From positions 186,001-250,000 of the IMG/VR virus record IMGVR_UViG_3300020810_001156: a stretch of DNA of 64,000 nt, one strand, 5' to 3'. Under the pieces are notes generated by a model. It worked only from the letters and a program-made list of their open reading frames with translations, was not told the origin of the DNA and ran no database searches. Shown here piece by piece: positions 1-64,000 of this stretch. Numbering within the stretch: position 1 is the stretch's first letter; each line of letters begins with the position of its first letter. The translations under genes were made by a program, and so were the position numbers.

Positions 1-1
1 G

Positions 2-1648
2 TTCATTGATACCGCTCGAGGTATTTGTCACGCTGGGCATGTACCTTACGAAGATTTCGTTTATTCTTCAAAGTATTTGGAAGGAGCACTTTTATGTTAC
101 CTAAAAAGAAAGGGTATTGTTGCACCTAACAAACCAGCTGATAGAAGAGAACGAATGGAAGCTCTTAAAGAGAATAAAGAAGAGAAGTTTATCGGAGCAT
201 ATGTAAAAGCACCAATTGTTGGTAAATATGATTGGATATATGATTTGGATTTAACTTCCCTATATCCATCTATTATTATGACTATCAATATTTCACCTGA
301 AACTAAGATGGGTAAAATTGAAGATTGGAGTGCTGAGGATTATGTTAAAGATAAAAGGGATAGTTGGGTTATCAATGGTGATACAATCACACAAGAAAAT
401 CTAAAAAAGTTTTTTGAAAGAAGTAAGTTTTCAGTTGCATCAAATGGTGTTCTTTATAGAACGGATAAAGTGGGTTGTATTCCTGATATTTTGGACTTGT
501 GGTTCTCTCAGAGGGTTGAGTTCAAAAACAAAATGAAAGAATATGGAAACAGTGGAGAAAAAGAAAAATACGAATGGTATAAGAAACGTCAGTTGGTTCA
601 GAAAATTCTACTTAATTCTTTATATGGTGTGCTTGGCCTTCCTGCCTTTAGGTTCTATGATGTTGATAATGCTACCGCTGTTACCACAACGGGACAGACA
701 GTTATTAAATCAACTGCGGATATGGCTAACATCAAATACAATAAGGAGCTTGGTACTCCTAATGCTGACTCTAATATATACATTGATACTGATTCTGTAT
801 TTTTCTCAGCAGCTCCACTTTTAGACCATAGGATTCCAAATTGGAAAGATAATGAGCAAGATACTATTGCTGGATTCGTAAATGATATTGCAGGTGAAAT
901 GCAAGATTATCTAAATGATTTTTATGATATTCTTGCTGAAAAAGTATTCAATGTAGATAAGGATAAACATCGATTTGAGATTAAGAAAGAATATGTTTCT
1001 AAATCAGGTATTTGGATTGCTAAGAAACGATATGCACAATGGATTATTTCCGATAATGGTGTACCTGTTGATAAGTTGGATGTAAAAGGATTAGATGTTG
1101 TTCGTTCATCATATCCAGCAGCATTTAGAAAGTTTATGAGTGAGGTTCTGATTGAAATCCTTAGAGGTGATACTGAAGAACAACTTACGAATAAAGTGTA
1201 TGATTTTAAAAAGAATCTACCAAATATGGATGTGGTGAAGATTGCAAAAGCTGGAGCTGTGAAAAACTTATCAAAGTATATGCCAAAGAAAAAGAATCAA
1301 ACAGCTATGTTCCAATTTCCATCTGGTTGTCCGGCGCATGTTAAAGCAGCAATTGCATATAATCAATTACTAAAACACTTTGGGGTGGAAAATCAATACG
1401 AACCCCTAAAGGATGGTGATAAGATTAAGTGGGTTTATCTAAAACAAAATCCATATGGGTTGGATGGTGTAGCTATGAATGGTTACAATGACCCACCTCA
1501 GATTATGGAACTGATTAACACTTATATCAATCACGATAAAATCTTCGAAAGAGAACTTCTAAAAAAATTAGAAGATTTCTACGGAGCATTAGATTGGGGA
1601 GAAGTTTTATCCTCAACAAAAACAGCTGAGAAATTTTTCTCATTTTAA
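2..1648 (+). CDS. Family B DNA polymerase (T4 gp43-like), 5' truncated by the window edge
   Basis: Motif A DLDLTSLYPSII, motif B KILLNSLYG, motif C YIDTDS, KKRY and KGLDVVRS. The frame is open from position 2, so the track start at 77 is not the real start. Confidence 0.97.
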   Translation, partial: FIDTARGICHAGHVPYEDFVYSSKYLEGALLCYLKRKGIVAPNKPADRRERMEALKENKEEKFIGAYVKAPIVGKYDWIYDLDLTSLYPSIIMTINISPETKMGKIEDWSAEDYVKDKRDSWVINGDTITQENLKKFFERSKFSVASNGVLYRTDKVGCIPDILDLWFSQRVEFKNKMKEYGNSGEKEKYEWYKKRQLVQKILLNSLYGVLGLPAFRFYDVDNATAVTTTGQTVIKSTADMANIKYNKELGTPNADSNIYIDTDSVFFSAAPLLDHRIPNWKDNEQDTIAGFVNDIAGEMQDYLNDFYDILAEKVFNVDKDKHRFEIKKEYVSKSGIWIAKKRYAQWIISDNGVPVDKLDVKGLDVVRSSYPAAFRKFMSEVLIEILRGDTEEQLTNKVYDFKKNLPNMDVVKIAKAGAVKNLSKYMPKKKNQTAMFQFPSGCPAHVKAAIAYNQLLKHFGVENQYEPLKDGDKIKWVYLKQNPYGLDGVAMNGYNDPPQIMELINTYINHDKIFERELLKKLEDFYGALDWGEVLSSTKTAEKFFSF

Positions 1649-1680
1649 TTTGGATAATTAAAAAATTATTCGTATATTTG
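1649..1680 (+). promoter_or_regulatory. Bacteroidota-type housekeeping sigma promoter (-33 TTTG / -7 TAnnTTTG)
   Basis: TTTG-N20-TATATTTG upstream of the clamp gene. One of 13 copies with the same spacing. Confidence 0.8.
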
Positions 1681-1712
1681 TAACACTTAAAAATAAATCT
1701 TAAAAGTAAATT

Positions 1713-2408
1713 ATGGAAAAAGTAAAATTCGATGGTTTCATCAATCGATACAATCTCGGTGGAGAGGTTGAATCAGTAATGGTAAAATCAGAAGGTTCTG
1801 ACCTTTCAGTTAGAATGATTTCTGATGACAAAACTCTTTTAGGGGATGTAACTTCAGCTAATACTGATTTCCCAAATGGGGAATTTGGTATTTATACTAC
1901 ATCTCAGTTGAAAGGGTTATTGAGTGTGTTAGATAACACTATTGAAGTAGAAGAAGTAACTGGAGCACTAAAGTTCTCTGATAAGGGAACAAAGATGCAG
2001 TATATGTTAGCAGCACCATCAGTTATCCCAGCGGTACCTGATTTAAAAGCACTTCCTCCCTTCAATGTAGAAGTAACACTAAACGATGAGTTCGTAAACA
2101 AATTTATCAAATCTAAGGGAGCATTAGCAGATGCTGATACTTTCACATTCACTTGTAAAAATAACAATGGAGAGATTATCTTAGGTTATTCTTCAATCAA
2201 TTCAAATAGAATTTCTATCTCAGTTGATTGTACTTGTGATGGTGATGTTGAACCAATCGCATTCTCTGCGAAATATCTAAAAGCTATCCTATTGGCTAAT
2301 AAAGGTTCAAATTCTTCTTCATTGAAGATTTCATCACAAGGTTTGGCACATCTAAACTTTGTTGATGGAGATTATACCAGCAATTACTATCTCGTAGAAA
2401 TTAAGTAA
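1713..2408 (+). CDS. DNA sliding clamp (gp45/PCNA-like)
   Basis: 231 aa, beta-rich two-domain pattern, C-terminal YTSNYYLVEIK. Lies between the polymerase and the clamp loader. Confidence 0.7.
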   Translation: MEKVKFDGFINRYNLGGEVESVMVKSEGSDLSVRMISDDKTLLGDVTSANTDFPNGEFGIYTTSQLKGLLSVLDNTIEVEEVTGALKFSDKGTKMQYMLAAPSVIPAVPDLKALPPFNVEVTLNDEFVNKFIKSKGALADADTFTFTCKNNNGEIILGYSSINSNRISISVDCTCDGDVEPIAFSAKYLKAILLANKGSNSSSLKISSQGLAHLNFVDGDYTSNYYLVEIK

Positions 2409-2410
2409 TT

Positions 2411-3628
2411 ATGAGTTTTTGGGATACTGAACCAGCAAAGCCAGAATTCATCTTTGAGGAGGAAAAAAGAAAACTCAAAGAGAATATGGATTATCTAATG
2501 ACAATGAGTGTTGAAGAACAAACTCTATACAAAAAGTGGGTAGAGTTGCAAGAATCTTCAATGCTTAGAGATAAATCCCAAATCGCTACTCTTTATGATA
2601 CTCAATGGAAACCAACTGATATCAACAATAAAGAACTAACCATCAAAGAAATTGAAGAGTTAGAACCTTATGTTGAAATTGTAGAGGATTCAGCTGAAGC
2701 TACAAAGTGGACTTATCTTAGAAAGATGATTCACACTATGAGTTGGACAGCTAATCCTGGTCGAAATGTGAAATTGTTTATCAAAGATAAGAAGAGTGGT
2801 AAATTGTTAGGTTTGGTATCACTAGCCTCAGATGTTACTTCTATGAAAGTAAGAGATGATTACATCGGATGGACTAAAGAAGATAAATTCAAAAAGGGAA
2901 AGTTGAACTACACAACTATCGCTTCCACCATCGTTTGTACCCAACCTTTAGGTTACAACTTTTTAGGTGGTAAACTCACCGCAATGATGACTACAGTTCC
3001 AGAAGTTAGAAATTATTGGAAAGAAAAGTATGGGCAAACATTGATAGGTGTAGGTACAACTTCCCTTTATGGAATTCATTCACAATATAATGGTATTCCG
3101 CATTTTAAAACTTTAGGAGAATCCGCTGGTAAGATTGCAATCAAACCTGATGATGAGTTCTATGACCCTTGGCACCAATGGTTGAAGGAAAATAGAGCAG
3201 ATTGGTACGAAAATGCAATCACTAACGAAAGAATCAGAAATGGTAAAAATATGGGAACTGGTGAAGGTGCTAGTGGACCTGTAAGTGGTATCAAACAAAA
3301 GATTCTTTCTCAGATTCTAAGAGAATGTGGTATCAAAGCATCTGATTATCATCACGGATTTAAAAGAGGTGTATATCTTGCTATGATGTACGAAAACGGA
3401 CCTGAGTTCCTCCGTTCAGAAATTGAAGAATCGGAACTTGTTATGAAGAAAAAGTTTGAAGATGGTGTAGATTACATCAACAATTGGTGGAAAAAACAAG
3501 CAATCAAACGATATTCTAAGTTGCATGATGAAGGTAGATTAAAACCTGAAGATTTATTCTATATCGATGGTATTGGTAAAGATTGGGAAACCTTCAAATC
3601 AGAAAGATTAAAAGAAGTAGGTAGATAA
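2411..3628 (+). CDS. DUF4338 / Druantia DruA-like protein
   Basis: GRNVKLFIKD..GKLLGL, RDDYIGW, PLGYNFLGGKL and TTSLYG..SQYN match the DruA/DUF4338 signature. Confidence 0.75.
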   Translation: MSFWDTEPAKPEFIFEEEKRKLKENMDYLMTMSVEEQTLYKKWVELQESSMLRDKSQIATLYDTQWKPTDINNKELTIKEIEELEPYVEIVEDSAEATKWTYLRKMIHTMSWTANPGRNVKLFIKDKKSGKLLGLVSLASDVTSMKVRDDYIGWTKEDKFKKGKLNYTTIASTIVCTQPLGYNFLGGKLTAMMTTVPEVRNYWKEKYGQTLIGVGTTSLYGIHSQYNGIPHFKTLGESAGKIAIKPDDEFYDPWHQWLKENRADWYENAITNERIRNGKNMGTGEGASGPVSGIKQKILSQILRECGIKASDYHHGFKRGVYLAMMYENGPEFLRSEIEESELVMKKKFEDGVDYINNWWKKQAIKRYSKLHDEGRLKPEDLFYIDGIGKDWETFKSERLKEVGR

Positions 3629-3638
3629 AATATAAATT

Positions 3639-4586
3639 ATGGGATTTTTTGAAGAAACTAATAATGAACAAGTAGATAACTCACTTTGGGTAGAATCATA
3701 TCGCCCAACTACTTTAGAAAATTATGTGGGTAATGAACACTTAAAAGAAAAAGTAAGTGGTTATTTAGAAACAGGTGATGTACCTCACTTACTTCTTTAT
3801 GGTAGAGCTGGTACTGGTAAGACAACTCTTGCCAAATTGATTGTAAAATCATTAGATTGTGATTATATGGTAATCAACGCATCTGATGAGAACAATGTGG
3901 AAACTGTAAGAAATAAAGTAAAAGGATTCGCATCATCGATGGGATTCAAAAAGTATAAAATCATTATCTTAGATGAGTTTGATTATATGTCTCAGAACGC
4001 ACAAGCGATTCTTAGAAATCTTATGGAAACATTTTCACAACATTGTAGATTCATTTTGACTTGTAACTATGTTGAGAAAGTTATTGACCCTATCCAAAGT
4101 AGATGTCAAACTTTCCAAATCATTCCTCCTACTAAAAAGGATGTAGCAGTTCAAATCTCAAAGATTCTTAAAAATGAAGAAGTAAAGTTTGAACCAAAAG
4201 ATTTAGTTCCAATTATTGATGCTGGATATCCTGATATTAGAAAGATTATCAATACTTGTCAATTAAACTCAATCAAAGGTGAGTTGAAAGTAGATACTCA
4301 AAACCTTTTAGAGAATGATTACAAAATGAAAGTTTTGGATATCCTAAAATCTTCGGATGATAAGAGAAACAAATATGTGAATATGAGACAAACTATCATT
4401 GATAGTAGAGTAACTGATTTCTCAGAATTATTTACTCTCTTATATGAAAAGGTAGATGAGTACGCTCCACAAAACACAGCGAATGTAATCATCGCTCTTT
4501 CTGAAGGACAGAATAAACACTTCAACGCTATTGATAAAGAGATACCAATGGCAGCAACTTTGATTGAAATTTTAAACTTAATATAA
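3639..4586 (+). CDS. Clamp loader AAA+ subunit (RFC small subunit / T4 gp44-like)
   Basis: LWVESYRP, Walker A GRAGTGKT, INASD, Walker B ILDEFD and the SRC motif. Confidence 0.95.
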   Translation: MGFFEETNNEQVDNSLWVESYRPTTLENYVGNEHLKEKVSGYLETGDVPHLLLYGRAGTGKTTLAKLIVKSLDCDYMVINASDENNVETVRNKVKGFASSMGFKKYKIIILDEFDYMSQNAQAILRNLMETFSQHCRFILTCNYVEKVIDPIQSRCQTFQIIPPTKKDVAVQISKILKNEEVKFEPKDLVPIIDAGYPDIRKIINTCQLNSIKGELKVDTQNLLENDYKMKVLDILKSSDDKRNKYVNMRQTIIDSRVTDFSELFTLLYEKVDEYAPQNTANVIIALSEGQNKHFNAIDKEIPMAATLIEILNLI

Positions 4587-4897
4587 TGGCAAATATAATT
4601 GGTAAAGGTGGTAGTAAACCACAAAAAGCATCAGAACAAAGTACACAACAATCACCAAAGATTGATTTAGGTAAATCAACTCCCGTTGTTTGTGCTCATT
4701 GTGGATATGATGTATTTGTAGATGGTGCTAAATTTAGAAAAATCTCAAAACTAATCACTGGTACTCCGCAAGATGTAGTTGTACCAATTGAAGTAATGTT
4801 ATGTGGTAATTGTGGTGAGATTTGTGAAGAATTACTACCAGAACAAATGAAAGTATTAAACGAAATTGATAAAAGAAATTCTGAGGAGAATGCCTAA
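4586..4897 (+). CDS. Small zinc-ribbon protein
   Basis: CAHC...CGNC pairs; translationally coupled to its neighbours. Confidence 0.6.
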   Translation: MANIIGKGGSKPQKASEQSTQQSPKIDLGKSTPVVCAHCGYDVFVDGAKFRKISKLITGTPQDVVVPIEVMLCGNCGEICEELLPEQMKVLNEIDKRNSEENA

Positions 4898-5339
4898 ATC
4901 GTTGTTTGACCACATAAAAGCAATTACCAATGAGCAAGACCCTAAGTATTGGGATAAGTTAGAGGAAGCTGATAAGAAAACATTTTCTAACTATATGGTA
5001 CTTCGTTTTCTATCTATGAAATATGAGTGGGTAGAAACCATTGCAGCAGTTCAACCATATTTACAGGAAGTTCCTCCTAAAGCAATGTATTTGGCTATGA
5101 TTGATTTACTTCCAAAGGGTAGGCACTTTATGAAGTATATGAAAGCTAAAACTGCCGATAAATACGAAGGTTGGTTAGTAGAGTTGGTAGCTAAACATTA
5201 TGAAACCTCAAAGTTAGAAGCAGAAGATTACTTAAAGATTCTATATGCTAGTAGAACTGGTAAGGAAAGAATCAAACAATTATCAGAGGATTATGGAACT
5301 GACCCAAAGATAATTAAGAAATTAAAATTAAAAATATAA
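4890..5339 (+). CDS. Clamp loader small subunit (T4 gp62-like)
   Basis: FSNYMVLRFLSM, LPKGRHFMKYMK and ELVAKHY..S..EAEDYLKIL fit the gp62 pattern. Start moved to the ATG at 4890. Confidence 0.75.
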   Translation: MPKSLFDHIKAITNEQDPKYWDKLEEADKKTFSNYMVLRFLSMKYEWVETIAAVQPYLQEVPPKAMYLAMIDLLPKGRHFMKYMKAKTADKYEGWLVELVAKHYETSKLEAEDYLKILYASRTGKERIKQLSEDYGTDPKIIKKLKLKI

Positions 5340-5349
5340 TTGAGAAAAG

Positions 5350-5381
5350 TTTGGAAATCCCAAACTTTTTTCGTATATTTG
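5350..5381 (+). promoter_or_regulatory. Bacteroidota-type promoter with an inverted repeat over the -33 box
   Basis: TTTG-N20-TATATTTG with the palindrome AAAAGTTTGG-aaatc-CCAAACTTTT. Confidence 0.8.
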
Positions 5382-5399
5382 TATAACAAATAGAAGTTT

Positions 5400-6269
5400 A
5401 TGGCAAAAGTAAGTTTTTCACAATATCAACTATATTCATCTTGTCCTCGTGCATATAAACTGAGGTACATAGATAAGTTGGGTGAATCATCTGCTAACAT
5501 TTATACAATCTTCGGAACAGCTATCCACGAAACCATACAACATTTCCTTTCAGTTATGTATGGAGTTTCGAAAAAACAAGCTATGGAAATTGATACCGAT
5601 AAGTTGTTGTTAGAATGGATGCGAAAAGAATACATCAAAGAGAACGAAAAGTTGACGGAAGGGAGTGTATGTACTCAGTTGGAGTTAGAAGAGTTCTATG
5701 GTGATGGTAGAAGAATATTAGAATGGTTTAAAAAGAAATTAGATAAGTTTTACACAAAGACTGGTTTTGAATTGGTAGGTATTGAATTACCCCTAAACGC
5801 AAAAGTAAAGGAAGGTGTAAACTTCATCGGATTTGTGGATATCGTAATGAAAGATTTATCAGATAATTCAATCATCATTATTGATTTGAAAACATCAACA
5901 ATGGGTTGGAACAAATACGCTAAAGCTGATAAATACAAAAACGCTCAGATTGTTCTTTATAAGAAATACTATTCAGAACTATTCAATGTTCCTTTAGATA
6001 AAATCAAAGTTGAATATCAGATTATGAGGAGAAAACTCTATGAGGATGCTCCTTTCCCAATTCCTTATATGTCTAGGCATGTACCTGCTAATGGTAAACC
6101 AACTGTAAACAAAGTTTATAATGAGTTTATGGGATTCGTTAATGAGGTATTTGATGATGAAGGTAAGTTCAACGATTTGCCTTATCCAAAGGTGCCGGGT
6201 GAACGGAAAAAGAATTGTAAGTTTTGTGAATTCCTTCAAAGAGGAATTTGTGATGGAAATCCATCGTAA
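5400..6269 (+). CDS. PD-(D/E)XK exonuclease, RecB/Cas4-like with a probable Fe-S cluster
   Basis: SFSQ..CP, GTAIHE, GFVD, IIDLKT, and C-terminal CKFC...C. Confidence 0.85.
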   Translation: MAKVSFSQYQLYSSCPRAYKLRYIDKLGESSANIYTIFGTAIHETIQHFLSVMYGVSKKQAMEIDTDKLLLEWMRKEYIKENEKLTEGSVCTQLELEEFYGDGRRILEWFKKKLDKFYTKTGFELVGIELPLNAKVKEGVNFIGFVDIVMKDLSDNSIIIIDLKTSTMGWNKYAKADKYKNAQIVLYKKYYSELFNVPLDKIKVEYQIMRRKLYEDAPFPIPYMSRHVPANGKPTVNKVYNEFMGFVNEVFDDEGKFNDLPYPKVPGERKKNCKFCEFLQRGICDGNPS

Positions 6270-6283
6270 AAATATATTTCTAT

Positions 6284-6291
6284 ATACTTAT
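6284..6291 (+). promoter_or_regulatory. Putative phage late-promoter motif (ATAYTTAT)
   Basis: Intergenic ATACTTAT ahead of the glycan cluster; the motif recurs through the window. Confidence 0.5.
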
Positions 6292-6315
6292 ATATAAACA
6301 TATAATTTGTATATT

Positions 6316-6513
6316 ATGAGTGTAGAAACTAAACTAACAACTGTAAAGATTATAAAGGGTGTTTATTCTAACTTTAAAAGGGTTTCTTTTGAATCTGATG
6401 TAACACTTCAAAAATTAGTAAACAGAACAGTTGAACGATATGTAACCGATGAACAATTTAGAGAAGAGATGAATGAATATCTTAAACTCCAAATTTCAGG
6501 TTCACAATTTTAA
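6316..6513 (+). CDS. Small putative DNA-binding protein (ribbon-helix-helix-like)
   Basis: Beta strand LTTVKI followed by two helices (..TLQKLVNRTVERY). Confidence 0.45.
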   Translation: MSVETKLTTVKIIKGVYSNFKRVSFESDVTLQKLVNRTVERYVTDEQFREEMNEYLKLQISGSQF

Positions 6514-6535
6514 AAAAAAGTTATTTAAATAAGTT

Positions 6536-7927
6536 ATGAGTAAAAAGAAAAAGATTCTTCTTCTTTCAGATGATTTAAGAATGGCGAGTGGTATCGCCAC
6601 TATGAGTAAAGCGTTGGTAATGGGAACTGTTGATAAATACGATTGGTTCCAAGTAGGTGCAGCAATTAACCACCCTGATAAAGGTAAAATTTTAGATGTA
6701 TCGGCTGATATTCAAAAACAAACTGGTGTCGAAGATGCATCGGTTAAAATACTTCCGTGGACTGGATATGGTAACGCTGATTTGGTTAGACAATTACTAA
6801 ATACTGAAAGGCCTGATGCTATTCTTCACTTTACTGACCCAAGATATTGGATTTGGTTGTATGAAATGGAACATGAGTTAAGGCAAAACATTCCTATTTT
6901 ATTCTATGCAATTTGGGATGATTTACCAGACCCACTTTACAATAGAAATTATTATGAGAGTTGTGATTGGATTGGTTGTATTTCAAGACAAACTTATGGT
7001 ATTGTATCTCGTTTGACAAGTAGAACTGATAAACCAACTTGGAAACCTCATAAAGATTGGCAGGTATCTTATGTTCCTCATGGTATTAATCCAAATGAAT
7101 ACAAACCAATTGATGTACCTAAACCATTTAGAGATGAAATATTAGCTGGAAATGAGTACGATTATGTATTCTTCTGGTCAAATCGTAATATTCGTAGAAA
7201 ACAACCTTCGGATGTGATTATGGCATTTAAGGATTTTTGTAATAGAATAGGTGAAGAAAAAGCTAAGAAAGTTGCATTAGTAATGCATACCCAACCAACT
7301 GACCAAAATGGTACTGATTTACCAAAAGTTCATCAGACATTAGCACCCGAATGTAATGTAATATTTTCAGATAAACGAAGAAGCGTAGCTGAACTGAATT
7401 ATCTTTATAATATAGCAGATTGTACAATTAACATTGCAGGTAATGAAGGGTTTGGGTTAACAACTGCAGAATCGGTAATGAGTGGTACACCTATTATTGT
7501 AAATGTTACAGGTGGATTACAAGACCAATGTGGATTCAGATTTAAAGATACTGGAGAACTTCTAACTGCTGAAGATTACAAAGAAATCGGTTCACTTCAC
7601 AAATGGAGAGATTGGGAAGATAAACTAACTTGGGGAGAATGGGCAAGACCAGTTTGGAGTAGAGCCCAAACTATGGCAGGGTCAGTTCCTACCCCATATA
7701 TTTGGGATGATAAGATTGATGTATATGATGTGGCAACTGCTATGGAAGAAATGTACAAAAAACCCAAATCAGAACTGAAAGAAGCTGGTTTAAAAGGTAG
7801 AGAGATGTTCAAAGGTGAAATGGGGTTAGTAAACACAAATATGTGTCAAACTTTAGTAGATGGAATCGAAGGAACATTTGAAAATTGGAAACCAAGAAAA
7901 AAATACGAATTATTTAAAATTAAGTAA
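6536..7927 (+). CDS. Glycosyltransferase, GT-B fold (GT4-like)
   Basis: YVPHG, NRNIRRKQ and EGFGLTTAESVMSGTPII. Confidence 0.9.
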   Translation: MSKKKKILLLSDDLRMASGIATMSKALVMGTVDKYDWFQVGAAINHPDKGKILDVSADIQKQTGVEDASVKILPWTGYGNADLVRQLLNTERPDAILHFTDPRYWIWLYEMEHELRQNIPILFYAIWDDLPDPLYNRNYYESCDWIGCISRQTYGIVSRLTSRTDKPTWKPHKDWQVSYVPHGINPNEYKPIDVPKPFRDEILAGNEYDYVFFWSNRNIRRKQPSDVIMAFKDFCNRIGEEKAKKVALVMHTQPTDQNGTDLPKVHQTLAPECNVIFSDKRRSVAELNYLYNIADCTINIAGNEGFGLTTAESVMSGTPIIVNVTGGLQDQCGFRFKDTGELLTAEDYKEIGSLHKWRDWEDKLTWGEWARPVWSRAQTMAGSVPTPYIWDDKIDVYDVATAMEEMYKKPKSELKEAGLKGREMFKGEMGLVNTNMCQTLVDGIEGTFENWKPRKKYELFKIK

Positions 7928-7928
7928 T

Positions 7929-8285
7929 ATGAATGATGTAAACAATTGTAATCACATAAATAATCTATACTTTAGAGCATTTAATGAAAAAAATTTAGAT
8001 GTATTGGCATCTCAAGTATATTCACCAAATGTTGTATTAAAAGATTGGGTTGGTGAATGGGTTGGTAGAGATAATGTTTTGTTGGAAAATAAAAAGTTTT
8101 TTGAAAATGAGTTTACTTTAACAGTTGAAAATACAATTATGGGATTTGATAATGATATGCACTTAGTTACTGCAAAAAATGATATTGTTATTGAGATTGG
8201 TGGAGAAACTATAAACGCAGTTGATGAATTAGTATTTGAACAAAATTCATCACGCATAAGAAGTATTACAGCATATAAAAGATAA
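7929..8285 (+). CDS. NTF2/SnoaL-like protein
   Basis: YFRAFNEKNLD..L..VVLKDW..G, C-terminal IRSITAYK. Start moved to the ATG at 7929. Confidence 0.7.
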   Translation: MNDVNNCNHINNLYFRAFNEKNLDVLASQVYSPNVVLKDWVGEWVGRDNVLLENKKFFENEFTLTVENTIMGFDNDMHLVTAKNDIVIEIGGETINAVDELVFEQNSSRIRSITAYKR

Positions 8286-8291
8286 GAAGTT

Positions 8292-9593
8292 ATGAACAAA
8301 CCTTTATTAGTATTTCAAGCTCCTGTATTTACTCGAAGTGGTTATGGAGACCATTCGAGAGATATTCTTAGAAGCTTATTTAAAATGGAAAAGTACGATG
8401 TAAAAATTGTACCAATGAGGTGGGGAAATACCCCACAAGACCAAGCAGACCCTTCTACAGAATTTGGTCAGAAGATGTTATCAAATGTTGTAACTCAATT
8501 AGATAGAAAACCTGATATTTTTATGCAAATGTCAGTTGCAAACGAATTTGAACCAAAGGGTAACTTTAATATTGGTATTACTGCAGGTGTAGAAACTACA
8601 ATACTTCCAAAAGAATTTATTGAAGGTTCTAATAAAATGGATTTAATAATAGTACCATCAGAATTTACAAAAAAATTAATGATTGGAACTGCATATCAAG
8701 AAAAAAATCAACAAACAGGTCAAATTGTACGAGAAATTAGAGTTACAAAACCAGTTGAAGTTTTATTTGAAGGTGTTGATTTGGATAGATACTTAAACTA
8801 CCCAAAATCGGATACTGATATCTTAGAAGGTATTCAGACTGATTTCAACTTCTTATTTGTAGGACATTGGTTAAAGGGGCATTTAGGGCAGGATAGAAAA
8901 GATATTGGAATGATGATTAAAACATTCGCTACTGTATTTAAATTTTTACCAATGGAAAAAAGACCTGGTCTTATTCTTAAAACATCTCACGCTGGATTTT
9001 CTGTAATTGATAGAGAAAATATTAGAGAAAAGGTTGATAATATTCTTAATGGTATGGATAAAAAGGATATTCCACCAATTTACATATTACATGGTGATTT
9101 AGATGATACAGAAATGGGTCAACTATATAATCATCCAAAAGTAAAGGCAATGGTATCATTTACCAAAGGTGAAGGATACGGTAGACCACTTGCAGAATTT
9201 GCTTTAAGTGGTAAACCTATTATTGTTTCAAGGTGGAGTGGTCAAGTTGATTTCTTACCTGAACAACATACTGTTTTCTTAGATGGACAATTAACTCCGG
9301 TAGATGAATCAGCAGCTGATAAATTTATCTTAAAAGATTCTAAATGGTTTAGTGTAAACTACTCAGATGCAGCAAATAAATTTTATAAAGTTTTTAATGA
9401 ATATGATTCTTATTTAAAACAATCAGCTGGATTAAAAACAAATATTATCAATAATTTTAGTTTGGAAAAAATGGATAAAGTTTTTGAAGAAATGATGGAA
9501 AATTACACATCATCGGTTCCTCAAATAAAACCATTTAATTTACCCAAATTGAATAAAAATAAAATGAATATTCCTAAATTAAATAAAGTATAA
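8292..9593 (+). CDS. Glycosyltransferase, GT-B fold (GT4-like)
   Basis: SGYG, DRKDI and GEGYGRPLAEF..GKPII..WSGQVDF. Confidence 0.9.
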   Translation: MNKPLLVFQAPVFTRSGYGDHSRDILRSLFKMEKYDVKIVPMRWGNTPQDQADPSTEFGQKMLSNVVTQLDRKPDIFMQMSVANEFEPKGNFNIGITAGVETTILPKEFIEGSNKMDLIIVPSEFTKKLMIGTAYQEKNQQTGQIVREIRVTKPVEVLFEGVDLDRYLNYPKSDTDILEGIQTDFNFLFVGHWLKGHLGQDRKDIGMMIKTFATVFKFLPMEKRPGLILKTSHAGFSVIDRENIREKVDNILNGMDKKDIPPIYILHGDLDDTEMGQLYNHPKVKAMVSFTKGEGYGRPLAEFALSGKPIIVSRWSGQVDFLPEQHTVFLDGQLTPVDESAADKFILKDSKWFSVNYSDAANKFYKVFNEYDSYLKQSAGLKTNIINNFSLEKMDKVFEEMMENYTSSVPQIKPFNLPKLNKNKMNIPKLNKV

Positions 9594-10057
9594 TGAATTA
9601 CAGTTCACAATATAGACAGTATTTAGATTATGGCAATCGTGTATCTAAATCCAGTATACAGCCATATGGAATTTACAAAATTTCAACCTATAAGTATGTT
9701 GATGAAGGTAGACAGAGTCTAAAGGGTGAGTATGAAACTTTGATATTCGTTACGGGTATTTTTCAAAAGAAAGTTTCGGCACTGAAACTATCAAATATAC
9801 AACCACTTAAATTTTTAAATTGGTTTAAACGAATAGCTAATAATAAATACAATGAATCCGATTCTCAATATATTGGTTTATATGAAATAGAAACTCCAAT
9901 GGATATTGGTGGTAATCGTATTTATGATTCATACATCAGAAACAATAAAGATTTTGTAGCAAAAGGAGCAGCTTATAGAACTTATAAGTTAGAGGGTATT
10001 CAATACGCTACTGAAGTATTTTTAAAGAAAAACATATTAGAAAGATATTATGGTTAA
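9593..10057 (+). CDS. Hypothetical protein
   Basis: 154-aa ORF coupled to both neighbours. Confidence 0.6.
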   Translation: MNYSSQYRQYLDYGNRVSKSSIQPYGIYKISTYKYVDEGRQSLKGEYETLIFVTGIFQKKVSALKLSNIQPLKFLNWFKRIANNKYNESDSQYIGLYEIETPMDIGGNRIYDSYIRNNKDFVAKGAAYRTYKLEGIQYATEVFLKKNILERYYG

Positions 10058-10679
10058 TGTTACATATGCAATTACAGTTTGTAATGAGATAAATGAAATT
10101 ACAAAATTAATAAACTTTCTTCACCCAAGAATCCAATCAGATGATGAGATTTTGATTCAGTATGATGAAGATGGTGTTACTGATGATGTTATGGGTTATC
10201 TGAGAATCATAAATGATTTGCATGATAATGTAAATGTGATTGGATTCCCTCTAAATAAAGATTTTGCATCTTACAAAAACAATCTAAAGAATCATGCTAA
10301 AGGTATTTTCATCTTCCAAATCGATGCTGATGAATTACCAAATGAATATTTGATTACAAATATGCATGATTTATTAAATGCAAATTTAGATATCGATTTA
10401 TTCTTCGTTCCAAGAGTAAACACAGTTGAAGGATTGACACCAGAACATATCCAAAAATGGAGATGGAATGTAAATGAAAAAGGATGGGTGAATTGGCCTG
10501 ATGTACAAACTCGTTTATATAGAAGAACTTCTGAAATTGAGTGGGTTGGTAAAGTACATGAAAGAATCAAAGGTTATAATACAATGACTTATTTACCATT
10601 AGAAGAAGATTTCTCATTGTATCATCCAAAGGATATAGAAAGACAAGAAAAACAAAACGCATTATACGAAACTATATGA
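10050..10679 (+). CDS. Glycosyltransferase family 2
   Basis: ITVCNE, IDADE, PD.Q.RLY and W.GKVHE. Confidence 0.9.
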   Translation: MVNVTYAITVCNEINEITKLINFLHPRIQSDDEILIQYDEDGVTDDVMGYLRIINDLHDNVNVIGFPLNKDFASYKNNLKNHAKGIFIFQIDADELPNEYLITNMHDLLNANLDIDLFFVPRVNTVEGLTPEHIQKWRWNVNEKGWVNWPDVQTRLYRRTSEIEWVGKVHERIKGYNTMTYLPLEEDFSLYHPKDIERQEKQNALYETI

Positions 10680-11656
10680 AAGTAGCTTTTCTAACGGAAA
10701 TGGGATTTGAGGGAACTATTCCCAATGAACATCCAAACGCTAGAACTGAGTTTGCTTGGATGAACGCTTTAGATGCGGTTCATTACCCATTAACAAAATA
10801 CCAATCGGTAAGTGGATATGATGTTGTGTTTATCATCTTCCCAAAAGGTAAACTATTTTTATCAGCAGAGGGTTCTAAAATAGGAGAAGGATTCAATCCA
10901 GCTTCTCAATATCTAAATGAACCAATAGTAGATACTTTAAAGAGTGTAAACAAAAAAGTATATTATATTCAAGAAGGACCTCATTGGTGGTGGAATGATT
11001 ATGAGATTGTAGACCAAATTCAGTTCTATAATTTTTTAACAAAAACCGATGGTATCTTTGCACACAATGAATCCGATGTAAATTACTATAAAGGATTGTT
11101 ACCAAATAAAAAAATAAAAGTGATTAGAACCTTAATGATTGAAGATTTGATTAAAAACATAAAATCACAATCTGAAGATAAGGTGTTGATTGGTGGTAAC
11201 TTTGCAAGGTGGTATGGTGGATTCGAATCCTATATGGTAGCAACCGAATTTGGTGTTCCTATTTGGGGACAAGAATCTCATGCTAAGCGAAGTAACGAAG
11301 GAGCAATGGAAGATTTGAATCACTTTGATAGAATGGTTTGGATTGATTGGATGAAAGAAGTATCTAAGTTCAAATATGGGGTTCATCTAATGCCAACTGT
11401 AGCAGCTGGTACATTCTCACTTAATTGTGCATACTTTGGAATACCTGTAATTGGTAACATCAAAGTAGATACTCAAAAAACACTACATCCACTAACTTCA
11501 GTTGAAGTTGATGATGTGAAAGGTGCTAGAGAATTAGCTCAGAAATTAAGAGATGATAAAGATTTCTACAATCAATGTAGTAAGTTGGCTAGACAACAAT
11601 ATCAAAGTTATTACACCAAAGAAATTTGGTTAAATTATATGAAAGAAAGAATATGA
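10676..11656 (+). CDS. Putative glycosyltransferase (GT-B-like)
   Basis: C-terminal AAGTFSLNCAYFGIPVIG resembles a GT-B donor-binding segment; cluster context. Confidence 0.6.
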   Translation: MKVAFLTEMGFEGTIPNEHPNARTEFAWMNALDAVHYPLTKYQSVSGYDVVFIIFPKGKLFLSAEGSKIGEGFNPASQYLNEPIVDTLKSVNKKVYYIQEGPHWWWNDYEIVDQIQFYNFLTKTDGIFAHNESDVNYYKGLLPNKKIKVIRTLMIEDLIKNIKSQSEDKVLIGGNFARWYGGFESYMVATEFGVPIWGQESHAKRSNEGAMEDLNHFDRMVWIDWMKEVSKFKYGVHLMPTVAAGTFSLNCAYFGIPVIGNIKVDTQKTLHPLTSVEVDDVKGARELAQKLRDDKDFYNQCSKLARQQYQSYYTKEIWLNYMKERI

Positions 11657-12423
11657 TTACAGCAGTACTAAATGGTTACAAACGAGGAGATAACCTCAAC
11701 GAACAATTGGAAGCGTTAAAAAATCAAACCTTACCACCTGATGAGATTTTATTATGGTACAATAATCCAGGTGATAATGATTTATTAAATTATGATATTG
11801 GTGGTGAAATACCAGTAGCTTATTGTAATTACAACTTTGGGGTTTGGGCAAGATTCTACTTTGCTATGAACGCTAGAAATCCATATGTAGTGGTATTTGA
11901 TGATGATACAATTCCGGGTAAAAAGTGGTTAGAAAATTGTATGAACACAATGAATGAAAGGGAGGGTTTATTAGGTACTGTTGGATTACTTTATCCAAAT
12001 CCTCTCCCACCACAAAATTCTTCTTATTATGAACACTACCTCAGATTTGGCTGGCCAGAATTAGGTAACAATGATAGAACTGTTCAAGTTGATTTAGTTG
12101 GACATAGTTGGTTCTTCAAAAAAGAATGGTTATCTCATATGGTAAGAGAATTGCCTGACCCAAAATACAATACTTGCGGTGAGGATATGCACTTCTCTTA
12201 TATGTTACAAAAGTACGCTAATATTCCTACATTTGTACCACCACACCCTCGTTCAGATATGGAACTTTGGGGAAGTATTAAGGGTGGTGAGTATGGTGGA
12301 GATGTTAACTCTCTTTGGGAATCAAATCAAGTAAATGTAGAAGGTACACCATTCAAACAATTGATGAATCAATATTTTCACGAACAAAGAAATAAAGGCT
12401 GGAAATTAGTAAATGAAAAATAA
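11653..12423 (+). CDS. Glycosyltransferase, GT-A fold
   Basis: GYKR..L..Q, FDDD (DxD) and CGEDMHFS. Confidence 0.75.
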   Translation: MITAVLNGYKRGDNLNEQLEALKNQTLPPDEILLWYNNPGDNDLLNYDIGGEIPVAYCNYNFGVWARFYFAMNARNPYVVVFDDDTIPGKKWLENCMNTMNEREGLLGTVGLLYPNPLPPQNSSYYEHYLRFGWPELGNNDRTVQVDLVGHSWFFKKEWLSHMVRELPDPKYNTCGEDMHFSYMLQKYANIPTFVPPHPRSDMELWGSIKGGEYGGDVNSLWESNQVNVEGTPFKQLMNQYFHEQRNKGWKLVNEK

Positions 12424-13414
12424 ACCAATATTACTCTGCTTTGGGACAAGACCCGAATGGTTGAAAATTAAACCATTGATTAAACTTATGGATAGAAGTG
12501 AATATAAACTTCTATTCACAGGTCAACACCCTGATTTGTTGAAGGATGTGGAAGTTGATTATCAAATCAATATGAGTACAACTAACAATAGATTGGACTC
12601 TATCATTTCAGATTGTATGATTCAATTTCCAAATGGAGATTTTAAAGGTGTATTGGTACAGGGAGACACCGGTTCAGCATTTGGTTGCGCATTAGCCGCA
12701 TTTAATAGACAAATCCGAATCTATTATTTGGAAGCAGGATTAAGGAGTGGTGATTTACAACACCCATATCCTGAAGAAGGTTATAGACAGATGATTGCAA
12801 GAATCGCTGATGTAAACTTTACACCAACTGAATTATCGGCACAAAATCTTAAAGATGAAAAAGTACATGGAAGTATCTACACAGTTGGAAACTCAGTATT
12901 AGATAACTTAGTAGATTTTCCAAAACCTACAATGGAAAATATTATTTTGATTACTTTACATCGTAGAGAAAATCACCATTGGATGGATAAATGGTTTGAG
13001 GAGATTGAAAAACTTGCAGTTGAATATCCACATTATACATTTGTATTACCAATTCACCCAAACCCAAATGTAAAGAAACATAGACACATTTTAAAGAATG
13101 TAACTGTGGTAGAACCAATGGAACATACGCATATGATTAATACTCTAATCAAATCAAACCTAATCATTTCAGATAGTGGTGGTTTGCAAGAAGAGGGTTC
13201 ATTCTTCAATAAGAAAGTAATTGTATGTAGAAAAACAACCGAAAGACCTGAAGGTATAGAAACAGGTCATTTACATTTGTGTGATTCTCCTGAAGATTTG
13301 GGTGAATTATTTGGAAAACTAATAGAAAATCCGTATATTAGTGAAAATTGTCCTTATGGGGATGGATATACTTCACAAGCGGTATTAGAAATATTAAGAA
13401 ATGAAGAACTTTAG
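12413..13414 (+). CDS. wecB: UDP-N-acetylglucosamine 2-epimerase (non-hydrolysing)
   Basis: GTRPE.LK, TGQH, VQGDT, EAGLRS, PEE..R, TLHRREN, SDSGGLQEE, TERPE and PYGDG. Confidence 0.95.
   Translation: MKNKPILLCFGTRPEWLKIKPLIKLMDRSEYKLLFTGQHPDLLKDVEVDYQINMSTTNNRLDSIISDCMIQFPNGDFKGVLVQGDTGSAFGCALAAFNRQIRIYYLEAGLRSGDLQHPYPEEGYRQMIARIADVNFTPTELSAQNLKDEKVHGSIYTVGNSVLDNLVDFPKPTMENIILITLHRRENHHWMDKWFEEIEKLAVEYPHYTFVLPIHPNPNVKKHRHILKNVTVVEPMEHTHMINTLIKSNLIISDSGGLQEEGSFFNKKVIVCRKTTERPEGIETGHLHLCDSPEDLGELFGKLIENPYISENCPYGDGYTSQAVLEILRNEEL
13310..13341 (+). promoter_or_regulatory. Bacteroidota-type promoter inside the wecB 3' end
   Basis: TTTGGA...CGTATATTAG with an exact 20-bp spacer, about 60 nt before the next start codon. 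Confidence 0.55.
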
Positions 13415-14177
13415 AGGAGATTTTGTAAAACTAAAAACCAAATTAGAGAATCAAGAACACTTTGCATTCTCTCGTTATTCTGATGGTGAAATGTATATTC
13501 TACAAAATAAAGAATTGGTGTTGGATAATGGGTTGATTCAAATTGGTGATGAGAAGCAAGGTGGTGTTTATCAACCTGCTGATTTCAAACATTTTGACCC
13601 AAAAGAACATTCGTTTTACCAACAAAAGTTAGTGGAATCACTTCAGTACAAACAACCAAACTATTATAGAGGAATTAGTTGTAGTTGTTGTGTAGGTAAG
13701 GAACAATTTGATTGGCAAGTTGATTTAGCTGGTGGGGATGATGAAACTCTAACTTGGGCAAATCTTTGGGTAAATGGAAACTATCCTTTATTCATTACAC
13801 ACATTCTACCAATCCTTTATAGTAGAGATTGTGTATTCGTTGGACATGAAGATGCAAACTTAGATAGATTACCATTCTTTGTGAAAGATTTTAGAGTAGG
13901 TTACAACGCAATGATTAATGATTATGGAAAAATTGAAGAAATGGCTGAGTGGATTAAAGAAAACAACATTGAAAATCATGTATTCCTTTTCTCAGCATCC
14001 ACATTTACAAACTTGGCAGTATATCAGTTGTTCAGAGAGTTTCCTAATAATACCTATATTGATATTGGAACTTGTCTTACTCCTATGATGGATATGCCAA
14101 CACATAGGGGTTATTTACAAGCCTTTTGGAATTATAGACCTAATCAAGATATTCAAAAAGTATGCATATGGAATTAG
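13401..14177 (+). CDS. Putative GT-D fold glycosyltransferase (DUF1792-like)
   Basis: FSRYSDGE and YIDIG motifs resemble DUF1792 (RFGDGE ... IDIG). Confidence 0.6.
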   Translation: MKNFRGDFVKLKTKLENQEHFAFSRYSDGEMYILQNKELVLDNGLIQIGDEKQGGVYQPADFKHFDPKEHSFYQQKLVESLQYKQPNYYRGISCSCCVGKEQFDWQVDLAGGDDETLTWANLWVNGNYPLFITHILPILYSRDCVFVGHEDANLDRLPFFVKDFRVGYNAMINDYGKIEEMAEWIKENNIENHVFLFSASTFTNLAVYQLFREFPNNTYIDIGTCLTPMMDMPTHRGYLQAFWNYRPNQDIQKVCIWN

Positions 14178-14551
14178 TAGAATGTAGTAAAGAATATTGG
14201 GAATTCGTAAGAGTTCTTAGAAATGATGAAAGAGTTCAAAGTGGATTTATTCACAACAATTTTATCACCGAAGAAATGCAAAAAAAGTATATGAGTGGAA
14301 ACTCACAATACTATCGTATTGCTTTAGTAGATGGAGTGCCCGCTGGTTATGTGGGTGTTATCGAAGATGATATTAGAGTATGCACTGACCCTTTCTTTCA
14401 AGGTAAAGGAGTTGGTAAGTTTATGATAAATGAAATTATGAAAGAATATCCAACTGCATTTGCAAAAGTAAAAATAGATAATGAAGCAAGTTTGAGATTA
14501 TTTAGAAGTTGTGGATTTAAAAAGAAATTTTATATACTAACAAAAGATTAA
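14162..14551 (+). CDS. GNAT N-acetyltransferase (PseH-like)
   Basis: Acetyl-CoA loop FQGKGVG and N.AS..LF...GF; next to an aminotransferase. Confidence 0.85.
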   Translation: MHMELVECSKEYWEFVRVLRNDERVQSGFIHNNFITEEMQKKYMSGNSQYYRIALVDGVPAGYVGVIEDDIRVCTDPFFQGKGVGKFMINEIMKEYPTAFAKVKIDNEASLRLFRSCGFKKKFYILTKD

Positions 14552-14552
14552 G

Positions 14553-15179
14553 ATGAAACATAATCCATATAAAATCGTAAGAATGTTTGAAGAGGAGATT
14601 GCTGAATACACAGGTGCTCCCTATGCTATCTCAGTAGATAGTTGTACAAACGCACTATTTTTGGTTTGTAAGTGGATGGGAGTTAATGAAGTTACCATTC
14701 CATCTAAAACTTACTTATCAGTTCCTCAATCAATCACACACGCTGGTGGTGAGGTTATCTTTGATAAAAGAGCAGAAACAAATCATTGGAACGGAATGTA
14801 TCAATTGAAACCATACCCAATTTGGGATGCAGCTAAAAGATTGACAAGTGGGATGTATGTAGAAGGGCAGTTTATGTGTTTATCTTTCCACATCAAAAAA
14901 CTACTTCCAATTTGGAAAGGTGGTATGATTCTAACCGATAACGCTGAAGCAGCAGATTGGTTTAAGAAAGCAAGATATGAAGGTAGAAGTGAAAAGTACT
15001 ATAAAGATGATGATATCACATTCCACGGATGGAATATGTATATGACACCTCAACAAGCTGCACATGGATTGGCTATGTTCCAAAACTATCCTGAACATAT
15101 GAGTGATTTGGGTGAAGATAACGGATATAGAGATTTAACTGAATTTACGGTATTTAAAAATCATAGAACAATCGAATGA
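14553..15179 (+). CDS. Compact DegT/DnrJ/EryC1/StrS sugar aminotransferase
   Basis: FEEEIAEY.G, SCTNAL, DAA and the PLP-lysine motif SFHIKK...GGMILT. Only 208 aa. Confidence 0.85.
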   Translation: MKHNPYKIVRMFEEEIAEYTGAPYAISVDSCTNALFLVCKWMGVNEVTIPSKTYLSVPQSITHAGGEVIFDKRAETNHWNGMYQLKPYPIWDAAKRLTSGMYVEGQFMCLSFHIKKLLPIWKGGMILTDNAEAADWFKKARYEGRSEKYYKDDDITFHGWNMYMTPQQAAHGLAMFQNYPEHMSDLGEDNGYRDLTEFTVFKNHRTIE

Positions 15180-15796
15180 AAGTAATCATAGGTGGTATGG
15201 GGTTGAGTGGTAGCACTTTGTGTTATAATATATTTAGAGTTTTAAGAGATAACTCTGAATTGAATTATGAAGTCATAAAGATACATGAATATAATCATGC
15301 AGCTACTATGGGAAAAACTATTTTTATGATTAGAGATTTAAGAGATACTGTTGCATCTATGTTAAGGAAAGACCCAGAAAGATGGAATGGTGATGTTGAA
15401 GAAGCATCTAAGTATCAAATGATGTGGTACTATGATACTTGGAAAGATGTAAATAAAGATATTGTTTGGAAATATGAAGAGTATAAATCGAATCCATATG
15501 AACACACTTACTCAGCTATTAGTAAATTGGGATTGAATGTATCATATGATTTAGTAAAACAGGTTATAGATACTTGTGAAAATATAAAAGATATGAATAT
15601 TCCACATCACCAAGATTTTATACAAACTGAAGAAGAAGCTATTTTATGGGAAACCACAAAGATGAGTAAAAAACATATTACCAATGGTGGTAAGATTGGT
15701 GGATATAAAGAATATTTAACCGAAGAGCAAATTAGATTTATTGAAACAAAATATAAATACTTTTTTGAAGAACAAAATTATCAGTTAGATTATTAA
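15176..15796 (+). CDS. Sulfotransferase-domain protein
   Basis: GM.LSGST, RDLRDTVAS, KYEE and G.IGGYKEYLTEEQ. Confidence 0.65.
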   Translation: MKVIIGGMGLSGSTLCYNIFRVLRDNSELNYEVIKIHEYNHAATMGKTIFMIRDLRDTVASMLRKDPERWNGDVEEASKYQMMWYYDTWKDVNKDIVWKYEEYKSNPYEHTYSAISKLGLNVSYDLVKQVIDTCENIKDMNIPHHQDFIQTEEEAILWETTKMSKKHITNGGKIGGYKEYLTEEQIRFIETKYKYFFEEQNYQLDY

Positions 15797-15800
15797 AAAT

Positions 15801-16526
15801 ATGAAAGTAGCACTTTGTTTACATGGCTTATTTGATTCTTTGACAGATGAAAATTCAAAGGGATTGGATGGTTATAATCATATCAAAAAAAATATTTTGG
15901 ATGTGGTTGATACCGATGTATTTGTACACAGTTGGGAAATTGAAAAAATGGATGAGATTACTAAATTATATAATCCAAAATCTTCCATATTTGAAGGACA
16001 GAAAGATTTTACTAATATAATAAACAAAAACAAATTAAACACATTATCAGCTCCACCAAGACCACCATTTAGTGTTTTATCTCATCTTTATAGTGTAACT
16101 GAATCTATGAAGTTGGCATTTAATAGTGAGGTTGAATATGATATTATCATTAAGGCAAGATTTGATTTAGGAAGAATTAATAGAAGAACATCTGGGCCGG
16201 GTAGAGGTAATCCATATCCAGTTCAATGTATCAATTTTCAAACTGATATTGAAAAAGATAAGATTTATATGGCGAATTGGCAACACTTTCATATGGGACC
16301 TGCTGATATGTGGTTTTATGGTTCATCAAAAGTAATGAATCCTTTCACAACTTTATACAAATCGGTAGAAAAAAATATGAAGTTAGGTGGTGAGTTTCAT
16401 CAATTCGCTACATCAATAGAAGGTAATCCAAATGATTTATCGAATGCTATTGCATTTTATAAATGGTGGATGATAGGAAATGGATTATGGAATAAAAAAA
16501 TAAAATTAGATACAATATGGGAATAA
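15801..16526 (+). CDS. Putative glycan transferase (WavE-related family)
   Basis: KVALCLHG, DVFVHSWE, YDIIIKARFD and DMWFYG. Confidence 0.55.
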   Translation: MKVALCLHGLFDSLTDENSKGLDGYNHIKKNILDVVDTDVFVHSWEIEKMDEITKLYNPKSSIFEGQKDFTNIINKNKLNTLSAPPRPPFSVLSHLYSVTESMKLAFNSEVEYDIIIKARFDLGRINRRTSGPGRGNPYPVQCINFQTDIEKDKIYMANWQHFHMGPADMWFYGSSKVMNPFTTLYKSVEKNMKLGGEFHQFATSIEGNPNDLSNAIAFYKWWMIGNGLWNKKIKLDTIWE

Positions 16527-17215
16527 ACGTACCTTTAATAATTTATACACATTCGGATTATAAAGATGTGTGGAAACTTTTATTTGGTCAGTTAAAAAAA
16601 TACTTACCAAATCAAAAAGTATATGTTTTAAGTGATTCTAATGCAGAAGAAATACCATCGAATTATACTACAATAGTTTACGATGATTCTAAAGTTTATA
16701 CTGATAGATTAAAACAATGTCTTTCTCAGATTAATGAAGATGTGGTTCTATTTCAGCATGAGGATATGGTTCTTTTTAATGAACCTAAATTTGAATTGTT
16801 TGATAAGTACATAGATTATGTTAAAAATGAGATGGTTGATAGTGTTAAGTTGATTTATGTCCAAGAAAACGATGTGGTATCTGAATTAGATTCTACATTA
16901 ATTTCTAATTCATATTCTAAATTTTCTATTCAACCTACTTTGATAAAATTAAAAAATTTCGTATCTTTGTTAGATTCAACCGAACCTTTAAATATTTGGG
17001 ATTTTGAATTAGCAGTTCCTGCTGAAGGAAAACACTATATGGTAAGATTGGGTGATGAGAAAAAACGAGGATTATATCACTCTGATAGTATCATATATCC
17101 TTACATAGCAACTGCTATTACAAAAGGAAAGTGGAACTATGGTGAATATTCATTTGAATTCGATAAATTATTTAATGAATATGGTATTATACCATTTGAA
17201 AGAGGAATTTCATAA
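16517..17215 (+). CDS. Hypothetical protein, possibly GT-A-like
   Basis: HED, IWDFE and AITKGKW motifs; cluster context. Confidence 0.45.
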   Translation: MGINVPLIIYTHSDYKDVWKLLFGQLKKYLPNQKVYVLSDSNAEEIPSNYTTIVYDDSKVYTDRLKQCLSQINEDVVLFQHEDMVLFNEPKFELFDKYIDYVKNEMVDSVKLIYVQENDVVSELDSTLISNSYSKFSIQPTLIKLKNFVSLLDSTEPLNIWDFELAVPAEGKHYMVRLGDEKKRGLYHSDSIIYPYIATAITKGKWNYGEYSFEFDKLFNEYGIIPFERGIS

Positions 17216-17823
17216 TGAATAAAATAAAATTTGATATTGGTGCTAATAGTGGAAGTGATACTAGAAGAATGGCTTCGGATGGTTCTATTGTTTACGCATT
17301 TGAACCAACACATGAATTATTAATGAATCATCTCTGGCCACTTTCTAATCAGAATCCAAATATAAAAGTTATACCATTTGCGGTTGATGTTAAAAACTCA
17401 TTCCAAACATTCAATATTTCTGCAAATAGAGATTGGGGTTGTAGTAGTTTATATGAGTTTTCCGATGATATAGAGAAGAAATGGCCAAACAGACCCGATT
17501 TCAAAAAAACTCATTCTTATGAAGTTCCTACAATAACTTTATATGATTTTTGTAATTTGTATAACATAGATAGGATTGATATGTTACACATAGATGCACA
17601 GGGTAATGATTTTAATGTTCTATTGAGTTTAAAAGACAAAATATCAATAGTTAAAGAAGGGGTGGTTGAAGCATCTGATAAAGTTGATTTATACAGTGGA
17701 GCTACCAATAGAATAGAATACATAAGATATTTTTTAATATCGAATGGATTTAAGATTGTAAAAGAAACACCTAACGATGTTGTAGGTGCCGAAGTTAATA
17801 TAAGGTTTATAAAAAATGATTAA
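17215..17823 (+). CDS. FkbM family methyltransferase
   Basis: FDIGANSG, YAFEP, SSL and LHIDAQG.D..VL. Confidence 0.9.
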   Translation: MNKIKFDIGANSGSDTRRMASDGSIVYAFEPTHELLMNHLWPLSNQNPNIKVIPFAVDVKNSFQTFNISANRDWGCSSLYEFSDDIEKKWPNRPDFKKTHSYEVPTITLYDFCNLYNIDRIDMLHIDAQGNDFNVLLSLKDKISIVKEGVVEASDKVDLYSGATNRIEYIRYFLISNGFKIVKETPNDVVGAEVNIRFIKND

Positions 17824-19180
17824 GTTAGTTATATTTGATTTGGATGGTGTTCTTGTTGAAGCAAAAAACATCCACTATGATGCACTCAATGAAGCTTTGG
17901 GTGAACAATACGCAATTAGTTGGGCTGAACACCTATCAACTTACGATGGATTAAAAACCAATCAAAAGTTGGAGATGTTGAGTGAGATAAAAGGATTACC
18001 AACCGAACTACACAAAGAGATTTGGGAAGGTAAACAAAAATTGACATTACAAAAGTTGAAAGAGTTAAAACCAAACCAAACTCTACAATCGGTAATGAAC
18101 GCATTGGTTGAGGATGGATACAAAATAGCAGTTTGTTCCAATTCAATCAGAAAGACAGTTTTGACTGTACTTTCAAAGTTGGGTATTATGGAGTTTATGG
18201 ATTACATCATCTCAAACGAAGATGTACAAAACTCTAAACCACACCCTGAGATGTATTGGAGAGCAATCTCAAAGATGGGATGTTTACCATCTGAAACTCT
18301 AATCGTAGAGGATTCACCTTATGGGTTACTTGCAGCATCTCGTTCTAACGCTCATGTGTTGAGAGTTAGAAATCCACAAGAAGTAACCTACACAAACATA
18401 TTTAAAAAATTAACTGAAATAGAAATGGGACAAACAAATGATAAACCAAAATGGGTGGATAATAAGTTAAATGTATTAATTCCAATGGCTGGAGCTGGTA
18501 GTAGATTCCAACAAGCAGGATACACATTTCCAAAACCACTAATTGATGTGGAAGGTAAACCTATGATTCAGGTCGTGGTAGAAAATCTAAACATCGAAGC
18601 AAATTATATCTATGTAGTTCAGAAATCACATAGGGAGAAATTCAATTTGGATACCTTACTTAATCTTATTACTCCTAATTGTAAGATTGTAGAAGTAGAT
18701 GGTATTACCGAAGGAGCAGCTTGTACTGCACTTTTGGCTAAAGAACATATTGATAACGATAATCCATTATTCTTCGCTAACTCAGACCAATTTGTAGAAT
18801 GGGATTCAAATGAGTTCTTCTACAAAATGAATGAGAACGATGCTGATGGTGGTATCCCAACATTCAAAGCAACTCACCCAAAGTGGTCATTTGCTAAGTT
18901 GGATGAAGATGGTTTTGTGACCGAAGTGCAAGAGAAAAACCCAATCTCAGATTTAGCAACAGTGGGTTTCTATTATTGGAAACATGGTTCTGATTTTGTG
19001 AAATACGCTGAAGAAATGATTGAGCAGGATATTAGAGTAAACAATGAATTCTATGTTTGTCCTGTTTACAACAACGCAATTAAAGGTGGATTAAAGGTGA
19101 GAACATTTGATGTACCAAAGATGTGGGGACTTGGAACACCTGAAGATTTGAATAGATACTTAGAGAATTATGGTAAGTAG
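17816..19180 (+). CDS. HAD phosphatase fused to a nucleotidyltransferase
   Basis: N-terminal DLDGVL, KPHP and VEDS; C-terminal IPMAGAGSRF..PKPLI and GLGTPEDL. Confidence 0.9.
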   Translation: MIKLVIFDLDGVLVEAKNIHYDALNEALGEQYAISWAEHLSTYDGLKTNQKLEMLSEIKGLPTELHKEIWEGKQKLTLQKLKELKPNQTLQSVMNALVEDGYKIAVCSNSIRKTVLTVLSKLGIMEFMDYIISNEDVQNSKPHPEMYWRAISKMGCLPSETLIVEDSPYGLLAASRSNAHVLRVRNPQEVTYTNIFKKLTEIEMGQTNDKPKWVDNKLNVLIPMAGAGSRFQQAGYTFPKPLIDVEGKPMIQVVVENLNIEANYIYVVQKSHREKFNLDTLLNLITPNCKIVEVDGITEGAACTALLAKEHIDNDNPLFFANSDQFVEWDSNEFFYKMNENDADGGIPTFKATHPKWSFAKLDEDGFVTEVQEKNPISDLATVGFYYWKHGSDFVKYAEEMIEQDIRVNNEFYVCPVYNNAIKGGLKVRTFDVPKMWGLGTPEDLNRYLENYGK

Positions 19181-19859
19181 TGATAACAAATATACCAAAA
19201 TGCAAAAGGGTGCGTATAGAAGTGGAACTTCTAACCATCCTGAGCATAATGGTAATCCCGATTATTGGAATATTCTTTTAGGTGATTTAAAAGATAGAGA
19301 TAGTTGGGTAAATAAAGTTGGTTTAGATTTTGCTTGTGGTAAGGGTAGAAATGTAACAAATATGTTATCTTTATCCGATTGGAAACGAATTGATGGTATT
19401 GATATCTCAGAAGCTAACATTGTTTATTGTAAGGAAAATTATAAAGGACAAGATAGTGATTGGTATGTAAATAATGGAGTTGATGTATCTCAATTGAAAA
19501 ATAACGAATATGATTTCATCATGTCAACCATCGCACTACAACATATTCCAGTATATGATATCAGAAAATCACTAATAACCGATTTACTTAGAACTTTGAA
19601 ACCAGGTGGAATATTTTCATTCCAAATGGGATATGGTCAGGAAATAAAACCAAATGAAAATAGATATCCATACCACACAAACCATTATGATGCTGGTGGA
19701 ACTAATTCACATTCTGATGTGAGGGTACAAAGTGAATCTGAAATTATAGAAGATTTAACAAACATTGGATTTATCAATATAGAAACATATGTGAGAGATA
19801 CATTCTCAGATAATGGACATCCTCAATGGATATATGTAAAAGCTTATAAACCAGAATAA
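19170..19859 (+). CDS. Class I SAM-dependent methyltransferase
   Basis: LDFACGKG, GIDIS, ALQHI and LKPGG. Confidence 0.9.
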   Translation: MVSSDNKYTKMQKGAYRSGTSNHPEHNGNPDYWNILLGDLKDRDSWVNKVGLDFACGKGRNVTNMLSLSDWKRIDGIDISEANIVYCKENYKGQDSDWYVNNGVDVSQLKNNEYDFIMSTIALQHIPVYDIRKSLITDLLRTLKPGGIFSFQMGYGQEIKPNENRYPYHTNHYDAGGTNSHSDVRVQSESEIIEDLTNIGFINIETYVRDTFSDNGHPQWIYVKAYKPE

Positions 19860-21089
19860 ATGAAAAGAATAACATTTGTAATACCTTGTAGAAGTAATCT
19901 ACCATATCTACAACAAGCCGTAGGTTCTATTGAAGAACACTATGGTAATTCGCATGATGTGGTAATCTTAGATGATGCATCTGATGATAATAGTTGGAAT
20001 TGGATTACTGAATACTCAGAAGGTAGGGATAATATAATCGCTTATAGAAACGAAGGACCTGATAGAGTTGGACACACTGTATTGTATGATGTTGGTTTTG
20101 ATTTAGCAAAAACCGAAGTAGTATCAATTCTACACTCGGATATGGTGGTAACACCAAACTATGTGGAAAATATGTTGAAACACTTAGAAGTAAAAAAGGT
20201 AGTTTCAGCAACTCGAATTGAACCACCACTTCATCCACCTGGTCCTGAAAAGTATGTACAAAACTTTGGATTAGAAGTAGATGAGTTCTCAGAACAAAAA
20301 GAAAACTTTTTAAACTTCGTATCACAAAAGGAAATAGAAAATGAGGGTAAAGTTACTGATGGTATATTTGCACCTTGGATGATGTACAAAGAAGATTTTG
20401 TTGATATTGGTGGGCATGATTTCTTATTCGCACCAATGGAGTTAGAAGATTCTGATATCTTTAATAGATTTTTTCTAAATGGATACGAGTTGATTCAAAG
20501 TAGAGATGCATTTGTATATCATATGACTTGTAGGGGTAGTAGGTTCAAAGATGGAATTGAAATTGAAAAAGAAATTCCACTACCCGATGGCACAATTTGG
20601 TACAAACCAAAAGATTCCGAAGAGTACACTATTCTAAGACAACACAAATTTAGAGAATGGTGGAGAAAGTGGCATACTGATGTATTACATGATGAATTTA
20701 TGATGCCAATCGTTCCAAGTAGATATGATACTGGATTTATTGTTAAAAATTGTAATACTCAAATTCTATCCATCTTAGAACCTTGGTGTGATACAATCTA
20801 TGTTGATTGTGATTACAAAGCATATGTAGATGCTGAAAACGAAAAATCTGAATATGATATATCGGAATCGGTTAAACCATATGATAATGAAAAGAACAAT
20901 CACATATTGATTTCATTTGATGCAAGTAAATTAACAAATCAACACTTTACTGAATTCATCAAACAATTACCATTCATCATTGAAGAAACTGGTCAAACTG
21001 GTTCATTTAATTGGGATATCTTTCAAATAGATATTATCTCTTTAGAAGAAGTTGATATGATTAAACCACATTTTAAAAATATATTTTAA
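19860..21089 (+). CDS. Glycosyltransferase family 2
   Basis: FVIP, LDDASDD, HSDM and EDSD. Confidence 0.88.
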   Translation: MKRITFVIPCRSNLPYLQQAVGSIEEHYGNSHDVVILDDASDDNSWNWITEYSEGRDNIIAYRNEGPDRVGHTVLYDVGFDLAKTEVVSILHSDMVVTPNYVENMLKHLEVKKVVSATRIEPPLHPPGPEKYVQNFGLEVDEFSEQKENFLNFVSQKEIENEGKVTDGIFAPWMMYKEDFVDIGGHDFLFAPMELEDSDIFNRFFLNGYELIQSRDAFVYHMTCRGSRFKDGIEIEKEIPLPDGTIWYKPKDSEEYTILRQHKFREWWRKWHTDVLHDEFMMPIVPSRYDTGFIVKNCNTQILSILEPWCDTIYVDCDYKAYVDAENEKSEYDISESVKPYDNEKNNHILISFDASKLTNQHFTEFIKQLPFIIEETGQTGSFNWDIFQIDIISLEEVDMIKPHFKNIF

Positions 21090-21967
21090 TGAAAAATAAA
21101 TCAACTTTAGTATGTATGCATGTAATGCCTCAAGAGATAGAGATGTTCATACAACTAATAAATAATTATAAATTATCTCTTAAACATTTAGATGATAGTG
21201 ATGATGTTACTCTAAAAATATCATTAAACTTAAATCCTGAGTTAACGGATTGGGATAATACAAACGTACCTAAAGATGAATTTATCGGTGTTTTTAATGA
21301 TGTTACAAATGATATATCCAATTTAGATAAAGAAATTATAACCGATACTTCTTTGTGGGGAACAACCCAACAAAAAAGAGAAGCTATAAAATTAGATTAT
21401 GACCAATTTATCTTTTGTGATACTGATATAGTTTTACATCAACATCAATTAAAACATCAATTAAATGCAGCTAAACAATTAAATGGTATGTACATACTAT
21501 CACCAGCATTACCAAGATGGTGGGATAAAACATGGGATGTATTGGTATCATCAAATAGGTTAAATGGTGAATTTGGCGAAGCGTTTGAGAAAGAATGTAT
21601 AAAAGATGTACTAACACAAAAATATACCGATTTATCTTTAAGACTGGTTGCACCAATTAAATTTGGTAATGGTATGCACACATTATATTCAAAGGAGTTT
21701 TGGGATTTCATAAAAATACCAGAATCATTTGGTGGATATGGGCCTGAAGATACTTTTGCTATGTATGCATCCCATAACGCTATTGTAAGTAAACAATACC
21801 CAATAAAACAGTATGTATTAGATGGTATCTATATAACTGAAGATTATACTCATAGAATCCCAAGCTTTAACGATAACTTTACTTCTTTTAATAAAAAAGA
21901 TGAATTCTATAAAAAAGCAGAATCTCTCTTTGATAAAGAAATGGATAACTTTTTACAAAGAATCTGA
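21089..21967 (+). CDS. Putative GT-A glycosyltransferase
   Basis: CDTD (DxD) and FGGYGPED. Confidence 0.65.
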   Translation: MKNKSTLVCMHVMPQEIEMFIQLINNYKLSLKHLDDSDDVTLKISLNLNPELTDWDNTNVPKDEFIGVFNDVTNDISNLDKEIITDTSLWGTTQQKREAIKLDYDQFIFCDTDIVLHQHQLKHQLNAAKQLNGMYILSPALPRWWDKTWDVLVSSNRLNGEFGEAFEKECIKDVLTQKYTDLSLRLVAPIKFGNGMHTLYSKEFWDFIKIPESFGGYGPEDTFAMYASHNAIVSKQYPIKQYVLDGIYITEDYTHRIPSFNDNFTSFNKKDEFYKKAESLFDKEMDNFLQRI

Positions 21968-21974
21968 TATTTAT
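21967..21974 (+). promoter_or_regulatory. Putative late-promoter motif ATATTTAT
   Basis: Recurring intergenic motif. Confidence 0.55.
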
Positions 21975-22029
21975 ACCAAATAAGTTTCATTAATAGGTTA
22001 TAGTAAATTTAATCTAAAAGAAATTTATT

Positions 22030-22257
22030 ATGGCATTTAAAGATATGTTCAAAGACCAAAATGACATCAACGAAAAATCAGTAGTAGGGTTTGCATCATT
22101 CGCAATGATGTGTTTATTTGCAATCGCTGATATAGGTACTGGATTTTTCGGTAAAGATTTAGTTATCCAAGAATTCATTTACAATTCATTCGTAATCATC
22201 ACTCTTGGTTCGTTTGGTATTGCTGAAGTTGGTAAAGTCTTTGGTAAGAAAGAATAA
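22030..22257 (+). CDS. Small two-TM membrane protein (holin-like)
   Basis: Two hydrophobic helices and a charged C-terminus; has its own promoter motif and terminator. Confidence 0.55.
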   Translation: MAFKDMFKDQNDINEKSVVGFASFAMMCLFAIADIGTGFFGKDLVIQEFIYNSFVIITLGSFGIAEVGKVFGKKE

Positions 22258-22265
22258 AACATAAC

Positions 22266-22289
22266 CCCTCTTCGGAGGGTATTGTTTTT
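22266..22289 (+). terminator. Rho-independent terminator
   Basis: CCCTC-TTCG-GAGGG hairpin followed by a T-rich tract. Confidence 0.7.
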
Positions 22290-22309
22290 CCTTTAAATCA
22301 AAATAGATT

Positions 22310-22317
22310 ATATTTAT
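22310..22317 (+). promoter_or_regulatory. Putative late-promoter motif ATATTTAT
   Basis: Recurring intergenic motif. Confidence 0.55.
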
Positions 22318-22341
22318 CTTTAGATAACAAAGGTAACTGAT

Positions 22342-22932
22342 ATGGAAAAGTTAAAAAGGTATATCGTTGAAAACTATGATGGACAATTCACTTGGAAACA
22401 ATTAGTAAGTGAAGGAATCCCCAAGTTGTTTTTGAAGATAGAGGCTGTCAAAAAGGAAATTGCAAGATTAGAGGCTGAAAGAAGAGAAGCTGTAAAACCT
22501 TGGAAAACCGAAAAAGACCCAAAAAAGAAAGAAAAAATCCTAAATGTACTTAGAGATTTAACTAAGAAGATTAACGCTAGACAAAAGAATCTAACGCAAA
22601 TGTTAGATATGGAGGAGAAGTATATTTCTCAGATGGCTAAAGATACTGAGTTAGATGCTAAAGCATTTGATGGTGTTTTTGAAGATACTGATTTGGGACA
22701 CCAAGACAATGAACCTGGTATGTTAAGAGCTGATTTAAGTATCATCGAAAGATATGCTGAGGAATTGGGTGAAATGATGAAAGATTTCGATGAAATGAAT
22801 ACTGAAATCGATTTACCTCATTGGTGGCAATCTAAAATCATCAAAGCAAAGGATTACATAGTTGGGGCTAAGCACTATTTAAGAGCTGAGTTAGAAAAAA
22901 CTGACGGTATATTACATAATAAAGATAAATAA
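22342..22932 (+). CDS. Putative head-internal protein
   Basis: Coiled coil plus an LPHWWQSKI..AKDY module; N-terminal MEKLKRYIVE resembles a capsid-targeting leader. Confidence 0.5.
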   Translation: MEKLKRYIVENYDGQFTWKQLVSEGIPKLFLKIEAVKKEIARLEAERREAVKPWKTEKDPKKKEKILNVLRDLTKKINARQKNLTQMLDMEEKYISQMAKDTELDAKAFDGVFEDTDLGHQDNEPGMLRADLSIIERYAEELGEMMKDFDEMNTEIDLPHWWQSKIIKAKDYIVGAKHYLRAELEKTDGILHNKDK

Positions 22933-22934
22933 GA

Positions 22935-23249
22935 ATGCAACTAGAATCAATCTACGCAGTAATCATTACTCTTATCACAGTATTGGGTTCAGCAGGAGCT
23001 TGGAGATACTATGAAAAGCGTGCGCAAGAAAAGAAAGAAGAAGATGATTACATCAAAGATGATTGTGCGAAGAGAATAGATAGATTAGAAGAACTCTTAG
23101 AAAGAAGTTCAAGAGAAAAGGATGAACTTAGAGAGAAAATCTTAGAACTTACCAAAGATGTAGCCGAATTGACTATCAAAGTCAAATATCTTGAAATGGA
23201 AAACAAAAGATTATTAGAATTAAACAATCAGATTCTAAATAAATCGTAA
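22935..23249 (+). CDS. Membrane-anchored coiled-coil protein
   Basis: One N-terminal TM helix followed by heptad repeats. Confidence 0.6.
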   Translation: MQLESIYAVIITLITVLGSAGAWRYYEKRAQEKKEEDDYIKDDCAKRIDRLEELLERSSREKDELREKILELTKDVAELTIKVKYLEMENKRLLELNNQILNKS

Positions 23250-23254
23250 AAATA

Positions 23255-23286
23255 TTTGGATTTTTCCAAAAAATTTCGTATATTAG
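23255..23286 (+). promoter_or_regulatory. Bacteroidota-type promoter with an inverted repeat
   Basis: TTTG-N20-TATATTAG; TTTGGA-tttt-TCCAAA. Confidence 0.75.
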
Positions 23287-23311
23287 TATGTTTATCAAAG
23301 AACAAGAGGAT

Positions 23312-23845
23312 ATGATAGCTAGAAGTTTATTCACAGAATCAAAAAAACTCAGAGTATTTGATTTCGATGACACACTTGTTTTTACGAATTCTTACATTTA
23401 TGTAAAAACTATTGATGGTAAAGAGAAAAAGTTAACACCTGGTGAATATGCTCTTTACAATGAAAAGCCAGGTGAAGAATACGATTTCAGAGATTTCTAC
23501 TCTGTTCAAGAACCCCAAGAATTAAAAAAGATTACCAAAGTTCTTAAAAGAATAATCAATAAGAACAAAGGAGAGGGTGTATTCATTCTAACCGCAAGAC
23601 CTCAAGCGGTAGATAAGCATGTACAAAGATATTTAAAAGATATTGGTATTAATCAAAAAATACCAGTAATAGGTTTACAATCTAATAACCCAAAAGATAA
23701 ATCAGATTGGGTTGAAAAAAAGATTGATAACGAAGGTTATGATGATGTTTACTTTGCAGATGATTCTATTAAGAATGTTAATCAAATGAAAAAGATGTTA
23801 AGGGGTAAAAATATCAAATGGAGAGTTCAACACATTAAACATTAA
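23312..23845 (+). CDS. HAD-superfamily phosphatase (PNKP-phosphatase-like)
   Basis: DFDDTL, ILTAR, K and FADD. Start is probably 23312, because the ATG at 23288 abuts the -7 box. Confidence 0.75.
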   Translation: MIARSLFTESKKLRVFDFDDTLVFTNSYIYVKTIDGKEKKLTPGEYALYNEKPGEEYDFRDFYSVQEPQELKKITKVLKRIINKNKGEGVFILTARPQAVDKHVQRYLKDIGINQKIPVIGLQSNNPKDKSDWVEKKIDNEGYDDVYFADDSIKNVNQMKKMLRGKNIKWRVQHIKH

Positions 23846-23851
23846 AATCTT

Positions 23852-23859
23852 ATATTTAT
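23852..23859 (+). promoter_or_regulatory. Putative late-promoter motif ATATTTAT
   Basis: 5 nt before the ATG. Confidence 0.55.
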
Positions 23860-23864
23860 AGTAT

Positions 23865-24113
23865 ATGATTAGATTAACCGAAATATTGAACGAAGGAAAA
23901 GAACCTGAAATCATTACTCAATTAAGAGATGTATTGAAGAATGGGTATAAAACTCTTAAAGACCCAAAAAGTGGTAAGAGAATGAAAGTGGATACTTACT
24001 CAGCATCTGCAATCGTTGGTGTATATGATAAATTAAATCCATCTAATCAAGAAAAGTTTGTGAAGCAGGGTTTGTTGGGTATGCAATCATTAGCATTTAA
24101 ATTTATAAAATAA
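23865..24113 (+). CDS. Putative head-internal protein
   Basis: Leader MIRLTEILNE; KVDTYSASAIV.VYD.L module. Confidence 0.55.
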   Translation: MIRLTEILNEGKEPEIITQLRDVLKNGYKTLKDPKSGKRMKVDTYSASAIVGVYDKLNPSNQEKFVKQGLLGMQSLAFKFIK

Positions 24114-24114
24114 A

Positions 24115-24792
24115 GTGATTAAGTTAACTGACATATTAAATGAAGATTGTTGGAAGGGCTACAAACAAATTGGTGGCAAAATGAAGAATGGAAAGATGGT
24201 GCCAAATTGTGTTCCTGAATCGGTTGAAGAAAACTCAATCAATGAAGCTTCAATGACTGTTTCAATTGCAAATGTTGTAGATGAACTTTTTCCAAAGGAA
24301 TTCTTTTGGGTTTATAATCCACAAGATAAAGAAAGAGTAAAATCTGTGATTGGTGATTTGGTTAGAACTCTAAATACTTTCTACAAAAAGCAAGGTATTA
24401 AAGTTAGATTTACAGATTCTAATATTAGAATGAAAATGTACACTAAAGAATCGGCAAGAGAGGATTTAACATCTTCAGAGAGATTAGAACTATATAAGTT
24501 ATACTCAAAGGCGATGAAAGCAATGCCACAATCTCCAAACCAAAAAAAGATTATCAAACAAATTAATGTGTTAAGAACCAAAGCTGGTATGAAACCATTA
24601 AAAGAGGTAACTTTGAATGAGATTGGTATTTTTAATATACAAAGTTACACAAAGGGGATTTTACCTGCAGGATATATGGATACAACAACTCCTCAGAAAA
24701 AAGAAAAATATCGTTCAACAGTTAGAGATTTAATGCAAACATTAAATTCTTTTTGGAAAAGAAATAATATACCATTTAGAGTAAGAAAATGA
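24115..24792 (+). CDS. Putative head-internal modular protein
   Basis: Leader MIKLTDILNE, a CWKGY..VPNCVP module, and an internal duplication (DL..TLN.F.K). Confidence 0.55.
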   Translation: MIKLTDILNEDCWKGYKQIGGKMKNGKMVPNCVPESVEENSINEASMTVSIANVVDELFPKEFFWVYNPQDKERVKSVIGDLVRTLNTFYKKQGIKVRFTDSNIRMKMYTKESAREDLTSSERLELYKLYSKAMKAMPQSPNQKKIIKQINVLRTKAGMKPLKEVTLNEIGIFNIQSYTKGILPAGYMDTTTPQKKEKYRSTVRDLMQTLNSFWKRNNIPFRVRK

Positions 24793-25127
24793 TAAAGTTA
24801 GATGATTTATTACATGATATCGTAAACCATCCACTAAACGAAGATTTGAGAAAGTGGTTTGGTAAAGGAAAGACTGGTTCATCATCTGGTGGTGGTTGGG
24901 ATAGATACGGAACTGATGGACAGAAGTTAGGTAAATGTGGCGATGGTGAAGAAGGTGATGCTTATGCAGCTTGTTTATCTAAAGAAAAGGCAGCTAAGTT
25001 AGGACCTAAAGGTAGAGCTGCATTTGTAAAAAGAAAAAGAGCTGACCAAAAGAAAGCTGGTGATACTAAAAAAGGTGGAAATAGAAAAAAGGGTAAGACA
25101 CCTACCTTTTCAAAAACAGGTGCATAA
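24789..25127 (+). CDS. Putative head-internal basic protein
   Basis: Leader MIKLDDLL..PLNE followed by DLRKWFG..GGGW; Gly/Lys rich. Confidence 0.55.
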   Translation: MIKLDDLLHDIVNHPLNEDLRKWFGKGKTGSSSGGGWDRYGTDGQKLGKCGDGEEGDAYAACLSKEKAAKLGPKGRAAFVKRKRADQKKAGDTKKGGNRKKGKTPTFSKTGA

Positions 25128-25138
25128 TTGTTATTTTA

Positions 25139-25399
25139 ATGGGTAAAAAATTAGTTACTATAAAGGTAATAAAGGGAGATATTAATCGAGCTCTTAAAAA
25201 GTTTAAACGAGCGTGTTTTGATTCTGGACACTTACAAGAACTTAGGGAAAGGCAAACATATACTAAACCTAAAACAGTAAGAAGAACGAAAAAGTTAGAA
25301 GCTATCAGAAGGCAAGAGTGGGAAACTTTAAAAGAAAAGATTGATGGTGGGGATACCTCACTAAAATTATCTCCAAGAAAGAAAAAGAAAAAAAGATAA
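25139..25399 (+). CDS. rpsU: Phage-encoded ribosomal protein bS21
   Basis: I.V..GDINRALKKFKR....G.LQELRERQ.YTKP...RR is the S21 signature. Confidence 0.9.
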   Translation: MGKKLVTIKVIKGDINRALKKFKRACFDSGHLQELRERQTYTKPKTVRRTKKLEAIRRQEWETLKEKIDGGDTSLKLSPRKKKKKR

Positions 25400-25402
25400 G
25401 GA

Positions 25403-25410
25403 ATATTTAT
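25403..25410 (+). promoter_or_regulatory. Putative late-promoter motif ATATTTAT
   Basis: 6 nt before the ATG. Confidence 0.55.
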
Positions 25411-25416
25411 TAAGGT

Positions 25417-27903
25417 ATGGCAGATAATGTAAAAATATCAGATTTAACGGAATTAATATCGGGCTCTCTTAGAGATGTTACGATTTTTCCGGTTGTAGAT
25501 GGTGGTGCAACCCAAAAAGCTACATTACTATCTCTACAACAATATCTTGCTGATACTTTAGCAACTGATAGTGAATTAACAGCACAAATTTCTAATGTAA
25601 ATTCTACAATAAATGGATTGGATACAGATGATATAAGTGAGGGTTCAACTAATCAGTATTATACAAACGCAAGAGTTAATCAAATAATTCAAGGATTAAC
25701 AATCATAAGTGGTTCGGGTCAAATTGAAGATTTAGGATTTATTTCTTCAGGTACTAATATTGGACCACTAAATATATTTACAGCATCTTACTACGAAGAT
25801 TCTGCATCCTTTGAGACAAGAATTTTAGCAATATCTGCTAGTAGTGGAGATACTACGCCACAAGGAACTGTATCTAGTTCACAACAAATTACCGATTTAG
25901 GGTTTATACAATCATCAACAATTGATTCTTTATTTATTGCAGATAGATTACCAATTGATATTCTATCTTCATCAGAACAATTAGGACAATTAATTGCAAT
26001 TAATGGTGGTACTAATGTAACTGTTACTTCTGGTAGTGGTGACCAATTAAGTATTGAAATTTCATCTACTGGTGGTGGAGGTGGCGGAGTTGAATATGAT
26101 TCTGAATATGAAATCGTTTCACAATCAAACATTACTGATGAATCTAATGCTAGATTGAGTGGTATGTTGATAAGAGCTAATGATGAAACTACATTCGCTA
26201 ACTTCTCAGCATCTGTTGCTGCTGGTGCTGGTGGAGGTGGTGGTTCTACTGATTACATTTCAAATGTATCAAACACAATAGCTCATACAATTTCATTTAC
26301 TGGAGTTGGTTCAGCATTTAATGGAAGTATAAATCTACCCGATGGTATTGTATCATCATCAACTCAAATTGAAGATTTGGGATTTGCTGGTGGTGGAGAA
26401 AACATTATAGTTAGTGGATTACAAGCATATACTCAATCATTAAAATCAGTAGCTATAATTTCTGGCTCACAACAAATTACTGATTTTGGATTCGTTTCAG
26501 AATCATCAACAACTATTCCACAGGGAACTATTTCTGGTTCACAACAAATTACCGATTTAGGATTTCTTAGTAGTTCAGCCGATTTAACTGGTATTACATC
26601 ATCTGCTGGTGTTGTACTTGCTGACGCTGATAACACTGGATTTGATACATCATTTGTAGGAGAGAACCCATCTAACTTATATTATACTGATGCTAGAGTT
26701 GAAACTCACTTAGGGGTTATAGGTTTATTAACAGGTTCACAAGGATTAGCTAGTGGTTCGGTAACTTCATCCGCACAAATTAATTATGGTGAAATTAGAA
26801 ATATTCCTAAATTTTGGGGTGATGGCGTAACTATATCATCTGGTTCATCAGGTGATACTGCAAATTATATCCAAATTACATCAGCTGGTGGTGGTAGTGG
26901 TACATTATCATCCGAGTTCTACTCATTTACCGCATCATATGAATTAGAAAAAGTTAATTTTATAACTGGTTCTTCACAAATTGAAGCTTTAGGATTTGAC
27001 CCTAATGCTGGTGAAGTTGTAACTTTAAACGCTTGGACTGGTTCTGGTGGAGCATTTGGTATATTCTCACAATCAGTAGTAAACCAAATTGAAAACTTAG
27101 AAACTGGTTCACTTACTGATGATTTCAACTCATTATTGGAAAAAGATTTATTCTCAGGTTCTGCTCAAGTTAATTACGCACAAATACCTGATATACCAGA
27201 CTTTGTAGCTGGTCCTGGTATAGTAATCGCAATTAGTGGTAGTTCATTTGGACAAACCTTTGAAATTAGTAGTAGTGCAGCTTCTGGAGATTTTACAACA
27301 TTAACTGGAGTTCCAGAAGGATTAGTATCATCATCAACTCAAATTGAAAATTTAGGATTTGCAACAACTGGATACGCTGATGGTGTTGGTACAACAACTT
27401 CACAATCATTAGAATCAACATTTAATGGATTTAGAGGTGATATAGGTGCTATTCAAGCCGATTACGCTAATTTGGGTGGTAACACATTTACTGGTTCTCA
27501 ATTAATCAAAGCTTTAGTAACAGTTGATGAGGTTTATGTAACTGGTTCATTATCTTTAACTTCTGGTGAGGGTAAAATAAAAGTTAATACTGGGATTCCT
27601 TCGGATATAGTACAAATGACTGGTTCATTTAAAGTAACGGGTTCGATTGAAGCAGATGAGTTTATTGTAGGTTCTGCAGGAACACCAACCATTTCATCAG
27701 CAACTAATATTGAAGTATCGGCATCGGCTGATATTAATATGATAGCTCAGGAAGTTAACATTACTGATGTATTAACAATAACTCCAAGAACAACAACACC
27801 TTCATCACCATCATCTGGTAGTTTTATTGTAAGTGGTAGTGGAGCAACTATAAAGCCATTCTTCTATGATGGCAATCAATGGCAAGAGATATCATTCGTA
27901 TAA
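25417..27903 (+). CDS. Ser/Gly/Thr-rich virion fibre-like structural protein
   Basis: VKISDL N-terminus, EG..N.YYT.ARV repeats, about 10 S(G/S)S.QI.xLGF-type repeats and a FYDG..W C-terminus. Confidence 0.7.
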   Translation: MADNVKISDLTELISGSLRDVTIFPVVDGGATQKATLLSLQQYLADTLATDSELTAQISNVNSTINGLDTDDISEGSTNQYYTNARVNQIIQGLTIISGSGQIEDLGFISSGTNIGPLNIFTASYYEDSASFETRILAISASSGDTTPQGTVSSSQQITDLGFIQSSTIDSLFIADRLPIDILSSSEQLGQLIAINGGTNVTVTSGSGDQLSIEISSTGGGGGGVEYDSEYEIVSQSNITDESNARLSGMLIRANDETTFANFSASVAAGAGGGGGSTDYISNVSNTIAHTISFTGVGSAFNGSINLPDGIVSSSTQIEDLGFAGGGENIIVSGLQAYTQSLKSVAIISGSQQITDFGFVSESSTTIPQGTISGSQQITDLGFLSSSADLTGITSSAGVVLADADNTGFDTSFVGENPSNLYYTDARVETHLGVIGLLTGSQGLASGSVTSSAQINYGEIRNIPKFWGDGVTISSGSSGDTANYIQITSAGGGSGTLSSEFYSFTASYELEKVNFITGSSQIEALGFDPNAGEVVTLNAWTGSGGAFGIFSQSVVNQIENLETGSLTDDFNSLLEKDLFSGSAQVNYAQIPDIPDFVAGPGIVIAISGSSFGQTFEISSSAASGDFTTLTGVPEGLVSSSTQIENLGFATTGYADGVGTTTSQSLESTFNGFRGDIGAIQADYANLGGNTFTGSQLIKALVTVDEVYVTGSLSLTSGEGKIKVNTGIPSDIVQMTGSFKVTGSIEADEFIVGSAGTPTISSATNIEVSASADINMIAQEVNITDVLTITPRTTTPSSPSSGSFIVSGSGATIKPFFYDGNQWQEISFV

Positions 27904-27914
27904 AATAAACACCT

Positions 27915-29525
27915 ATGAGAACCTACAATGTAATACTCAAAAAAGGTGTAGATTATGAATCGTTTTGGGATGATATGGAAAATGAAAACGATGGGGGTAA
28001 TCTTTATATCCCTAATCGTAGAGTAGATTCTCCTAACCTTAGACCAGATTCACAAAGACAAACTTGGTACACTCTTTCGGATGAAGAAGCTGAAACTGTA
28101 AGAAATGATGAAAGAGTTCTTGCAGTTGAAATTCCACCCGAAGATAGGGATGATATCGTAATTGGACATCATGCAATCCAAGAGGGTGTATTTACCAAAA
28201 CAACTTCTGATAGTGGTAATTATCAAAATTGGGGATTAATAAGAACTTTATCTAAATCAAATAATTATGGTAGTTCAAATACCTCACCAACTACTGAATA
28301 TCCATATTCATTAACTGGTAAGGGGGTTGATGTTGTAATTCAAGATAGTGGTATTCAAATAGACCATCCAGAATGGGCAGATAGATTTGAATCGGTAGAT
28401 TGGGATACATGGGGTGCTTTTACACAATCATCAAATCACGATAGAGATTATGATGGACATGGTTCACATTGTGCTGGTATTGTAGCAGGTAAAACATTTG
28501 GGTATGCTAAAAAAGCAAAAGTATATCATCAAAAGATAAGTGGATTAGAAGGTAGTGGTGATAGTGGAACTGGTATTTCACCAACCTATGCATTTGATGC
28601 TATTAAAGGTTGGCATAATGCTAAATCAGTTGACCCAAATACTGGGTATGTTAGACCAACTGTGGTAAATATGAGTTGGGGTTATCTGAGAACATTTACA
28701 AATGCTCAAATATCAAACATAAATTATAGAGGTACTGATTATAGTGGTACTGATATTGATACTACAACTGAAAGAGAAAACAATTACGGATTGATGTATT
28801 CATTGTATTCAGTATCAGGTCCAACATATGCTAGTAATTTAAGAATAGCATCGGTTGATACTGATATTGAAGAGTTGTTAGAAGCGGGTGTTCATGTGTT
28901 TGTTGCTGCTGGAAATAGGAGTAATAAAGTAGATGAGAGTGGTGGTGCGGATTATGATAATAATTATACACACACATCATCGGGTACAACTTACTATCAC
29001 AGAGGTTCTTCTCCATATGGTGATGCAGGGCAAGATGGAACTGGACCAAGAGCAATCATAGTTGGTAATATGGATTCATCAGTACATGATACCACAACTG
29101 ATAGAAAAGCAACATCATCGGAAACTGGACCTGGTGTTGATATCTATGCACCTGGTACAAATGTTATGAGTGCAACTTCTAATACAAATAAGTGGGGAAG
29201 TGGTTCTCAAAATTATTATTTGAATTCATCATTTAAGCAAACTAATATATCTGGTACATCTATGGCATCTCCTCAAGTTGCAGGTGTTGCTGCATGTATT
29301 TTAGAATTATATCCACAATGGACACCATCTCAATTAAAACAATGGTTACTGGATAATGCAGGTTCTGCAATCTTAAATACTGGTACTGATAATGATTGGA
29401 CAAATGATAGAAGTTTGAAAGGTGGAGCAGAAAAAGTATTACATTTACCATTTACTTCATCAGAACCTGCAAAAATAAGTGGTTTCGATAATTTAACCTT
29501 TAACATAAAAATCAAAGAACAATAA
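27915..29525 (+). CDS. Subtilisin-like S8 serine protease
   Basis: Catalytic triad motifs QDSG, HGSHCAG and SGTSMASPQVAG; oxyanion motif AAGN. Confidence 0.93.
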   Translation: MRTYNVILKKGVDYESFWDDMENENDGGNLYIPNRRVDSPNLRPDSQRQTWYTLSDEEAETVRNDERVLAVEIPPEDRDDIVIGHHAIQEGVFTKTTSDSGNYQNWGLIRTLSKSNNYGSSNTSPTTEYPYSLTGKGVDVVIQDSGIQIDHPEWADRFESVDWDTWGAFTQSSNHDRDYDGHGSHCAGIVAGKTFGYAKKAKVYHQKISGLEGSGDSGTGISPTYAFDAIKGWHNAKSVDPNTGYVRPTVVNMSWGYLRTFTNAQISNINYRGTDYSGTDIDTTTERENNYGLMYSLYSVSGPTYASNLRIASVDTDIEELLEAGVHVFVAAGNRSNKVDESGGADYDNNYTHTSSGTTYYHRGSSPYGDAGQDGTGPRAIIVGNMDSSVHDTTTDRKATSSETGPGVDIYAPGTNVMSATSNTNKWGSGSQNYYLNSSFKQTNISGTSMASPQVAGVAACILELYPQWTPSQLKQWLLDNAGSAILNTGTDNDWTNDRSLKGGAEKVLHLPFTSSEPAKISGFDNLTFNIKIKEQ

Positions 29526-29547
29526 CAACTTTTTAGGTTTTTAATAT

Positions 29548-29555
29548 ATATTTAT
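29548..29555 (+). promoter_or_regulatory. Putative late-promoter motif ATATTTAT
   Basis: 7 nt before the ATG. Confidence 0.55.
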
Positions 29556-29562
29556 AGAGTAG

Positions 29563-32034
29563 ATGGGATGGAGTGAGAAATATAAGAAATCAATAGATTG
29601 TAACAACCCAAAAGGTTTCAGTCAAAAAGCCCATTGTGCTGGTAAAAAGAAAAACGAAGATATGGTATTTGAAGAAATAACCGAAGATATTCTAAATGAA
29701 AAGCTGATTACCTATGGTAATAGAAAACCATATGGTCAAGTAGTTTTTATGGCAGGTGGAGCTGGTAGTGGTAAAGGATTCGCTATCAAAAACTTTGTAG
29801 ATTCTGCATCTTTCAAAATTAGAGATGTGGATGAAATGAAGAAACAACTTCAAATTCTCAATAGATTAGGTAAATTAGATATTAGAAGTATCCTAAAAAA
29901 GTATGGTAGAAATATCAAACTTAAAGATTTAGATTTAATCAGAAAGATTGAAAAGGATGGGTACAAACTTCAAAACTTTAATCTTAAAAATCCAGACCAT
30001 GTAATGGCCCTTCACATTTTAGTAAAGGCAATGGGTATTAAAGATAATACTTTAGAAAAACTATTATTGGGTAAAAATAATCCTGAAACTCTTCCAAACA
30101 TTTTATTTGATATCACCGCAAAGGATGTAACCGATATCACTTCAGTTGTTCCAAAATTAAAAGAAGTTGGATACAAAGCAGATAATATTCACTTAACTTG
30201 GGTACTTACAAATTATGTAACTGCAATGGTTAATAATAAGAATAGAGCTAGAATGGTACCTGAGGATATCCTTTTAAAAACACATGAAGGTGCTGCAAAT
30301 ACTATTTGGGGATTAGTAACTAAAGCTCTTCCAAAAGGAATGAATGGTAGAGTTGATGTAATCCTTAATAACCCAGAACACACTGTATTCTATACTGATA
30401 CAGATGGTAAAACTATTAGTGGTGGTGTAAAGGGATTCCTCTCACTTCCACTTAAAAAAGAAAAGGGTGGTATCTTTCCAGAAAAAGTTTGGAAAGATAA
30501 GTTATTCAATTGGGTTAAAGATAATGCACCAGAATCAATCACATCAAATATGAAAGAATCAGTAAACGAAGGTAAGAAATCCAAAGATTCTACCGGTGTA
30601 AGAAAAGCAGAAGCTATTCATAATAATGCAGATACAATCATTGATTTGGTACTTAAAGATAAAAAAGATGTTAAAGAAGTAGTAAGTGTAATGGGGCCTG
30701 TATTGATTAATGCAATAAAAGCAACTTTAAAACATAAGTTCAAACCAATTACTGGTAATGAAGATGCATTAAAAAAGTTTCAATCTAAACTAAAAGATTT
30801 CCTTAAATTCACAGAAGCGTTAGTTAAAAAACCATCAAAGGTTGGTGTTAAAAGACTTGAAACTATGCACAGAGAATGGTGGAATTGGAACCATGGTGCA
30901 GATGTAGTATTAAATGGAAAAATAGGAAATACTATCATTGAATCAGTAAACGAAGGAAAATTCAAACCATCACAAGTTCGTTCAGCAATCTCAAAAGTTA
31001 AAAAAGGACTAATGAGAAAGTGGAAACAAAAAGGTGGATACGAAAACTTTGGACAAAAAGAACTATCTCAAATGAAAGATAAGTTTGATTACAATGCATA
31101 TGGAGATAAGGATGAAAGAGAAATTTCACATATGTTAGATGCATTTGATAATTGGGCAATGAACTACGATGGTAATATGAGAGAAGCAAGAAGGTCAGTA
31201 GTTCACAAAGCTGCAAAGAAAGGAAGTTTTCCAGTATCTTTAGTAGTGGTTAAAAATGGTAAAGTAATTGACCAAGAGTTAGTAAAAACTCCAGAAGCTG
31301 TACCTGCTGCATTTAATGTTATTCAATCAAAACACAAAGGAGCTACTGTTCATATTGAAGATAAAACAGGTAAAAGATTATTTTCAGAATCAATAGATGA
31401 GGGTATGTTCTCCCTTATAGACCAAATCAGAGATGAATCTAAGAATGTTAAAGATTTTATTAAGAATGTTCTTTCTGATAGAAACTTTAAGGATATGAAA
31501 AACGATAAACAATTTATCCAATACTTAGGTTCTATCTATGAATCGGTAAACGAAGCAATGGATATCAATGACCCTATCTTAGTAAGATTGAGAGCATCAG
31601 CGATTGAAAAAGCTGAAAAAGAAAAATTAGCAAAAATAAGAGCAGCCCAAATGAAGAAAAACCAAATGGCTGCTAAAAAACTCCAACAAGCAGAACTCAA
31701 AATCAAAGCACTCAAAAAGAAGAGAGCAGAGGTAATGAGAGATATGGAACAAGAAGCTGAAGCAGAAGGTGGACCAATCGCTGATAGATATGGTAACTTA
31801 TTAAATAAGATTGATAACGATATCATCAAATTGGGAGGTAATCCAATGAGTGAATCAATCGAAGAAAGAATCAATCTATTCGTAGAAGAAAACGTACCAA
31901 CTAAACCAGACAAATGGTCATATGCAGTTTCTCAAGCAAAAGAGAAATTTGATGTATATCCATCGGCATATGCAAATGCATGGGCTTCCAAGAAATATAA
32001 AGAACTTGGTGGTGGTTGGAGAAAGAAAAAGTAA
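29563..32034 (+). CDS. Modular head-internal polyprotein with a P-loop kinase domain (zeta-toxin/PNK-like)
   Basis: Walker A GGAGSGKG and R.R.VP lid; modules separated by ES(V/I)(N/D/E)E linkers. Confidence 0.65.
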   Translation: MGWSEKYKKSIDCNNPKGFSQKAHCAGKKKNEDMVFEEITEDILNEKLITYGNRKPYGQVVFMAGGAGSGKGFAIKNFVDSASFKIRDVDEMKKQLQILNRLGKLDIRSILKKYGRNIKLKDLDLIRKIEKDGYKLQNFNLKNPDHVMALHILVKAMGIKDNTLEKLLLGKNNPETLPNILFDITAKDVTDITSVVPKLKEVGYKADNIHLTWVLTNYVTAMVNNKNRARMVPEDILLKTHEGAANTIWGLVTKALPKGMNGRVDVILNNPEHTVFYTDTDGKTISGGVKGFLSLPLKKEKGGIFPEKVWKDKLFNWVKDNAPESITSNMKESVNEGKKSKDSTGVRKAEAIHNNADTIIDLVLKDKKDVKEVVSVMGPVLINAIKATLKHKFKPITGNEDALKKFQSKLKDFLKFTEALVKKPSKVGVKRLETMHREWWNWNHGADVVLNGKIGNTIIESVNEGKFKPSQVRSAISKVKKGLMRKWKQKGGYENFGQKELSQMKDKFDYNAYGDKDEREISHMLDAFDNWAMNYDGNMREARRSVVHKAAKKGSFPVSLVVVKNGKVIDQELVKTPEAVPAAFNVIQSKHKGATVHIEDKTGKRLFSESIDEGMFSLIDQIRDESKNVKDFIKNVLSDRNFKDMKNDKQFIQYLGSIYESVNEAMDINDPILVRLRASAIEKAEKEKLAKIRAAQMKKNQMAAKKLQQAELKIKALKKKRAEVMRDMEQEAEAEGGPIADRYGNLLNKIDNDIIKLGGNPMSESIEERINLFVEENVPTKPDKWSYAVSQAKEKFDVYPSAYANAWASKKYKELGGGWRKKK

Positions 32035-32066
32035 TTTGGAAAATCCAAATTAATTTCGTATATTTG
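32035..32066 (+). promoter_or_regulatory. Bacteroidota-type promoter with an inverted repeat
   Basis: TTTG-N20-TATATTTG; TAATTTGGA-aaa-TCCAAATTA. Confidence 0.8.
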
Positions 32067-32084
32067 AACAATTAAAATAAAGTT

Positions 32085-32570
32085 ATGGCAAAAGGTAACA
32101 TATACTGGTTTACAGGCCAACCGGCTCACGGAAAAACTGTACTCGGTAAGAAGTTAGTCGAACTCCTCCAAACCGAGAAAAGAAATTGGAGAAAAGATGT
32201 ATTCCATGTAGATGGTGATGACCTAAGAGCCCTCACTGTAAATAAAGATTATTCAGAACAAGGTAGAATTGATAACATTCGTAGAGCTCAGATGATTGCT
32301 GAGTATCTTTGTAATAACGAATGTGATGTGGTCGTATCATTAGTAGCACCTTATGAATGGTTAAGAGAAGAATTTAAAGAAAGAATCGGTTTAGATAATT
32401 TTCAAGAGTTCTATGTACATTGCGCTACTCCAAGAGAAAGAGACCACTTCCATGCAAAGGATTATGTAGCACCTCAAAAGAATTTTTTTGATGTTGATAC
32501 TACAAAAGACAATCCGAATCAATCATTCACAAAAATCGTAAATCATTTAAGAGAAACAAATAAGTTATAA
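32085..32570 (+). CDS. cysC: Adenylylsulfate (APS) kinase
   Basis: WFTG....GKT, DGDDLR, R..NIRR and SLVAPY...RE. Confidence 0.85.
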   Translation: MAKGNIYWFTGQPAHGKTVLGKKLVELLQTEKRNWRKDVFHVDGDDLRALTVNKDYSEQGRIDNIRRAQMIAEYLCNNECDVVVSLVAPYEWLREEFKERIGLDNFQEFYVHCATPRERDHFHAKDYVAPQKNFFDVDTTKDNPNQSFTKIVNHLRETNKL

Positions 32571-32968
32571 TGGCAAATTTTCAAGCAAAAGCAGACAAAG
32601 AGAGTTCCTCTACGGAAAAGAAATATTCAGTATTTTTCGGGAGATGGCAACCATTTCACAAAGGTCACTATTGGCTAATTAATGAAAGGTTGAAAGAAGG
32701 AAAAAATGTGTGGGTAGCAATCAGAGATGTAAAACCTGATGAGAAAAACCCTTGGACAGCACATGAAATAATGATGAACCTTTCAGAGGAATTAAAAGAC
32801 CTCATTGAAGAAGGTAAAATCTTTTTATCAATTGTTCCTGATATTGAATCAATCAATTATGGAAGAGGGGTAGGATACGATGTAATTGAACACGTACCAC
32901 CACAAGAAATAGGTGAAATCTCTGCAACTTCTATTAGAGAACAAATGAAAAAAGATGGTAAGTTATAA
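32570..32968 (+). CDS. HIGH-family nucleotidyltransferase (cytidyltransferase-like)
   Basis: GRWQPFHKGH and ISATSIRE. Confidence 0.85.
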   Translation: MANFQAKADKESSSTEKKYSVFFGRWQPFHKGHYWLINERLKEGKNVWVAIRDVKPDEKNPWTAHEIMMNLSEELKDLIEEGKIFLSIVPDIESINYGRGVGYDVIEHVPPQEIGEISATSIREQMKKDGKL

Positions 32969-33167
32969 GAGACACATTGCTAAAACTATAAGTTGGAGGA
33001 TTATTGGTACATTAGATACAATGATACTATCAGCTGTAATCACTGGAAGTTGGGAAATGGGATTAGCTATCGGAGGTGTAGAAGTATTCACAAAAATGAT
33101 ACTTTATTTCCTTCACGAAAGAGCTTGGTATAGATTTTCTAAGTTTGGTGTAGAAAAAAAGGATTAA
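32955..33167 (+). CDS. DUF2061 membrane protein
   Basis: RHIAKTISWRIIGTLDT...E...K..LYFLHERAW. Confidence 0.85.
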   Translation: MVSYKRHIAKTISWRIIGTLDTMILSAVITGSWEMGLAIGGVEVFTKMILYFLHERAWYRFSKFGVEKKD

Positions 33168-33170
33168 TCT

Positions 33171-33178
33171 ATATTTAT
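33171..33178 (+). promoter_or_regulatory. Putative late-promoter motif ATATTTAT
   Basis: Recurring intergenic motif. Confidence 0.5.
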
Positions 33179-33213
33179 ATACATAGAAACAAAAACATAA
33201 ATAGTATATAAAA

Positions 33214-33780
33214 ATGGAAGATGTTACAAATGGGGAATCATTATTTCCCCAATATGACCCAACCAAAGATTTATCACAAGCACCTAAACAAAGAACCAAA
33301 CGAGGTTTAGGAGCCAGACCACTTTTAGAATCTGAAATCAAAGAGATACAACAAAAGGCTCGTTCTGCGGCAGAAGCTGCAAGAATGTTGGGTGTATCCT
33401 ATAACACATATAAAAAATACGCTAAAGAATATGGTATCTTTGAGGATTTGAAAAATCCACATGGTATTGGTATTCGTAAGGGAACTAATCCTGGTACATT
33501 AGCACATTCTTTAGATGATATTTTAGAAGGAAAGTATCCAGATTATCCAGTTTGGAAACTTAAAAAGAGATTACTCAATAATGGGTATATGTTAGAGAAG
33601 TGTAACAACTGTGGATTCGAAGAAAGAAGGGTAACTGATTTCAGAGTTCCATTGGTGTTAGATTTCTTAGATGGGGATAGATGTAATCATAAACATGAGA
33701 ATCTTAGGATGTTATGTTTTAATTGTTCATTCCTTATAAATGGCAACCTTACAGGTCCAAAAAAAGAGTACGAATATTAA
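33214..33780 (+). CDS. HTH plus degenerate HNH zinc-finger protein
   Basis: SAAEAARMLGVSYNTYKKY (HTH); CNNC..LVLDFLDGD..N...ENLRMLCFNC. Confidence 0.7.
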   Translation: MEDVTNGESLFPQYDPTKDLSQAPKQRTKRGLGARPLLESEIKEIQQKARSAAEAARMLGVSYNTYKKYAKEYGIFEDLKNPHGIGIRKGTNPGTLAHSLDDILEGKYPDYPVWKLKKRLLNNGYMLEKCNNCGFEERRVTDFRVPLVLDFLDGDRCNHKHENLRMLCFNCSFLINGNLTGPKKEYEY

Positions 33781-33792
33781 TTTAATATTAAA

Positions 33793-33824
33793 TTTGGTTT
33801 TTTTGAATTTTTTTCGTATCTTTG
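33793..33824 (+). promoter_or_regulatory. Bacteroidota-type promoter
   Basis: TTTG-N20-TATCTTTG. Confidence 0.8.
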
Positions 33825-33856
33825 TTAAAATTAACAATATATAAAAATATAAACTT

Positions 33857-34066
33857 ATGAAATATTTTGAAGTTACAGTAGAAGTGGAAGTTGCAACACT
33901 TAAAAATGGCAACCCAAAACTAAGAAAAGAAATCTACTTGGTTGATGCTCAATCAGTAACCGAAGCAGAGGCAAGAGTTGTATCAGACTTTACCGATGCT
34001 GGAGTGAACATTGACTACAAAGTAAGTGGAGCAAAGGAGAGCAGAATTATAAGAGTTATTGAGTAA
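33857..34066 (+). CDS. DUF4494-like protein
   Basis: G..K..KE.YLVDA.S.TEAEAR signature. Confidence 0.8.
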   Translation: MKYFEVTVEVEVATLKNGNPKLRKEIYLVDAQSVTEAEARVVSDFTDAGVNIDYKVSGAKESRIIRVIE

Positions 34067-34332
34067 TGAGTAAAGAACCAGAAGTTATTACCGAAGAAGT
34101 AAAAGTAAAAGTTGCTAAAAGAGTTCCACCTGGTGATAGGTGGTCTCCTTTGGACAATACTTCTGTTGTTTTAGATTCATTGACAGATGTATTAGAGTAC
34201 ATTTATCAAAAAAATGGAAATACCCAATTCTATATGGATGCGAGAGAGGGCTTCACTTATGTGATTCAACAAGAAGAAAAAGTTATAGAGCCCGAACCAC
34301 AAAAAACGTATTCATTATATGGAGAGTATTAA
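34066..34332 (+). CDS. Hypothetical protein
   Basis: 88-aa ORF, translationally coupled. Confidence 0.6.
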   Translation: MSKEPEVITEEVKVKVAKRVPPGDRWSPLDNTSVVLDSLTDVLEYIYQKNGNTQFYMDAREGFTYVIQQEEKVIEPEPQKTYSLYGEY

Positions 34333-34468
34333 ACGGTATTTCCGAAACGCATTAATTGGATTAGCAAGCATGATTTTGGCATCAATGTCTGTTCATAACA
34401 ACCCAGAGTTACAAAACTTGGGTAAAAATGATGATGATAGTGACCAAGATTACCATATGTTTATCTAA
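34319..34468 (+). CDS. Small hypothetical protein (49 aa, not in the ORF track)
   Basis: MESIKRYFRNALIGLASMILAS...YHMFI fills the gap between genes. Confidence 0.4.
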   Translation: MESIKRYFRNALIGLASMILASMSVHNNPELQNLGKNDDDSDQDYHMFI

Positions 34469-34475
34469 CCTTTTA

Positions 34476-34483
34476 ATATTTAT
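34476..34483 (+). promoter_or_regulatory. Putative late-promoter motif ATATTTAT
   Basis: Recurring intergenic motif. Confidence 0.5.
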
Positions 34484-34504
34484 TAATAAATAAAAATCAA
34501 TTTT

Positions 34505-34936
34505 ATGGACACTATTTTAATTATTTTAGGACTCGTAGTAGTAGCTGCTGCAGTTTATTATTTCGGATTCTACAAACAAGGCAAAATCAATGACAGAGAT
34601 GGGGATTTTATTCCTGATGAAGTTGAAGATGCAGTAGAAGATGTTAAACAAACTGTAAAAACAGTTAAGAAAAGAGCTAAAAGAGTAGCAGAAGAAGCAA
34701 AAGATGTAGTGGAAGCTGTTAAAGAAGTTGTAGAACAATCAAAAGATGTTGTTGAAGCAGCTAAAGGTGGGGGTAGGAAAGGTAGAAAATCTAACAAAGT
34801 AACAAAATCTTCGTTAAGAGGAAAAACAAAAACAGAGTTAGTTTCTATTGCAAAATCAGAATTCGATGTAGAATTAGATTCTTCACTTACCAAAACAAAT
34901 CTTATCAATAAAGTTTACGCGTTATATAACAAGTAA
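34505..34936 (+). CDS. Membrane-anchored protein with a coiled coil and a C-terminal Rho-N/HeH-like domain
   Basis: N-terminal TM helix, DRDGDFIPDE, and L..KTKTELV.IA....LD..LTK..LI. Confidence 0.55.
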   Translation: MDTILIILGLVVVAAAVYYFGFYKQGKINDRDGDFIPDEVEDAVEDVKQTVKTVKKRAKRVAEEAKDVVEAVKEVVEQSKDVVEAAKGGGRKGRKSNKVTKSSLRGKTKTELVSIAKSEFDVELDSSLTKTNLINKVYALYNK

Positions 34937-34950
34937 TTTTATAGGTAAAG

Positions 34951-35262
34951 ATGGAAATGGAGTATTTTATCATATTTGGTTGTATATTAGTAGTAATAGC
35001 ATCACTAACATTTGTTATAATCAGATTAATGAGTTCACTTTCTGATTTGAAGTACGAACTCAAACTTGGTAAAATAAACTGCCAAAAAGATTTAGATAGA
35101 TTGGAGGACAAGATTAATAGGTTCTCCAATCAATCTTCTTCACAATCGCAATATTCAAAAGATATTGAAAAGTTAGATAAACTTATAAAATCTTTGAATA
35201 AAATGGTAGATGGGAAAATTGATGATATTCAATCTACTAAAAGGATTTTGGGAGATGAGTAG
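34951..35262 (+). CDS. Membrane-anchored hypothetical protein
   Basis: N-terminal TM helix plus coiled coil. Confidence 0.5.
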   Translation: MEMEYFIIFGCILVVIASLTFVIIRLMSSLSDLKYELKLGKINCQKDLDRLEDKINRFSNQSSSQSQYSKDIEKLDKLIKSLNKMVDGKIDDIQSTKRILGDE

Positions 35263-35431
35263 AATACCTTTATCAGAACTTATATTACTAATGTGTGTAG
35301 CGTTCTCTATTGGGTTCTCACTTTTCTTGTTTTTAATATTAGAAGAAAAAATGTTGGGATTGTTCATCGGAATGTGGGCACCAACGATTATGGGTTTAAT
35401 AAACTACATAAACATAAAATTTAAACGATAA
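35255..35431 (+). CDS. Small two-TM membrane protein
   Basis: GLFIGMWAPT motif. Start moved to the ATG at 35255. Confidence 0.55.
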   Translation: MSRIPLSELILLMCVAFSIGFSLFLFLILEEKMLGLFIGMWAPTIMGLINYINIKFKR

Positions 35432-35442
35432 CTTTAATTTTA

Positions 35443-36210
35443 ATGAAAAATGTTACAATTCTTTTGCAGGGTAAAATCTTGCAACCTACAATAGATTTCT
35501 ATGTTGAGAACTATCCAACCGCAAATGTGGTTATTTCTACTTGGATAGGTTCAGAATTGAATTTTTCAAATTTACCTGAAACTTACAAAGTGGTACTTAG
35601 TAAATTACCACCAAATTCCGGTTTCCAAAACATAAACTATCAACTTATATCTACGCTTACTGGTTTGAAGTTAGTAGATACTGATTATGTAATAAAAATA
35701 AGGGGAGATGAATATTTTTCAAATATGGAATATGTAGCTAATGAAGTTGCTATGAATCCAAAAAAAATACATTGTTCTCCGATATTTTTTAGACATTGGA
35801 GTTTCATACCATTTCATTTTTCAGACCATCTAATTGCATCAACTAAAGATAACCTTCAACTTATGTTTGAAAAAACTAAATTAAATGTTGATAACTTACT
35901 TATATGGTATGAAAAAGATGGTAAAAGGCAATCTTATTGGGAACCTGAAATTAATTTTACTCGTTCTTATTTAATGGCTAAAGAACCTGAAAGATGGGGT
36001 AATGTAGATGGTAGAAAATTAATGGTAGATAATTTTGAAATATTGAATATAAAAAAATTACATCCATATAAGATTGTAGCAAATATATTCAAAGCACAAT
36101 GGACAGATGGATTCATCCCAGAAAGAAATTTTAGTATATCTGATGTAAGACGATTATACTTAAACAAAGAACAAGCATATGATACTAATATCACACCGAG
36201 GCAACATTAA
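35443..36210 (+). CDS. WavE-like LPS/glycan synthesis protein
   Basis: ILLQG, VVISTW, NINYQ..ST..GL, K.R.D and FHFSD. Confidence 0.75.
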   Translation: MKNVTILLQGKILQPTIDFYVENYPTANVVISTWIGSELNFSNLPETYKVVLSKLPPNSGFQNINYQLISTLTGLKLVDTDYVIKIRGDEYFSNMEYVANEVAMNPKKIHCSPIFFRHWSFIPFHFSDHLIASTKDNLQLMFEKTKLNVDNLLIWYEKDGKRQSYWEPEINFTRSYLMAKEPERWGNVDGRKLMVDNFEILNIKKLHPYKIVANIFKAQWTDGFIPERNFSISDVRRLYLNKEQAYDTNITPRQH

Positions 36211-36634
36211 TCGTAAAAATATCGAAAAAGAAAATCATCCATCATATATCGATGAAGCTATTGAAGCTGGTTATGATGTTGAGATAGATATTTGGTATTT
36301 GGAGGGTAGGTTATTTTTAGGACATGATACTCCTGATTATTTAGTTGATATCAATTGGTTAGAAAATCGTTCTAATAAACTTTGGATTCATTGTAAGAAC
36401 ATGGATGCATTATCTTACTTCAATGAATATGAATGGAAGAAATCAATTCAATTCAATTACTTTTCACATGATGTAGATATGGGAGTTTTGACTTCACATA
36501 GCTATATTTGGTCAACCAATTTATATGATAGGGGTATTTTGGTTCTACCTGAGGTATTTAATAAAGAACCATTTAAAGGTACGATAGGAATTTGTTCAGA
36601 TGTAATAGAAAAGTATAAAGATGAAAGTAAATAA
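36179..36634 (+). CDS. PLC/GDPD-like phosphodiesterase-fold protein
   Basis: ISHRGN, EN, DVEID, LGHD, WIHCKN and GICSD. Confidence 0.75.
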   Translation: MILISHRGNINRKNIEKENHPSYIDEAIEAGYDVEIDIWYLEGRLFLGHDTPDYLVDINWLENRSNKLWIHCKNMDALSYFNEYEWKKSIQFNYFSHDVDMGVLTSHSYIWSTNLYDRGILVLPEVFNKEPFKGTIGICSDVIEKYKDESK

Positions 36635-36944
36635 ACTAAACGATATGTTCAGAGGATGGATAGTTGGAAACTTTGAACCATCACTTTGGAAAACTGATGA
36701 TGTTGAGGTTGCAGTAAAAACCTATAAAAAGGGTGATTACGAACAAAAACATTACCACAAAGTAGCAACTGAAATCACCATCATTTCAAAGGGTAGAGTT
36801 TTGATGAATAATGAACTTTACGAAGAAGGTGATATTATTACAATAGAGCCAGGAGAAGCAACTGATTTTAGAGTATTGGAAGATACTATAACAACTGTAA
36901 TTAAGTTTCCTTGTTTAACTGATGATAAATATTTAGTTAAGTGA
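36621..36944 (+). CDS. Cupin-domain protein
   Basis: GW..GNF.P, HYHK...E and GDII.IEPGE. Confidence 0.8.
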   Translation: MKVNKLNDMFRGWIVGNFEPSLWKTDDVEVAVKTYKKGDYEQKHYHKVATEITIISKGRVLMNNELYEEGDIITIEPGEATDFRVLEDTITTVIKFPCLTDDKYLVK

Positions 36945-38413
36945 ATTTAAGATTTATAAACATACCATTAACCGGTGGATTTCATTTTGAAAAAAACTTT
37001 GATTCAAGATGGGGAACTATAAACTCCCATCCATATAAAATAGTGAGTGTTGGTCATTCTTGGAACTACAAAACTCAGATTAAAGGATGGCAAGATTGGG
37101 ATTTTCCCAACCAACCTCAGAATGTAATGAGGGATGTAGCAGTATTTTCAGTTCCTAAAGATGATATATTGGTTACAACAATTAGAAATCCATTTGAAAT
37201 ATTATTTGAATATTACAATTATAATTGGGCTAGATGTAAAGTTCACACTAAATCAGAAACGTTTGAACACTTTGTTGATTCTTACTTAAATGAGGAATTT
37301 CATGCACCTGCATTTTCAAAAAGTTTATTTTCTCAATTAAAGGATATTGATGGCAATTGGTTAATCGATGATACATCAATAGTATTAAGATGGGAAACCT
37401 TAAAATTGGATTTTGAAAAGTTTGGAAAACATATAAAAGTAGATGTTACAGATTATAATTTTCCTAAAACAAATTTTGATTGGAAACAAAAATATAGAAA
37501 AGACCAGATTCATCAATTATCTAAACTATGGAAAGCTGATTTAGAATACTTTGGATATTCTTTTAATGGATTAACCCAAACAGTATCTAAAATAGAAATA
37601 AAAAAACCAAAGATAGCTATTTGTTTTTCTGGACACCTTAGAGATTTGGAAAGAACAAAAGATTATTGGAATGAGATGATTCGGAAGTATGATATGGATG
37701 TATATGCATCCTTTTGGGATATTGAAAATGAAAAATTGGGTGATACCTTAAATAACTTTAAAAAATTGTATAATACAAAGATAATTGAAGTGGATAACTA
37801 TTTAAATTTTCACAAATCAACTCAGGTATTAGTACAACCAACCTTAAATCCACCAAAAGAATTAGCACCTCAGTTGCAAGAAGCTACCAAAAGATTTGGA
37901 CAATTACCAATGTGGTATAAGATTTGGAAAGCTAATATGCTGACCAAAACGTTTGATATAGATTACGATATTGTGGTTAGAGCTAGAACCGATTCTTTTT
38001 TTATTGGAGATATTTCAATTGATAAAACCGATATGATAAATGTACCTATTGGTAGAAATCATATTAAAGTTTGGCCTAATTCCGAAGGTATTAATGATAT
38101 ATTTGCATATGGTTCTCCGAAACTTATGGATTACTACTCATCTACATTTATTCACATGATGGAATATCTTAATATGGGATATTACCCATTTCCACCAGAA
38201 CACTTTTTAAGAGTTCATTTAAGTAGAATAGATACTATTGTTAGATTTATTCCCAATTATATTACAATAACAAGAACATCACTGGGCCGAGAAGATGAAA
38301 TTTATAATAACTTCGTAAAAAATCTTCAAGAAGAGCGAATACATACTTCTAATATGCGATTTGAATTACCAAGTTCAAATAAATTTACAAAACCAATATC
38401 TGATTCTTTTTGA
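36941..38413 (+). CDS. Fusion of a sulfotransferase-2-like domain and a WavE-related domain
   Basis: N-terminal FINIP.TGG, IRNPF and D.EYFGY; C-terminal KIAICFSG..R, YDIVVRARTD and NDIFAYG. Confidence 0.6.
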   Translation: MNLRFINIPLTGGFHFEKNFDSRWGTINSHPYKIVSVGHSWNYKTQIKGWQDWDFPNQPQNVMRDVAVFSVPKDDILVTTIRNPFEILFEYYNYNWARCKVHTKSETFEHFVDSYLNEEFHAPAFSKSLFSQLKDIDGNWLIDDTSIVLRWETLKLDFEKFGKHIKVDVTDYNFPKTNFDWKQKYRKDQIHQLSKLWKADLEYFGYSFNGLTQTVSKIEIKKPKIAICFSGHLRDLERTKDYWNEMIRKYDMDVYASFWDIENEKLGDTLNNFKKLYNTKIIEVDNYLNFHKSTQVLVQPTLNPPKELAPQLQEATKRFGQLPMWYKIWKANMLTKTFDIDYDIVVRARTDSFFIGDISIDKTDMINVPIGRNHIKVWPNSEGINDIFAYGSPKLMDYYSSTFIHMMEYLNMGYYPFPPEHFLRVHLSRIDTIVRFIPNYITITRTSLGREDEIYNNFVKNLQEERIHTSNMRFELPSSNKFTKPISDSF

Positions 38414-38458
38414 TTTTTTAAAAACTCTATATTTAATCCAAACAATATTAGATTAACT

Positions 38459-38611
38459 ATGGAAGATAAAGTTAGAGATATATTAGAAAATTTAGAAGAA
38501 GCTATTTCTTATGAGGATTGGAGTAGAGTTGAAGATGTAAGAAAAGAATTACTCTTCTTATTAGATGAGTTAGAGTCCGATTTTCCATCCAACTTCGATG
38601 AAGATTATTAA
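38459..38611 (+). CDS. Small acidic protein (50 aa, not in the ORF track)
   Basis: MEDKVRDILENLEEAISYEDW...FDEDY; 18 of 50 residues are D/E. Confidence 0.55.
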   Translation: MEDKVRDILENLEEAISYEDWSRVEDVRKELLFLLDELESDFPSNFDEDY

Positions 38612-38673
38612 AAAATAATTCACAAAAAGCTTGCATGTTTCAATAATTATTTGTATATTAGTACTGTAATTGA
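38605..38673 (+). repeat. Early-type promoter repeat, copy 1
   Basis: TTATTAAAAA(A)TAATTCACAAAA.GCTTG-N20-TATATTAGTACTGTAATTGA. Confidence 0.8.
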
Positions 38674-38680
38674 TTGAGAT

Positions 38681-38917
38681 ATGAATAATAATACACTACT
38701 TACCAACGCTGTAAACCAAATGATTATCAACGGATTTCATAAATTGGAATCAGTTGGATGTTTATTGGATTCAGATGTTGGTTCTGTTTATCCTATGAAT
38801 GAGGATGGAACTCCTGATTGGAATTGTGAAATTTCCCTTATCGATGATGAGGTAAATTCTGAATGGTGGGAAGCTCTTTCCCCAGAAGATTACAAACTTT
38901 GTAAAGAATTTTATTAA
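38681..38917 (+). CDS. Small acidic hypothetical protein
   Basis: 78 aa, flanked by the two promoter repeats. Confidence 0.65.
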   Translation: MNNNTLLTNAVNQMIINGFHKLESVGCLLDSDVGSVYPMNEDGTPDWNCEISLIDDEVNSEWWEALSPEDYKLCKEFY

Positions 38918-38978
38918 AAATAATTCACAAAAGGCTTGTATATGTCAAAAATTATACATATATTAGTACTGTAATTGA
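38911..38978 (+). repeat. Early-type promoter repeat, copy 2
   Basis: Near-identical to copy 1 outside the spacer. Confidence 0.8.
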
Positions 38979-39007
38979 GAGATAAGTTAAAACCTAAAAC
39001 AAATAAT

Positions 39008-41125
39008 ATGAGTAAATACGGAAATTCTTCTTACTGGTTGCAAGATTGGGAAGATGATGATATTGTAGTTGATACGATGACCGATGTAGAGAAGAAATCA
39101 CATGACCTCTACAAATTATCAGCTGGTAAACGAGCTATCTCAAACTTCGTTAATATCGTTACCAATGATTCCATTCCAGTAAAATTCAACACTAGAGGTG
39201 ATTCCTACACCGATGGTAAATCAGTAGTAATTGGTTCTAATATTGTAGAACCTAAAGATTTCGATATCGCTGTTGGTTTGGCACTGCACGAAGGTTCACA
39301 CATCAAACTTTCAGATTTTAATGTTCTAAGAGATATTTACAATTTGATTCCCGATTATGTAAAGGATGGGGCAATCAAAAAAGGTATTTACAATGTAACC
39401 TCAGTAATCAAAGATATTTGGAATGTGATTGAGGACCGAAGAATTGATAGATTCGTATTTGATTCGGCTCCAGGTTATAGAGATTACTACCGAGCAATGT
39501 ACGATAAGTACTTCAACGATAAGTTGATTGATAAAGGATTACTTTCAGATGAATATACTGAAGAGAGTGTTGATTCTTATATGTTCCGAATTATCAACCT
39601 TCACAACAAAAATACTGACCTTAACGCTTTAAAGGGGCTTAGAGAGATTTATAAGGTAATTGGGTTAGGTAGTATAGATAGATTAAAAAACACCTCAGAT
39701 TCCTTTGAAGTGGCTCTAAAGGTATTCCAAATCATTATGAGTAACTTACCATCGGCTGAAAATGGTGAAGGTGAGGGTTCTGGTAATGGTGACCAGAACG
39801 AAGAACTTCAACCTCAGAATTCTGAAGGTAATGGTGGTAATAGTTCTGATGAGCCAAGAGAGATGACTGATGAAGAGTTCGAAGATTTTTCAAATGGAAT
39901 GAATGGTTCAGCTCCTTCTGGTGGTGGTGATGATACTCCAACTGGTGGTAGTGGAATGAATGTTGATAATATGCCCGATGAGATGGGTGGTAACCCATCT
40001 AATTCATCATCTAAGGGTGGTAAAGAAGTTGAAAAGGTAAAACTATCAGATAGACAAAAAGACCTTCTTCAAAAGAAGATTGAAAAACAAAAGAAGTTTA
40101 TGGATGGTGATATTCGTAAGAAAACCATCTCTAAAAAAGATAATGATAACCTTCAAGCAATTGATGAGAGTGGTTCTGAAGCAGTAACTGTTGGACAGAA
40201 TATTGAGCAAGGTTGGGGAAGTGTTTCCAAAGGTGTTCAATGTATTGTGGTTAAGAAATTAACTCAATCACTATTGGAATCAGAAATGTTCCCAATGACT
40301 TACAATAACTATTGGAATACTTCTGAAGAGGGTGTAATCAAACGATATAACGAAAAAGAAGTAATCGAAGGTATCAAACTTGGTACTATCTTAGGTAAGA
40401 AACTTCAAGTAAGAGGTGAAGATAGAAACACAATCTTTAATCGCCAGAAGCATGGTAAGATTGATAAGAGAATGATTTCTTCTTTAGGATTTGGTAATGA
40501 GAATGTTTTCTCTTACATTGAAACTGATTCTTACAAAAAAGCTAATCTTCACATCTCAATCGATGCTAGTGGTTCGATGAATGGTGATAAGTGGAATAAG
40601 ACTATGACTAATGTGGTTGCACTTTGTAAGGCAGTTGATATGATTCAGAATCTTTCAATTCAGGTTTCATTTAGAACTACTTCACAAAATACTCCTTACA
40701 TTGTGATGGCTTATGATTCTAAAGTAGATAAGTTCTCTAAAGTAAAAAAGATGTTTCCAACACTTAATCCTGGTGGAACTACTCCTGAGGGGTTATGTTA
40801 TGAAGCAATTATGAAAAACTTTTTGAGTTCTAACAATGATATGGATTCATACTTCCTTAATATTTCAGATGGTGAACCTTACTTTGGTACTACTGGAATG
40901 TACTACTCTGGTGATATCGCTTTCAATCACACTAGAAAAATGGTGAAGCAGATTGAGGGAATGGGAATCAAAACTCTTTCTTACTTTGTAGAGACTTGGG
41001 TAAAAGAAGGTGGTGAACCATCCGATGGATTTAAGAAGATGTATGGTAAGGCAGCAAAACTGATTGATGTAACCAATGTTGCTCAGATTACCAAAACAAT
41101 GAATCAACTATTTTTAACAAAATAA
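39008..41125 (+). CDS. VWA-domain protein with an N-terminal HExxH metallopeptidase-like domain (CobT-like)
   Basis: LALHEGSH, N.IED.RI, acidic linker, MIDAS DASGSM, GGTTP and ISDG.P. Start at the ATG at 39008. Confidence 0.85.
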   Translation: MSKYGNSSYWLQDWEDDDIVVDTMTDVEKKSHDLYKLSAGKRAISNFVNIVTNDSIPVKFNTRGDSYTDGKSVVIGSNIVEPKDFDIAVGLALHEGSHIKLSDFNVLRDIYNLIPDYVKDGAIKKGIYNVTSVIKDIWNVIEDRRIDRFVFDSAPGYRDYYRAMYDKYFNDKLIDKGLLSDEYTEESVDSYMFRIINLHNKNTDLNALKGLREIYKVIGLGSIDRLKNTSDSFEVALKVFQIIMSNLPSAENGEGEGSGNGDQNEELQPQNSEGNGGNSSDEPREMTDEEFEDFSNGMNGSAPSGGGDDTPTGGSGMNVDNMPDEMGGNPSNSSSKGGKEVEKVKLSDRQKDLLQKKIEKQKKFMDGDIRKKTISKKDNDNLQAIDESGSEAVTVGQNIEQGWGSVSKGVQCIVVKKLTQSLLESEMFPMTYNNYWNTSEEGVIKRYNEKEVIEGIKLGTILGKKLQVRGEDRNTIFNRQKHGKIDKRMISSLGFGNENVFSYIETDSYKKANLHISIDASGSMNGDKWNKTMTNVVALCKAVDMIQNLSIQVSFRTTSQNTPYIVMAYDSKVDKFSKVKKMFPTLNPGGTTPEGLCYEAIMKNFLSSNNDMDSYFLNISDGEPYFGTTGMYYSGDIAFNHTRKMVKQIEGMGIKTLSYFVETWVKEGGEPSDGFKKMYGKAAKLIDVTNVAQITKTMNQLFLTK

Positions 41126-41141
41126 ATGAAAAATAAATGAG

Positions 41142-41191
41142 AAAAGGCTTGCATGTTTCAAATCTTTTTCTTATATTAGTATAGTAATTGA
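41142..41191 (+). promoter_or_regulatory. Early-type promoter repeat, copy 3
   Basis: AAAAGGCTTG-N20-TATATTAGTATAGTAATTGA, followed by the stem-loop TGGGAG-agaaa-CTCCCA (41193-41209). Confidence 0.75.
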
Positions 41192-41238
41192 GTGGGAGAG
41201 AAACTCCCAAAGTTTAAAACCCTAAAATAATAAAAGTT

Positions 41239-42450
41239 ATGACAGATTTTAAAATTGGTTTTGTAAAGAATGAAGTTTATAAGGTGGAGGCCTTTGGTAA
41301 CTCATTTAAACTGATTGATACTAAAGGTACGAAAGTTGGTACTTTGGGTATCGGAACTGGTACTCGTAAGAGCGCCTATGAGAATGGAGAAGCTCTCCAA
41401 GCTTATGTTCAAAAGAATGGTAAGAAAGTTTACCGAAAAGTTGGTATGGATGTTTACAACAACTTAGTTGCTCCGATGGCTACCGAAAATGGTGGTGTTC
41501 AATTCGAAGATAAATCGGACCATACGGCTATTAAAGATTTTATCCACAAAGGTTCAGTAAACCTTAAACCAACTGAGTTGGTGATGACTGAACTAAAGTG
41601 GAAGTATCTCATCAGAAGTGCGGTGAGAGCTAAGAATATTATGATGACAGGACCTGCTGGTTGTGGTAAAACTATGGCCGCTAAAGCATTGGTTAAAGCA
41701 CTTGACCGTCCTGATTTTTACTTCAACTTAGGAGCAACGCAAGACCCGCGAGCTACCCTAATTGGTAACACACAATTCGATTCTAAGAATGGTACTTACT
41801 TCTCAGAATCATCATTCATCAAAGCAATCAAAACTCCAAACGCAGTTATCCTATTGGATGAGTTGAGTAGAGCTCACCCTGATGCTTGGAACATTTTGAT
41901 GACCGTTTTAGATGGTGGACAACGATACATCCGATTGGATGAAGCAGAAGGTTCACCAATTGTGAAAGTTGCTGAAGGAGTTACCTTCATCGCTACGGCT
42001 AACATTGGTAATGAATATACATCGACCAGAGTTATTGACCGAGCGATTCTTGACCGATTCGTTACCATTGAAATGGATGTTCTAAATGATGAGCAAGAAT
42101 TTGGTTTGTTGAAGTTTATGTTCCCTGAGGTGAACGAAGAAGATTTAAAAGCTGTAGCGGAAATCGCACACCATACTCGAACTCAATCGATGAGTGATAG
42201 TGGTAAAGTTACAGCAATGGTTTCCACTCGTGCTAGTGTTGAGATGGCTGGATTGATTTATGATGGTTTCGATTTATTCGAAGCAGCTGAGATTTCAATC
42301 TTCCCATTCTTCTCTAACGATGGTGGAGTTGATTCTGAAAGAACTTACATTAAGCAGTTAGTTCAGAAGTATGTGAAAGATGAGGGTGAAGCTCTCTTCA
42401 ATGAGCAGGAAACCGAAACGAATTCGGAAGATGAGATTCCGATGTTTTAG
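41239..42450 (+). CDS. MoxR/CbbQ/CobS-type AAA+ ATPase
   Basis: GPAGCGKT, LLDELSR, IATAN, D.AILDRF and STR. Confidence 0.92.
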   Translation: MTDFKIGFVKNEVYKVEAFGNSFKLIDTKGTKVGTLGIGTGTRKSAYENGEALQAYVQKNGKKVYRKVGMDVYNNLVAPMATENGGVQFEDKSDHTAIKDFIHKGSVNLKPTELVMTELKWKYLIRSAVRAKNIMMTGPAGCGKTMAAKALVKALDRPDFYFNLGATQDPRATLIGNTQFDSKNGTYFSESSFIKAIKTPNAVILLDELSRAHPDAWNILMTVLDGGQRYIRLDEAEGSPIVKVAEGVTFIATANIGNEYTSTRVIDRAILDRFVTIEMDVLNDEQEFGLLKFMFPEVNEEDLKAVAEIAHHTRTQSMSDSGKVTAMVSTRASVEMAGLIYDGFDLFEAAEISIFPFFSNDGGVDSERTYIKQLVQKYVKDEGEALFNEQETETNSEDEIPMF

Positions 42451-42473
42451 GGTTAATCAATTACGCTGAGAAA

Positions 42474-42507
42474 TGGGGGAGCTCTCAACTCCCCCAAATC
42501 TCTTTTT
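42474..42507 (+). terminator. Rho-independent terminator
   Basis: TGGGGGAG-N7-CTCCCCCA followed by a T tract. Confidence 0.75.
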
Positions 42508-42523
42508 AATTAAAACCTAAATT

Positions 42524-42844
42524 ATGTTAAGAAAAATAAACTGGAAATTTAGAAAAACACATATATCAATCACACCTATCAGCTTATTCATAAATGAAAG
42601 ATGGGAAGGTTGGGGATTTGATATTTTGAATGTAAAGTATAACCTTTGGGAAGGTTCTCTTCTCAAAATGACTTGGACTCTACCTAATGGAGCCGAAAAG
42701 AAATTCTCGTTTAGTGGTGATTTCCTATTCCTCAGACAAAAGTTGATAAAACAAATGTCTGATGTAAGTGATAGAATGTTATGGGGAACTGCTACTACTT
42801 GGGATGTAAACAAATATTGGATATTAAAATTTATATTTAAATAA
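42524..42844 (+). CDS. Hypothetical protein
   Basis: 106-aa ORF with an A-rich leader. Confidence 0.55.
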   Translation: MLRKINWKFRKTHISITPISLFINERWEGWGFDILNVKYNLWEGSLLKMTWTLPNGAEKKFSFSGDFLFLRQKLIKQMSDVSDRMLWGTATTWDVNKYWILKFIFK

Positions 42845-42984
42845 TGAGTAAGCAAACAAAAGATTGGATGGAAAAGTTAGTTGAAAACTATCGGATTCCA
42901 ACTGAGGAAGAAACTCAGAAAAAAGTAGAACCTAAAAAGATGTTAAACGAATCTCAGCTTAAAAAGATTTTAAGTAAAGATTAA
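42844..42984 (+). CDS. Small hypothetical protein (46 aa, not in the ORF track)
   Basis: MSKQTKDWMEKLVE...KMLNESQLKKILSKD. Confidence 0.5.
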   Translation: MSKQTKDWMEKLVENYRIPTEEETQKKVEPKKMLNESQLKKILSKD

Positions 42985-42989
42985 TAATG

Positions 42990-43021
42990 TTTGTTTAATT
43001 AAACATTTTTTCGTATATTTG
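42990..43021 (+). promoter_or_regulatory. Bacteroidota-type promoter
   Basis: TTTG-N20-TATATTTG; palindrome TGTTTAATTAAACA. Confidence 0.78.
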
Positions 43022-43039
43022 TATTATTAATTAAACATT

Positions 43040-43195
43040 ATGAAAATTAAATCTGAATTACATAAGTTGCACGAAATAGAAAGAACTCTAAAGTTCGATA
43101 TTGAGGCAAGTTATGATGAAGTAAAATCAGATAAGTTATCTAAACATCACGATAATATATTAAGTTTAATCAAAGATTTAGAAGATGGGATATAA
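43040..43195 (+). CDS. Small hypothetical protein (51 aa, not in the ORF track)
   Basis: MKIKSELHKLHEIE...DLEDGI directly after the promoter. Confidence 0.5.
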   Translation: MKIKSELHKLHEIERTLKFDIEASYDEVKSDKLSKHHDNILSLIKDLEDGI

Positions 43196-43673
43196 TCCGT
43201 TTAGATATTATACTCAGGGTAAATATAGAAAAAGACCTTTAAAATCATATTCACCATTATTACTAAAAATCAGAAATGGTGATTTCGAATACTCACCTTA
43301 CTTTTTAGAAGCAGATGATAATCATAAGTTGTACGATAAGATGTACAATGAATATATGAAAACTTCTCATCTTAAAAATATAAACGATAAGAAGCATGAA
43401 GCTCATCAAGTTGCTAAGATGAAAAGAATCAAAGCACATAAGTTGATGGAAGTCGGTATGGTAGAAGAACAAAGTAGATTATACCAACTTAGAAAAGAAC
43501 TAACTGCTGAGTTCGGAAAAGATTTGTGGGATAAAGCTCATGAAAGACAGAGAGGTAAAGGAACAACCGAAGATTTGTATTGGTGGTATAAGAAGCAAGT
43601 AGGAATGGGACAAACACCATCAGAGATGGCAATCACGTTAGGTAGAAAAACAACTAAAGGATTACAACCATGA
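43185..43673 (+). CDS. Hypothetical protein
   Basis: 162 aa; LL.KI.NGDFEYS motif. Confidence 0.65.
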   Translation: MGYNPFRYYTQGKYRKRPLKSYSPLLLKIRNGDFEYSPYFLEADDNHKLYDKMYNEYMKTSHLKNINDKKHEAHQVAKMKRIKAHKLMEVGMVEEQSRLYQLRKELTAEFGKDLWDKAHERQRGKGTTEDLYWWYKKQVGMGQTPSEMAITLGRKTTKGLQP

Positions 43674-43855
43674 TAGAATCATATATGAAAGTAGTTAGAA
43701 CCATTCAAAGTGCTCATTATCAACATATGACCAATGGTTCAGTAATTAATCTAATAAATAATTTTGGTAATATGTATAATAAGGATAGGCATTATAGTGA
43801 TTTAATGCGTATCTATAACGAAAAGTTAAATCAATTAGAAACAACTAAGAGTTAA
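43670..43855 (+). CDS. Hypothetical protein
   Basis: ATGA overlap with the upstream gene. Confidence 0.5.
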   Translation: MIESYMKVVRTIQSAHYQHMTNGSVINLINNFGNMYNKDRHYSDLMRIYNEKLNQLETTKS

Positions 43856-43860
43856 TAAAA

Positions 43861-44136
43861 ATGGAAATTGTAAAGAGTAGATATGGTTTAGATAGAACCA
43901 TTGAGAAAATCGGTTCAGACCGATTAAGAGTTATGGGGGAATCACAGTTCTCAAGACAAGCTCAAAATGATGAAGGTAAAATTACAATGTTTGACTTTGA
44001 AGGAGGTCCTTGTTTATCTGTTGGTGGAGATATTCACTACCAAAAGATGAAATGGAAAATCAAATCAATCACACCCGAAGTAAGTCCACATGAGGGATTA
44101 GGTAGTTGTATCCTTTCAGTAGTACCAAACTATTAA
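43861..44136 (+). CDS. Hypothetical protein
   Basis: SRYG..R and DFEGGP...VG motifs. Confidence 0.65.
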   Translation: MEIVKSRYGLDRTIEKIGSDRLRVMGESQFSRQAQNDEGKITMFDFEGGPCLSVGGDIHYQKMKWKIKSITPEVSPHEGLGSCILSVVPNY

Positions 44137-44345
44137 TGAACAACATATTCAATTATATTACAGATAATGATGATAGTATCATCAAAGACCCATTAATTAC
44201 AAAGGAAATATTATCACAACTTACTCCTGCTCAGAATAGATTTTTGAATAAAGGTAAAATGTTATTTAATCCTATTAATGGTGATATGATTGTACCAATG
44301 ATGACTCAAAACGGAATAGCAAAAATCATAGTAAATATATTCTAA
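44136..44345 (+). CDS. Hypothetical protein
   Basis: TAATG coupling; start moved to 44136. Confidence 0.5.
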   Translation: MNNIFNYITDNDDSIIKDPLITKEILSQLTPAQNRFLNKGKMLFNPINGDMIVPMMTQNGIAKIIVNIF

Positions 44346-44509
44346 TGGTTAATAAAAAAGAAGTATTCGTATATTTCAACGAAGAGTGGAACGAGCACCC
44401 CACCGATGGAGATGACGGGGATGAAGATTTTATAGATGGTGTGGATACATATTATCCACCAAAAGAAGATTTAACTTATTACGATGATTACGAAGATTAT
44501 GGTTGTTAA
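44345..44509 (+). CDS. Small very acidic protein (54 aa, not in the ORF track)
   Basis: MVNKKEVFVYFNEEWNEHPTDGDDGDEDF...DDYEDYGC; 18 of 54 residues are D/E. Confidence 0.5.
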   Translation: MVNKKEVFVYFNEEWNEHPTDGDDGDEDFIDGVDTYYPPKEDLTYYDDYEDYGC

Positions 44510-44510
44510 C

Positions 44511-44559
44511 CCCATTACCTCCTTTTGGTGGGGTGGGAGTCGTTGACCTAATTTTTTTT
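44511..44559 (+). terminator. Imperfect GC-rich hairpin, probable terminator
   Basis: CCCAT-TACC-loop-GGTG-gg-GTGGG with a downstream T run. Confidence 0.4.
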
Positions 44560-44576
44560 GATAGTAAATTTTCGTT

Positions 44577-44584
44577 ATATTTAT
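44577..44584 (+). promoter_or_regulatory. Putative late-promoter motif ATATTTAT
   Basis: Recurring intergenic motif. Confidence 0.5.
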
Positions 44585-44600
44585 ACATATAAATTAATAT

Positions 44601-44795
44601 ATGAAGATTGATTACATCATATACTCAGTTCAACATTCGATAGGTATCCAGCCCAAATGGGAAACCGAGCTTATCGAATCGGATACTCACTTAAAAACCT
44701 ATAAAGGGTGGATGAGTAAAGAAAGGGTATGTAAGAAAAAATGTGATGAGTTATATCACAATCGATTAAACTTTCTAAAGGGATGGCTAAGATAA
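44601..44795 (+). CDS. Hypothetical protein
   Basis: 64-aa ORF. Confidence 0.5.
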   Translation: MKIDYIIYSVQHSIGIQPKWETELIESDTHLKTYKGWMSKERVCKKKCDELYHNRLNFLKGWLR

Positions 44796-44870
44796 AGAAG
44801 TTCATCCTTCGTATGGGAGAGGAAATGTGGAAGAGTATTGAAATGGGATTTTATCCCTTTTGGTTTTAAT

Positions 44871-45047
44871 ATGGGGCACTTAAAAGAAAATAATATTACT
44901 TATTGGAAACATTGGGCCTTTGCGATGAAACTTTCCCTCGCTCTTTTTATACACGGATGGTTTCCTAACATCCTCACCGATTACGCATCCAAAGAGATGG
45001 AAAAATCAAAAGGAAAAAAGGATATCAACATTACGGATTATTTTTAA
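44871..45047 (+). CDS. DUF6356-like small protein
   Basis: HL.E...TY..H..FA...FIHG.FP. Start moved to the ATG at 44871. Confidence 0.6.
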   Translation: MGHLKENNITYWKHWAFAMKLSLALFIHGWFPNILTDYASKEMEKSKGKKDINITDYF

Positions 45048-45050
45048 CAA

Positions 45051-45674
45051 ATGGAAAACAAAATGAAAAAATACTTAAATTTATTACTACTTATCATCCT
45101 ATTTGGATGTACTGCTGAAGCGCAGGAAATCACTCCATCTCAAGACCTGAGAGAAGAGGTAATTGTGGAAACTCCTATCTTTAAAGTGTGGTACTCTGAA
45201 GTGAAGGAACAACCCACAAAAGTGACCTATACGGTCTTATGTCCTACACCCGGTGTGAGTAGAGATGGATTAGATTTTTATACGGAATCGGATTATCATA
45301 CTTCGGATGATGATGATTATTATTCTAATCCTTGGGATAAGGGACATATGGCACCTGCTGCGGCATTTAATTGTAGTAGGGATATGTTGAAACAAACATT
45401 TACTTATCTAAATTCTGCTCTACAATATGAATCTCTAAATAGAGGAGTTTGGAATAAGTTAGAGGAATTTGAAAGAAATCTTGCTAACTTTTATGAAGTT
45501 AATGTAGAGATACAAATTAACTTTGTAGAGAATCCACCTAAAGTAAGTGGTGGAGCTTCAATACCCGAATCGTTTTTAAAGATAATTAGATGGGGAGATA
45601 AAGAAGAGAGATTTTTATTTCCTAATCAAAATACTTCGGGAACGGATTGGACTGATTATATAGTAATAGATTAG
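45051..45674 (+). CDS. Exported DNA/RNA non-specific endonuclease (NucA-type)
   Basis: Signal peptide with a possible lipobox LFGC; DKGHMAP, N..LQ...LNRG.W..LE. Confidence 0.88.
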   Translation: MENKMKKYLNLLLLIILFGCTAEAQEITPSQDLREEVIVETPIFKVWYSEVKEQPTKVTYTVLCPTPGVSRDGLDFYTESDYHTSDDDDYYSNPWDKGHMAPAAAFNCSRDMLKQTFTYLNSALQYESLNRGVWNKLEEFERNLANFYEVNVEIQINFVENPPKVSGGASIPESFLKIIRWGDKEERFLFPNQNTSGTDWTDYIVID

Positions 45675-45693
45675 AAAAAATTAAATAAAGGTT

Positions 45694-47034
45694 ATGATAA
45701 CACCCTTTTCGGTATTAGATACTCGAACAAAGGAATGGAAGAAAAAGAAAGAAGAGTGGATTGCTACCTACGGAATTCAATCTGAGTTAGGTAGGGAGGA
45801 TACCCAATCGAAAACCCAATTTTGGGATTCTCCAACTAACGTTTCTATTTTTGACCCGGTTCTTTGTGAAGTAATGTACGATTGGTTCGTACCGAAGGGT
45901 GGAAAAATCCTAGACCCATTTGCTGGTGGAAGTGTAAGAGGAATCGTAGCTGAAGAAATGGGGTACAAATATGTAGGTATCGACCTTTCTAAAAAACAAA
46001 TCCTTGCAAATCAAAAACAAAGTTCAAAACCCTTTTGGATTGATGGAGATGCTGATAAAGTTCTCTTTAATTTAGAAGGTGGATTCGATTTTGTATTTAC
46101 CTGCCCTCCTTATTATGATTTAGAAGTGTATTCGGATTCTCCTTATGATTTATCGAATATGAAAGAAAAACAATTTGATGATAAATTGGATTCTATCATT
46201 TATAAATCTGCTCTGAAGTTGAAAGAGAACCGATTTTTTGGGATTGTGGTAAGTGAGGTGAGAAATCCTTCAACGACTGGGAATTATTCCATAGGTAATT
46301 ATAGAGGATTGGTTTGGAAAACAATAAAGATGTGTGAATCACACGGATTGAAGTTCTATAATGATATGATATTATTCAATTCCCAACATCAGGCATCTCG
46401 AGTAGGTAAAACTTACTTTGAAAGAAATAGAAAAATACCATCAGTACATCAAAATGTATTGATATTTGTTAAGGGGAATCCCGATATTGCTACCGAAGAA
46501 ATCAAAGGTGGTGAGTTTGAATGTCAAGTAAAGGGTACAAAATACTTGACTTTCAGACACGCTGCTATTTCAATCGACCCAAACAAATTAGTTGCTTCTG
46601 AAGTTAAAAGAAGATGTGTAAGTAGAAAATCAAAATATAAAGATTGGCAGATAATTGGTGAGGAGACTCGACCAGAGATAAAATATGTTATAGGAGATAT
46701 TCCATTTGAATCACCTTTACAAGTTTTGGAAGTTATTCCTGAATTAACTGAATCACAATGTAGAAATTACTTTGAATCAAACTCTAAGAAGTTTCAACAT
46801 TGGAAAAGAGTGAATCCATCGGATTGGAATATATCTTATAAACAAATGGAGGATTTATGGAATTTATCTGATAAAGCAGGTGGAATAAGTATTTACTCCG
46901 AAACCATTCAATGTGGTGATAAAAAATTCATTTCAGTTAACGAAGCTGCAAAGGAATTTGGAATAAGTGGAGAACGAGTTAGACAAAAGTTAAGGTCTGA
47001 TAATTATAAAGACTGGAAATATTTGGATAATTAA
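45694..47034 (+). CDS. DNA amino-methyltransferase with C-terminal NUMOD1/HTH-like repeats
   Basis: LDPFAGG and TCPPY; three C-terminal repeats ending in K.W. Confidence 0.8.
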   Translation: MITPFSVLDTRTKEWKKKKEEWIATYGIQSELGREDTQSKTQFWDSPTNVSIFDPVLCEVMYDWFVPKGGKILDPFAGGSVRGIVAEEMGYKYVGIDLSKKQILANQKQSSKPFWIDGDADKVLFNLEGGFDFVFTCPPYYDLEVYSDSPYDLSNMKEKQFDDKLDSIIYKSALKLKENRFFGIVVSEVRNPSTTGNYSIGNYRGLVWKTIKMCESHGLKFYNDMILFNSQHQASRVGKTYFERNRKIPSVHQNVLIFVKGNPDIATEEIKGGEFECQVKGTKYLTFRHAAISIDPNKLVASEVKRRCVSRKSKYKDWQIIGEETRPEIKYVIGDIPFESPLQVLEVIPELTESQCRNYFESNSKKFQHWKRVNPSDWNISYKQMEDLWNLSDKAGGISIYSETIQCGDKKFISVNEAAKEFGISGERVRQKLRSDNYKDWKYLDN

Positions 47035-47053
47035 AATAAATTTCGTATATTTG
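47022..47053 (+). promoter_or_regulatory. Bacteroidota-type promoter
   Basis: TTTG-N20-TATATTTG; shares ATTTGGATAATTAAAA with the promoter at 1649. Confidence 0.8.
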
Positions 47054-47071
47054 TAAAATTAAACTAAAAAA

Positions 47072-49048
47072 ATGAAAAAAATATTGGTAATTATGTTGAG
47101 TATGGTGAGTATTTCCCTATCTGCTCAACAAAGTGATACGACTATCGTATTAGATGATGTAGTAATAACTGCTACTAGAAGTGAGATAAGTTTGGAAGAT
47201 TCACCCGTACCAACGGAAGTGATTGGAAAGAAAGAGATTGAAGAACTAAATTTAATTACGATGCAAGACCTCCTTAATTTAAAAGGATTTGTTGCACCGA
47301 TGAAAAGTGGAGGTTTCCAATTAAGAGGATTATCTTCCGAATATGTTTTAGTAATGATTGATGGAGTTCCAATCGCAGGTAGAGAAAGTGGTGCATTAGA
47401 TATCTCGAATATCAACCTTGCAAATGTGGAAAGAGTTGAAATTGTAAAAGGTTCAATGTCTGCACTTTGGGGTAACCATGCAATTGGTGGTGTAATCAAC
47501 ATCATTACAAAGAAGAGTGGAGAACCATCTATAATGTTGAATACACAATATGGAACAAACAACACATCATTAGTTGGATTAACTTCAACAGTGGGTAAAG
47601 ATAAATTTAAGAACATATCTAAGATTACATTAGGAAGTTCAGATGGTTTTGATATCGACCCATTAACTTATGGTCAAAATCAATTACCATTTAAGTTGTT
47701 GAATATTACCAATAGAACTACTTACGATGATGGAACGAACCAATACTCATTAGGATTAACTCACTTAGGAAAAACATCCGAAGGTGAAACTGTAACTGAA
47801 ACAAATACTCAGGGGCAATTAGTACCAGTTGATGAGGTAAACGAATCCCAAAACTTTATTGTTGATTTGAACTACAAAAGAAGTTTTGGTAAATATGTGA
47901 GTGAGATTAAAGTATCTAATTCAAACTTCAGTAACTCAAACAAATCTTCTTTTGAATATTTCGGACAACAAGTAGTTCAGTTAGATGAGAGTGACCAAAA
48001 CATTTTCCAACCTGAGATGATTAACAATTACAATTGGAATTCTAAAAACTCAACTACATTTGGATTTGGTTATAGAGGACACGATTACGATACTGAAAGA
48101 TATGGTGGTGATAAATCTCTAAACTCTTACTTTGGATATGTTCAACATTATCTAAACTTAGATAAACTAAATTTAGTAGTTGGTGGTAGATACGATAACT
48201 ATTCAGATTTTGGAAACAACTTCTCACCAAAAGTATCTGCAACTTATGATTTGGGGAAATTCAAATTGAGTTCATCGGTTGGTTATGGATTCAGAGTACC
48301 TGATTTTAGAACCTTATACATTAACTATGGTGGATTCTCATCTGGGTATTGGGTATTAGGTTCGTATAACATTGAAGAACAAATCAATTTTTATTCTCAA
48401 CAAAATCTAATTGCATTTGTATCTTATGGATTAGAAGATATTACTCAACTAAGTCCTGAAACTTCTATCTCATATGATTTTGGTGTATCGTATAAATTAA
48501 ATGAGAGTAGTAAAGTAGGATTAAACTTATTTAGAACCAATACAACTGATTTGATTGAATCAGTTCTTGCTGGAATGTTTGTAAACCAAACTTTACTTTT
48601 TGGATACACAAATATCTCAGAAGCAACATTTACAGGTTTAGAGTTTGAAACTTTGATTCAAAAAGATAGATTTAGATTTGATGGTTCTTATCAGTATTTA
48701 GAAACTGAAGCAAATAAAGCAGATGGAACTGAATTCTTTTTGGGTGAAAGACCTAAACATTTAGTTAACCTTGCAACTACTTATACATTGAAGAATGGTT
48801 TATCATTAACTTTAAATGGAGTTCATAAATCAGAGTACTTCTTTAGAGATGTTGATAGAAGTGGAACTCAGGACGCAAATGAGTTTGTACCTTCTCACAC
48901 ATTGTTGAATACTTTGATAAGTTCTCCTGTTGTTAAGAATATGACAGTTGGTGTTGGTGTTAACAATATTTTAGATTTTACTAATGTAGAGTATCTAAAA
49001 CAACAAAATGGTAGAACCATTTTTGGAAAAGTAACTTATAAATTTTAA
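47072..49048 (+). CDS. TonB-dependent outer-membrane receptor
   Basis: Signal peptide, TonB box LDDVVITATR, plug motif VERVEIVKG.MSALWG..AIGGVINIITK, GGRYD, and C-terminal VTYKF. Confidence 0.95.
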   Translation: MKKILVIMLSMVSISLSAQQSDTTIVLDDVVITATRSEISLEDSPVPTEVIGKKEIEELNLITMQDLLNLKGFVAPMKSGGFQLRGLSSEYVLVMIDGVPIAGRESGALDISNINLANVERVEIVKGSMSALWGNHAIGGVINIITKKSGEPSIMLNTQYGTNNTSLVGLTSTVGKDKFKNISKITLGSSDGFDIDPLTYGQNQLPFKLLNITNRTTYDDGTNQYSLGLTHLGKTSEGETVTETNTQGQLVPVDEVNESQNFIVDLNYKRSFGKYVSEIKVSNSNFSNSNKSSFEYFGQQVVQLDESDQNIFQPEMINNYNWNSKNSTTFGFGYRGHDYDTERYGGDKSLNSYFGYVQHYLNLDKLNLVVGGRYDNYSDFGNNFSPKVSATYDLGKFKLSSSVGYGFRVPDFRTLYINYGGFSSGYWVLGSYNIEEQINFYSQQNLIAFVSYGLEDITQLSPETSISYDFGVSYKLNESSKVGLNLFRTNTTDLIESVLAGMFVNQTLLFGYTNISEATFTGLEFETLIQKDRFRFDGSYQYLETEANKADGTEFFLGERPKHLVNLATTYTLKNGLSLTLNGVHKSEYFFRDVDRSGTQDANEFVPSHTLLNTLISSPVVKNMTVGVGVNNILDFTNVEYLKQQNGRTIFGKVTYKF

Positions 49049-49055
49049 AAACTAT

Positions 49056-50222
49056 ATGAAAAAGATGATTTTATGTGGATTGATGTTGCTGATGGGTACA
49101 TCATCTTTTGCTTCTCACCTATTGGGTGGGTACATTCAAACAACTCAAAGGAATTCAAGTGATACTGTTGATGTGGTAGTAACTTTATTTACTGACCCTC
49201 AAGGAATTGGTAATCCAACTTCTATTTCTTTAGCGGAATGGAAATTGGTAAATGGTTTTTATCAAACCAATGGTAACTTTACACTTTCTCAACAACTAAC
49301 TGGAAGTTGGCAAGGTGTAAATGTGTATGTGTATAGTGGTATTAGAATATTAAGTAGTGGTGATTATCGTTTCATCTACACCAATTGTTGTAGAGGAATG
49401 TTGAGTAACGCATCATCTGCAATGAATAGTAACTTTACTATTGCAATGGATTACAAAAAATCACTTCTACCAAACTCAGCACCTATCATTCTCAACCCAC
49501 TTCCAATCAATTGGGTAAATGGTGATACTGCACAATCAATTCTATTTGCGGTAGATGTAGATGGTGATTCGGTAATGGTTGAAAAGGATGATGCTATTAA
49601 CCAACACTCAAACAATACATTTGTACCACTTTCACCATTTACTCAATTAGGTAGTTATGGTAGTTATTATGTGGATGTAAATGGAACAATTGAATGGGCT
49701 CCAAATACCAATGGAACATTTGGTACTGGATATAAAGTAAGTGAAATCAGAAATGGACAAGTTATTGGAGTGAATAGAATTCAACAAGTCTATATGGTTC
49801 AACCTGGTTCAACACCAAATGTACCAAACTTAAACCCAATGATTACAGCCGATTTGGTAAATGGTGATTCACTTCAATATACCACATCCATTTCAAACGC
49901 AACTTCAACTGAGTTGATTATTCCAAATGTAGATGTAACTCAAACTTCAGATTCAACTTGGACTTTGAATAATCTTCAAATGGGAACATACAATGGAGTA
50001 TTGAGAGCTAGTAGTAACTCATCAAATATGGATTATTACATTACTTTAGTGGTAACATCTACAATCGGAATCGAAGAGAATGTTTCAGATATGGATACTT
50101 CTTACGAAGTTTACGATTGGACTGGAAAATACATTGGTAAAGATGTAAATTGGGAGCAATTAAATGGTTTGTATATAATTAAACATAGTAACGGAACAAT
50201 AGAAAAAATCTACAATATATGA
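49056..50222 (+). CDS. Secreted surface protein with a T9SS-like C-terminal domain
   Basis: Signal peptide ending ASH..GG, NCCR, NSAP; C-terminal IGIEE...VYDWTGK...GLYII....KI. Confidence 0.65.
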   Translation: MKKMILCGLMLLMGTSSFASHLLGGYIQTTQRNSSDTVDVVVTLFTDPQGIGNPTSISLAEWKLVNGFYQTNGNFTLSQQLTGSWQGVNVYVYSGIRILSSGDYRFIYTNCCRGMLSNASSAMNSNFTIAMDYKKSLLPNSAPIILNPLPINWVNGDTAQSILFAVDVDGDSVMVEKDDAINQHSNNTFVPLSPFTQLGSYGSYYVDVNGTIEWAPNTNGTFGTGYKVSEIRNGQVIGVNRIQQVYMVQPGSTPNVPNLNPMITADLVNGDSLQYTTSISNATSTELIIPNVDVTQTSDSTWTLNNLQMGTYNGVLRASSNSSNMDYYITLVVTSTIGIEENVSDMDTSYEVYDWTGKYIGKDVNWEQLNGLYIIKHSNGTIEKIYNI

Positions 50223-51076
50223 AGATATTAGTAACTGGCGGGAACGGCTTTATCGGTTCAAATCTAATTAAGAAACTATTATCTGAAGGACACGAAGTGG
50301 TATCTTTGGATGATTTATCAACTGGGTTAAAAGAGTACGAAGTTGAAGGATGTAATTATGTTTATGGAGATATTGAAAATCTTCTGTATTGGAAAGGTGA
50401 ATCTTTTGATTTATGTTATCATCTCGCTGCGTTAGCTAGAATCGTTCCATCATTTGAGGACCCGATGGAAACCTTTAGAGTAGACACTCAAGGTGTAATG
50501 GTAGTTGCTGAATGGGCTAGACAAAATAATGTAAAGGTTGTATATAGTGGTTCATCATCTCGTTGGTGTAATCCCGAAACTTCACCATATGCAACTTGTA
50601 AAAAATTAGGTGAAGATATTCTCAAAATGTATCGAACTGCTTATGGATGTGATTTTGAAATCGCAAGATTCTATAATGTATATGGACCAAATGAATTGGT
50701 TGATGGACAGTGGGCAGCTGTGATTGGTATTTGGAGAAAACAAATCGAAGAAGGTAAACCAATCACAATTATATCAGATGGAGAACAAAGAAGAGATTTT
50801 ACTCATGTAGATGATATTTGTGATGCTCTATATAAGATTGGTACAAGTGATAAAAAGCATGAAGATGCTTGGGAATTGGGTACAGGTATGAATTACTCAA
50901 TTAATGAAGTATTTGATTTCTTCCAAGAATCATTTGGTGATTTGGAAAAAGTACATCTGCCTGATGTACCAGGAAATTATAGACAAACTCTTAGAGAGAA
51001 TGATGATACTTTGGAGAGATTGGAATGGGCACCCAAAGATAGTTTAAGAGATTATATTTTATCTCTTAACAAGTAA
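50219..51076 (+). CDS. NAD-dependent epimerase/dehydratase
   Basis: TGGNGFIG, SSS, PYATCK, RFYNVYGP and RDFTHV.D. Confidence 0.92.
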   Translation: MKILVTGGNGFIGSNLIKKLLSEGHEVVSLDDLSTGLKEYEVEGCNYVYGDIENLLYWKGESFDLCYHLAALARIVPSFEDPMETFRVDTQGVMVVAEWARQNNVKVVYSGSSSRWCNPETSPYATCKKLGEDILKMYRTAYGCDFEIARFYNVYGPNELVDGQWAAVIGIWRKQIEEGKPITIISDGEQRRDFTHVDDICDALYKIGTSDKKHEDAWELGTGMNYSINEVFDFFQESFGDLEKVHLPDVPGNYRQTLRENDDTLERLEWAPKDSLRDYILSLNK

Positions 51077-51108
51077 AAAGAGGTTTAACGAATAAAATAT
51101 TATCGGTT

Positions 51109-51303
51109 ATGAAATATGGTATATTGTTTATCATTGTTATTTTATTTTCTGGTTTTTCACAAACTGAAAGTGAGTGGGAAAAGAAATACAACTCGGTGAA
51201 GGAAGAAAGAGATATGTACAAAAAGACATCAGAGATGTTGTTGAAAAATTGGAAAGAGTGTGAAGAAAAAGTAACAAAGATTATTAGTGAGCAAGTTAAT
51301 TAA
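51109..51303 (+). CDS. Small exported or membrane coiled-coil protein
   Basis: Hydrophobic N-terminus. Confidence 0.5.
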   Translation: MKYGILFIIVILFSGFSQTESEWEKKYNSVKEERDMYKKTSEMLLKNWKECEEKVTKIISEQVN

Positions 51304-51841
51304 TTTATTTGGAGGACCAGGCATAGGAAAATCAGGCATATCAGCTGGATTAACTTATGAATTAAAGAAAAGACATATTAGTTGTAATAACCCATATGAG
51401 TTTCCAAAGAGATTAGCATGGGATAACAACATACCAGCGATACAAGACCAATTGTATGTATTCGCTAACCAACATAGAGGAATCGCAGAATCCTTTGGTA
51501 AAGTAGATTATATCGTTATTGATTCACCAATTCTATTTTCTACAATTTATCACACATATTATACTGAAGGGTATCCTGCTGAGTTTTATGGTGAAGAGTT
51601 TCACAAATTTGTGATTCATCTTCACAAACAATACACAAGTATCAATATTCTTTTGGAAAGAGGTGATACAATTCACAATGATGATGAAAGATTCCAAAAT
51701 CTAAAACAATCATTGGAGATAGATGATTTGTGTAAAAAAATATTAAAAGATAATGATGAAACTTATCACACAATCAAAGTAGATGAGTTTACTGTTGAAA
51801 AGATTTTAACATTATTGGATTTAAATAATGAAAAAAGATAA
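51287..51841 (+). CDS. NadR/Ttd14-like P-loop kinase (AAA_28)
   Basis: INLFGGPGIGKS, E..K, DSP and R.Q. Confidence 0.8.
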   Translation: MSKLINLFGGPGIGKSGISAGLTYELKKRHISCNNPYEFPKRLAWDNNIPAIQDQLYVFANQHRGIAESFGKVDYIVIDSPILFSTIYHTYYTEGYPAEFYGEEFHKFVIHLHKQYTSINILLERGDTIHNDDERFQNLKQSLEIDDLCKKILKDNDETYHTIKVDEFTVEKILTLLDLNNEKR

Positions 51842-52037
51842 ACGCTGGAATAGGGAAATGAAAAGGTATCGTATCATTGAACACAAACATCGGGATAAAT
51901 CTGTGTTCATTGTTGAGTGGAATGATAGATGGTTTTTAGGATTGTGGGGAAGATGGCATGGTAAATTTCAGAGTTTAAAAATTGAAGAAGCTATTTCTAA
52001 AATACAAAGATTAGTACACATTAAAATAAATAAATGA
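51828..52037 (+). CDS. Hypothetical protein
   Basis: 69 aa, translationally coupled. Confidence 0.5.
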   Translation: MKKDKRWNREMKRYRIIEHKHRDKSVFIVEWNDRWFLGLWGRWHGKFQSLKIEEAISKIQRLVHIKINK

Positions 52038-52936
52038 GAATAGTAGTTACAGGCGGTTGTGGGTTTATTGGTTCATCTTTTGTAAATCTTATAAATAAAG
52101 TTCCAAATACTGAAATAGTTGTTATAGATAAATTAACCTATGCAGCTAATCCATTTTTAATTTCCAAAGATATACCTCTTATTAAAAAAGATATTTGTGA
52201 TATCACTTTAGATGATATTGGATATGCTGATTATATTGTAAACTTTGCTGCTGAATCTCATGTTGATAATTCAATCTCAAATGGATTACCTTTTGTGAAA
52301 ACTAATGTAGAAGGTACATTCAATATGTTAGAGGTTGCTAGAAAAATTCCTAACCTAAAGAAGTTCATTCAAATATCTACTGATGAGGTTTATGGTGATA
52401 TGGAAAGTAGAAATATTATGGAAGCTAATGAAAACACATCATTAGAACCATCCTCTTATTATTCAGCTACTAAAGCAGCAGCTGACCATTTAGTTGAATC
52501 TGCTGGTAGAACTTATGGTTTACCTTATTTAATTACGAGAACTTGTAACAATTATGGTGTAAATCAACACCACGAAAAATTCTTACCTACAATAGCTAAA
52601 TCAATCAAAGAAGATAAACCAATTCCTCTTTATGGAGATGGTAAACAAATGAGAGAGTGGATTTGGGTTGAAGATAATGTTCAATTGATTTATGATTTGA
52701 TGATATCACAAAACGGAATATGGAATATTGGTAGTGGAGATACTTGGACTAATAGAAGTATCGTTCAACAAATTGGAGTGATTCTAAATAAAAAAGTAAA
52801 GTTAGAGCATGTTGAAGATAGATTAGGACATGATAGAAGGTACTCAATAAATTTCAGTAAATTGATGCACTTCAAAAATAGCTATAACATAACCACAAAA
52901 AATTTAGAAAAATTTCTTACAGAAACATTTGGATAA
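52034..52936 (+). CDS. rfbB: dTDP-glucose 4,6-dehydratase
   Basis: GGCGFIG, DKLTYA, AAESHVD, STDEVYG, YSATK and RLGHD.RY. Confidence 0.93.
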   Translation: MRIVVTGGCGFIGSSFVNLINKVPNTEIVVIDKLTYAANPFLISKDIPLIKKDICDITLDDIGYADYIVNFAAESHVDNSISNGLPFVKTNVEGTFNMLEVARKIPNLKKFIQISTDEVYGDMESRNIMEANENTSLEPSSYYSATKAAADHLVESAGRTYGLPYLITRTCNNYGVNQHHEKFLPTIAKSIKEDKPIPLYGDGKQMREWIWVEDNVQLIYDLMISQNGIWNIGSGDTWTNRSIVQQIGVILNKKVKLEHVEDRLGHDRRYSINFSKLMHFKNSYNITTKNLEKFLTETFG

Positions 52937-52970
52937 TTCAAATATTTTTCTTATATTAGAGTTGTAATTG
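52928..52970 (+). promoter_or_regulatory. Bacteroidota-type promoter with the early-class downstream element
   Basis: TTTG-N20-TATATTAG followed by ..GTAATTG, as at 41142. Confidence 0.75.
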
Positions 52971-52985
52971 TAAAAAGACCTTAAT

Positions 52986-53327
52986 ATGAGTAAAGTAATT
53001 GGAACAAAGTACGGAATTGAGATTACCAAACCTTGGAATCAAAAGATGTACGATTGGAACGAATTAGTTGGAAAGCTAATTAAAATTGATTTGTATAATA
53101 AATTAGAAGAGTTCTACAAAAAAGGTGATAAAGCTGGTATGAACAAAATTGCTAATTCATTCGGACCTTCTTATGGTGATGGTTATGATATTGATGCAGT
53201 ATTCGATGGTGTATTTGAAGATATTGCACAACTTCAAAATTATCAAATCAATGAAGAGTTGGAATACTTAGTAAAAGATGGATTAGTTAAAGAACCAAAG
53301 TACGGATTTGTTGGATACGATAAATAA
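52986..53327 (+). CDS. Hypothetical protein
   Basis: 113 aa, directly after the promoter. Confidence 0.65.
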   Translation: MSKVIGTKYGIEITKPWNQKMYDWNELVGKLIKIDLYNKLEEFYKKGDKAGMNKIANSFGPSYGDGYDIDAVFDGVFEDIAQLQNYQINEELEYLVKDGLVKEPKYGFVGYDK

Positions 53328-53332
53328 AAGTT

Positions 53333-53542
53333 ATGAGTTTAAGAGATACAGTAAAAGATTGGTTAAAGGAGGGTAAAGAAATTAAAGCTCCAAATCCTCT
53401 TTGTTCGAAAAGATTGGTTATTAAAAATCTAAATCAGATTCAACAACTATTGGAAGAAGATTCTCCAATGATTGCAAAAATGAGAATAGAGATGTTGATA
53501 TCTGATATTGAAAATGGTAAATTAAACGCAGGAGAACTATAA
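53333..53542 (+). CDS. Hypothetical protein
   Basis: 69-aa ORF. Confidence 0.55.
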   Translation: MSLRDTVKDWLKEGKEIKAPNPLCSKRLVIKNLNQIQQLLEEDSPMIAKMRIEMLISDIENGKLNAGEL

Positions 53543-53544
53543 GA

Positions 53545-53694
53545 GTGGAATATCTAATTTACATCGGCTTATACTTGTTTATAACTGGTTCAATAATATT
53601 TTGGGCAGTAATAAACGCACCAATGGTTGATGATGATTATAAAATTATAGAAGAATCAAAATGGCAAAAATGGAAAAAACGGAGAAAAAAGTAA
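53545..53694 (+). CDS. Small membrane protein (49 aa, GTG start, not in the ORF track)
   Basis: TM helix, NAP, basic tail. Confidence 0.4.
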   Translation: MEYLIYIGLYLFITGSIIFWAVINAPMVDDDYKIIEESKWQKWKKRRKK

Positions 53695-53834
53695 GACAGT
53701 ATAGAAGTAGACAAGGTAGAAGTGATAAACAATATGAATCATCTATGAAGGCAATGACTTATGGCTGTGGTTTATTTTTAGTTATTCTTATAGTTTATGG
53801 TATTGTAAATACACTTATGAATGTATTGGGTTAA
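53661..53834 (+). CDS. Small membrane protein (57 aa, not in the ORF track)
   Basis: RQYRSRQGRS.KQ plus a C-terminal TM helix. Confidence 0.45.
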   Translation: MAKMEKTEKKVRQYRSRQGRSDKQYESSMKAMTYGCGLFLVILIVYGIVNTLMNVLG

Positions 53835-54318
53835 ACGAAAAATCCAACAAATCAAAAGGGTGATTGATTTTTTCCCTTTAATTTGGAATGGGTTTGATTT
53901 TGATTATCGTTATGCATTAGACCTTTTCAAAAAACAATTGGAAAGGCAAGTTAAGTTTATGGAATCCGATAGAGCAATGACTTTAGAGGCTAAAAACAAT
54001 GCTAATAAAATCAAAACTGCAATCCAATTGATGGATAAAGTTTATGATGGGGAATATGCAATGGAGTATCATTCTACAATAGATAAACTCTATGGAACAA
54101 CACATTATGATTTTGAAGAATTGGATAAGTTAGATGAAAATGGAGAACCTTTGTATCGAATGAAACTTTGGAATGAGAATGCAGTTGATGATTCTCATCA
54201 GAAAGAGATTGATGAGGTTCGAACCGAAATGATGTTATTAGGTAGAGATAAACAAAGGAGAGCACATAAACTACTTTGGGATTTTATAGAACATAATATA
54301 CAAAGATGGTGGGATTGA
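53821..54318 (+). CDS. Hypothetical protein
   Basis: P.IW...DFDY; C-terminal WWD. Confidence 0.7.
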   Translation: MYWVKRKIQQIKRVIDFFPLIWNGFDFDYRYALDLFKKQLERQVKFMESDRAMTLEAKNNANKIKTAIQLMDKVYDGEYAMEYHSTIDKLYGTTHYDFEELDKLDENGEPLYRMKLWNENAVDDSHQKEIDEVRTEMMLLGRDKQRRAHKLLWDFIEHNIQRWWD

Positions 54319-54319
54319 T

Positions 54320-54538
54320 ATGGGAAATATGAATAGTCAATTACCTGTTGTGGTGGTTCACAAAGGGCCTCGTAAAAACTCTAAAATACATTTAGAGGTC
54401 TTTGAAAATACCAGAGTTGATGATATTATATCAACAACAAAAAGGAAACCTCTGATACCAAAGGATAATGAAATATTAGACTTAGGTGTTGGTGAAAGTT
54501 TCATTGAAAAATATAAACACAAACATAAATTAAAATAA
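54320..54538 (+). CDS. Hypothetical protein
   Basis: 72-aa ORF. Confidence 0.55.
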   Translation: MGNMNSQLPVVVVHKGPRKNSKIHLEVFENTRVDDIISTTKRKPLIPKDNEILDLGVGESFIEKYKHKHKLK

Positions 54539-54545
54539 AAGTATT

Positions 54546-55127
54546 GTGAAAAACCTAATAGTAATAGGACATCCTAACAAAGATTCATTTTGCTATAATG
54601 GTATTATGAAAACCATTAAACGGGAACTTCGTAAACACAATGAACCAATCAAAGTTATTGATTTGTATAGAGATTCCTTTGCGAGACCAAGAACCGATTT
54701 GGTTAAAAGATATCAAGAATTAGTAACTTGGTCAGATAGAATTTATTTTATCTCACCAGTTTGGTGGTTTAGATTAACTCCACGAATGGAAGTATTCTTT
54801 GATGAAGTATTCACACCAGGATTTGCTTATAACTTTGTAAACATTACAAAATTATATGCTTATCCTAAACCACATTTAAGTGATAAAAAAGTTAGAACTT
54901 ATATCACACATGGAGCACCTTCATTACCAGTTAGAACTTTGTATCTTAACTCAGTCAAACTAAGATTGGTGTTGGGTGTATTTACTTTTGTATTTGGTTG
55001 GAAGTTGGGTAGATGGAGAAAAACTAAACAATTTTGGTCAGTACCATTTGTATCTGATGAAAAGAGAAGAAAGTACTTACAACGAGTTAAAAAAGATGTT
55101 AGAAAAGATTTAAAGTTTGAAATATGA
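54546..55127 (+). CDS. Flavodoxin-like NAD(P)H-dependent oxidoreductase (Flavodoxin_2)
   Basis: GHPN..SF, IDLY, PVWWF...P....FFD.VF.PGFAY. Confidence 0.85.
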   Translation: MKNLIVIGHPNKDSFCYNGIMKTIKRELRKHNEPIKVIDLYRDSFARPRTDLVKRYQELVTWSDRIYFISPVWWFRLTPRMEVFFDEVFTPGFAYNFVNITKLYAYPKPHLSDKKVRTYITHGAPSLPVRTLYLNSVKLRLVLGVFTFVFGWKLGRWRKTKQFWSVPFVSDEKRRKYLQRVKKDVRKDLKFEI

Positions 55128-55489
55128 TAGGTGGAGTACAACCAAAAGTATTACTAACTCAAGATGAGGATGGTAATTTGAAATTAGATGAAAACTTTAA
55201 GGAAATGATTTATGGTGACCCAAAAATGAATTGGAAATTGGTTAGAGAAAGAGATGGATTAACCAAAGAATCCAATGGTATTATGTGGATTGAATTCAAT
55301 GAAGAAGGAAGAGGTAAATCGAAACACGAAGAACCAGCAATTGGTAGAAGTTTAATCATGTCTCCATTCAATGATTTCTTTACTTGGCAAACCACTACAA
55401 TCACCGAAATTGTGGAACAAACTAATAATTATATTAAGTTCAAAACAATGAACTCTAACTACGAATTATTTAAATTAGAAAATGAGTAA
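55124..55489 (+). CDS. Hypothetical protein
   Basis: 121 aa; WQTT.ITEI...F.T.NS.Y. Confidence 0.65.
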   Translation: MIGGVQPKVLLTQDEDGNLKLDENFKEMIYGDPKMNWKLVRERDGLTKESNGIMWIEFNEEGRGKSKHEEPAIGRSLIMSPFNDFFTWQTTTITEIVEQTNNYIKFKTMNSNYELFKLENE

Positions 55490-56156
55490 AAAGACTTGTG
55501 TTTTATTATCAGGTCAGTTAAGAGAAGCTACCCATTATTATAAAAACATTAAGAAAAATCTTATTGATGTTTATAACGCTGATGTTTTTATTTCTACTTG
55601 GGAAAATTCTGGTAGAGATTGTTCAATCGAAGATGTGGTTGATTTATATAAACCAATAGCTTATGAAGTTGAAAATGAAAATCTTCAATTTTTAAAACAA
55701 ATGGTTTCCCCATATGAGTGGAGAAAGCCAGATACAGCTACTGATTCAGTATCAACATTTGCTATGTTCTATAAAATATTGAGAGTACATAGATTAAAAC
55801 ATATCCACGATAGTATGCGATTGGATAAATATGATACTGTAATTAGATGTAGATTTGATTTAGAAATAAATTCTCCTATTACATTGATAGAACCAAAAGA
55901 AAATACACTATACATTCCAAAAGGATGGGATTGGCATAAAGGTTATAATGATTTATTTGCATTAGGTGATTCTAAAGTTATGAATTACTATTCAAATATA
56001 TTCTATCATTTATTGGGGTTATTGGATGAAGGTTATATGTTACATCCAGAATATTTATTAAAAACATATTTAGATAAATCAGTATTTAATATAGAAAGAC
56101 CATTAATGGATATATCATTATTAGGTAGAAAAATATTTGAACACGGAGTCAATTAA
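55482..56156 (+). CDS. Putative glycan transferase (WavE-related family)
   Basis: LLSGQLR, DVFISTWE, YDTVIRCRFD, NDLFALG and HPE. Confidence 0.55.
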   Translation: MSKKTCVLLSGQLREATHYYKNIKKNLIDVYNADVFISTWENSGRDCSIEDVVDLYKPIAYEVENENLQFLKQMVSPYEWRKPDTATDSVSTFAMFYKILRVHRLKHIHDSMRLDKYDTVIRCRFDLEINSPITLIEPKENTLYIPKGWDWHKGYNDLFALGDSKVMNYYSNIFYHLLGLLDEGYMLHPEYLLKTYLDKSVFNIERPLMDISLLGRKIFEHGVN

Positions 56157-56168
56157 AAACAAAAACAA

Positions 56169-56996
56169 ATGAGTAACATAGAAAAACAATATCAAGGTAT
56201 CCTCAGAAAGTTGGTACTTTATGGAAAAGAAAAGGGAGATAGAACTGGAACTGGAACTCTATCTTACTTTGGGGAACAAATCAGACACAATATGGCTGAT
56301 GGATTTCCACTTCTTACTACAAAGAAGATGGCTATTAAATCTGTAATGACTGAACTAAAATGGTTTCTAAAAGGAAGAACTGATATCCAATATTTGAGAG
56401 ATAATAATTGTAAAATTTGGGATGGTGATTATGAAAAGAGTGGTAGAACCGATGGAACATTAGGGCCAATCTATGGTAAGCAATGGAGAGATTGGGATGG
56501 TAGACAAGAACGGGATGGTTCTTATGATATGAGCCTTGACCAAATTGCTAATCTGATATTTCTATTGAAAAGAAATCCAGACTCAAGGCGTTTAATGGTT
56601 AATGCTTGGAATGTAGGTGAGTTAAATGAAATGGTTCTACCACCTTGCCACTACGGATTCCAATGTTATGTATCTGAAGGTAAACTATCTCTAATGTGGA
56701 ATCAGAGAAGTGTAGATACGTTCTTAGGTTTACCATTTAACATTGCAAGTTATGGAACACTACTCCTTTTATTATGTGAAGAGACAGGGTTACAACCTGG
56801 TGAACTGATTGGGAACTTAGGTGATGTACATTTATATAAGAATCACATTCAACAAGCAAAAGAACAAATTGTAAGAGAACCATATAAGTTACCAACTATT
56901 GAACTTTCAAATGTGGATATACTTAAAGGAGAGTTCGATTACGAAATCAAAGATTATGAATATCACCCAAGTATAAAGGCACCATTAAGTAACTAA
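56169..56996 (+). CDS. thyA: Thymidylate synthase
   Basis: DRTGTGT, FPLLTTKK, GPIYG.QWR, LPPCH, QRSVD.FLG.PFN and H.Y.NH. Confidence 0.98.
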   Translation: MSNIEKQYQGILRKLVLYGKEKGDRTGTGTLSYFGEQIRHNMADGFPLLTTKKMAIKSVMTELKWFLKGRTDIQYLRDNNCKIWDGDYEKSGRTDGTLGPIYGKQWRDWDGRQERDGSYDMSLDQIANLIFLLKRNPDSRRLMVNAWNVGELNEMVLPPCHYGFQCYVSEGKLSLMWNQRSVDTFLGLPFNIASYGTLLLLLCEETGLQPGELIGNLGDVHLYKNHIQQAKEQIVREPYKLPTIELSNVDILKGEFDYEIKDYEYHPSIKAPLSN

Positions 56997-56997
56997 T

Positions 56998-57210
56998 ATG
57001 GGTTTAGAACTAAAATCAATTGATGATAATAATATAGAGGTTTACTCTAATTTAAAATTGGCAGGAACTATTATAAGACCAGAAATACCTACTCATCCTG
57101 ATGGAACCTTTAAGTGGTTCTTTAAACCCAATAAAGATTGTGGTTGTGTTTGGACAGATGTAAGTTTATTAGAATTGGGAACTATAATTAAAAAGATGAA
57201 TCAAAAATGA
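56998..57210 (+). CDS. Hypothetical protein
   Basis: 70-aa ORF. Confidence 0.5.
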   Translation: MGLELKSIDDNNIEVYSNLKLAGTIIRPEIPTHPDGTFKWFFKPNKDCGCVWTDVSLLELGTIIKKMNQK

Positions 57211-57389
57211 AAAAATTCAAAAGAAGTAAATTAAATAGAAAATTAAGTGGAATTTGTGGAGGATTGGGTGATTACTTTGATACTGACCCATTACTTTGGA
57301 GATTATTATTTGTATTACTATTCTTTATCCCCGCAATTCCAATTTTTATTCTATACATCATAACAACATTAATAACTGAATCCGAATGA
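57207..57389 (+). CDS. PspC-domain membrane protein
   Basis: RS...RKLSGICGGLG.YF..DP...RL. Confidence 0.88.
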   Translation: MKKFKRSKLNRKLSGICGGLGDYFDTDPLLWRLLFVLLFFIPAIPIFILYIITTLITESE

Positions 57390-57901
57390 AACCATTAAAA
57401 GAAGCAACGCACGATAAACACAAAGAGGCTGAAAGAATGTTGTTCAACACTAAAATGTTCAAAGGTGAATTAAGTGTAGAACAATATACAAAGTATCTTC
57501 TTTCACAATTAGAAATCTTCTCAACTATTGAAGAAAACTTTGAAATGCCACACAATGGATTGAGAAGAAAAGAAGCAGTTATGAAAGATTTAAAAGGAAT
57601 GGGTGTAAGACAATTAGAAATCTCAGACCCTGCTACTTTAAATTATACTACATATCTGAGAGGATTATCACAAGAGGATATTAATCCACATATTTATCTT
57701 AACTATCTTGCGATTATGTTTGGTGGACAGATGATGAAAAAAAATACACCCGGTCCTGGTAATATGTATGATTTCGATAACATGATGGAGTCAATGCAAT
57801 CAGTTAGAAATATACAAAAAGATGAGTGGGCAGATGAAGTGAATCGTGGATTTGATTTTATGATTGATATATTTAAAGAGTTAGAAAAATGTATAAACTA
57901 A
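57386..57901 (+). CDS. Heme oxygenase (biliverdin-producing)
   Basis: LKEAT...H..AE carrying the proximal His; H.Y..YLA.MFGGQ distal helix; E....F. Confidence 0.9.
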   Translation: MKPLKEATHDKHKEAERMLFNTKMFKGELSVEQYTKYLLSQLEIFSTIEENFEMPHNGLRRKEAVMKDLKGMGVRQLEISDPATLNYTTYLRGLSQEDINPHIYLNYLAIMFGGQMMKKNTPGPGNMYDFDNMMESMQSVRNIQKDEWADEVNRGFDFMIDIFKELEKCIN

Positions 57902-58560
57902 AAGATAGAATATTCCATCATTCAGAAAAGTTCAAAAATCTAATTGAACAACAAGAGGGTGTTCAGTTAATTGATACTGATGATTATGGTTGGGAAAACT
58001 ATCGTTATGAAAATGATAGATTCAGACTTGCCCATGTTGAACGATATTCTCATATGGGATTGGAGGTTGTACACATAACTTGTTTTCCAAGAGAAAACTC
58101 AAAGATGCCTGTTTTTGGATTTGATGTAGTTGGATATCAAAACGATGAAAAAGAAATGTCAAAAATTAGTGGAGTGTTTATTGATTGGTCACCAATCTTA
58201 ACTCACGATAAATGGCACGATACTCAATGGAACAAAGATAGAAAGTTACCTTATTGGGCAACTGTATTTTCAGAAGATTTTATAGCAGTAAGACCTACTG
58301 AAGATGAATACGAAAAAGTATTCGAAGTTGGGTTTGATGCATTCGAAAGATGGTTAGAAAGATTAAATACCGATGAGGATTTAACTGATGATGTAAGTGA
58401 GATTGAACAAATTATTGAAAGGCAAAACACTTATTGTGAACATCAAGCATCAAACAAACGAACAATGGGTGCTTTAACTGCTAACATTGGAGAGGAAAAA
58501 GCAAGACATTTTATGACAGAAGTTCTATTCCCTAAGATAAAAACTGACAATTTGTCATAA
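57889..58560 (+). CDS. Ferredoxin-dependent bilin reductase (PcyA/PcyX family)
   Basis: FR.AHVE, H...FP, PVFGFDVV, D.SP, R.LP.W..VFS, Q..YC..Q..N..T and FM..VLF. Confidence 0.9.
   Translation: MYKLKDRIFHHSEKFKNLIEQQEGVQLIDTDDYGWENYRYENDRFRLAHVERYSHMGLEVVHITCFPRENSKMPVFGFDVVGYQNDEKEMSKISGVFIDWSPILTHDKWHDTQWNKDRKLPYWATVFSEDFIAVRPTEDEYEKVFEVGFDAFERWLERLNTDEDLTDDVSEIEQIIERQNTYCEHQASNKRTMGALTANIGEEKARHFMTEVLFPKIKTDNLS
58545..58557. promoter_or_regulatory. Palindromic putative operator TGACA-N3-TGTCA
   Basis: Perfect inverted repeat 13 nt upstream of the -33 box of the groESL-region promoter. Confidence 0.4.
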
Positions 58561-58570
58561 TTGAGGATTA

Positions 58571-58602
58571 TTTGGAATTGTGGAATAAATTTCGTATATT
58601 AG
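58571..58602 (+). promoter_or_regulatory. Bacteroidota-type promoter
   Basis: TTTG-N20-TATATTAG. Confidence 0.75.
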
Positions 58603-58607
58603 TAGAT

Positions 58608-58871
58608 ATGTTTAACGCAGAAGAAATTAAAACAGTAGAAGGTTTCAAAAGACATTTTGGTGAACCTAAAGAAGGAATGTTAATCGATTTAACTCAAGAG
58701 TTCATTGAAGCATACCATAGACATGGGGTTGACCCATTTGAATTGGTAGATGGATTTGGATTGGATTGGGTTCAACTAATAATGAATTACAATGAAGATG
58801 TAGAAGAATATGAATTATGCGCAATCTTCAGAGATTTAATAAATGATTATATAAAAATAAAAACAAAGTAA
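58608..58871 (+). CDS. Hypothetical protein with a UVR-like E.YE.CA motif
   Basis: Start moved to the ATG at 58608, because the track start lies inside the promoter. Confidence 0.6.
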   Translation: MFNAEEIKTVEGFKRHFGEPKEGMLIDLTQEFIEAYHRHGVDPFELVDGFGLDWVQLIMNYNEDVEEYELCAIFRDLINDYIKIKTK

Positions 58872-58880
58872 ATTAAGTTT

Positions 58881-59171
58881 ATGGCAAATATTGGTAAACC
58901 CCTTGCAGATAGGGTTCTTCTTAAATTAGAAGATGTATCTGAATCAAAATCAAGTGGTGGTATTATACTCAACACAACCACACAAACCATTCAAACTGCG
59001 GAAGTAGTTGAAGTATCCGATGGATTTATTGGAAACAATGGTGAATTAATCAAATTAAGTGTAAATAGAGGTGATAAAGTTCTCATCAATAACGGAGCTG
59101 GGCAAAAGGTAAAGTTAGATGGAGTAGATTATCACTTAGTTAGAGAATCAGAAATTTTAATGGTAGTATAA
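58881..59171 (+). CDS. groES: Co-chaperonin GroES
   Basis: KPLADRVL, S.GGIIL, V..GDKVL and RESEIL. Confidence 0.95.
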   Translation: MANIGKPLADRVLLKLEDVSESKSSGGIILNTTTQTIQTAEVVEVSDGFIGNNGELIKLSVNRGDKVLINNGAGQKVKLDGVDYHLVRESEILMVV

Positions 59172-60800
<1,629 letters not shown>

Positions 60801-60827
60801 TATCGCATATTCCGATATCCGATATTC

Positions 60828-60859
60828 AAAAGGGAGGACGGTTGGTTCTCCCTTTTTTT
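60828..60859 (+). terminator. Rho-independent terminator
   Basis: AAAAGGGAG...CTCCCTTTT followed by a T run. Confidence 0.8.
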
Positions 60860-60878
60860 ATGTCCAAATTGTTAAATT

Positions 60879-60911
60879 TTTACAATTTCTTTACAATTTC
60901 TTAACATTGGA
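60879..60911 (+). repeat. 11-bp periodic direct repeats (putative response-regulator box)
   Basis: TTTACAATTTC-TTTACAATTTC-TTAACATTGGA. Confidence 0.55.
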
Positions 60912-60912
60912 T

Positions 60913-60920
60913 ATACTTAT
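60913..60920 (+). promoter_or_regulatory. Putative late-promoter motif ATACTTAT
   Basis: Followed by an AAGGAGG Shine-Dalgarno and the ATG at 60938. Confidence 0.5.
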
Positions 60921-60937
60921 ATATAAAGGAGGATATT

Positions 60938-61291
60938 ATGTTAAATCGAAAAAGAGTATTTTACCTCCTCTTTATTACATTCATTCTTACTATTGGAAAT
61001 GTGTTTGGTCAAGAAAGAGTTATTCATCAAATTGATGATAATTTGTATTCTTACAAGTATGTAAATGAAGAAGGAGAAGTAACACAAAAAGGCTTCTACA
61101 AAAAAGTAGATAATGTATTCAGACCGCATGGAATTTGGAGTGATTTTGTGGGAACAAAGGCTGAATACAAAGAAGGTATTATGGTATGGATTAAACCAAA
61201 AGGTGATAAAAAGTACACATATAAAGACCTAGAAATCCAAAGATTGAGGAATCGAATCACAAGATTGGAGAAAAAAATTACCTCATTATAA
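60938..61291 (+). CDS. Exported protein with a MORN-like beta hairpin
   Basis: Signal peptide; G.V.QKGFY...HG.W. Confidence 0.6.
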   Translation: MLNRKRVFYLLFITFILTIGNVFGQERVIHQIDDNLYSYKYVNEEGEVTQKGFYKKVDNVFRPHGIWSDFVGTKAEYKEGIMVWIKPKGDKKYTYKDLEIQRLRNRITRLEKKITSL

Positions 61292-61330
61292 CACACAAAA
61301 CTTCATAATTGTTTATTGTAATATATAAAA

Positions 61331-61354
61331 GACCCTACTTCGGTAGGGTTTTTT
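61331..61354 (+). terminator. Rho-independent terminator
   Basis: GACCCTAC-TTCG-GTAGGGTT followed by a T run. Confidence 0.85.
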
Positions 61355-61365
61355 ATTTTATTTCC

Positions 61366-61373
61366 ATATTTAT
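61366..61373 (+). promoter_or_regulatory. Putative late-promoter motif ATATTTAT
   Basis: Directly after a terminator. Confidence 0.5.
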
Positions 61374-61442
61374 TTTTGGAATTCCGATGTTTTTGAAAAG
61401 GGAGAAGTTATATCGACTTTAATTAAAACAAAGGAGAACATT

Positions 61443-61679
61443 ATGGACTTTCTTAAAAAGATTGGCTCTTGGGCTAATCAACTTGTAGAAGTAGGTACAA
61501 CTCTAATTGCATTAGGTGTAGTTTTTGAAGTACTATTTAAAGGGATGAGCATTCCGTTCTGGCCAAACATTTCTGTAGTAGATAATATTATGGGAATCAT
61601 CGGTGGATTATCTGCTGAAGGATTGGTTGGATTAGTAGGGGCATTCGTTCTTTACCACATCCTTAAAAAGAAGGATTAA
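61443..61679 (+). CDS. Small hydrophobic membrane protein
   Basis: LIALGVV.EVLF.G..IPFW and GLVGLV; AAGGAG Shine-Dalgarno. Confidence 0.75.
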   Translation: MDFLKKIGSWANQLVEVGTTLIALGVVFEVLFKGMSIPFWPNISVVDNIMGIIGGLSAEGLVGLVGAFVLYHILKKKD

Positions 61680-61714
61680 GTTAACCAATAAAGGTTAAGA
61701 AGAAATAGCTATTT

Positions 61715-61749
61715 GAAACCCTCAACTTATGTTGGGGGTTTCTTTTTTT
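61715..61749 (+). terminator. Rho-independent terminator
   Basis: GAAACCCTCAAC-TTAT-GTTGGGGGTTTC followed by T7. Confidence 0.85.
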
Positions 61750-61752
61750 GTA

Positions 61753-61760
61753 ATATTTAT
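61753..61760 (+). promoter_or_regulatory. Putative late-promoter motif ATATTTAT
   Basis: Directly after a terminator. Confidence 0.55.
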
Positions 61761-61777
61761 ATACAAAGAATAAAAGA

Positions 61778-62266
61778 ATGGCATTACCAGCATCAGGACA
61801 ATTAGGACTATCTCAGATAAATTCTGAGTTAGGTAGAACTGCATCTTCACAAATCTCTTTGGATACTGCTGAAAATGGTGGATATGGTGCAATTAATAGA
61901 AACTCTCGAAGTTATCCAAATGCAACAAATCCTGCTTCAGTATCAGAATGGTATTCCTATAACCACAGTGCAGGTGGTGGTGGTGGTGGAGGACTTACTG
62001 CAATTGATTTGGGATATTCAGGTAGAGCTGAGGATTCTAATTTTGGTGAACTTGAAGCATGTAGTGAATTCTCTTCAGAACGAACACCAACCTATTACAA
62101 CGCAAGTGGTGGTGACTGGTGGAATGTACCGATTTTCTCAAACAGCGCTGGAAGTGTTTATGCTACAGCGGGTTGGTATTCTGACCAACCTTATGCTGGT
62201 GGATTTACTGTTAGATATTGGAGAGGTTCAAGTTGGTCTTCCGAAGCAGCACTTTGTACACTTTAA
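61778..62266 (+). CDS. Putative virion structural or fibre-associated protein
   Basis: MALPASG.L..SQIN.ELG and SEWYSY.H N-terminal domain, poly-Gly hinge, GWYSD domain. Confidence 0.6.
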
Positions 62267-62269
62267 TTT

Positions 62270-62283
62270 ATACTTATATTTAT
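62270..62283 (+). promoter_or_regulatory. Overlapping ATACTTAT/ATATTTAT late-type motifs
   Basis: 4 nt before the ATG at 62288. Confidence 0.5.
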
Positions 62284-62287
62284 ATAC

Positions 62288-63118
62288 ATGAGAAGAATAA
62301 TCATTTTAATACTTTTAGGATTTCTATTAACATCTTGTGGAAGTATGTATCAATTTTCCACAATCAATCACACACCAGAATATATTGGTGATGTGAGAGT
62401 TGATAAGATTGAAAATAGAATGGATTTGAATTGGAAGTTAAGAACTGATAATCAATTCAGATGGAATTTTGCTCAATATGCACAGAACCAACCTTTGAGT
62501 TGGTATTACGATAACTCTTGGGAGTTAGGATTATATACGAACCCATACTTTACTACTTGGGATTTTTACTTCAATAGAACTCAACTTTGGTGGGATTGGA
62601 GTTTCAACTATCCTTACAATTGGGGATGGAACCGTTGGTATCCATTTGGATACAATAGATGGGGTTGGAACTATGGATTCAGAAACAATTGGGCATGGGG
62701 ATATAATCCTTACAGATGGAATAGTGGATTTGTTCATAATCCTCAACCAATAAGAAATAGAAATGTTGTTGTGGTGAATGGTAGAAGAGGTTCTAACAAC
62801 ACAAACATTATAATAAACAGAGGCAGGTCGAATAATTCGACCACCAATAATTCCAATGTTAGAGTTAGAAGGTATGATAACAAAGATAGAATTGTACCTC
62901 GTAGAGATTATAACGATATAAAGAGTAGAGTTAGAACACCTATAAACAATAACTCAACACCTACGAGAAATTATAATGTACCAAGACCTAATAACAATAA
63001 CAATATAAGAAGAACTCCACCACCGCCTCCAACAAGACCTGTGGTTAGACCAAATGTAAGTAGAGGTTCAAATGTAGGTAGAAGTTCATCTCAGGTTATC
63101 AAAAGAAATAATGAGTAA
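62288..63118 (+). CDS. Lipoprotein with W/Y/N-rich and R/N/P-rich low-complexity regions
   Basis: Lipobox LTSC; Bacteroidota-style disordered tail. Confidence 0.7.
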   Translation: MRRIIILILLGFLLTSCGSMYQFSTINHTPEYIGDVRVDKIENRMDLNWKLRTDNQFRWNFAQYAQNQPLSWYYDNSWELGLYTNPYFTTWDFYFNRTQLWWDWSFNYPYNWGWNRWYPFGYNRWGWNYGFRNNWAWGYNPYRWNSGFVHNPQPIRNRNVVVVNGRRGSNNTNIIINRGRSNNSTTNNSNVRVRRYDNKDRIVPRRDYNDIKSRVRTPINNNSTPTRNYNVPRPNNNNNIRRTPPPPPTRPVVRPNVSRGSNVGRSSSQVIKRNNE

Positions 63119-64000
63119 TCTAAAACTAAACATACCAAAGGATGTAATCAAGATACATAAGGCATTCAAAAAGAATGGTAAAAAACTTTATGTAGTTGGT
63201 GGTGCGGTTAGAGATGCCATCTTAGGTAAATCACCTAAAGATTTCGATTTAGCAACTGATGCAAAACCTGAAGAAGTTGAGAAGATAGCAAAAGATAATG
63301 GAATATCATCTAAACCACTTGGAAAGGCATTTGGTGTTGTTTCACTTTTTATTAATAATGAAGAATATGAGATTGCAACTTTCAGAAAAGATATCGGAAA
63401 AGGTAGGAGACCTTCATCGGTAGATTACACAGATATACATGGTGATGTTAAGAGAAGGGATTTAACTGTAAATGCCTTATTCTATGACATCGATAGAAAA
63501 GAGATTGTAGATTTAGTTGGTGGTATAGAAGATTTGAAAAAGAAAAACATCAGAACTGTTGGTAAAGCAAAAGAAAGATTTGATGAGGACCCGTTAAGAA
63601 AGTTAAGAGCATTAAGATTTTGGACAAGATTGGGTGGTAAGTTAGATAAAGAGTTATTAGATGCTTTACAAAATGACCCATCAATAAAAGGAGTTAGTTC
63701 TGAAAGAATTAGAGATGAATTCTTAAAATCAATCAAATCATCAAAGAATACAAAAGAGTATATGGAGATGTGTGATAAGATTGGATTTACTTCTCAGATA
63801 CTTCCAAATCTAAAAGTATCAAAACCATATCCTAAAACAAACGATTATATTTTATTCTTAGCATGGGTATTAAGAAAGAACTCACCAGTTGTACTATCTA
63901 AAATTCTAAATAAGATAAACTATACAAATGATGAAAGAGATGAAATAGTTTATCTAAATACACTTCAAGATTTCAAACCTGAAAATGTTTTAGTTTATAA
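63111..64000 (+). CDS. cca: CCA-adding tRNA nucleotidyltransferase (class II), 3' truncated by the window edge, not in the ORF track
   Basis: VGGAVRD..LG..PKDFDLAT, EIATFR, RRDLTVNAL and FDEDPLR.LRALRF. Confidence 0.9.
   Translation, partial: MSNLKLNIPKDVIKIHKAFKKNGKKLYVVGGAVRDAILGKSPKDFDLATDAKPEEVEKIAKDNGISSKPLGKAFGVVSLFINNEEYEIATFRKDIGKGRRPSSVDYTDIHGDVKRRDLTVNALFYDIDRKEIVDLVGGIEDLKKKNIRTVGKAKERFDEDPLRKLRALRFWTRLGGKLDKELLDALQNDPSIKGVSSERIRDEFLKSIKSSKNTKEYMEMCDKIGFTSQILPNLKVSKPYPKTNDYILFLAWVLRKNSPVVLSKILNKINYTNDERDEIVYLNTLQDFKPENVLVY

What the first reader, a model, noticed from the sequence alone, without database searches (positions are those of the whole stretch)
47072..58560. Possible phage heme-piracy pathway: TonB receptor, heme oxygenase and bilin reductase
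Seen: a complete promoter-led TonB-dependent receptor, and 8 kb downstream an overlapping heme oxygenase / bilin reductase pair, in a phage with Bacteroidota signals and no photosynthesis genes in the window. Known: heme oxygenase releases iron and biliverdin, and HO-FDBR cassettes are described in cyanophages (pebS, pcyA) and in pcyX phages. The receptor resembles, from memory, flavobacterial HmuY-associated receptors (unverified). Inference: infected cells import heme, free the iron for phage replication and reduce the biliverdin. The receptor may instead serve superinfection exclusion or carry another ligand such as B12.
Basis: partly seen in the sequence, partly recalled or inferred. Interest (0 to 1): 0.72.

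Follow-up and report, generated by a model that had tools for sequence, protein, structure and literature searches.

The report
Jumbo phage haem receptor plus haem-oxygenase cassette
A 253-kb phage of Bacteroidota carries, in one promoter-bounded gene block, a complete outer-membrane receptor related to bacterial haem importers and a haem oxygenase/bilin reductase pair; the genes are real, conserved and found in RNA libraries, but that they work together to steal haem iron is plausible and unproven.

Summary
Window 47072-49048 encodes a complete TonB-dependent receptor (TBDR1) led by a Bacteroidota-type promoter. 57386-57901 and 57889-58560 encode an overlapping haem-oxygenase-fold protein and a ferredoxin-dependent bilin reductase (FDBR).

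The window is part of a 252.6-kb jumbo phage from salt marsh, probably infecting Bacteroidota.

For the haem idea:
- TBDR1's nearest cellular relatives (34% identity or less) are Bacteroidota receptors almost always followed by an HmuY haemophore gene, the HfpR/HfpY arrangement proven to take up haem.
- More distant relatives sit beside CbiK/CbiX chelatase-like genes, so a tetrapyrrole ligand is likely.
- TBDR1 is the first gene and HO-FDBR the last two of one promoter-to-promoter block.
- All three genes are under purifying selection and occur in metatranscriptomes.

Against an obligate pathway:
- A syntenic relative keeps HO-FDBR but lacks TBDR1.
- Other jumbo phages carry a receptor but no HO.
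- The phage encodes no HmuY, TonB or ferredoxin.
- The HO has lost the distal Gly-Asp motif kept by 66 of 69 other phage HOs.
- The placement of TBDR1 in the tree is not statistically secure.

The FDBR carries the PcyA triad (Glu/His/Asp), not the PcyX Asp, so phycocyanobilin is the likelier product.

Verdict: a new variant of known kinds; the haem-piracy reading is partly supported.

The parts
47022..47053 (+). Bacteroidota-type promoter (-33 TTTG, -7 TATATTTG) of a phage promoter class, heading the block
   Evidence: Sequence read and pattern matches. There are 14 genome copies, all on the + strand, 13 of them intergenic. The same motif sits at the same junction in relatives, including the one that lacks TBDR1.
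47072..49048 (+). TBDR1: complete TonB-dependent outer-membrane receptor (658 aa), a distant HmuR/HfpR-like relative
   Evidence: Pfam Plug and barrel domains; signal peptide, TonB box and C-terminal Phe. More than 120 phage clusters at 70-95% identity; nearest cellular proteins 28-34% identical. Relatives are HmuY-linked; tree. dN/dS 0.15-0.20. The plug is 76% invariant.
49056..50222 (+). ORF388: secreted surface protein of three Ig-like beta-sandwich domains plus a small C-terminal domain (possibly a T9SS sorting domain); an accessory insertion
   Evidence: Signal peptide; Atlas neighbours are Bacteroidota T9SS cargo proteins. AF2 model pLDDT 81.5; Foldseek finds Ig/adhesin and gliding-motility CTD proteins, nothing HmuY-like. 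No HMM support for a CTD. Absent in relatives L009, L011-L014 and G006. Depth 2-3 times that of TBDR1 in four RNA libraries.
50219..51076 (+). NAD-dependent sugar epimerase/dehydratase (block member)
   Evidence: Pfam Epimerase 2e-44; conserved in all relatives directly after the promoter or TBDR1.
52034..52936 (+). Second NAD-dependent epimerase/dehydratase (block member)
   Evidence: Pfam Epimerase 3e-53.
54546..55127 (+). Flavodoxin_2-family NAD(P)H oxidoreductase; a possible electron source for HO/FDBR (inference only)
   Evidence: Pfam PF02525 6e-21; conserved in TBDR1-bearing relatives but not found in G006.
56169..56996 (+). Thymidylate synthase ThyA (block member)
   Evidence: Pfam 7e-95.
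57207..57389 (+). PspC-domain membrane protein, immediately upstream of HO and overlapping it
   Evidence: Pfam PspC 2e-18.
57386..57901 (+). Compact haem-oxygenase-fold protein (171 aa) with the proximal His but an altered distal helix (AIMFGGQ)
   Evidence: Pfam; alignment to HO-1 and other HOs. AF2 model pLDDT 91.9, TM 0.85 to rat HO-1. Motif survey of 69 phage HOs. dN/dS 0.15.
57889..58560 (+). Ferredoxin-dependent bilin reductase of the PcyA/PcyX (AX) lineage carrying the PcyA triad Glu51/His62/Asp79
   Evidence: Pfam. Best solved relative is PcyX 5OWG, E 1e-19. Best cultured-phage relative is Pelagibacter phage Mosig, 31%. Residue survey of 80 phage FDBRs. Triad rule from PMC13446030. 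dN/dS 0.12-0.15.
58591..58602 (+). Next copy (1 mismatch) of the promoter core, closing the block right after the FDBR
   Evidence: An exact copy sits at the equivalent place in relative G006.
60828..60856 (+). First strong terminator-like hairpin downstream, after GroES/GroEL

Best explanation
The region 47022-58560 is one promoter-bounded block of auxiliary genes in a jumbo phage that infects Bacteroidota. Its first gene and its last two genes most likely form a loosely coupled tetrapyrrole (haem) supply-and-breakdown module.

Shown:
- TBDR1 is a complete, conserved TonB-dependent receptor of Bacteroidota ancestry.
- Its closest cellular relatives are the receptor halves of receptor-HmuY haem systems.
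- The HO-fold protein and the FDBR are an overlapping pair taken from the phage HO-PcyX gene pool, not from the host.
- All three genes are under purifying selection and are present in RNA libraries.

Inferred mechanism:
1. Host RNA polymerase reads the block from the host-type promoter.
2. TBDR1 is exported, inserted into the outer membrane and energised by the host TonB-ExbBD.
3. It brings free haem, or haem handed over by the host's own HmuY-like haemophore, into the periplasm. Host transporters carry it further.
4. The HO-fold enzyme opens haem to biliverdin, releasing iron. Iron-demanding phage enzymes such as the di-iron ribonucleotide reductase subunit could use it.
5. The FDBR, which has the PcyA triad, reduces biliverdin, probably to phycocyanobilin. 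This would remove the HO product and keep the reaction turning over.

The coupling is facultative. Relatives run HO-FDBR without the receptor.
For: Gene identities.

TBDR1 family:
- The best cellular hits are all Bacteroidota or Rhodothermota.
- HmuY lies directly downstream in 4 of 5 contexts read and in 30 of 32 strong genome hits.
- One locus also has HemS/ChuX upstream.
- HfpR-(DoxX)-HfpY is proven to take up haem, and the hfpY deletion mutant still grew on free haemin whereas the hfpR mutant did not (PMC9331221).
- The tree places the phage clade sister to an HmuY-linked receptor (SH-aLRT 93).
- The non-HmuY relatives sit next to CbiK/CbiX or FecCD/periplasmic-binding genes, so the wider family also handles tetrapyrroles or iron complexes.

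Signs of a working transporter: the TonB box is kept and the plug is the most conserved part of the protein.

Block structure: no promoter-core copy lies between 47042 and 58591, and the same bounds hold in G006.

Expression: metatranscriptomes hold 47-73% of the sampled TBDR1 words and up to 49% of the HO-FDBR words, including DNase-treated libraries. RNA contigs cover TBDR1.

Selection: dN/dS 0.12-0.20.

HO: the fold is complete and the proximal His is present.

FDBR: the catalytic His and Asp are invariant in 80 phage FDBRs.

New capability for the likely host family: HO in 16 of 201 and FDBR in 0 of 201 Flavobacteriaceae genomes sampled.

Iron sink: a di-iron RNR subunit is encoded in the genome.

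No AlaS or ferrochelatase is present, so substrate is not supplied by synthesis as in AlaS-HemO-PcyX phages (PMC11480375).
Against: - G006, a syntenic relative, keeps HO (69%) and FDBR (77%) but has no TBDR1 at the same junction.
- Jumbo phages G001 and G002 have a receptor but no HO.
- PcyX-type contigs and the pelagiphage Mosig carry HO-FDBR without a receptor.
- Co-occurrence is confined to one clade.
- TBDR1 is at most 34% identical to any cellular receptor. It is far below the curated thresholds (TonB-hemin 140 against 317, TonB-B12 161 against 600).
- It has no His and no NPNL between FRVP and the PE motif.
- The AU test does not reject placing it with the non-HmuY receptors (p = 0.082).
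- No HmuY, TonB, ExbB, ferredoxin or inner-membrane haem transporter was found in the phage.
- The HO has Ala-Ile in place of the distal Gly-Asp, alone among 69 phage HOs. From the HO-1 and HmuO literature as I recall it, hydrophobic substitutions of that Asp cripple oxygenase activity.
- RNA-library presence comes from assembled contigs and does not exclude DNA carry-over.
- The block also holds unrelated genes (epimerases, ThyA), so a shared promoter is weak evidence of a shared function.
Confidence: 0.38

Rival explanations
1. Envelope remodelling. TBDR1 is one of several phage-encoded surface proteins, alongside the second receptor TBDR2, the Ig-like surface protein ORF388, sugar epimerases, glycosyltransferases and PspC. 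Together they change the infected cell's surface, for example to block superinfection, mask or replace a phage receptor, or stabilise the envelope. Transport is irrelevant, and HO-FDBR is an independent cassette that happens to lie in the same block.
For: - TBDR1 and ORF388 are presence/absence morons at one junction, directly after a promoter.
- The genome has two unrelated receptors, 25% identical in the plug only.
- TBDR2 is even more conserved. Other jumbo phages without HO also carry a single receptor, which matches TBDR1 only in the plug.
- The block and window are rich in envelope and glycan genes.
[quoted passage not shown] It proposes that they modify the receptor landscape (10.64898/2026.10.24.761521).
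- HO-FDBR persists without TBDR1.
Against: - A decoy or mask does not need an intact TonB box or a nearly invariant plug.
- TBDR1's ancestry is specifically in haem/tetrapyrrole uptake loci.
- The preprint gives no direct evidence for exclusion by any phage receptor.
Confidence: 0.28
2. TBDR1 is a working importer, but for another ligand such as a corrinoid (B12), a siderophore or another metal chelate. It serves a need unrelated to HO-FDBR.
For: - The best NCBIfam model is TonB-B12 (161 bits), slightly above TonB-hemin (140 bits).
- More distant relatives are linked to CbiK/CbiX.
- A CobT-like/AAA (CobS-like) pair lies 5 kb upstream.
- The haem-receptor His/NPNL motif is absent.
- The nearest cellular relative's locus also contains copper-chaperone genes.
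- The AU test is not significant.
Against: - Both NCBIfam scores are far below their cut-offs, and the nearest HmuY-linked relatives give the same ambiguous pattern.
- The strongest similarity (E 1e-55 to 1e-76) is to HmuY-linked receptors, against 1e-43 or weaker for the others.
- HfpR, a proven haem receptor, also conserves the motifs only partly.
- No CobN is present in the phage.
Confidence: 0.17
3. The purpose of HO-FDBR is the bilin rather than the iron. A PcyA-type product (phycocyanobilin) would serve a host or phage bilin-binding sensor, or act as an antioxidant. Alternatively, the altered HO-fold protein has a non-canonical role such as haem binding or detoxification. This can hold whether or not TBDR1 imports haem.
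For: - The FDBR is kept under strong constraint (dN/dS 0.12-0.15), although iron release needs only HO.
- This clade switched to the PcyA Glu (4 of 80 FDBRs).
- A phage PcyA was shown to supply a phytochrome chromophore (PMC11480375).
- Some Flavobacteriaceae have HO genes.
- The distal pocket of the HO is changed in the whole clade.
Against: - No phycobiliprotein or BBAG-like gene was found in the phage.
- FDBR was not found in 201 Flavobacteriaceae genomes, so a dedicated host acceptor is not evident.
- No bilin acceptor has been identified for any heterotroph-infecting phage.
Confidence: 0.25

Closest known systems
HfpR-HfpY of Flavobacterium psychrophilum and HmuR-HmuY of Porphyromonas gingivalis (Bacteroidota haem uptake: TonB-dependent receptor plus HmuY-family haemophore)
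   Same: TBDR1 has the same domain layout. Its best cellular relatives are receptors with an HmuY gene directly downstream, the HfpR-HfpY gene order.
   Different: Identity is 34% or less. The phage has no HmuY partner. The FRAP/NxxL/His motif is not conserved. The gene is phage-encoded and driven by a phage promoter rather than iron-regulated. Transport has not been tested.
hemO-pcyX (and alaS-hemO-pcyA/X) cassettes of marine and freshwater phages (Ledermann et al. 2016, 2018, as cited in the papers read; PMC11480375)
   Same: An overlapping HO-FDBR pair in a non-cyanobacterial phage. The best solved relative of the FDBR is PcyX, PDB 5OWG, and the HO is closest to those phage HOs. An iron-supply role has already been discussed for them.
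   Different: The host phylum is Bacteroidota rather than Alphaproteobacteria, SAR11 or cyanobacteria. The FDBR has the PcyA Glu instead of the PcyX Asp. The HO is shorter (171 aa against a median of 191) and lacks the distal Gly-Asp. There is no alaS. A receptor heads the same block.
Beta-barrel outer-membrane proteins of huge phages, including the Lak-phage TonB-dependent receptor (preprint 10.64898/2026.10.24.761521)
   Same: A TonB-dependent receptor (a 22-stranded class in that survey) encoded by a phage over 200 kb with a Bacteroidota host, next to envelope-related genes and present in metatranscriptomes.
   Different: That survey proposes receptor-landscape effects, assigns no ligand and does not mention haem. 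Here the receptor's ancestry points to haem-uptake loci, and it shares a block with haem-degrading enzymes.
PcyA (phycocyanobilin:ferredoxin oxidoreductase)
   Same: The catalytic triad Glu/His/Asp is present at the aligned positions.
   Different: The score is below the NCBIfam PcyA equivalog cut-off (92.9 against 206). By sequence it is closer to PcyX. The product has not been determined.

Membership tests
TonB-dependent receptor (generic) | Plug domain followed by a full beta-barrel domain | tested here: met
   PF07715 76 bits (cut-off 23.9), profile positions 2-107 of 107. PF00593 123 bits (cut-off 27), positions 15-436 of 436.
TonB-dependent receptor (generic) | Signal peptide, N-terminal TonB box, C-terminal aromatic residue | tested here: met
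   The translation shows the N-terminal signal, DDVVITA and a terminal Phe. The TonB-box residues are conserved across 23 clade members.
Haem/haemoglobin TonB-dependent receptors (TIGR01785; HmuR/HfpR type) | Score above the curated family cut-off | tested here: not met
   140.5 bits against a cut-off of 316.85. The HmuY-linked cellular relatives also fail it, at 118-169 bits.
Haem/haemoglobin TonB-dependent receptors (TIGR01785; HmuR/HfpR type) | FRAP / NxxL boxes with a His in loop L7 | tested here: not met
   FRVP is present, but there is no His and no NPNL before the PE motif. This is only weakly diagnostic, because the proven receptor HfpR conserves these motifs only partly.
Haem/haemoglobin TonB-dependent receptors (TIGR01785; HmuR/HfpR type) | Adjacent HmuY-family haemophore gene | tested here: not met
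   There is no PF14064 match anywhere in the phage genome, even at E <= 1. The downstream ORF388 is Ig-like, not HmuY-like. The feature is met in the nearest cellular relatives.
Haem/haemoglobin TonB-dependent receptors (TIGR01785; HmuR/HfpR type) | Phylogenetic placement inside the HmuY-linked receptor group | tested here: inconclusive
   Sister to an HmuY-linked receptor, SH-aLRT 93, on a long stem of 1.28. The AU test of the alternative placement gives p = 0.082.
Haem/haemoglobin TonB-dependent receptors (TIGR01785; HmuR/HfpR type) | TonB-dependent haem transport | not testable with these tools
   This needs uptake or growth assays.
BtuB vitamin B12 receptor (TIGR01779 / NF007926) | Score above the equivalog cut-off | tested here: not met
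   161.4 bits against 599.7, and 104.9 against 836.
Canonical haem oxygenase (PF01126) | Family score and complete HO fold | tested here: met
   48.5 bits against a cut-off of 23. AF2 model pLDDT 91.9, TM 0.84-0.85 to rat HO-1.
Canonical haem oxygenase (PF01126) | Proximal His ligand | tested here: met
   His12 aligns with the proximal His of HO-1 and is invariant in 31 phage HOs.
Canonical haem oxygenase (PF01126) | Distal-helix G-D-x-x-G-G motif (HO-1 Gly139/Asp140/Gly143/Gly144) | tested here: not met
   The motif reads AIMFGG. Only the Gly-Gly is kept. 66 of 69 other phage HOs have GDLxGG.
Canonical haem oxygenase (PF01126) | Conversion of haem to biliverdin | not testable with these tools
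   The haem-complex prediction was not run by the tool, so it gives no evidence either way.
PcyX (phage phycoerythrobilin synthase) | Asp at the position of PcyA Glu76 (PcyX Asp55), plus the His/Asp pair | tested here: not met
   Glu51 is at that position; His62 and Asp79 are present. 76 of 80 phage FDBRs have Asp, and only this clade has Glu. The rule is taken from PMC13446030.
PcyA (phycocyanobilin:ferredoxin oxidoreductase) | Catalytic triad Glu76/His88/Asp105 | tested here: met
   Aligned Glu51/His62/Asp79.
PcyA (phycocyanobilin:ferredoxin oxidoreductase) | Equivalog score; product is phycocyanobilin | tested here: not met
   NF002760 scores 92.9 bits against a cut-off of 206. Product identity cannot be tested with these tools.

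The most novel reading that the evidence does not exclude
A virus encodes both ends of a nutrient-theft route. Its own outer-membrane haem importer is installed in the infected cell's envelope. Its own cytoplasmic haem-opening and bilin-reducing enzymes free the iron for phage replication. Here import replaces the AlaS-based haem synthesis seen in other HO-FDBR phages. This would be the first case of a phage-encoded TonB-dependent transporter shown to feed a phage-encoded catabolic pathway.
Probability: 0.25. Interest if true: 0.8.

Novelty: new variant of a known kind. Interest (0 to 1): 0.58.

Why it matters
The role of HO-FDBR cassettes in phages of non-photosynthetic bacteria is openly called enigmatic (PMC11480375). 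The function of the many outer-membrane beta-barrels in huge phages is also unknown (2026 preprint).

This clade is a natural test bed for both questions:
- It carries a receptor with haem-uptake ancestry and an HO-FDBR pair in one promoter-bounded block.
- Relatives exist that lack the receptor.
- It is abundant and appears in RNA libraries from salt marshes.

If the link holds, phages would redirect external haem iron during infection of Bacteroidota. That would bear on iron and haem cycling in coastal waters and on how phages overcome iron limits on replication.

Two sequence-level surprises can be tested on the bench straight away:
- an HO without the distal Asp;
- a PcyA-type triad in a phage FDBR of the PcyX lineage.

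Tried and rejected
- Single-protein pattern scans for TBDR1 found nothing in the genome collection and only 2 loci in the viral collection. Alignment-based scans were needed.
- The search of cultured phages for TBDR1 returned only host-DNA contamination or short plug matches. No cultured phage has a similar receptor.
- NCBIfam could not separate haem, B12 and siderophore receptor types for TBDR1 or for its relatives.
- I tested whether ORF388 is a haemophore or a BtuG-like partner. It has no sequence similarity to any gene flanking the cellular receptors and its fold is Ig-like, so that idea was rejected.
- Its T9SS sorting domain has no HMM support and stays tentative.
- The homologue search with TBDR2, meant to identify the host, returned only a large phage clade.
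- The haem-complex prediction for the HO was not folded by the tool and gives no evidence.
- The AU test did not reach significance.
- I looked for other tetrapyrrole, iron and energising genes in the genome. Ferredoxin, TonB, ExbB, HmuY, ferrochelatase, CobN, AlaS, phycobiliprotein and the photosystem reaction centre were all absent.
- A cyanophage origin was rejected on the promoter type, the taxonomy of relatives and the absence of photosynthesis genes.

Full report
**What the window is.** The window is bases 186001-250000 of a 252,603-bp IMG/VR virus record that CheckV rates complete.
- G+C is about 32%.
- 272 of 280 simple ORF calls lie on one strand.
- It encodes a phage DNA polymerase, tail-fibre-like proteins and many auxiliary genes.
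- DNA and RNA libraries holding the sequence come from salt marsh, with weaker matches in marsh, freshwater and marine samples.

**Checking the observation.**
- TBDR1 (47072-49048, 658 aa) has full-length Plug and barrel domains above the Pfam cut-offs. It also has a signal peptide, a DDVVITA TonB box and a C-terminal Phe.
- The HO-like gene (57386-57901, 171 aa) and the FDBR (57889-58560, 223 aa) pass their Pfam cut-offs and overlap by 13 nt.

'Promoter-led' is also correct.
- TTTG-N20-TATATTTG at 47022-47053 fits the Bacteroidota -33/-7 layout.
- Its extended core TTCGTATNTTTG occurs 14 times in the genome. All copies are on the coding strand and none on the other. 13 are outside ORF bodies, and most end 5-41 nt before the next start codon.
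- In the window, 15 matches with up to 1 mismatch were found against 2.35 expected by chance.

**Host.** Three lines point to Bacteroidota.
- The promoter type (above).
- A second receptor elsewhere in the genome (G000:C1:20180-22900, minus strand, 906 aa) carries the CarboxypepD_reg N-terminal domain. That domain is frequent in the receptors of the flavobacterium studied in PMC9331221.
- TBDR1's best cellular relatives are nearly all Bacteroidota: Flavobacteriaceae, Chitinophagaceae, Cytophagales and Saprospiraceae, plus Rhodothermota.

The protein after TBDR1 resembles Bacteroidota T9SS cargo by language-model features and by fold. No HMM detects a sorting domain in it, so I treat that as tentative.

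**What kind of receptor TBDR1 is.**
- It belongs to a large phage clade: more than 120 protein clusters at 70-95% identity, on contigs up to 267 kb.
- In an exhaustive search of 1.84 billion representatives, the next best proteins are only 28-34% identical.
- Curated models cannot name it. TonB-B12 scores 161 bits (cut-off 600) and TonB-hemin 140 bits (cut-off 317). The nearest cellular relatives give the same ambiguous pattern.

Genomic context is more telling.
- In 4 of 5 contexts read for the top cellular hits, an HmuY-family gene follows the receptor directly. One locus also has HemS/ChuX upstream.
- In the genome collection, 30 of 32 genes directly downstream of the strong hits are Pfam HmuY.
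- With an HMM built from those genes, 44 of 74 loci have an HmuY-like gene within 3 kb. The loci without one are mostly the weak hits.
- Receptor-then-HmuY is the order of the Flavobacterium psychrophilum hfpR-(doxX)-hfpY operon, which is required for growth on haem and haemoglobin. There the hfpY mutant still grew normally on free haemin, whereas the hfpR mutant did not (PMC9331221).
- The weaker, non-HmuY relatives are followed by CbiK/CbiX chelatase-like genes or FecCD/periplasmic-binding genes. The wider neighbourhood of this receptor family is therefore also tetrapyrrole or iron-complex uptake.

A maximum-likelihood tree puts the four phage sequences on a long stem (1.28). They are sister to an HmuY-linked receptor (SH-aLRT 93), on the HmuY-rich side of the tree. 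An AU test does not reject forcing them to the other side (log-likelihood difference 22.6, p = 0.082).

The classical haem-receptor motif (FRAP, a His, NPNL) is not conserved: FRVP is present, but no His and no NPNL. HfpR itself conserves these only partly, so this is weak evidence against.

My reading: TBDR1 descends from the HmuR/HfpR-like group and probably carries a tetrapyrrole, most likely haem. Membership is not established and the ligand is untested.

**Is it a working transporter?**
- Among 23 clade members the plug is 76% invariant against 46% for the barrel, and the TonB-box residues are kept.
- dN/dS is 0.15-0.20.
- This fits a gated, TonB-energised transporter better than a passive surface decoy, though plugs are conserved in all such receptors.
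- The phage encodes no TonB, ExbB or HmuY. It must rely on the host for energy, for any haemophore, and for transport across the inner membrane.

**The HO-FDBR pair.** The FDBR's best solved relative is the phage enzyme PcyX (PDB 5OWG, E 1e-19). Its best cultured-phage relative is Pelagibacter phage Mosig (31%), where a haem oxygenase gene likewise overlaps it upstream.

More than 125 IMG/VR stretches encode such FDBRs, and HO sits next to the FDBR in 69 of the 80 loci kept. Against that background this clade is an outlier in two ways.
- 76 of 80 phage FDBRs have Asp at the PcyX Asp55 position. Only this clade's four have Glu, giving the full PcyA triad Glu/His/Asp. That triad is essential for phycocyanobilin synthesis, whereas PcyX has Asp there and makes phycoerythrobilin (PMC13446030). 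A freshwater phage enzyme lacking the PcyX Asp was shown to be a true PcyA (PMC11480375). Phycocyanobilin is therefore the likelier product here.
- 66 of 69 phage HOs carry the distal-helix GDLxGGQ motif and have a median length of 191 aa. Only this clade has AIMFGGQ and 170-172 aa.

The predicted HO fold is nevertheless complete and confident (pLDDT 91.9, TM 0.85 to rat HO-1), and the proximal His is invariant. As I recall the HO-1 and HmuO mutant literature, hydrophobic replacement of that Asp impairs oxygen activation. Catalytic competence is therefore an open question.

Both genes are constrained (dN/dS 0.12-0.15).

The pair comes from the phage gene pool, not the host.
- The HO matches other phage HOs at 27-30% identity and gives no hit to flavobacterial HOs.
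- PF01126 occurs in 16 of 201 Flavobacteriaceae genomes sampled.
- PF05996 occurs in none of the 201.

**Are the receptor and the enzymes linked?**

For a link:
- No copy of the promoter core lies between the one before TBDR1 (47042) and a one-mismatch copy just after the FDBR stop (58591).
- The first strong terminator-like hairpin comes later, after GroEL.
- The same bounds hold in a relative. TBDR1 is thus the first gene and HO-FDBR the last two of one promoter-to-promoter block.
- Close relatives with TBDR1 all keep HO-FDBR in the same order.
- Metatranscriptomes hold 47-73% of the sampled TBDR1 words. They hold up to 49% of the HO-FDBR words, including in DNase-treated libraries.
- RNA contigs cover TBDR1 at depth 2-6 and ORF388 at depth 9-14 in four libraries.
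- The phage encodes a di-iron ribonucleotide reductase subunit that could use the iron.
- Unlike AlaS-HemO-PcyX phages, it has no haem-synthesis gene. Import would be a logical alternative source of substrate.

Against a link:
- The co-occurrence is within one clade and is not independent evidence.
- Contig G006 (71 kb) is syntenic gene for gene. In it the methyltransferase is followed directly by the epimerase, with the same promoter between them. It has no TBDR1, ORF388 or Flavodoxin_2 gene, yet it keeps HO (69%) and FDBR (77%).
- Two other jumbo phage contigs (232 kb and 298 kb) carry one receptor each, which matches TBDR1 only in the plug, and no HO.
- Twelve longer PcyX-type contigs carry no receptor, although all are fragments.
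- The block also contains epimerases, thymidylate synthase and unknown genes, so a shared promoter is weak functional evidence.
- The RNA evidence rests on assembled contigs and does not exclude DNA carry-over.

**ORF388.** The gene after TBDR1 is not a haemophore.
- It has a signal peptide and three Ig-like beta-sandwich domains plus a small C-terminal domain.
- Its structural neighbours are adhesin-like and gliding-motility C-terminal-domain proteins.
- It has no similarity to genes flanking the cellular receptors.
- It is an insertion absent from the other relatives examined.

Together with TBDR2, the sugar-modifying enzymes and PspC, it feeds the rival view that these are envelope-remodelling genes. 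A 2026 preprint proposed such a role for huge-phage outer-membrane proteins.

**Verdict.** The gene identities and the block architecture are solid. The haem-piracy reading is the best single explanation, at about 0.38 confidence, and the coupling would be facultative. The rivals are:
- envelope remodelling or superinfection exclusion (0.28);
- a different ligand (0.17);
- a bilin-centred or non-canonical role for HO-FDBR (0.25).

These scores need not sum to one, because the last rival can hold alongside any of the others.

**Comparison with what is known.**
- HO-FDBR cassettes in phages of heterotrophs, and the iron-supply idea, are already published.
- Receptors in huge phages were reported in October 2026 without a ligand.
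- No paper in the searchable library combines haem oxygenase, a TonB-dependent receptor and viral auxiliary genes.

New here:
- the Bacteroidota host;
- the receptor's haem-uptake ancestry;
- its position in the same promoter block as HO-FDBR;
- the PcyA-type triad;
- the altered HO;
- natural relatives that lack the receptor.

I rate this a new variant of known kinds.

Noticed in passing
outside the window: G000:C1:20180-22900 (- strand); locus L002:1357-4077: A second, unrelated TonB-dependent receptor (906 aa; CarboxypepD_reg + Plug + barrel), one of only 8 minus-strand ORFs. It has its own very large phage clade at 85-97% identity. Two other jumbo phage contigs that lack HO (232 kb and 298 kb) each carry a single 803-810 aa receptor. 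Its ligand and role are unknown.
   Followed up: partly
window 49056-50222: ORF388 family. Across 34 homologues the start of the mature protein (Ala-Ser-His-Leu-x-Gly-Gly right after the signal peptide), an Asn-Cys-Cys-Arg motif and an Asp-x-Asp-Gly-Asp-Ser motif are invariant or nearly so. That pattern might indicate a metal site with an N-terminal His. It has the highest depth of the genes laid on RNA libraries. Many homologues sit on 1.2-3 kb contigs.
   Followed up: partly
window 1649-1680, 5350-5381, 16939-16969, 32035-32066, 33793-33824, 42990-43021, 47022-47053 (and 7 more in the genome): A phage promoter class with the Bacteroidota -33 TTTG and an extended -7 box TTCGTAT(A/C)TTTG. There are 14 exact copies, all on the coding strand. 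It could be used to map early or middle transcription units and to predict hosts for related phages.
   Followed up: partly
window 38975-41125 and 41239-42450: A CobT-like vWA protein (716 aa, weak Pfam VWA/CobT_C) followed by an AAA+ MoxR/CobS-like ATPase (AAA_5 + CbbQ_C; PHROG 'porphyrin biosynthesis'). No CobN is present in the genome. The pair is conserved at 79-94% identity in relatives. Its function next to the tetrapyrrole-related genes is unexplained.
   Followed up: partly
loci L012-L014 (relatives) against window 56998-57389: Relatives carry a serine hydroxymethyltransferase gene between ThyA and HO. This phage has a 70-aa ORF and a PspC-domain gene there instead.
   Followed up: no
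L012:20485-20901 against L013:20495-21172: Two contigs carry the identical TBDR1 protein. In one the FDBR gene is called at only 138 aa with no Pfam hit; in the other it is intact at 225 aa. This could be a natural truncation or an assembly error.
   Followed up: no
window 45694-47034: A DNA methyltransferase (N6_N4_Mtase) with a weak I-TevI-like DNA-binding match at its C-terminus lies directly upstream of the TBDR1 promoter. A non-specific endonuclease gene precedes it at 45051-45674.
   Followed up: no
window 58881-60800: A phage-encoded GroES/GroEL pair immediately follows the HO-FDBR block, behind its own promoter-like copy. A strong terminator-like hairpin follows at 60828-60856.
   Followed up: no
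L003:4367-5960 (cellular locus of the nearest relative P0123): The nearest cellular receptor-HmuY pair lies beside SCO1/SenC, PCuAC-like (LpqE-like) and DUF411 genes and a cation-efflux gene. That is a copper-handling neighbourhood, which may be coincidence or a hint of a different metal link.
   Followed up: no
window 47021-47055 (read laying loose ends): In two of the four RNA libraries, contigs match only the promoter segment and continue into other sequence on both sides. Other copies of the repeated promoter element elsewhere in this or related genomes would explain this.
   Followed up: no
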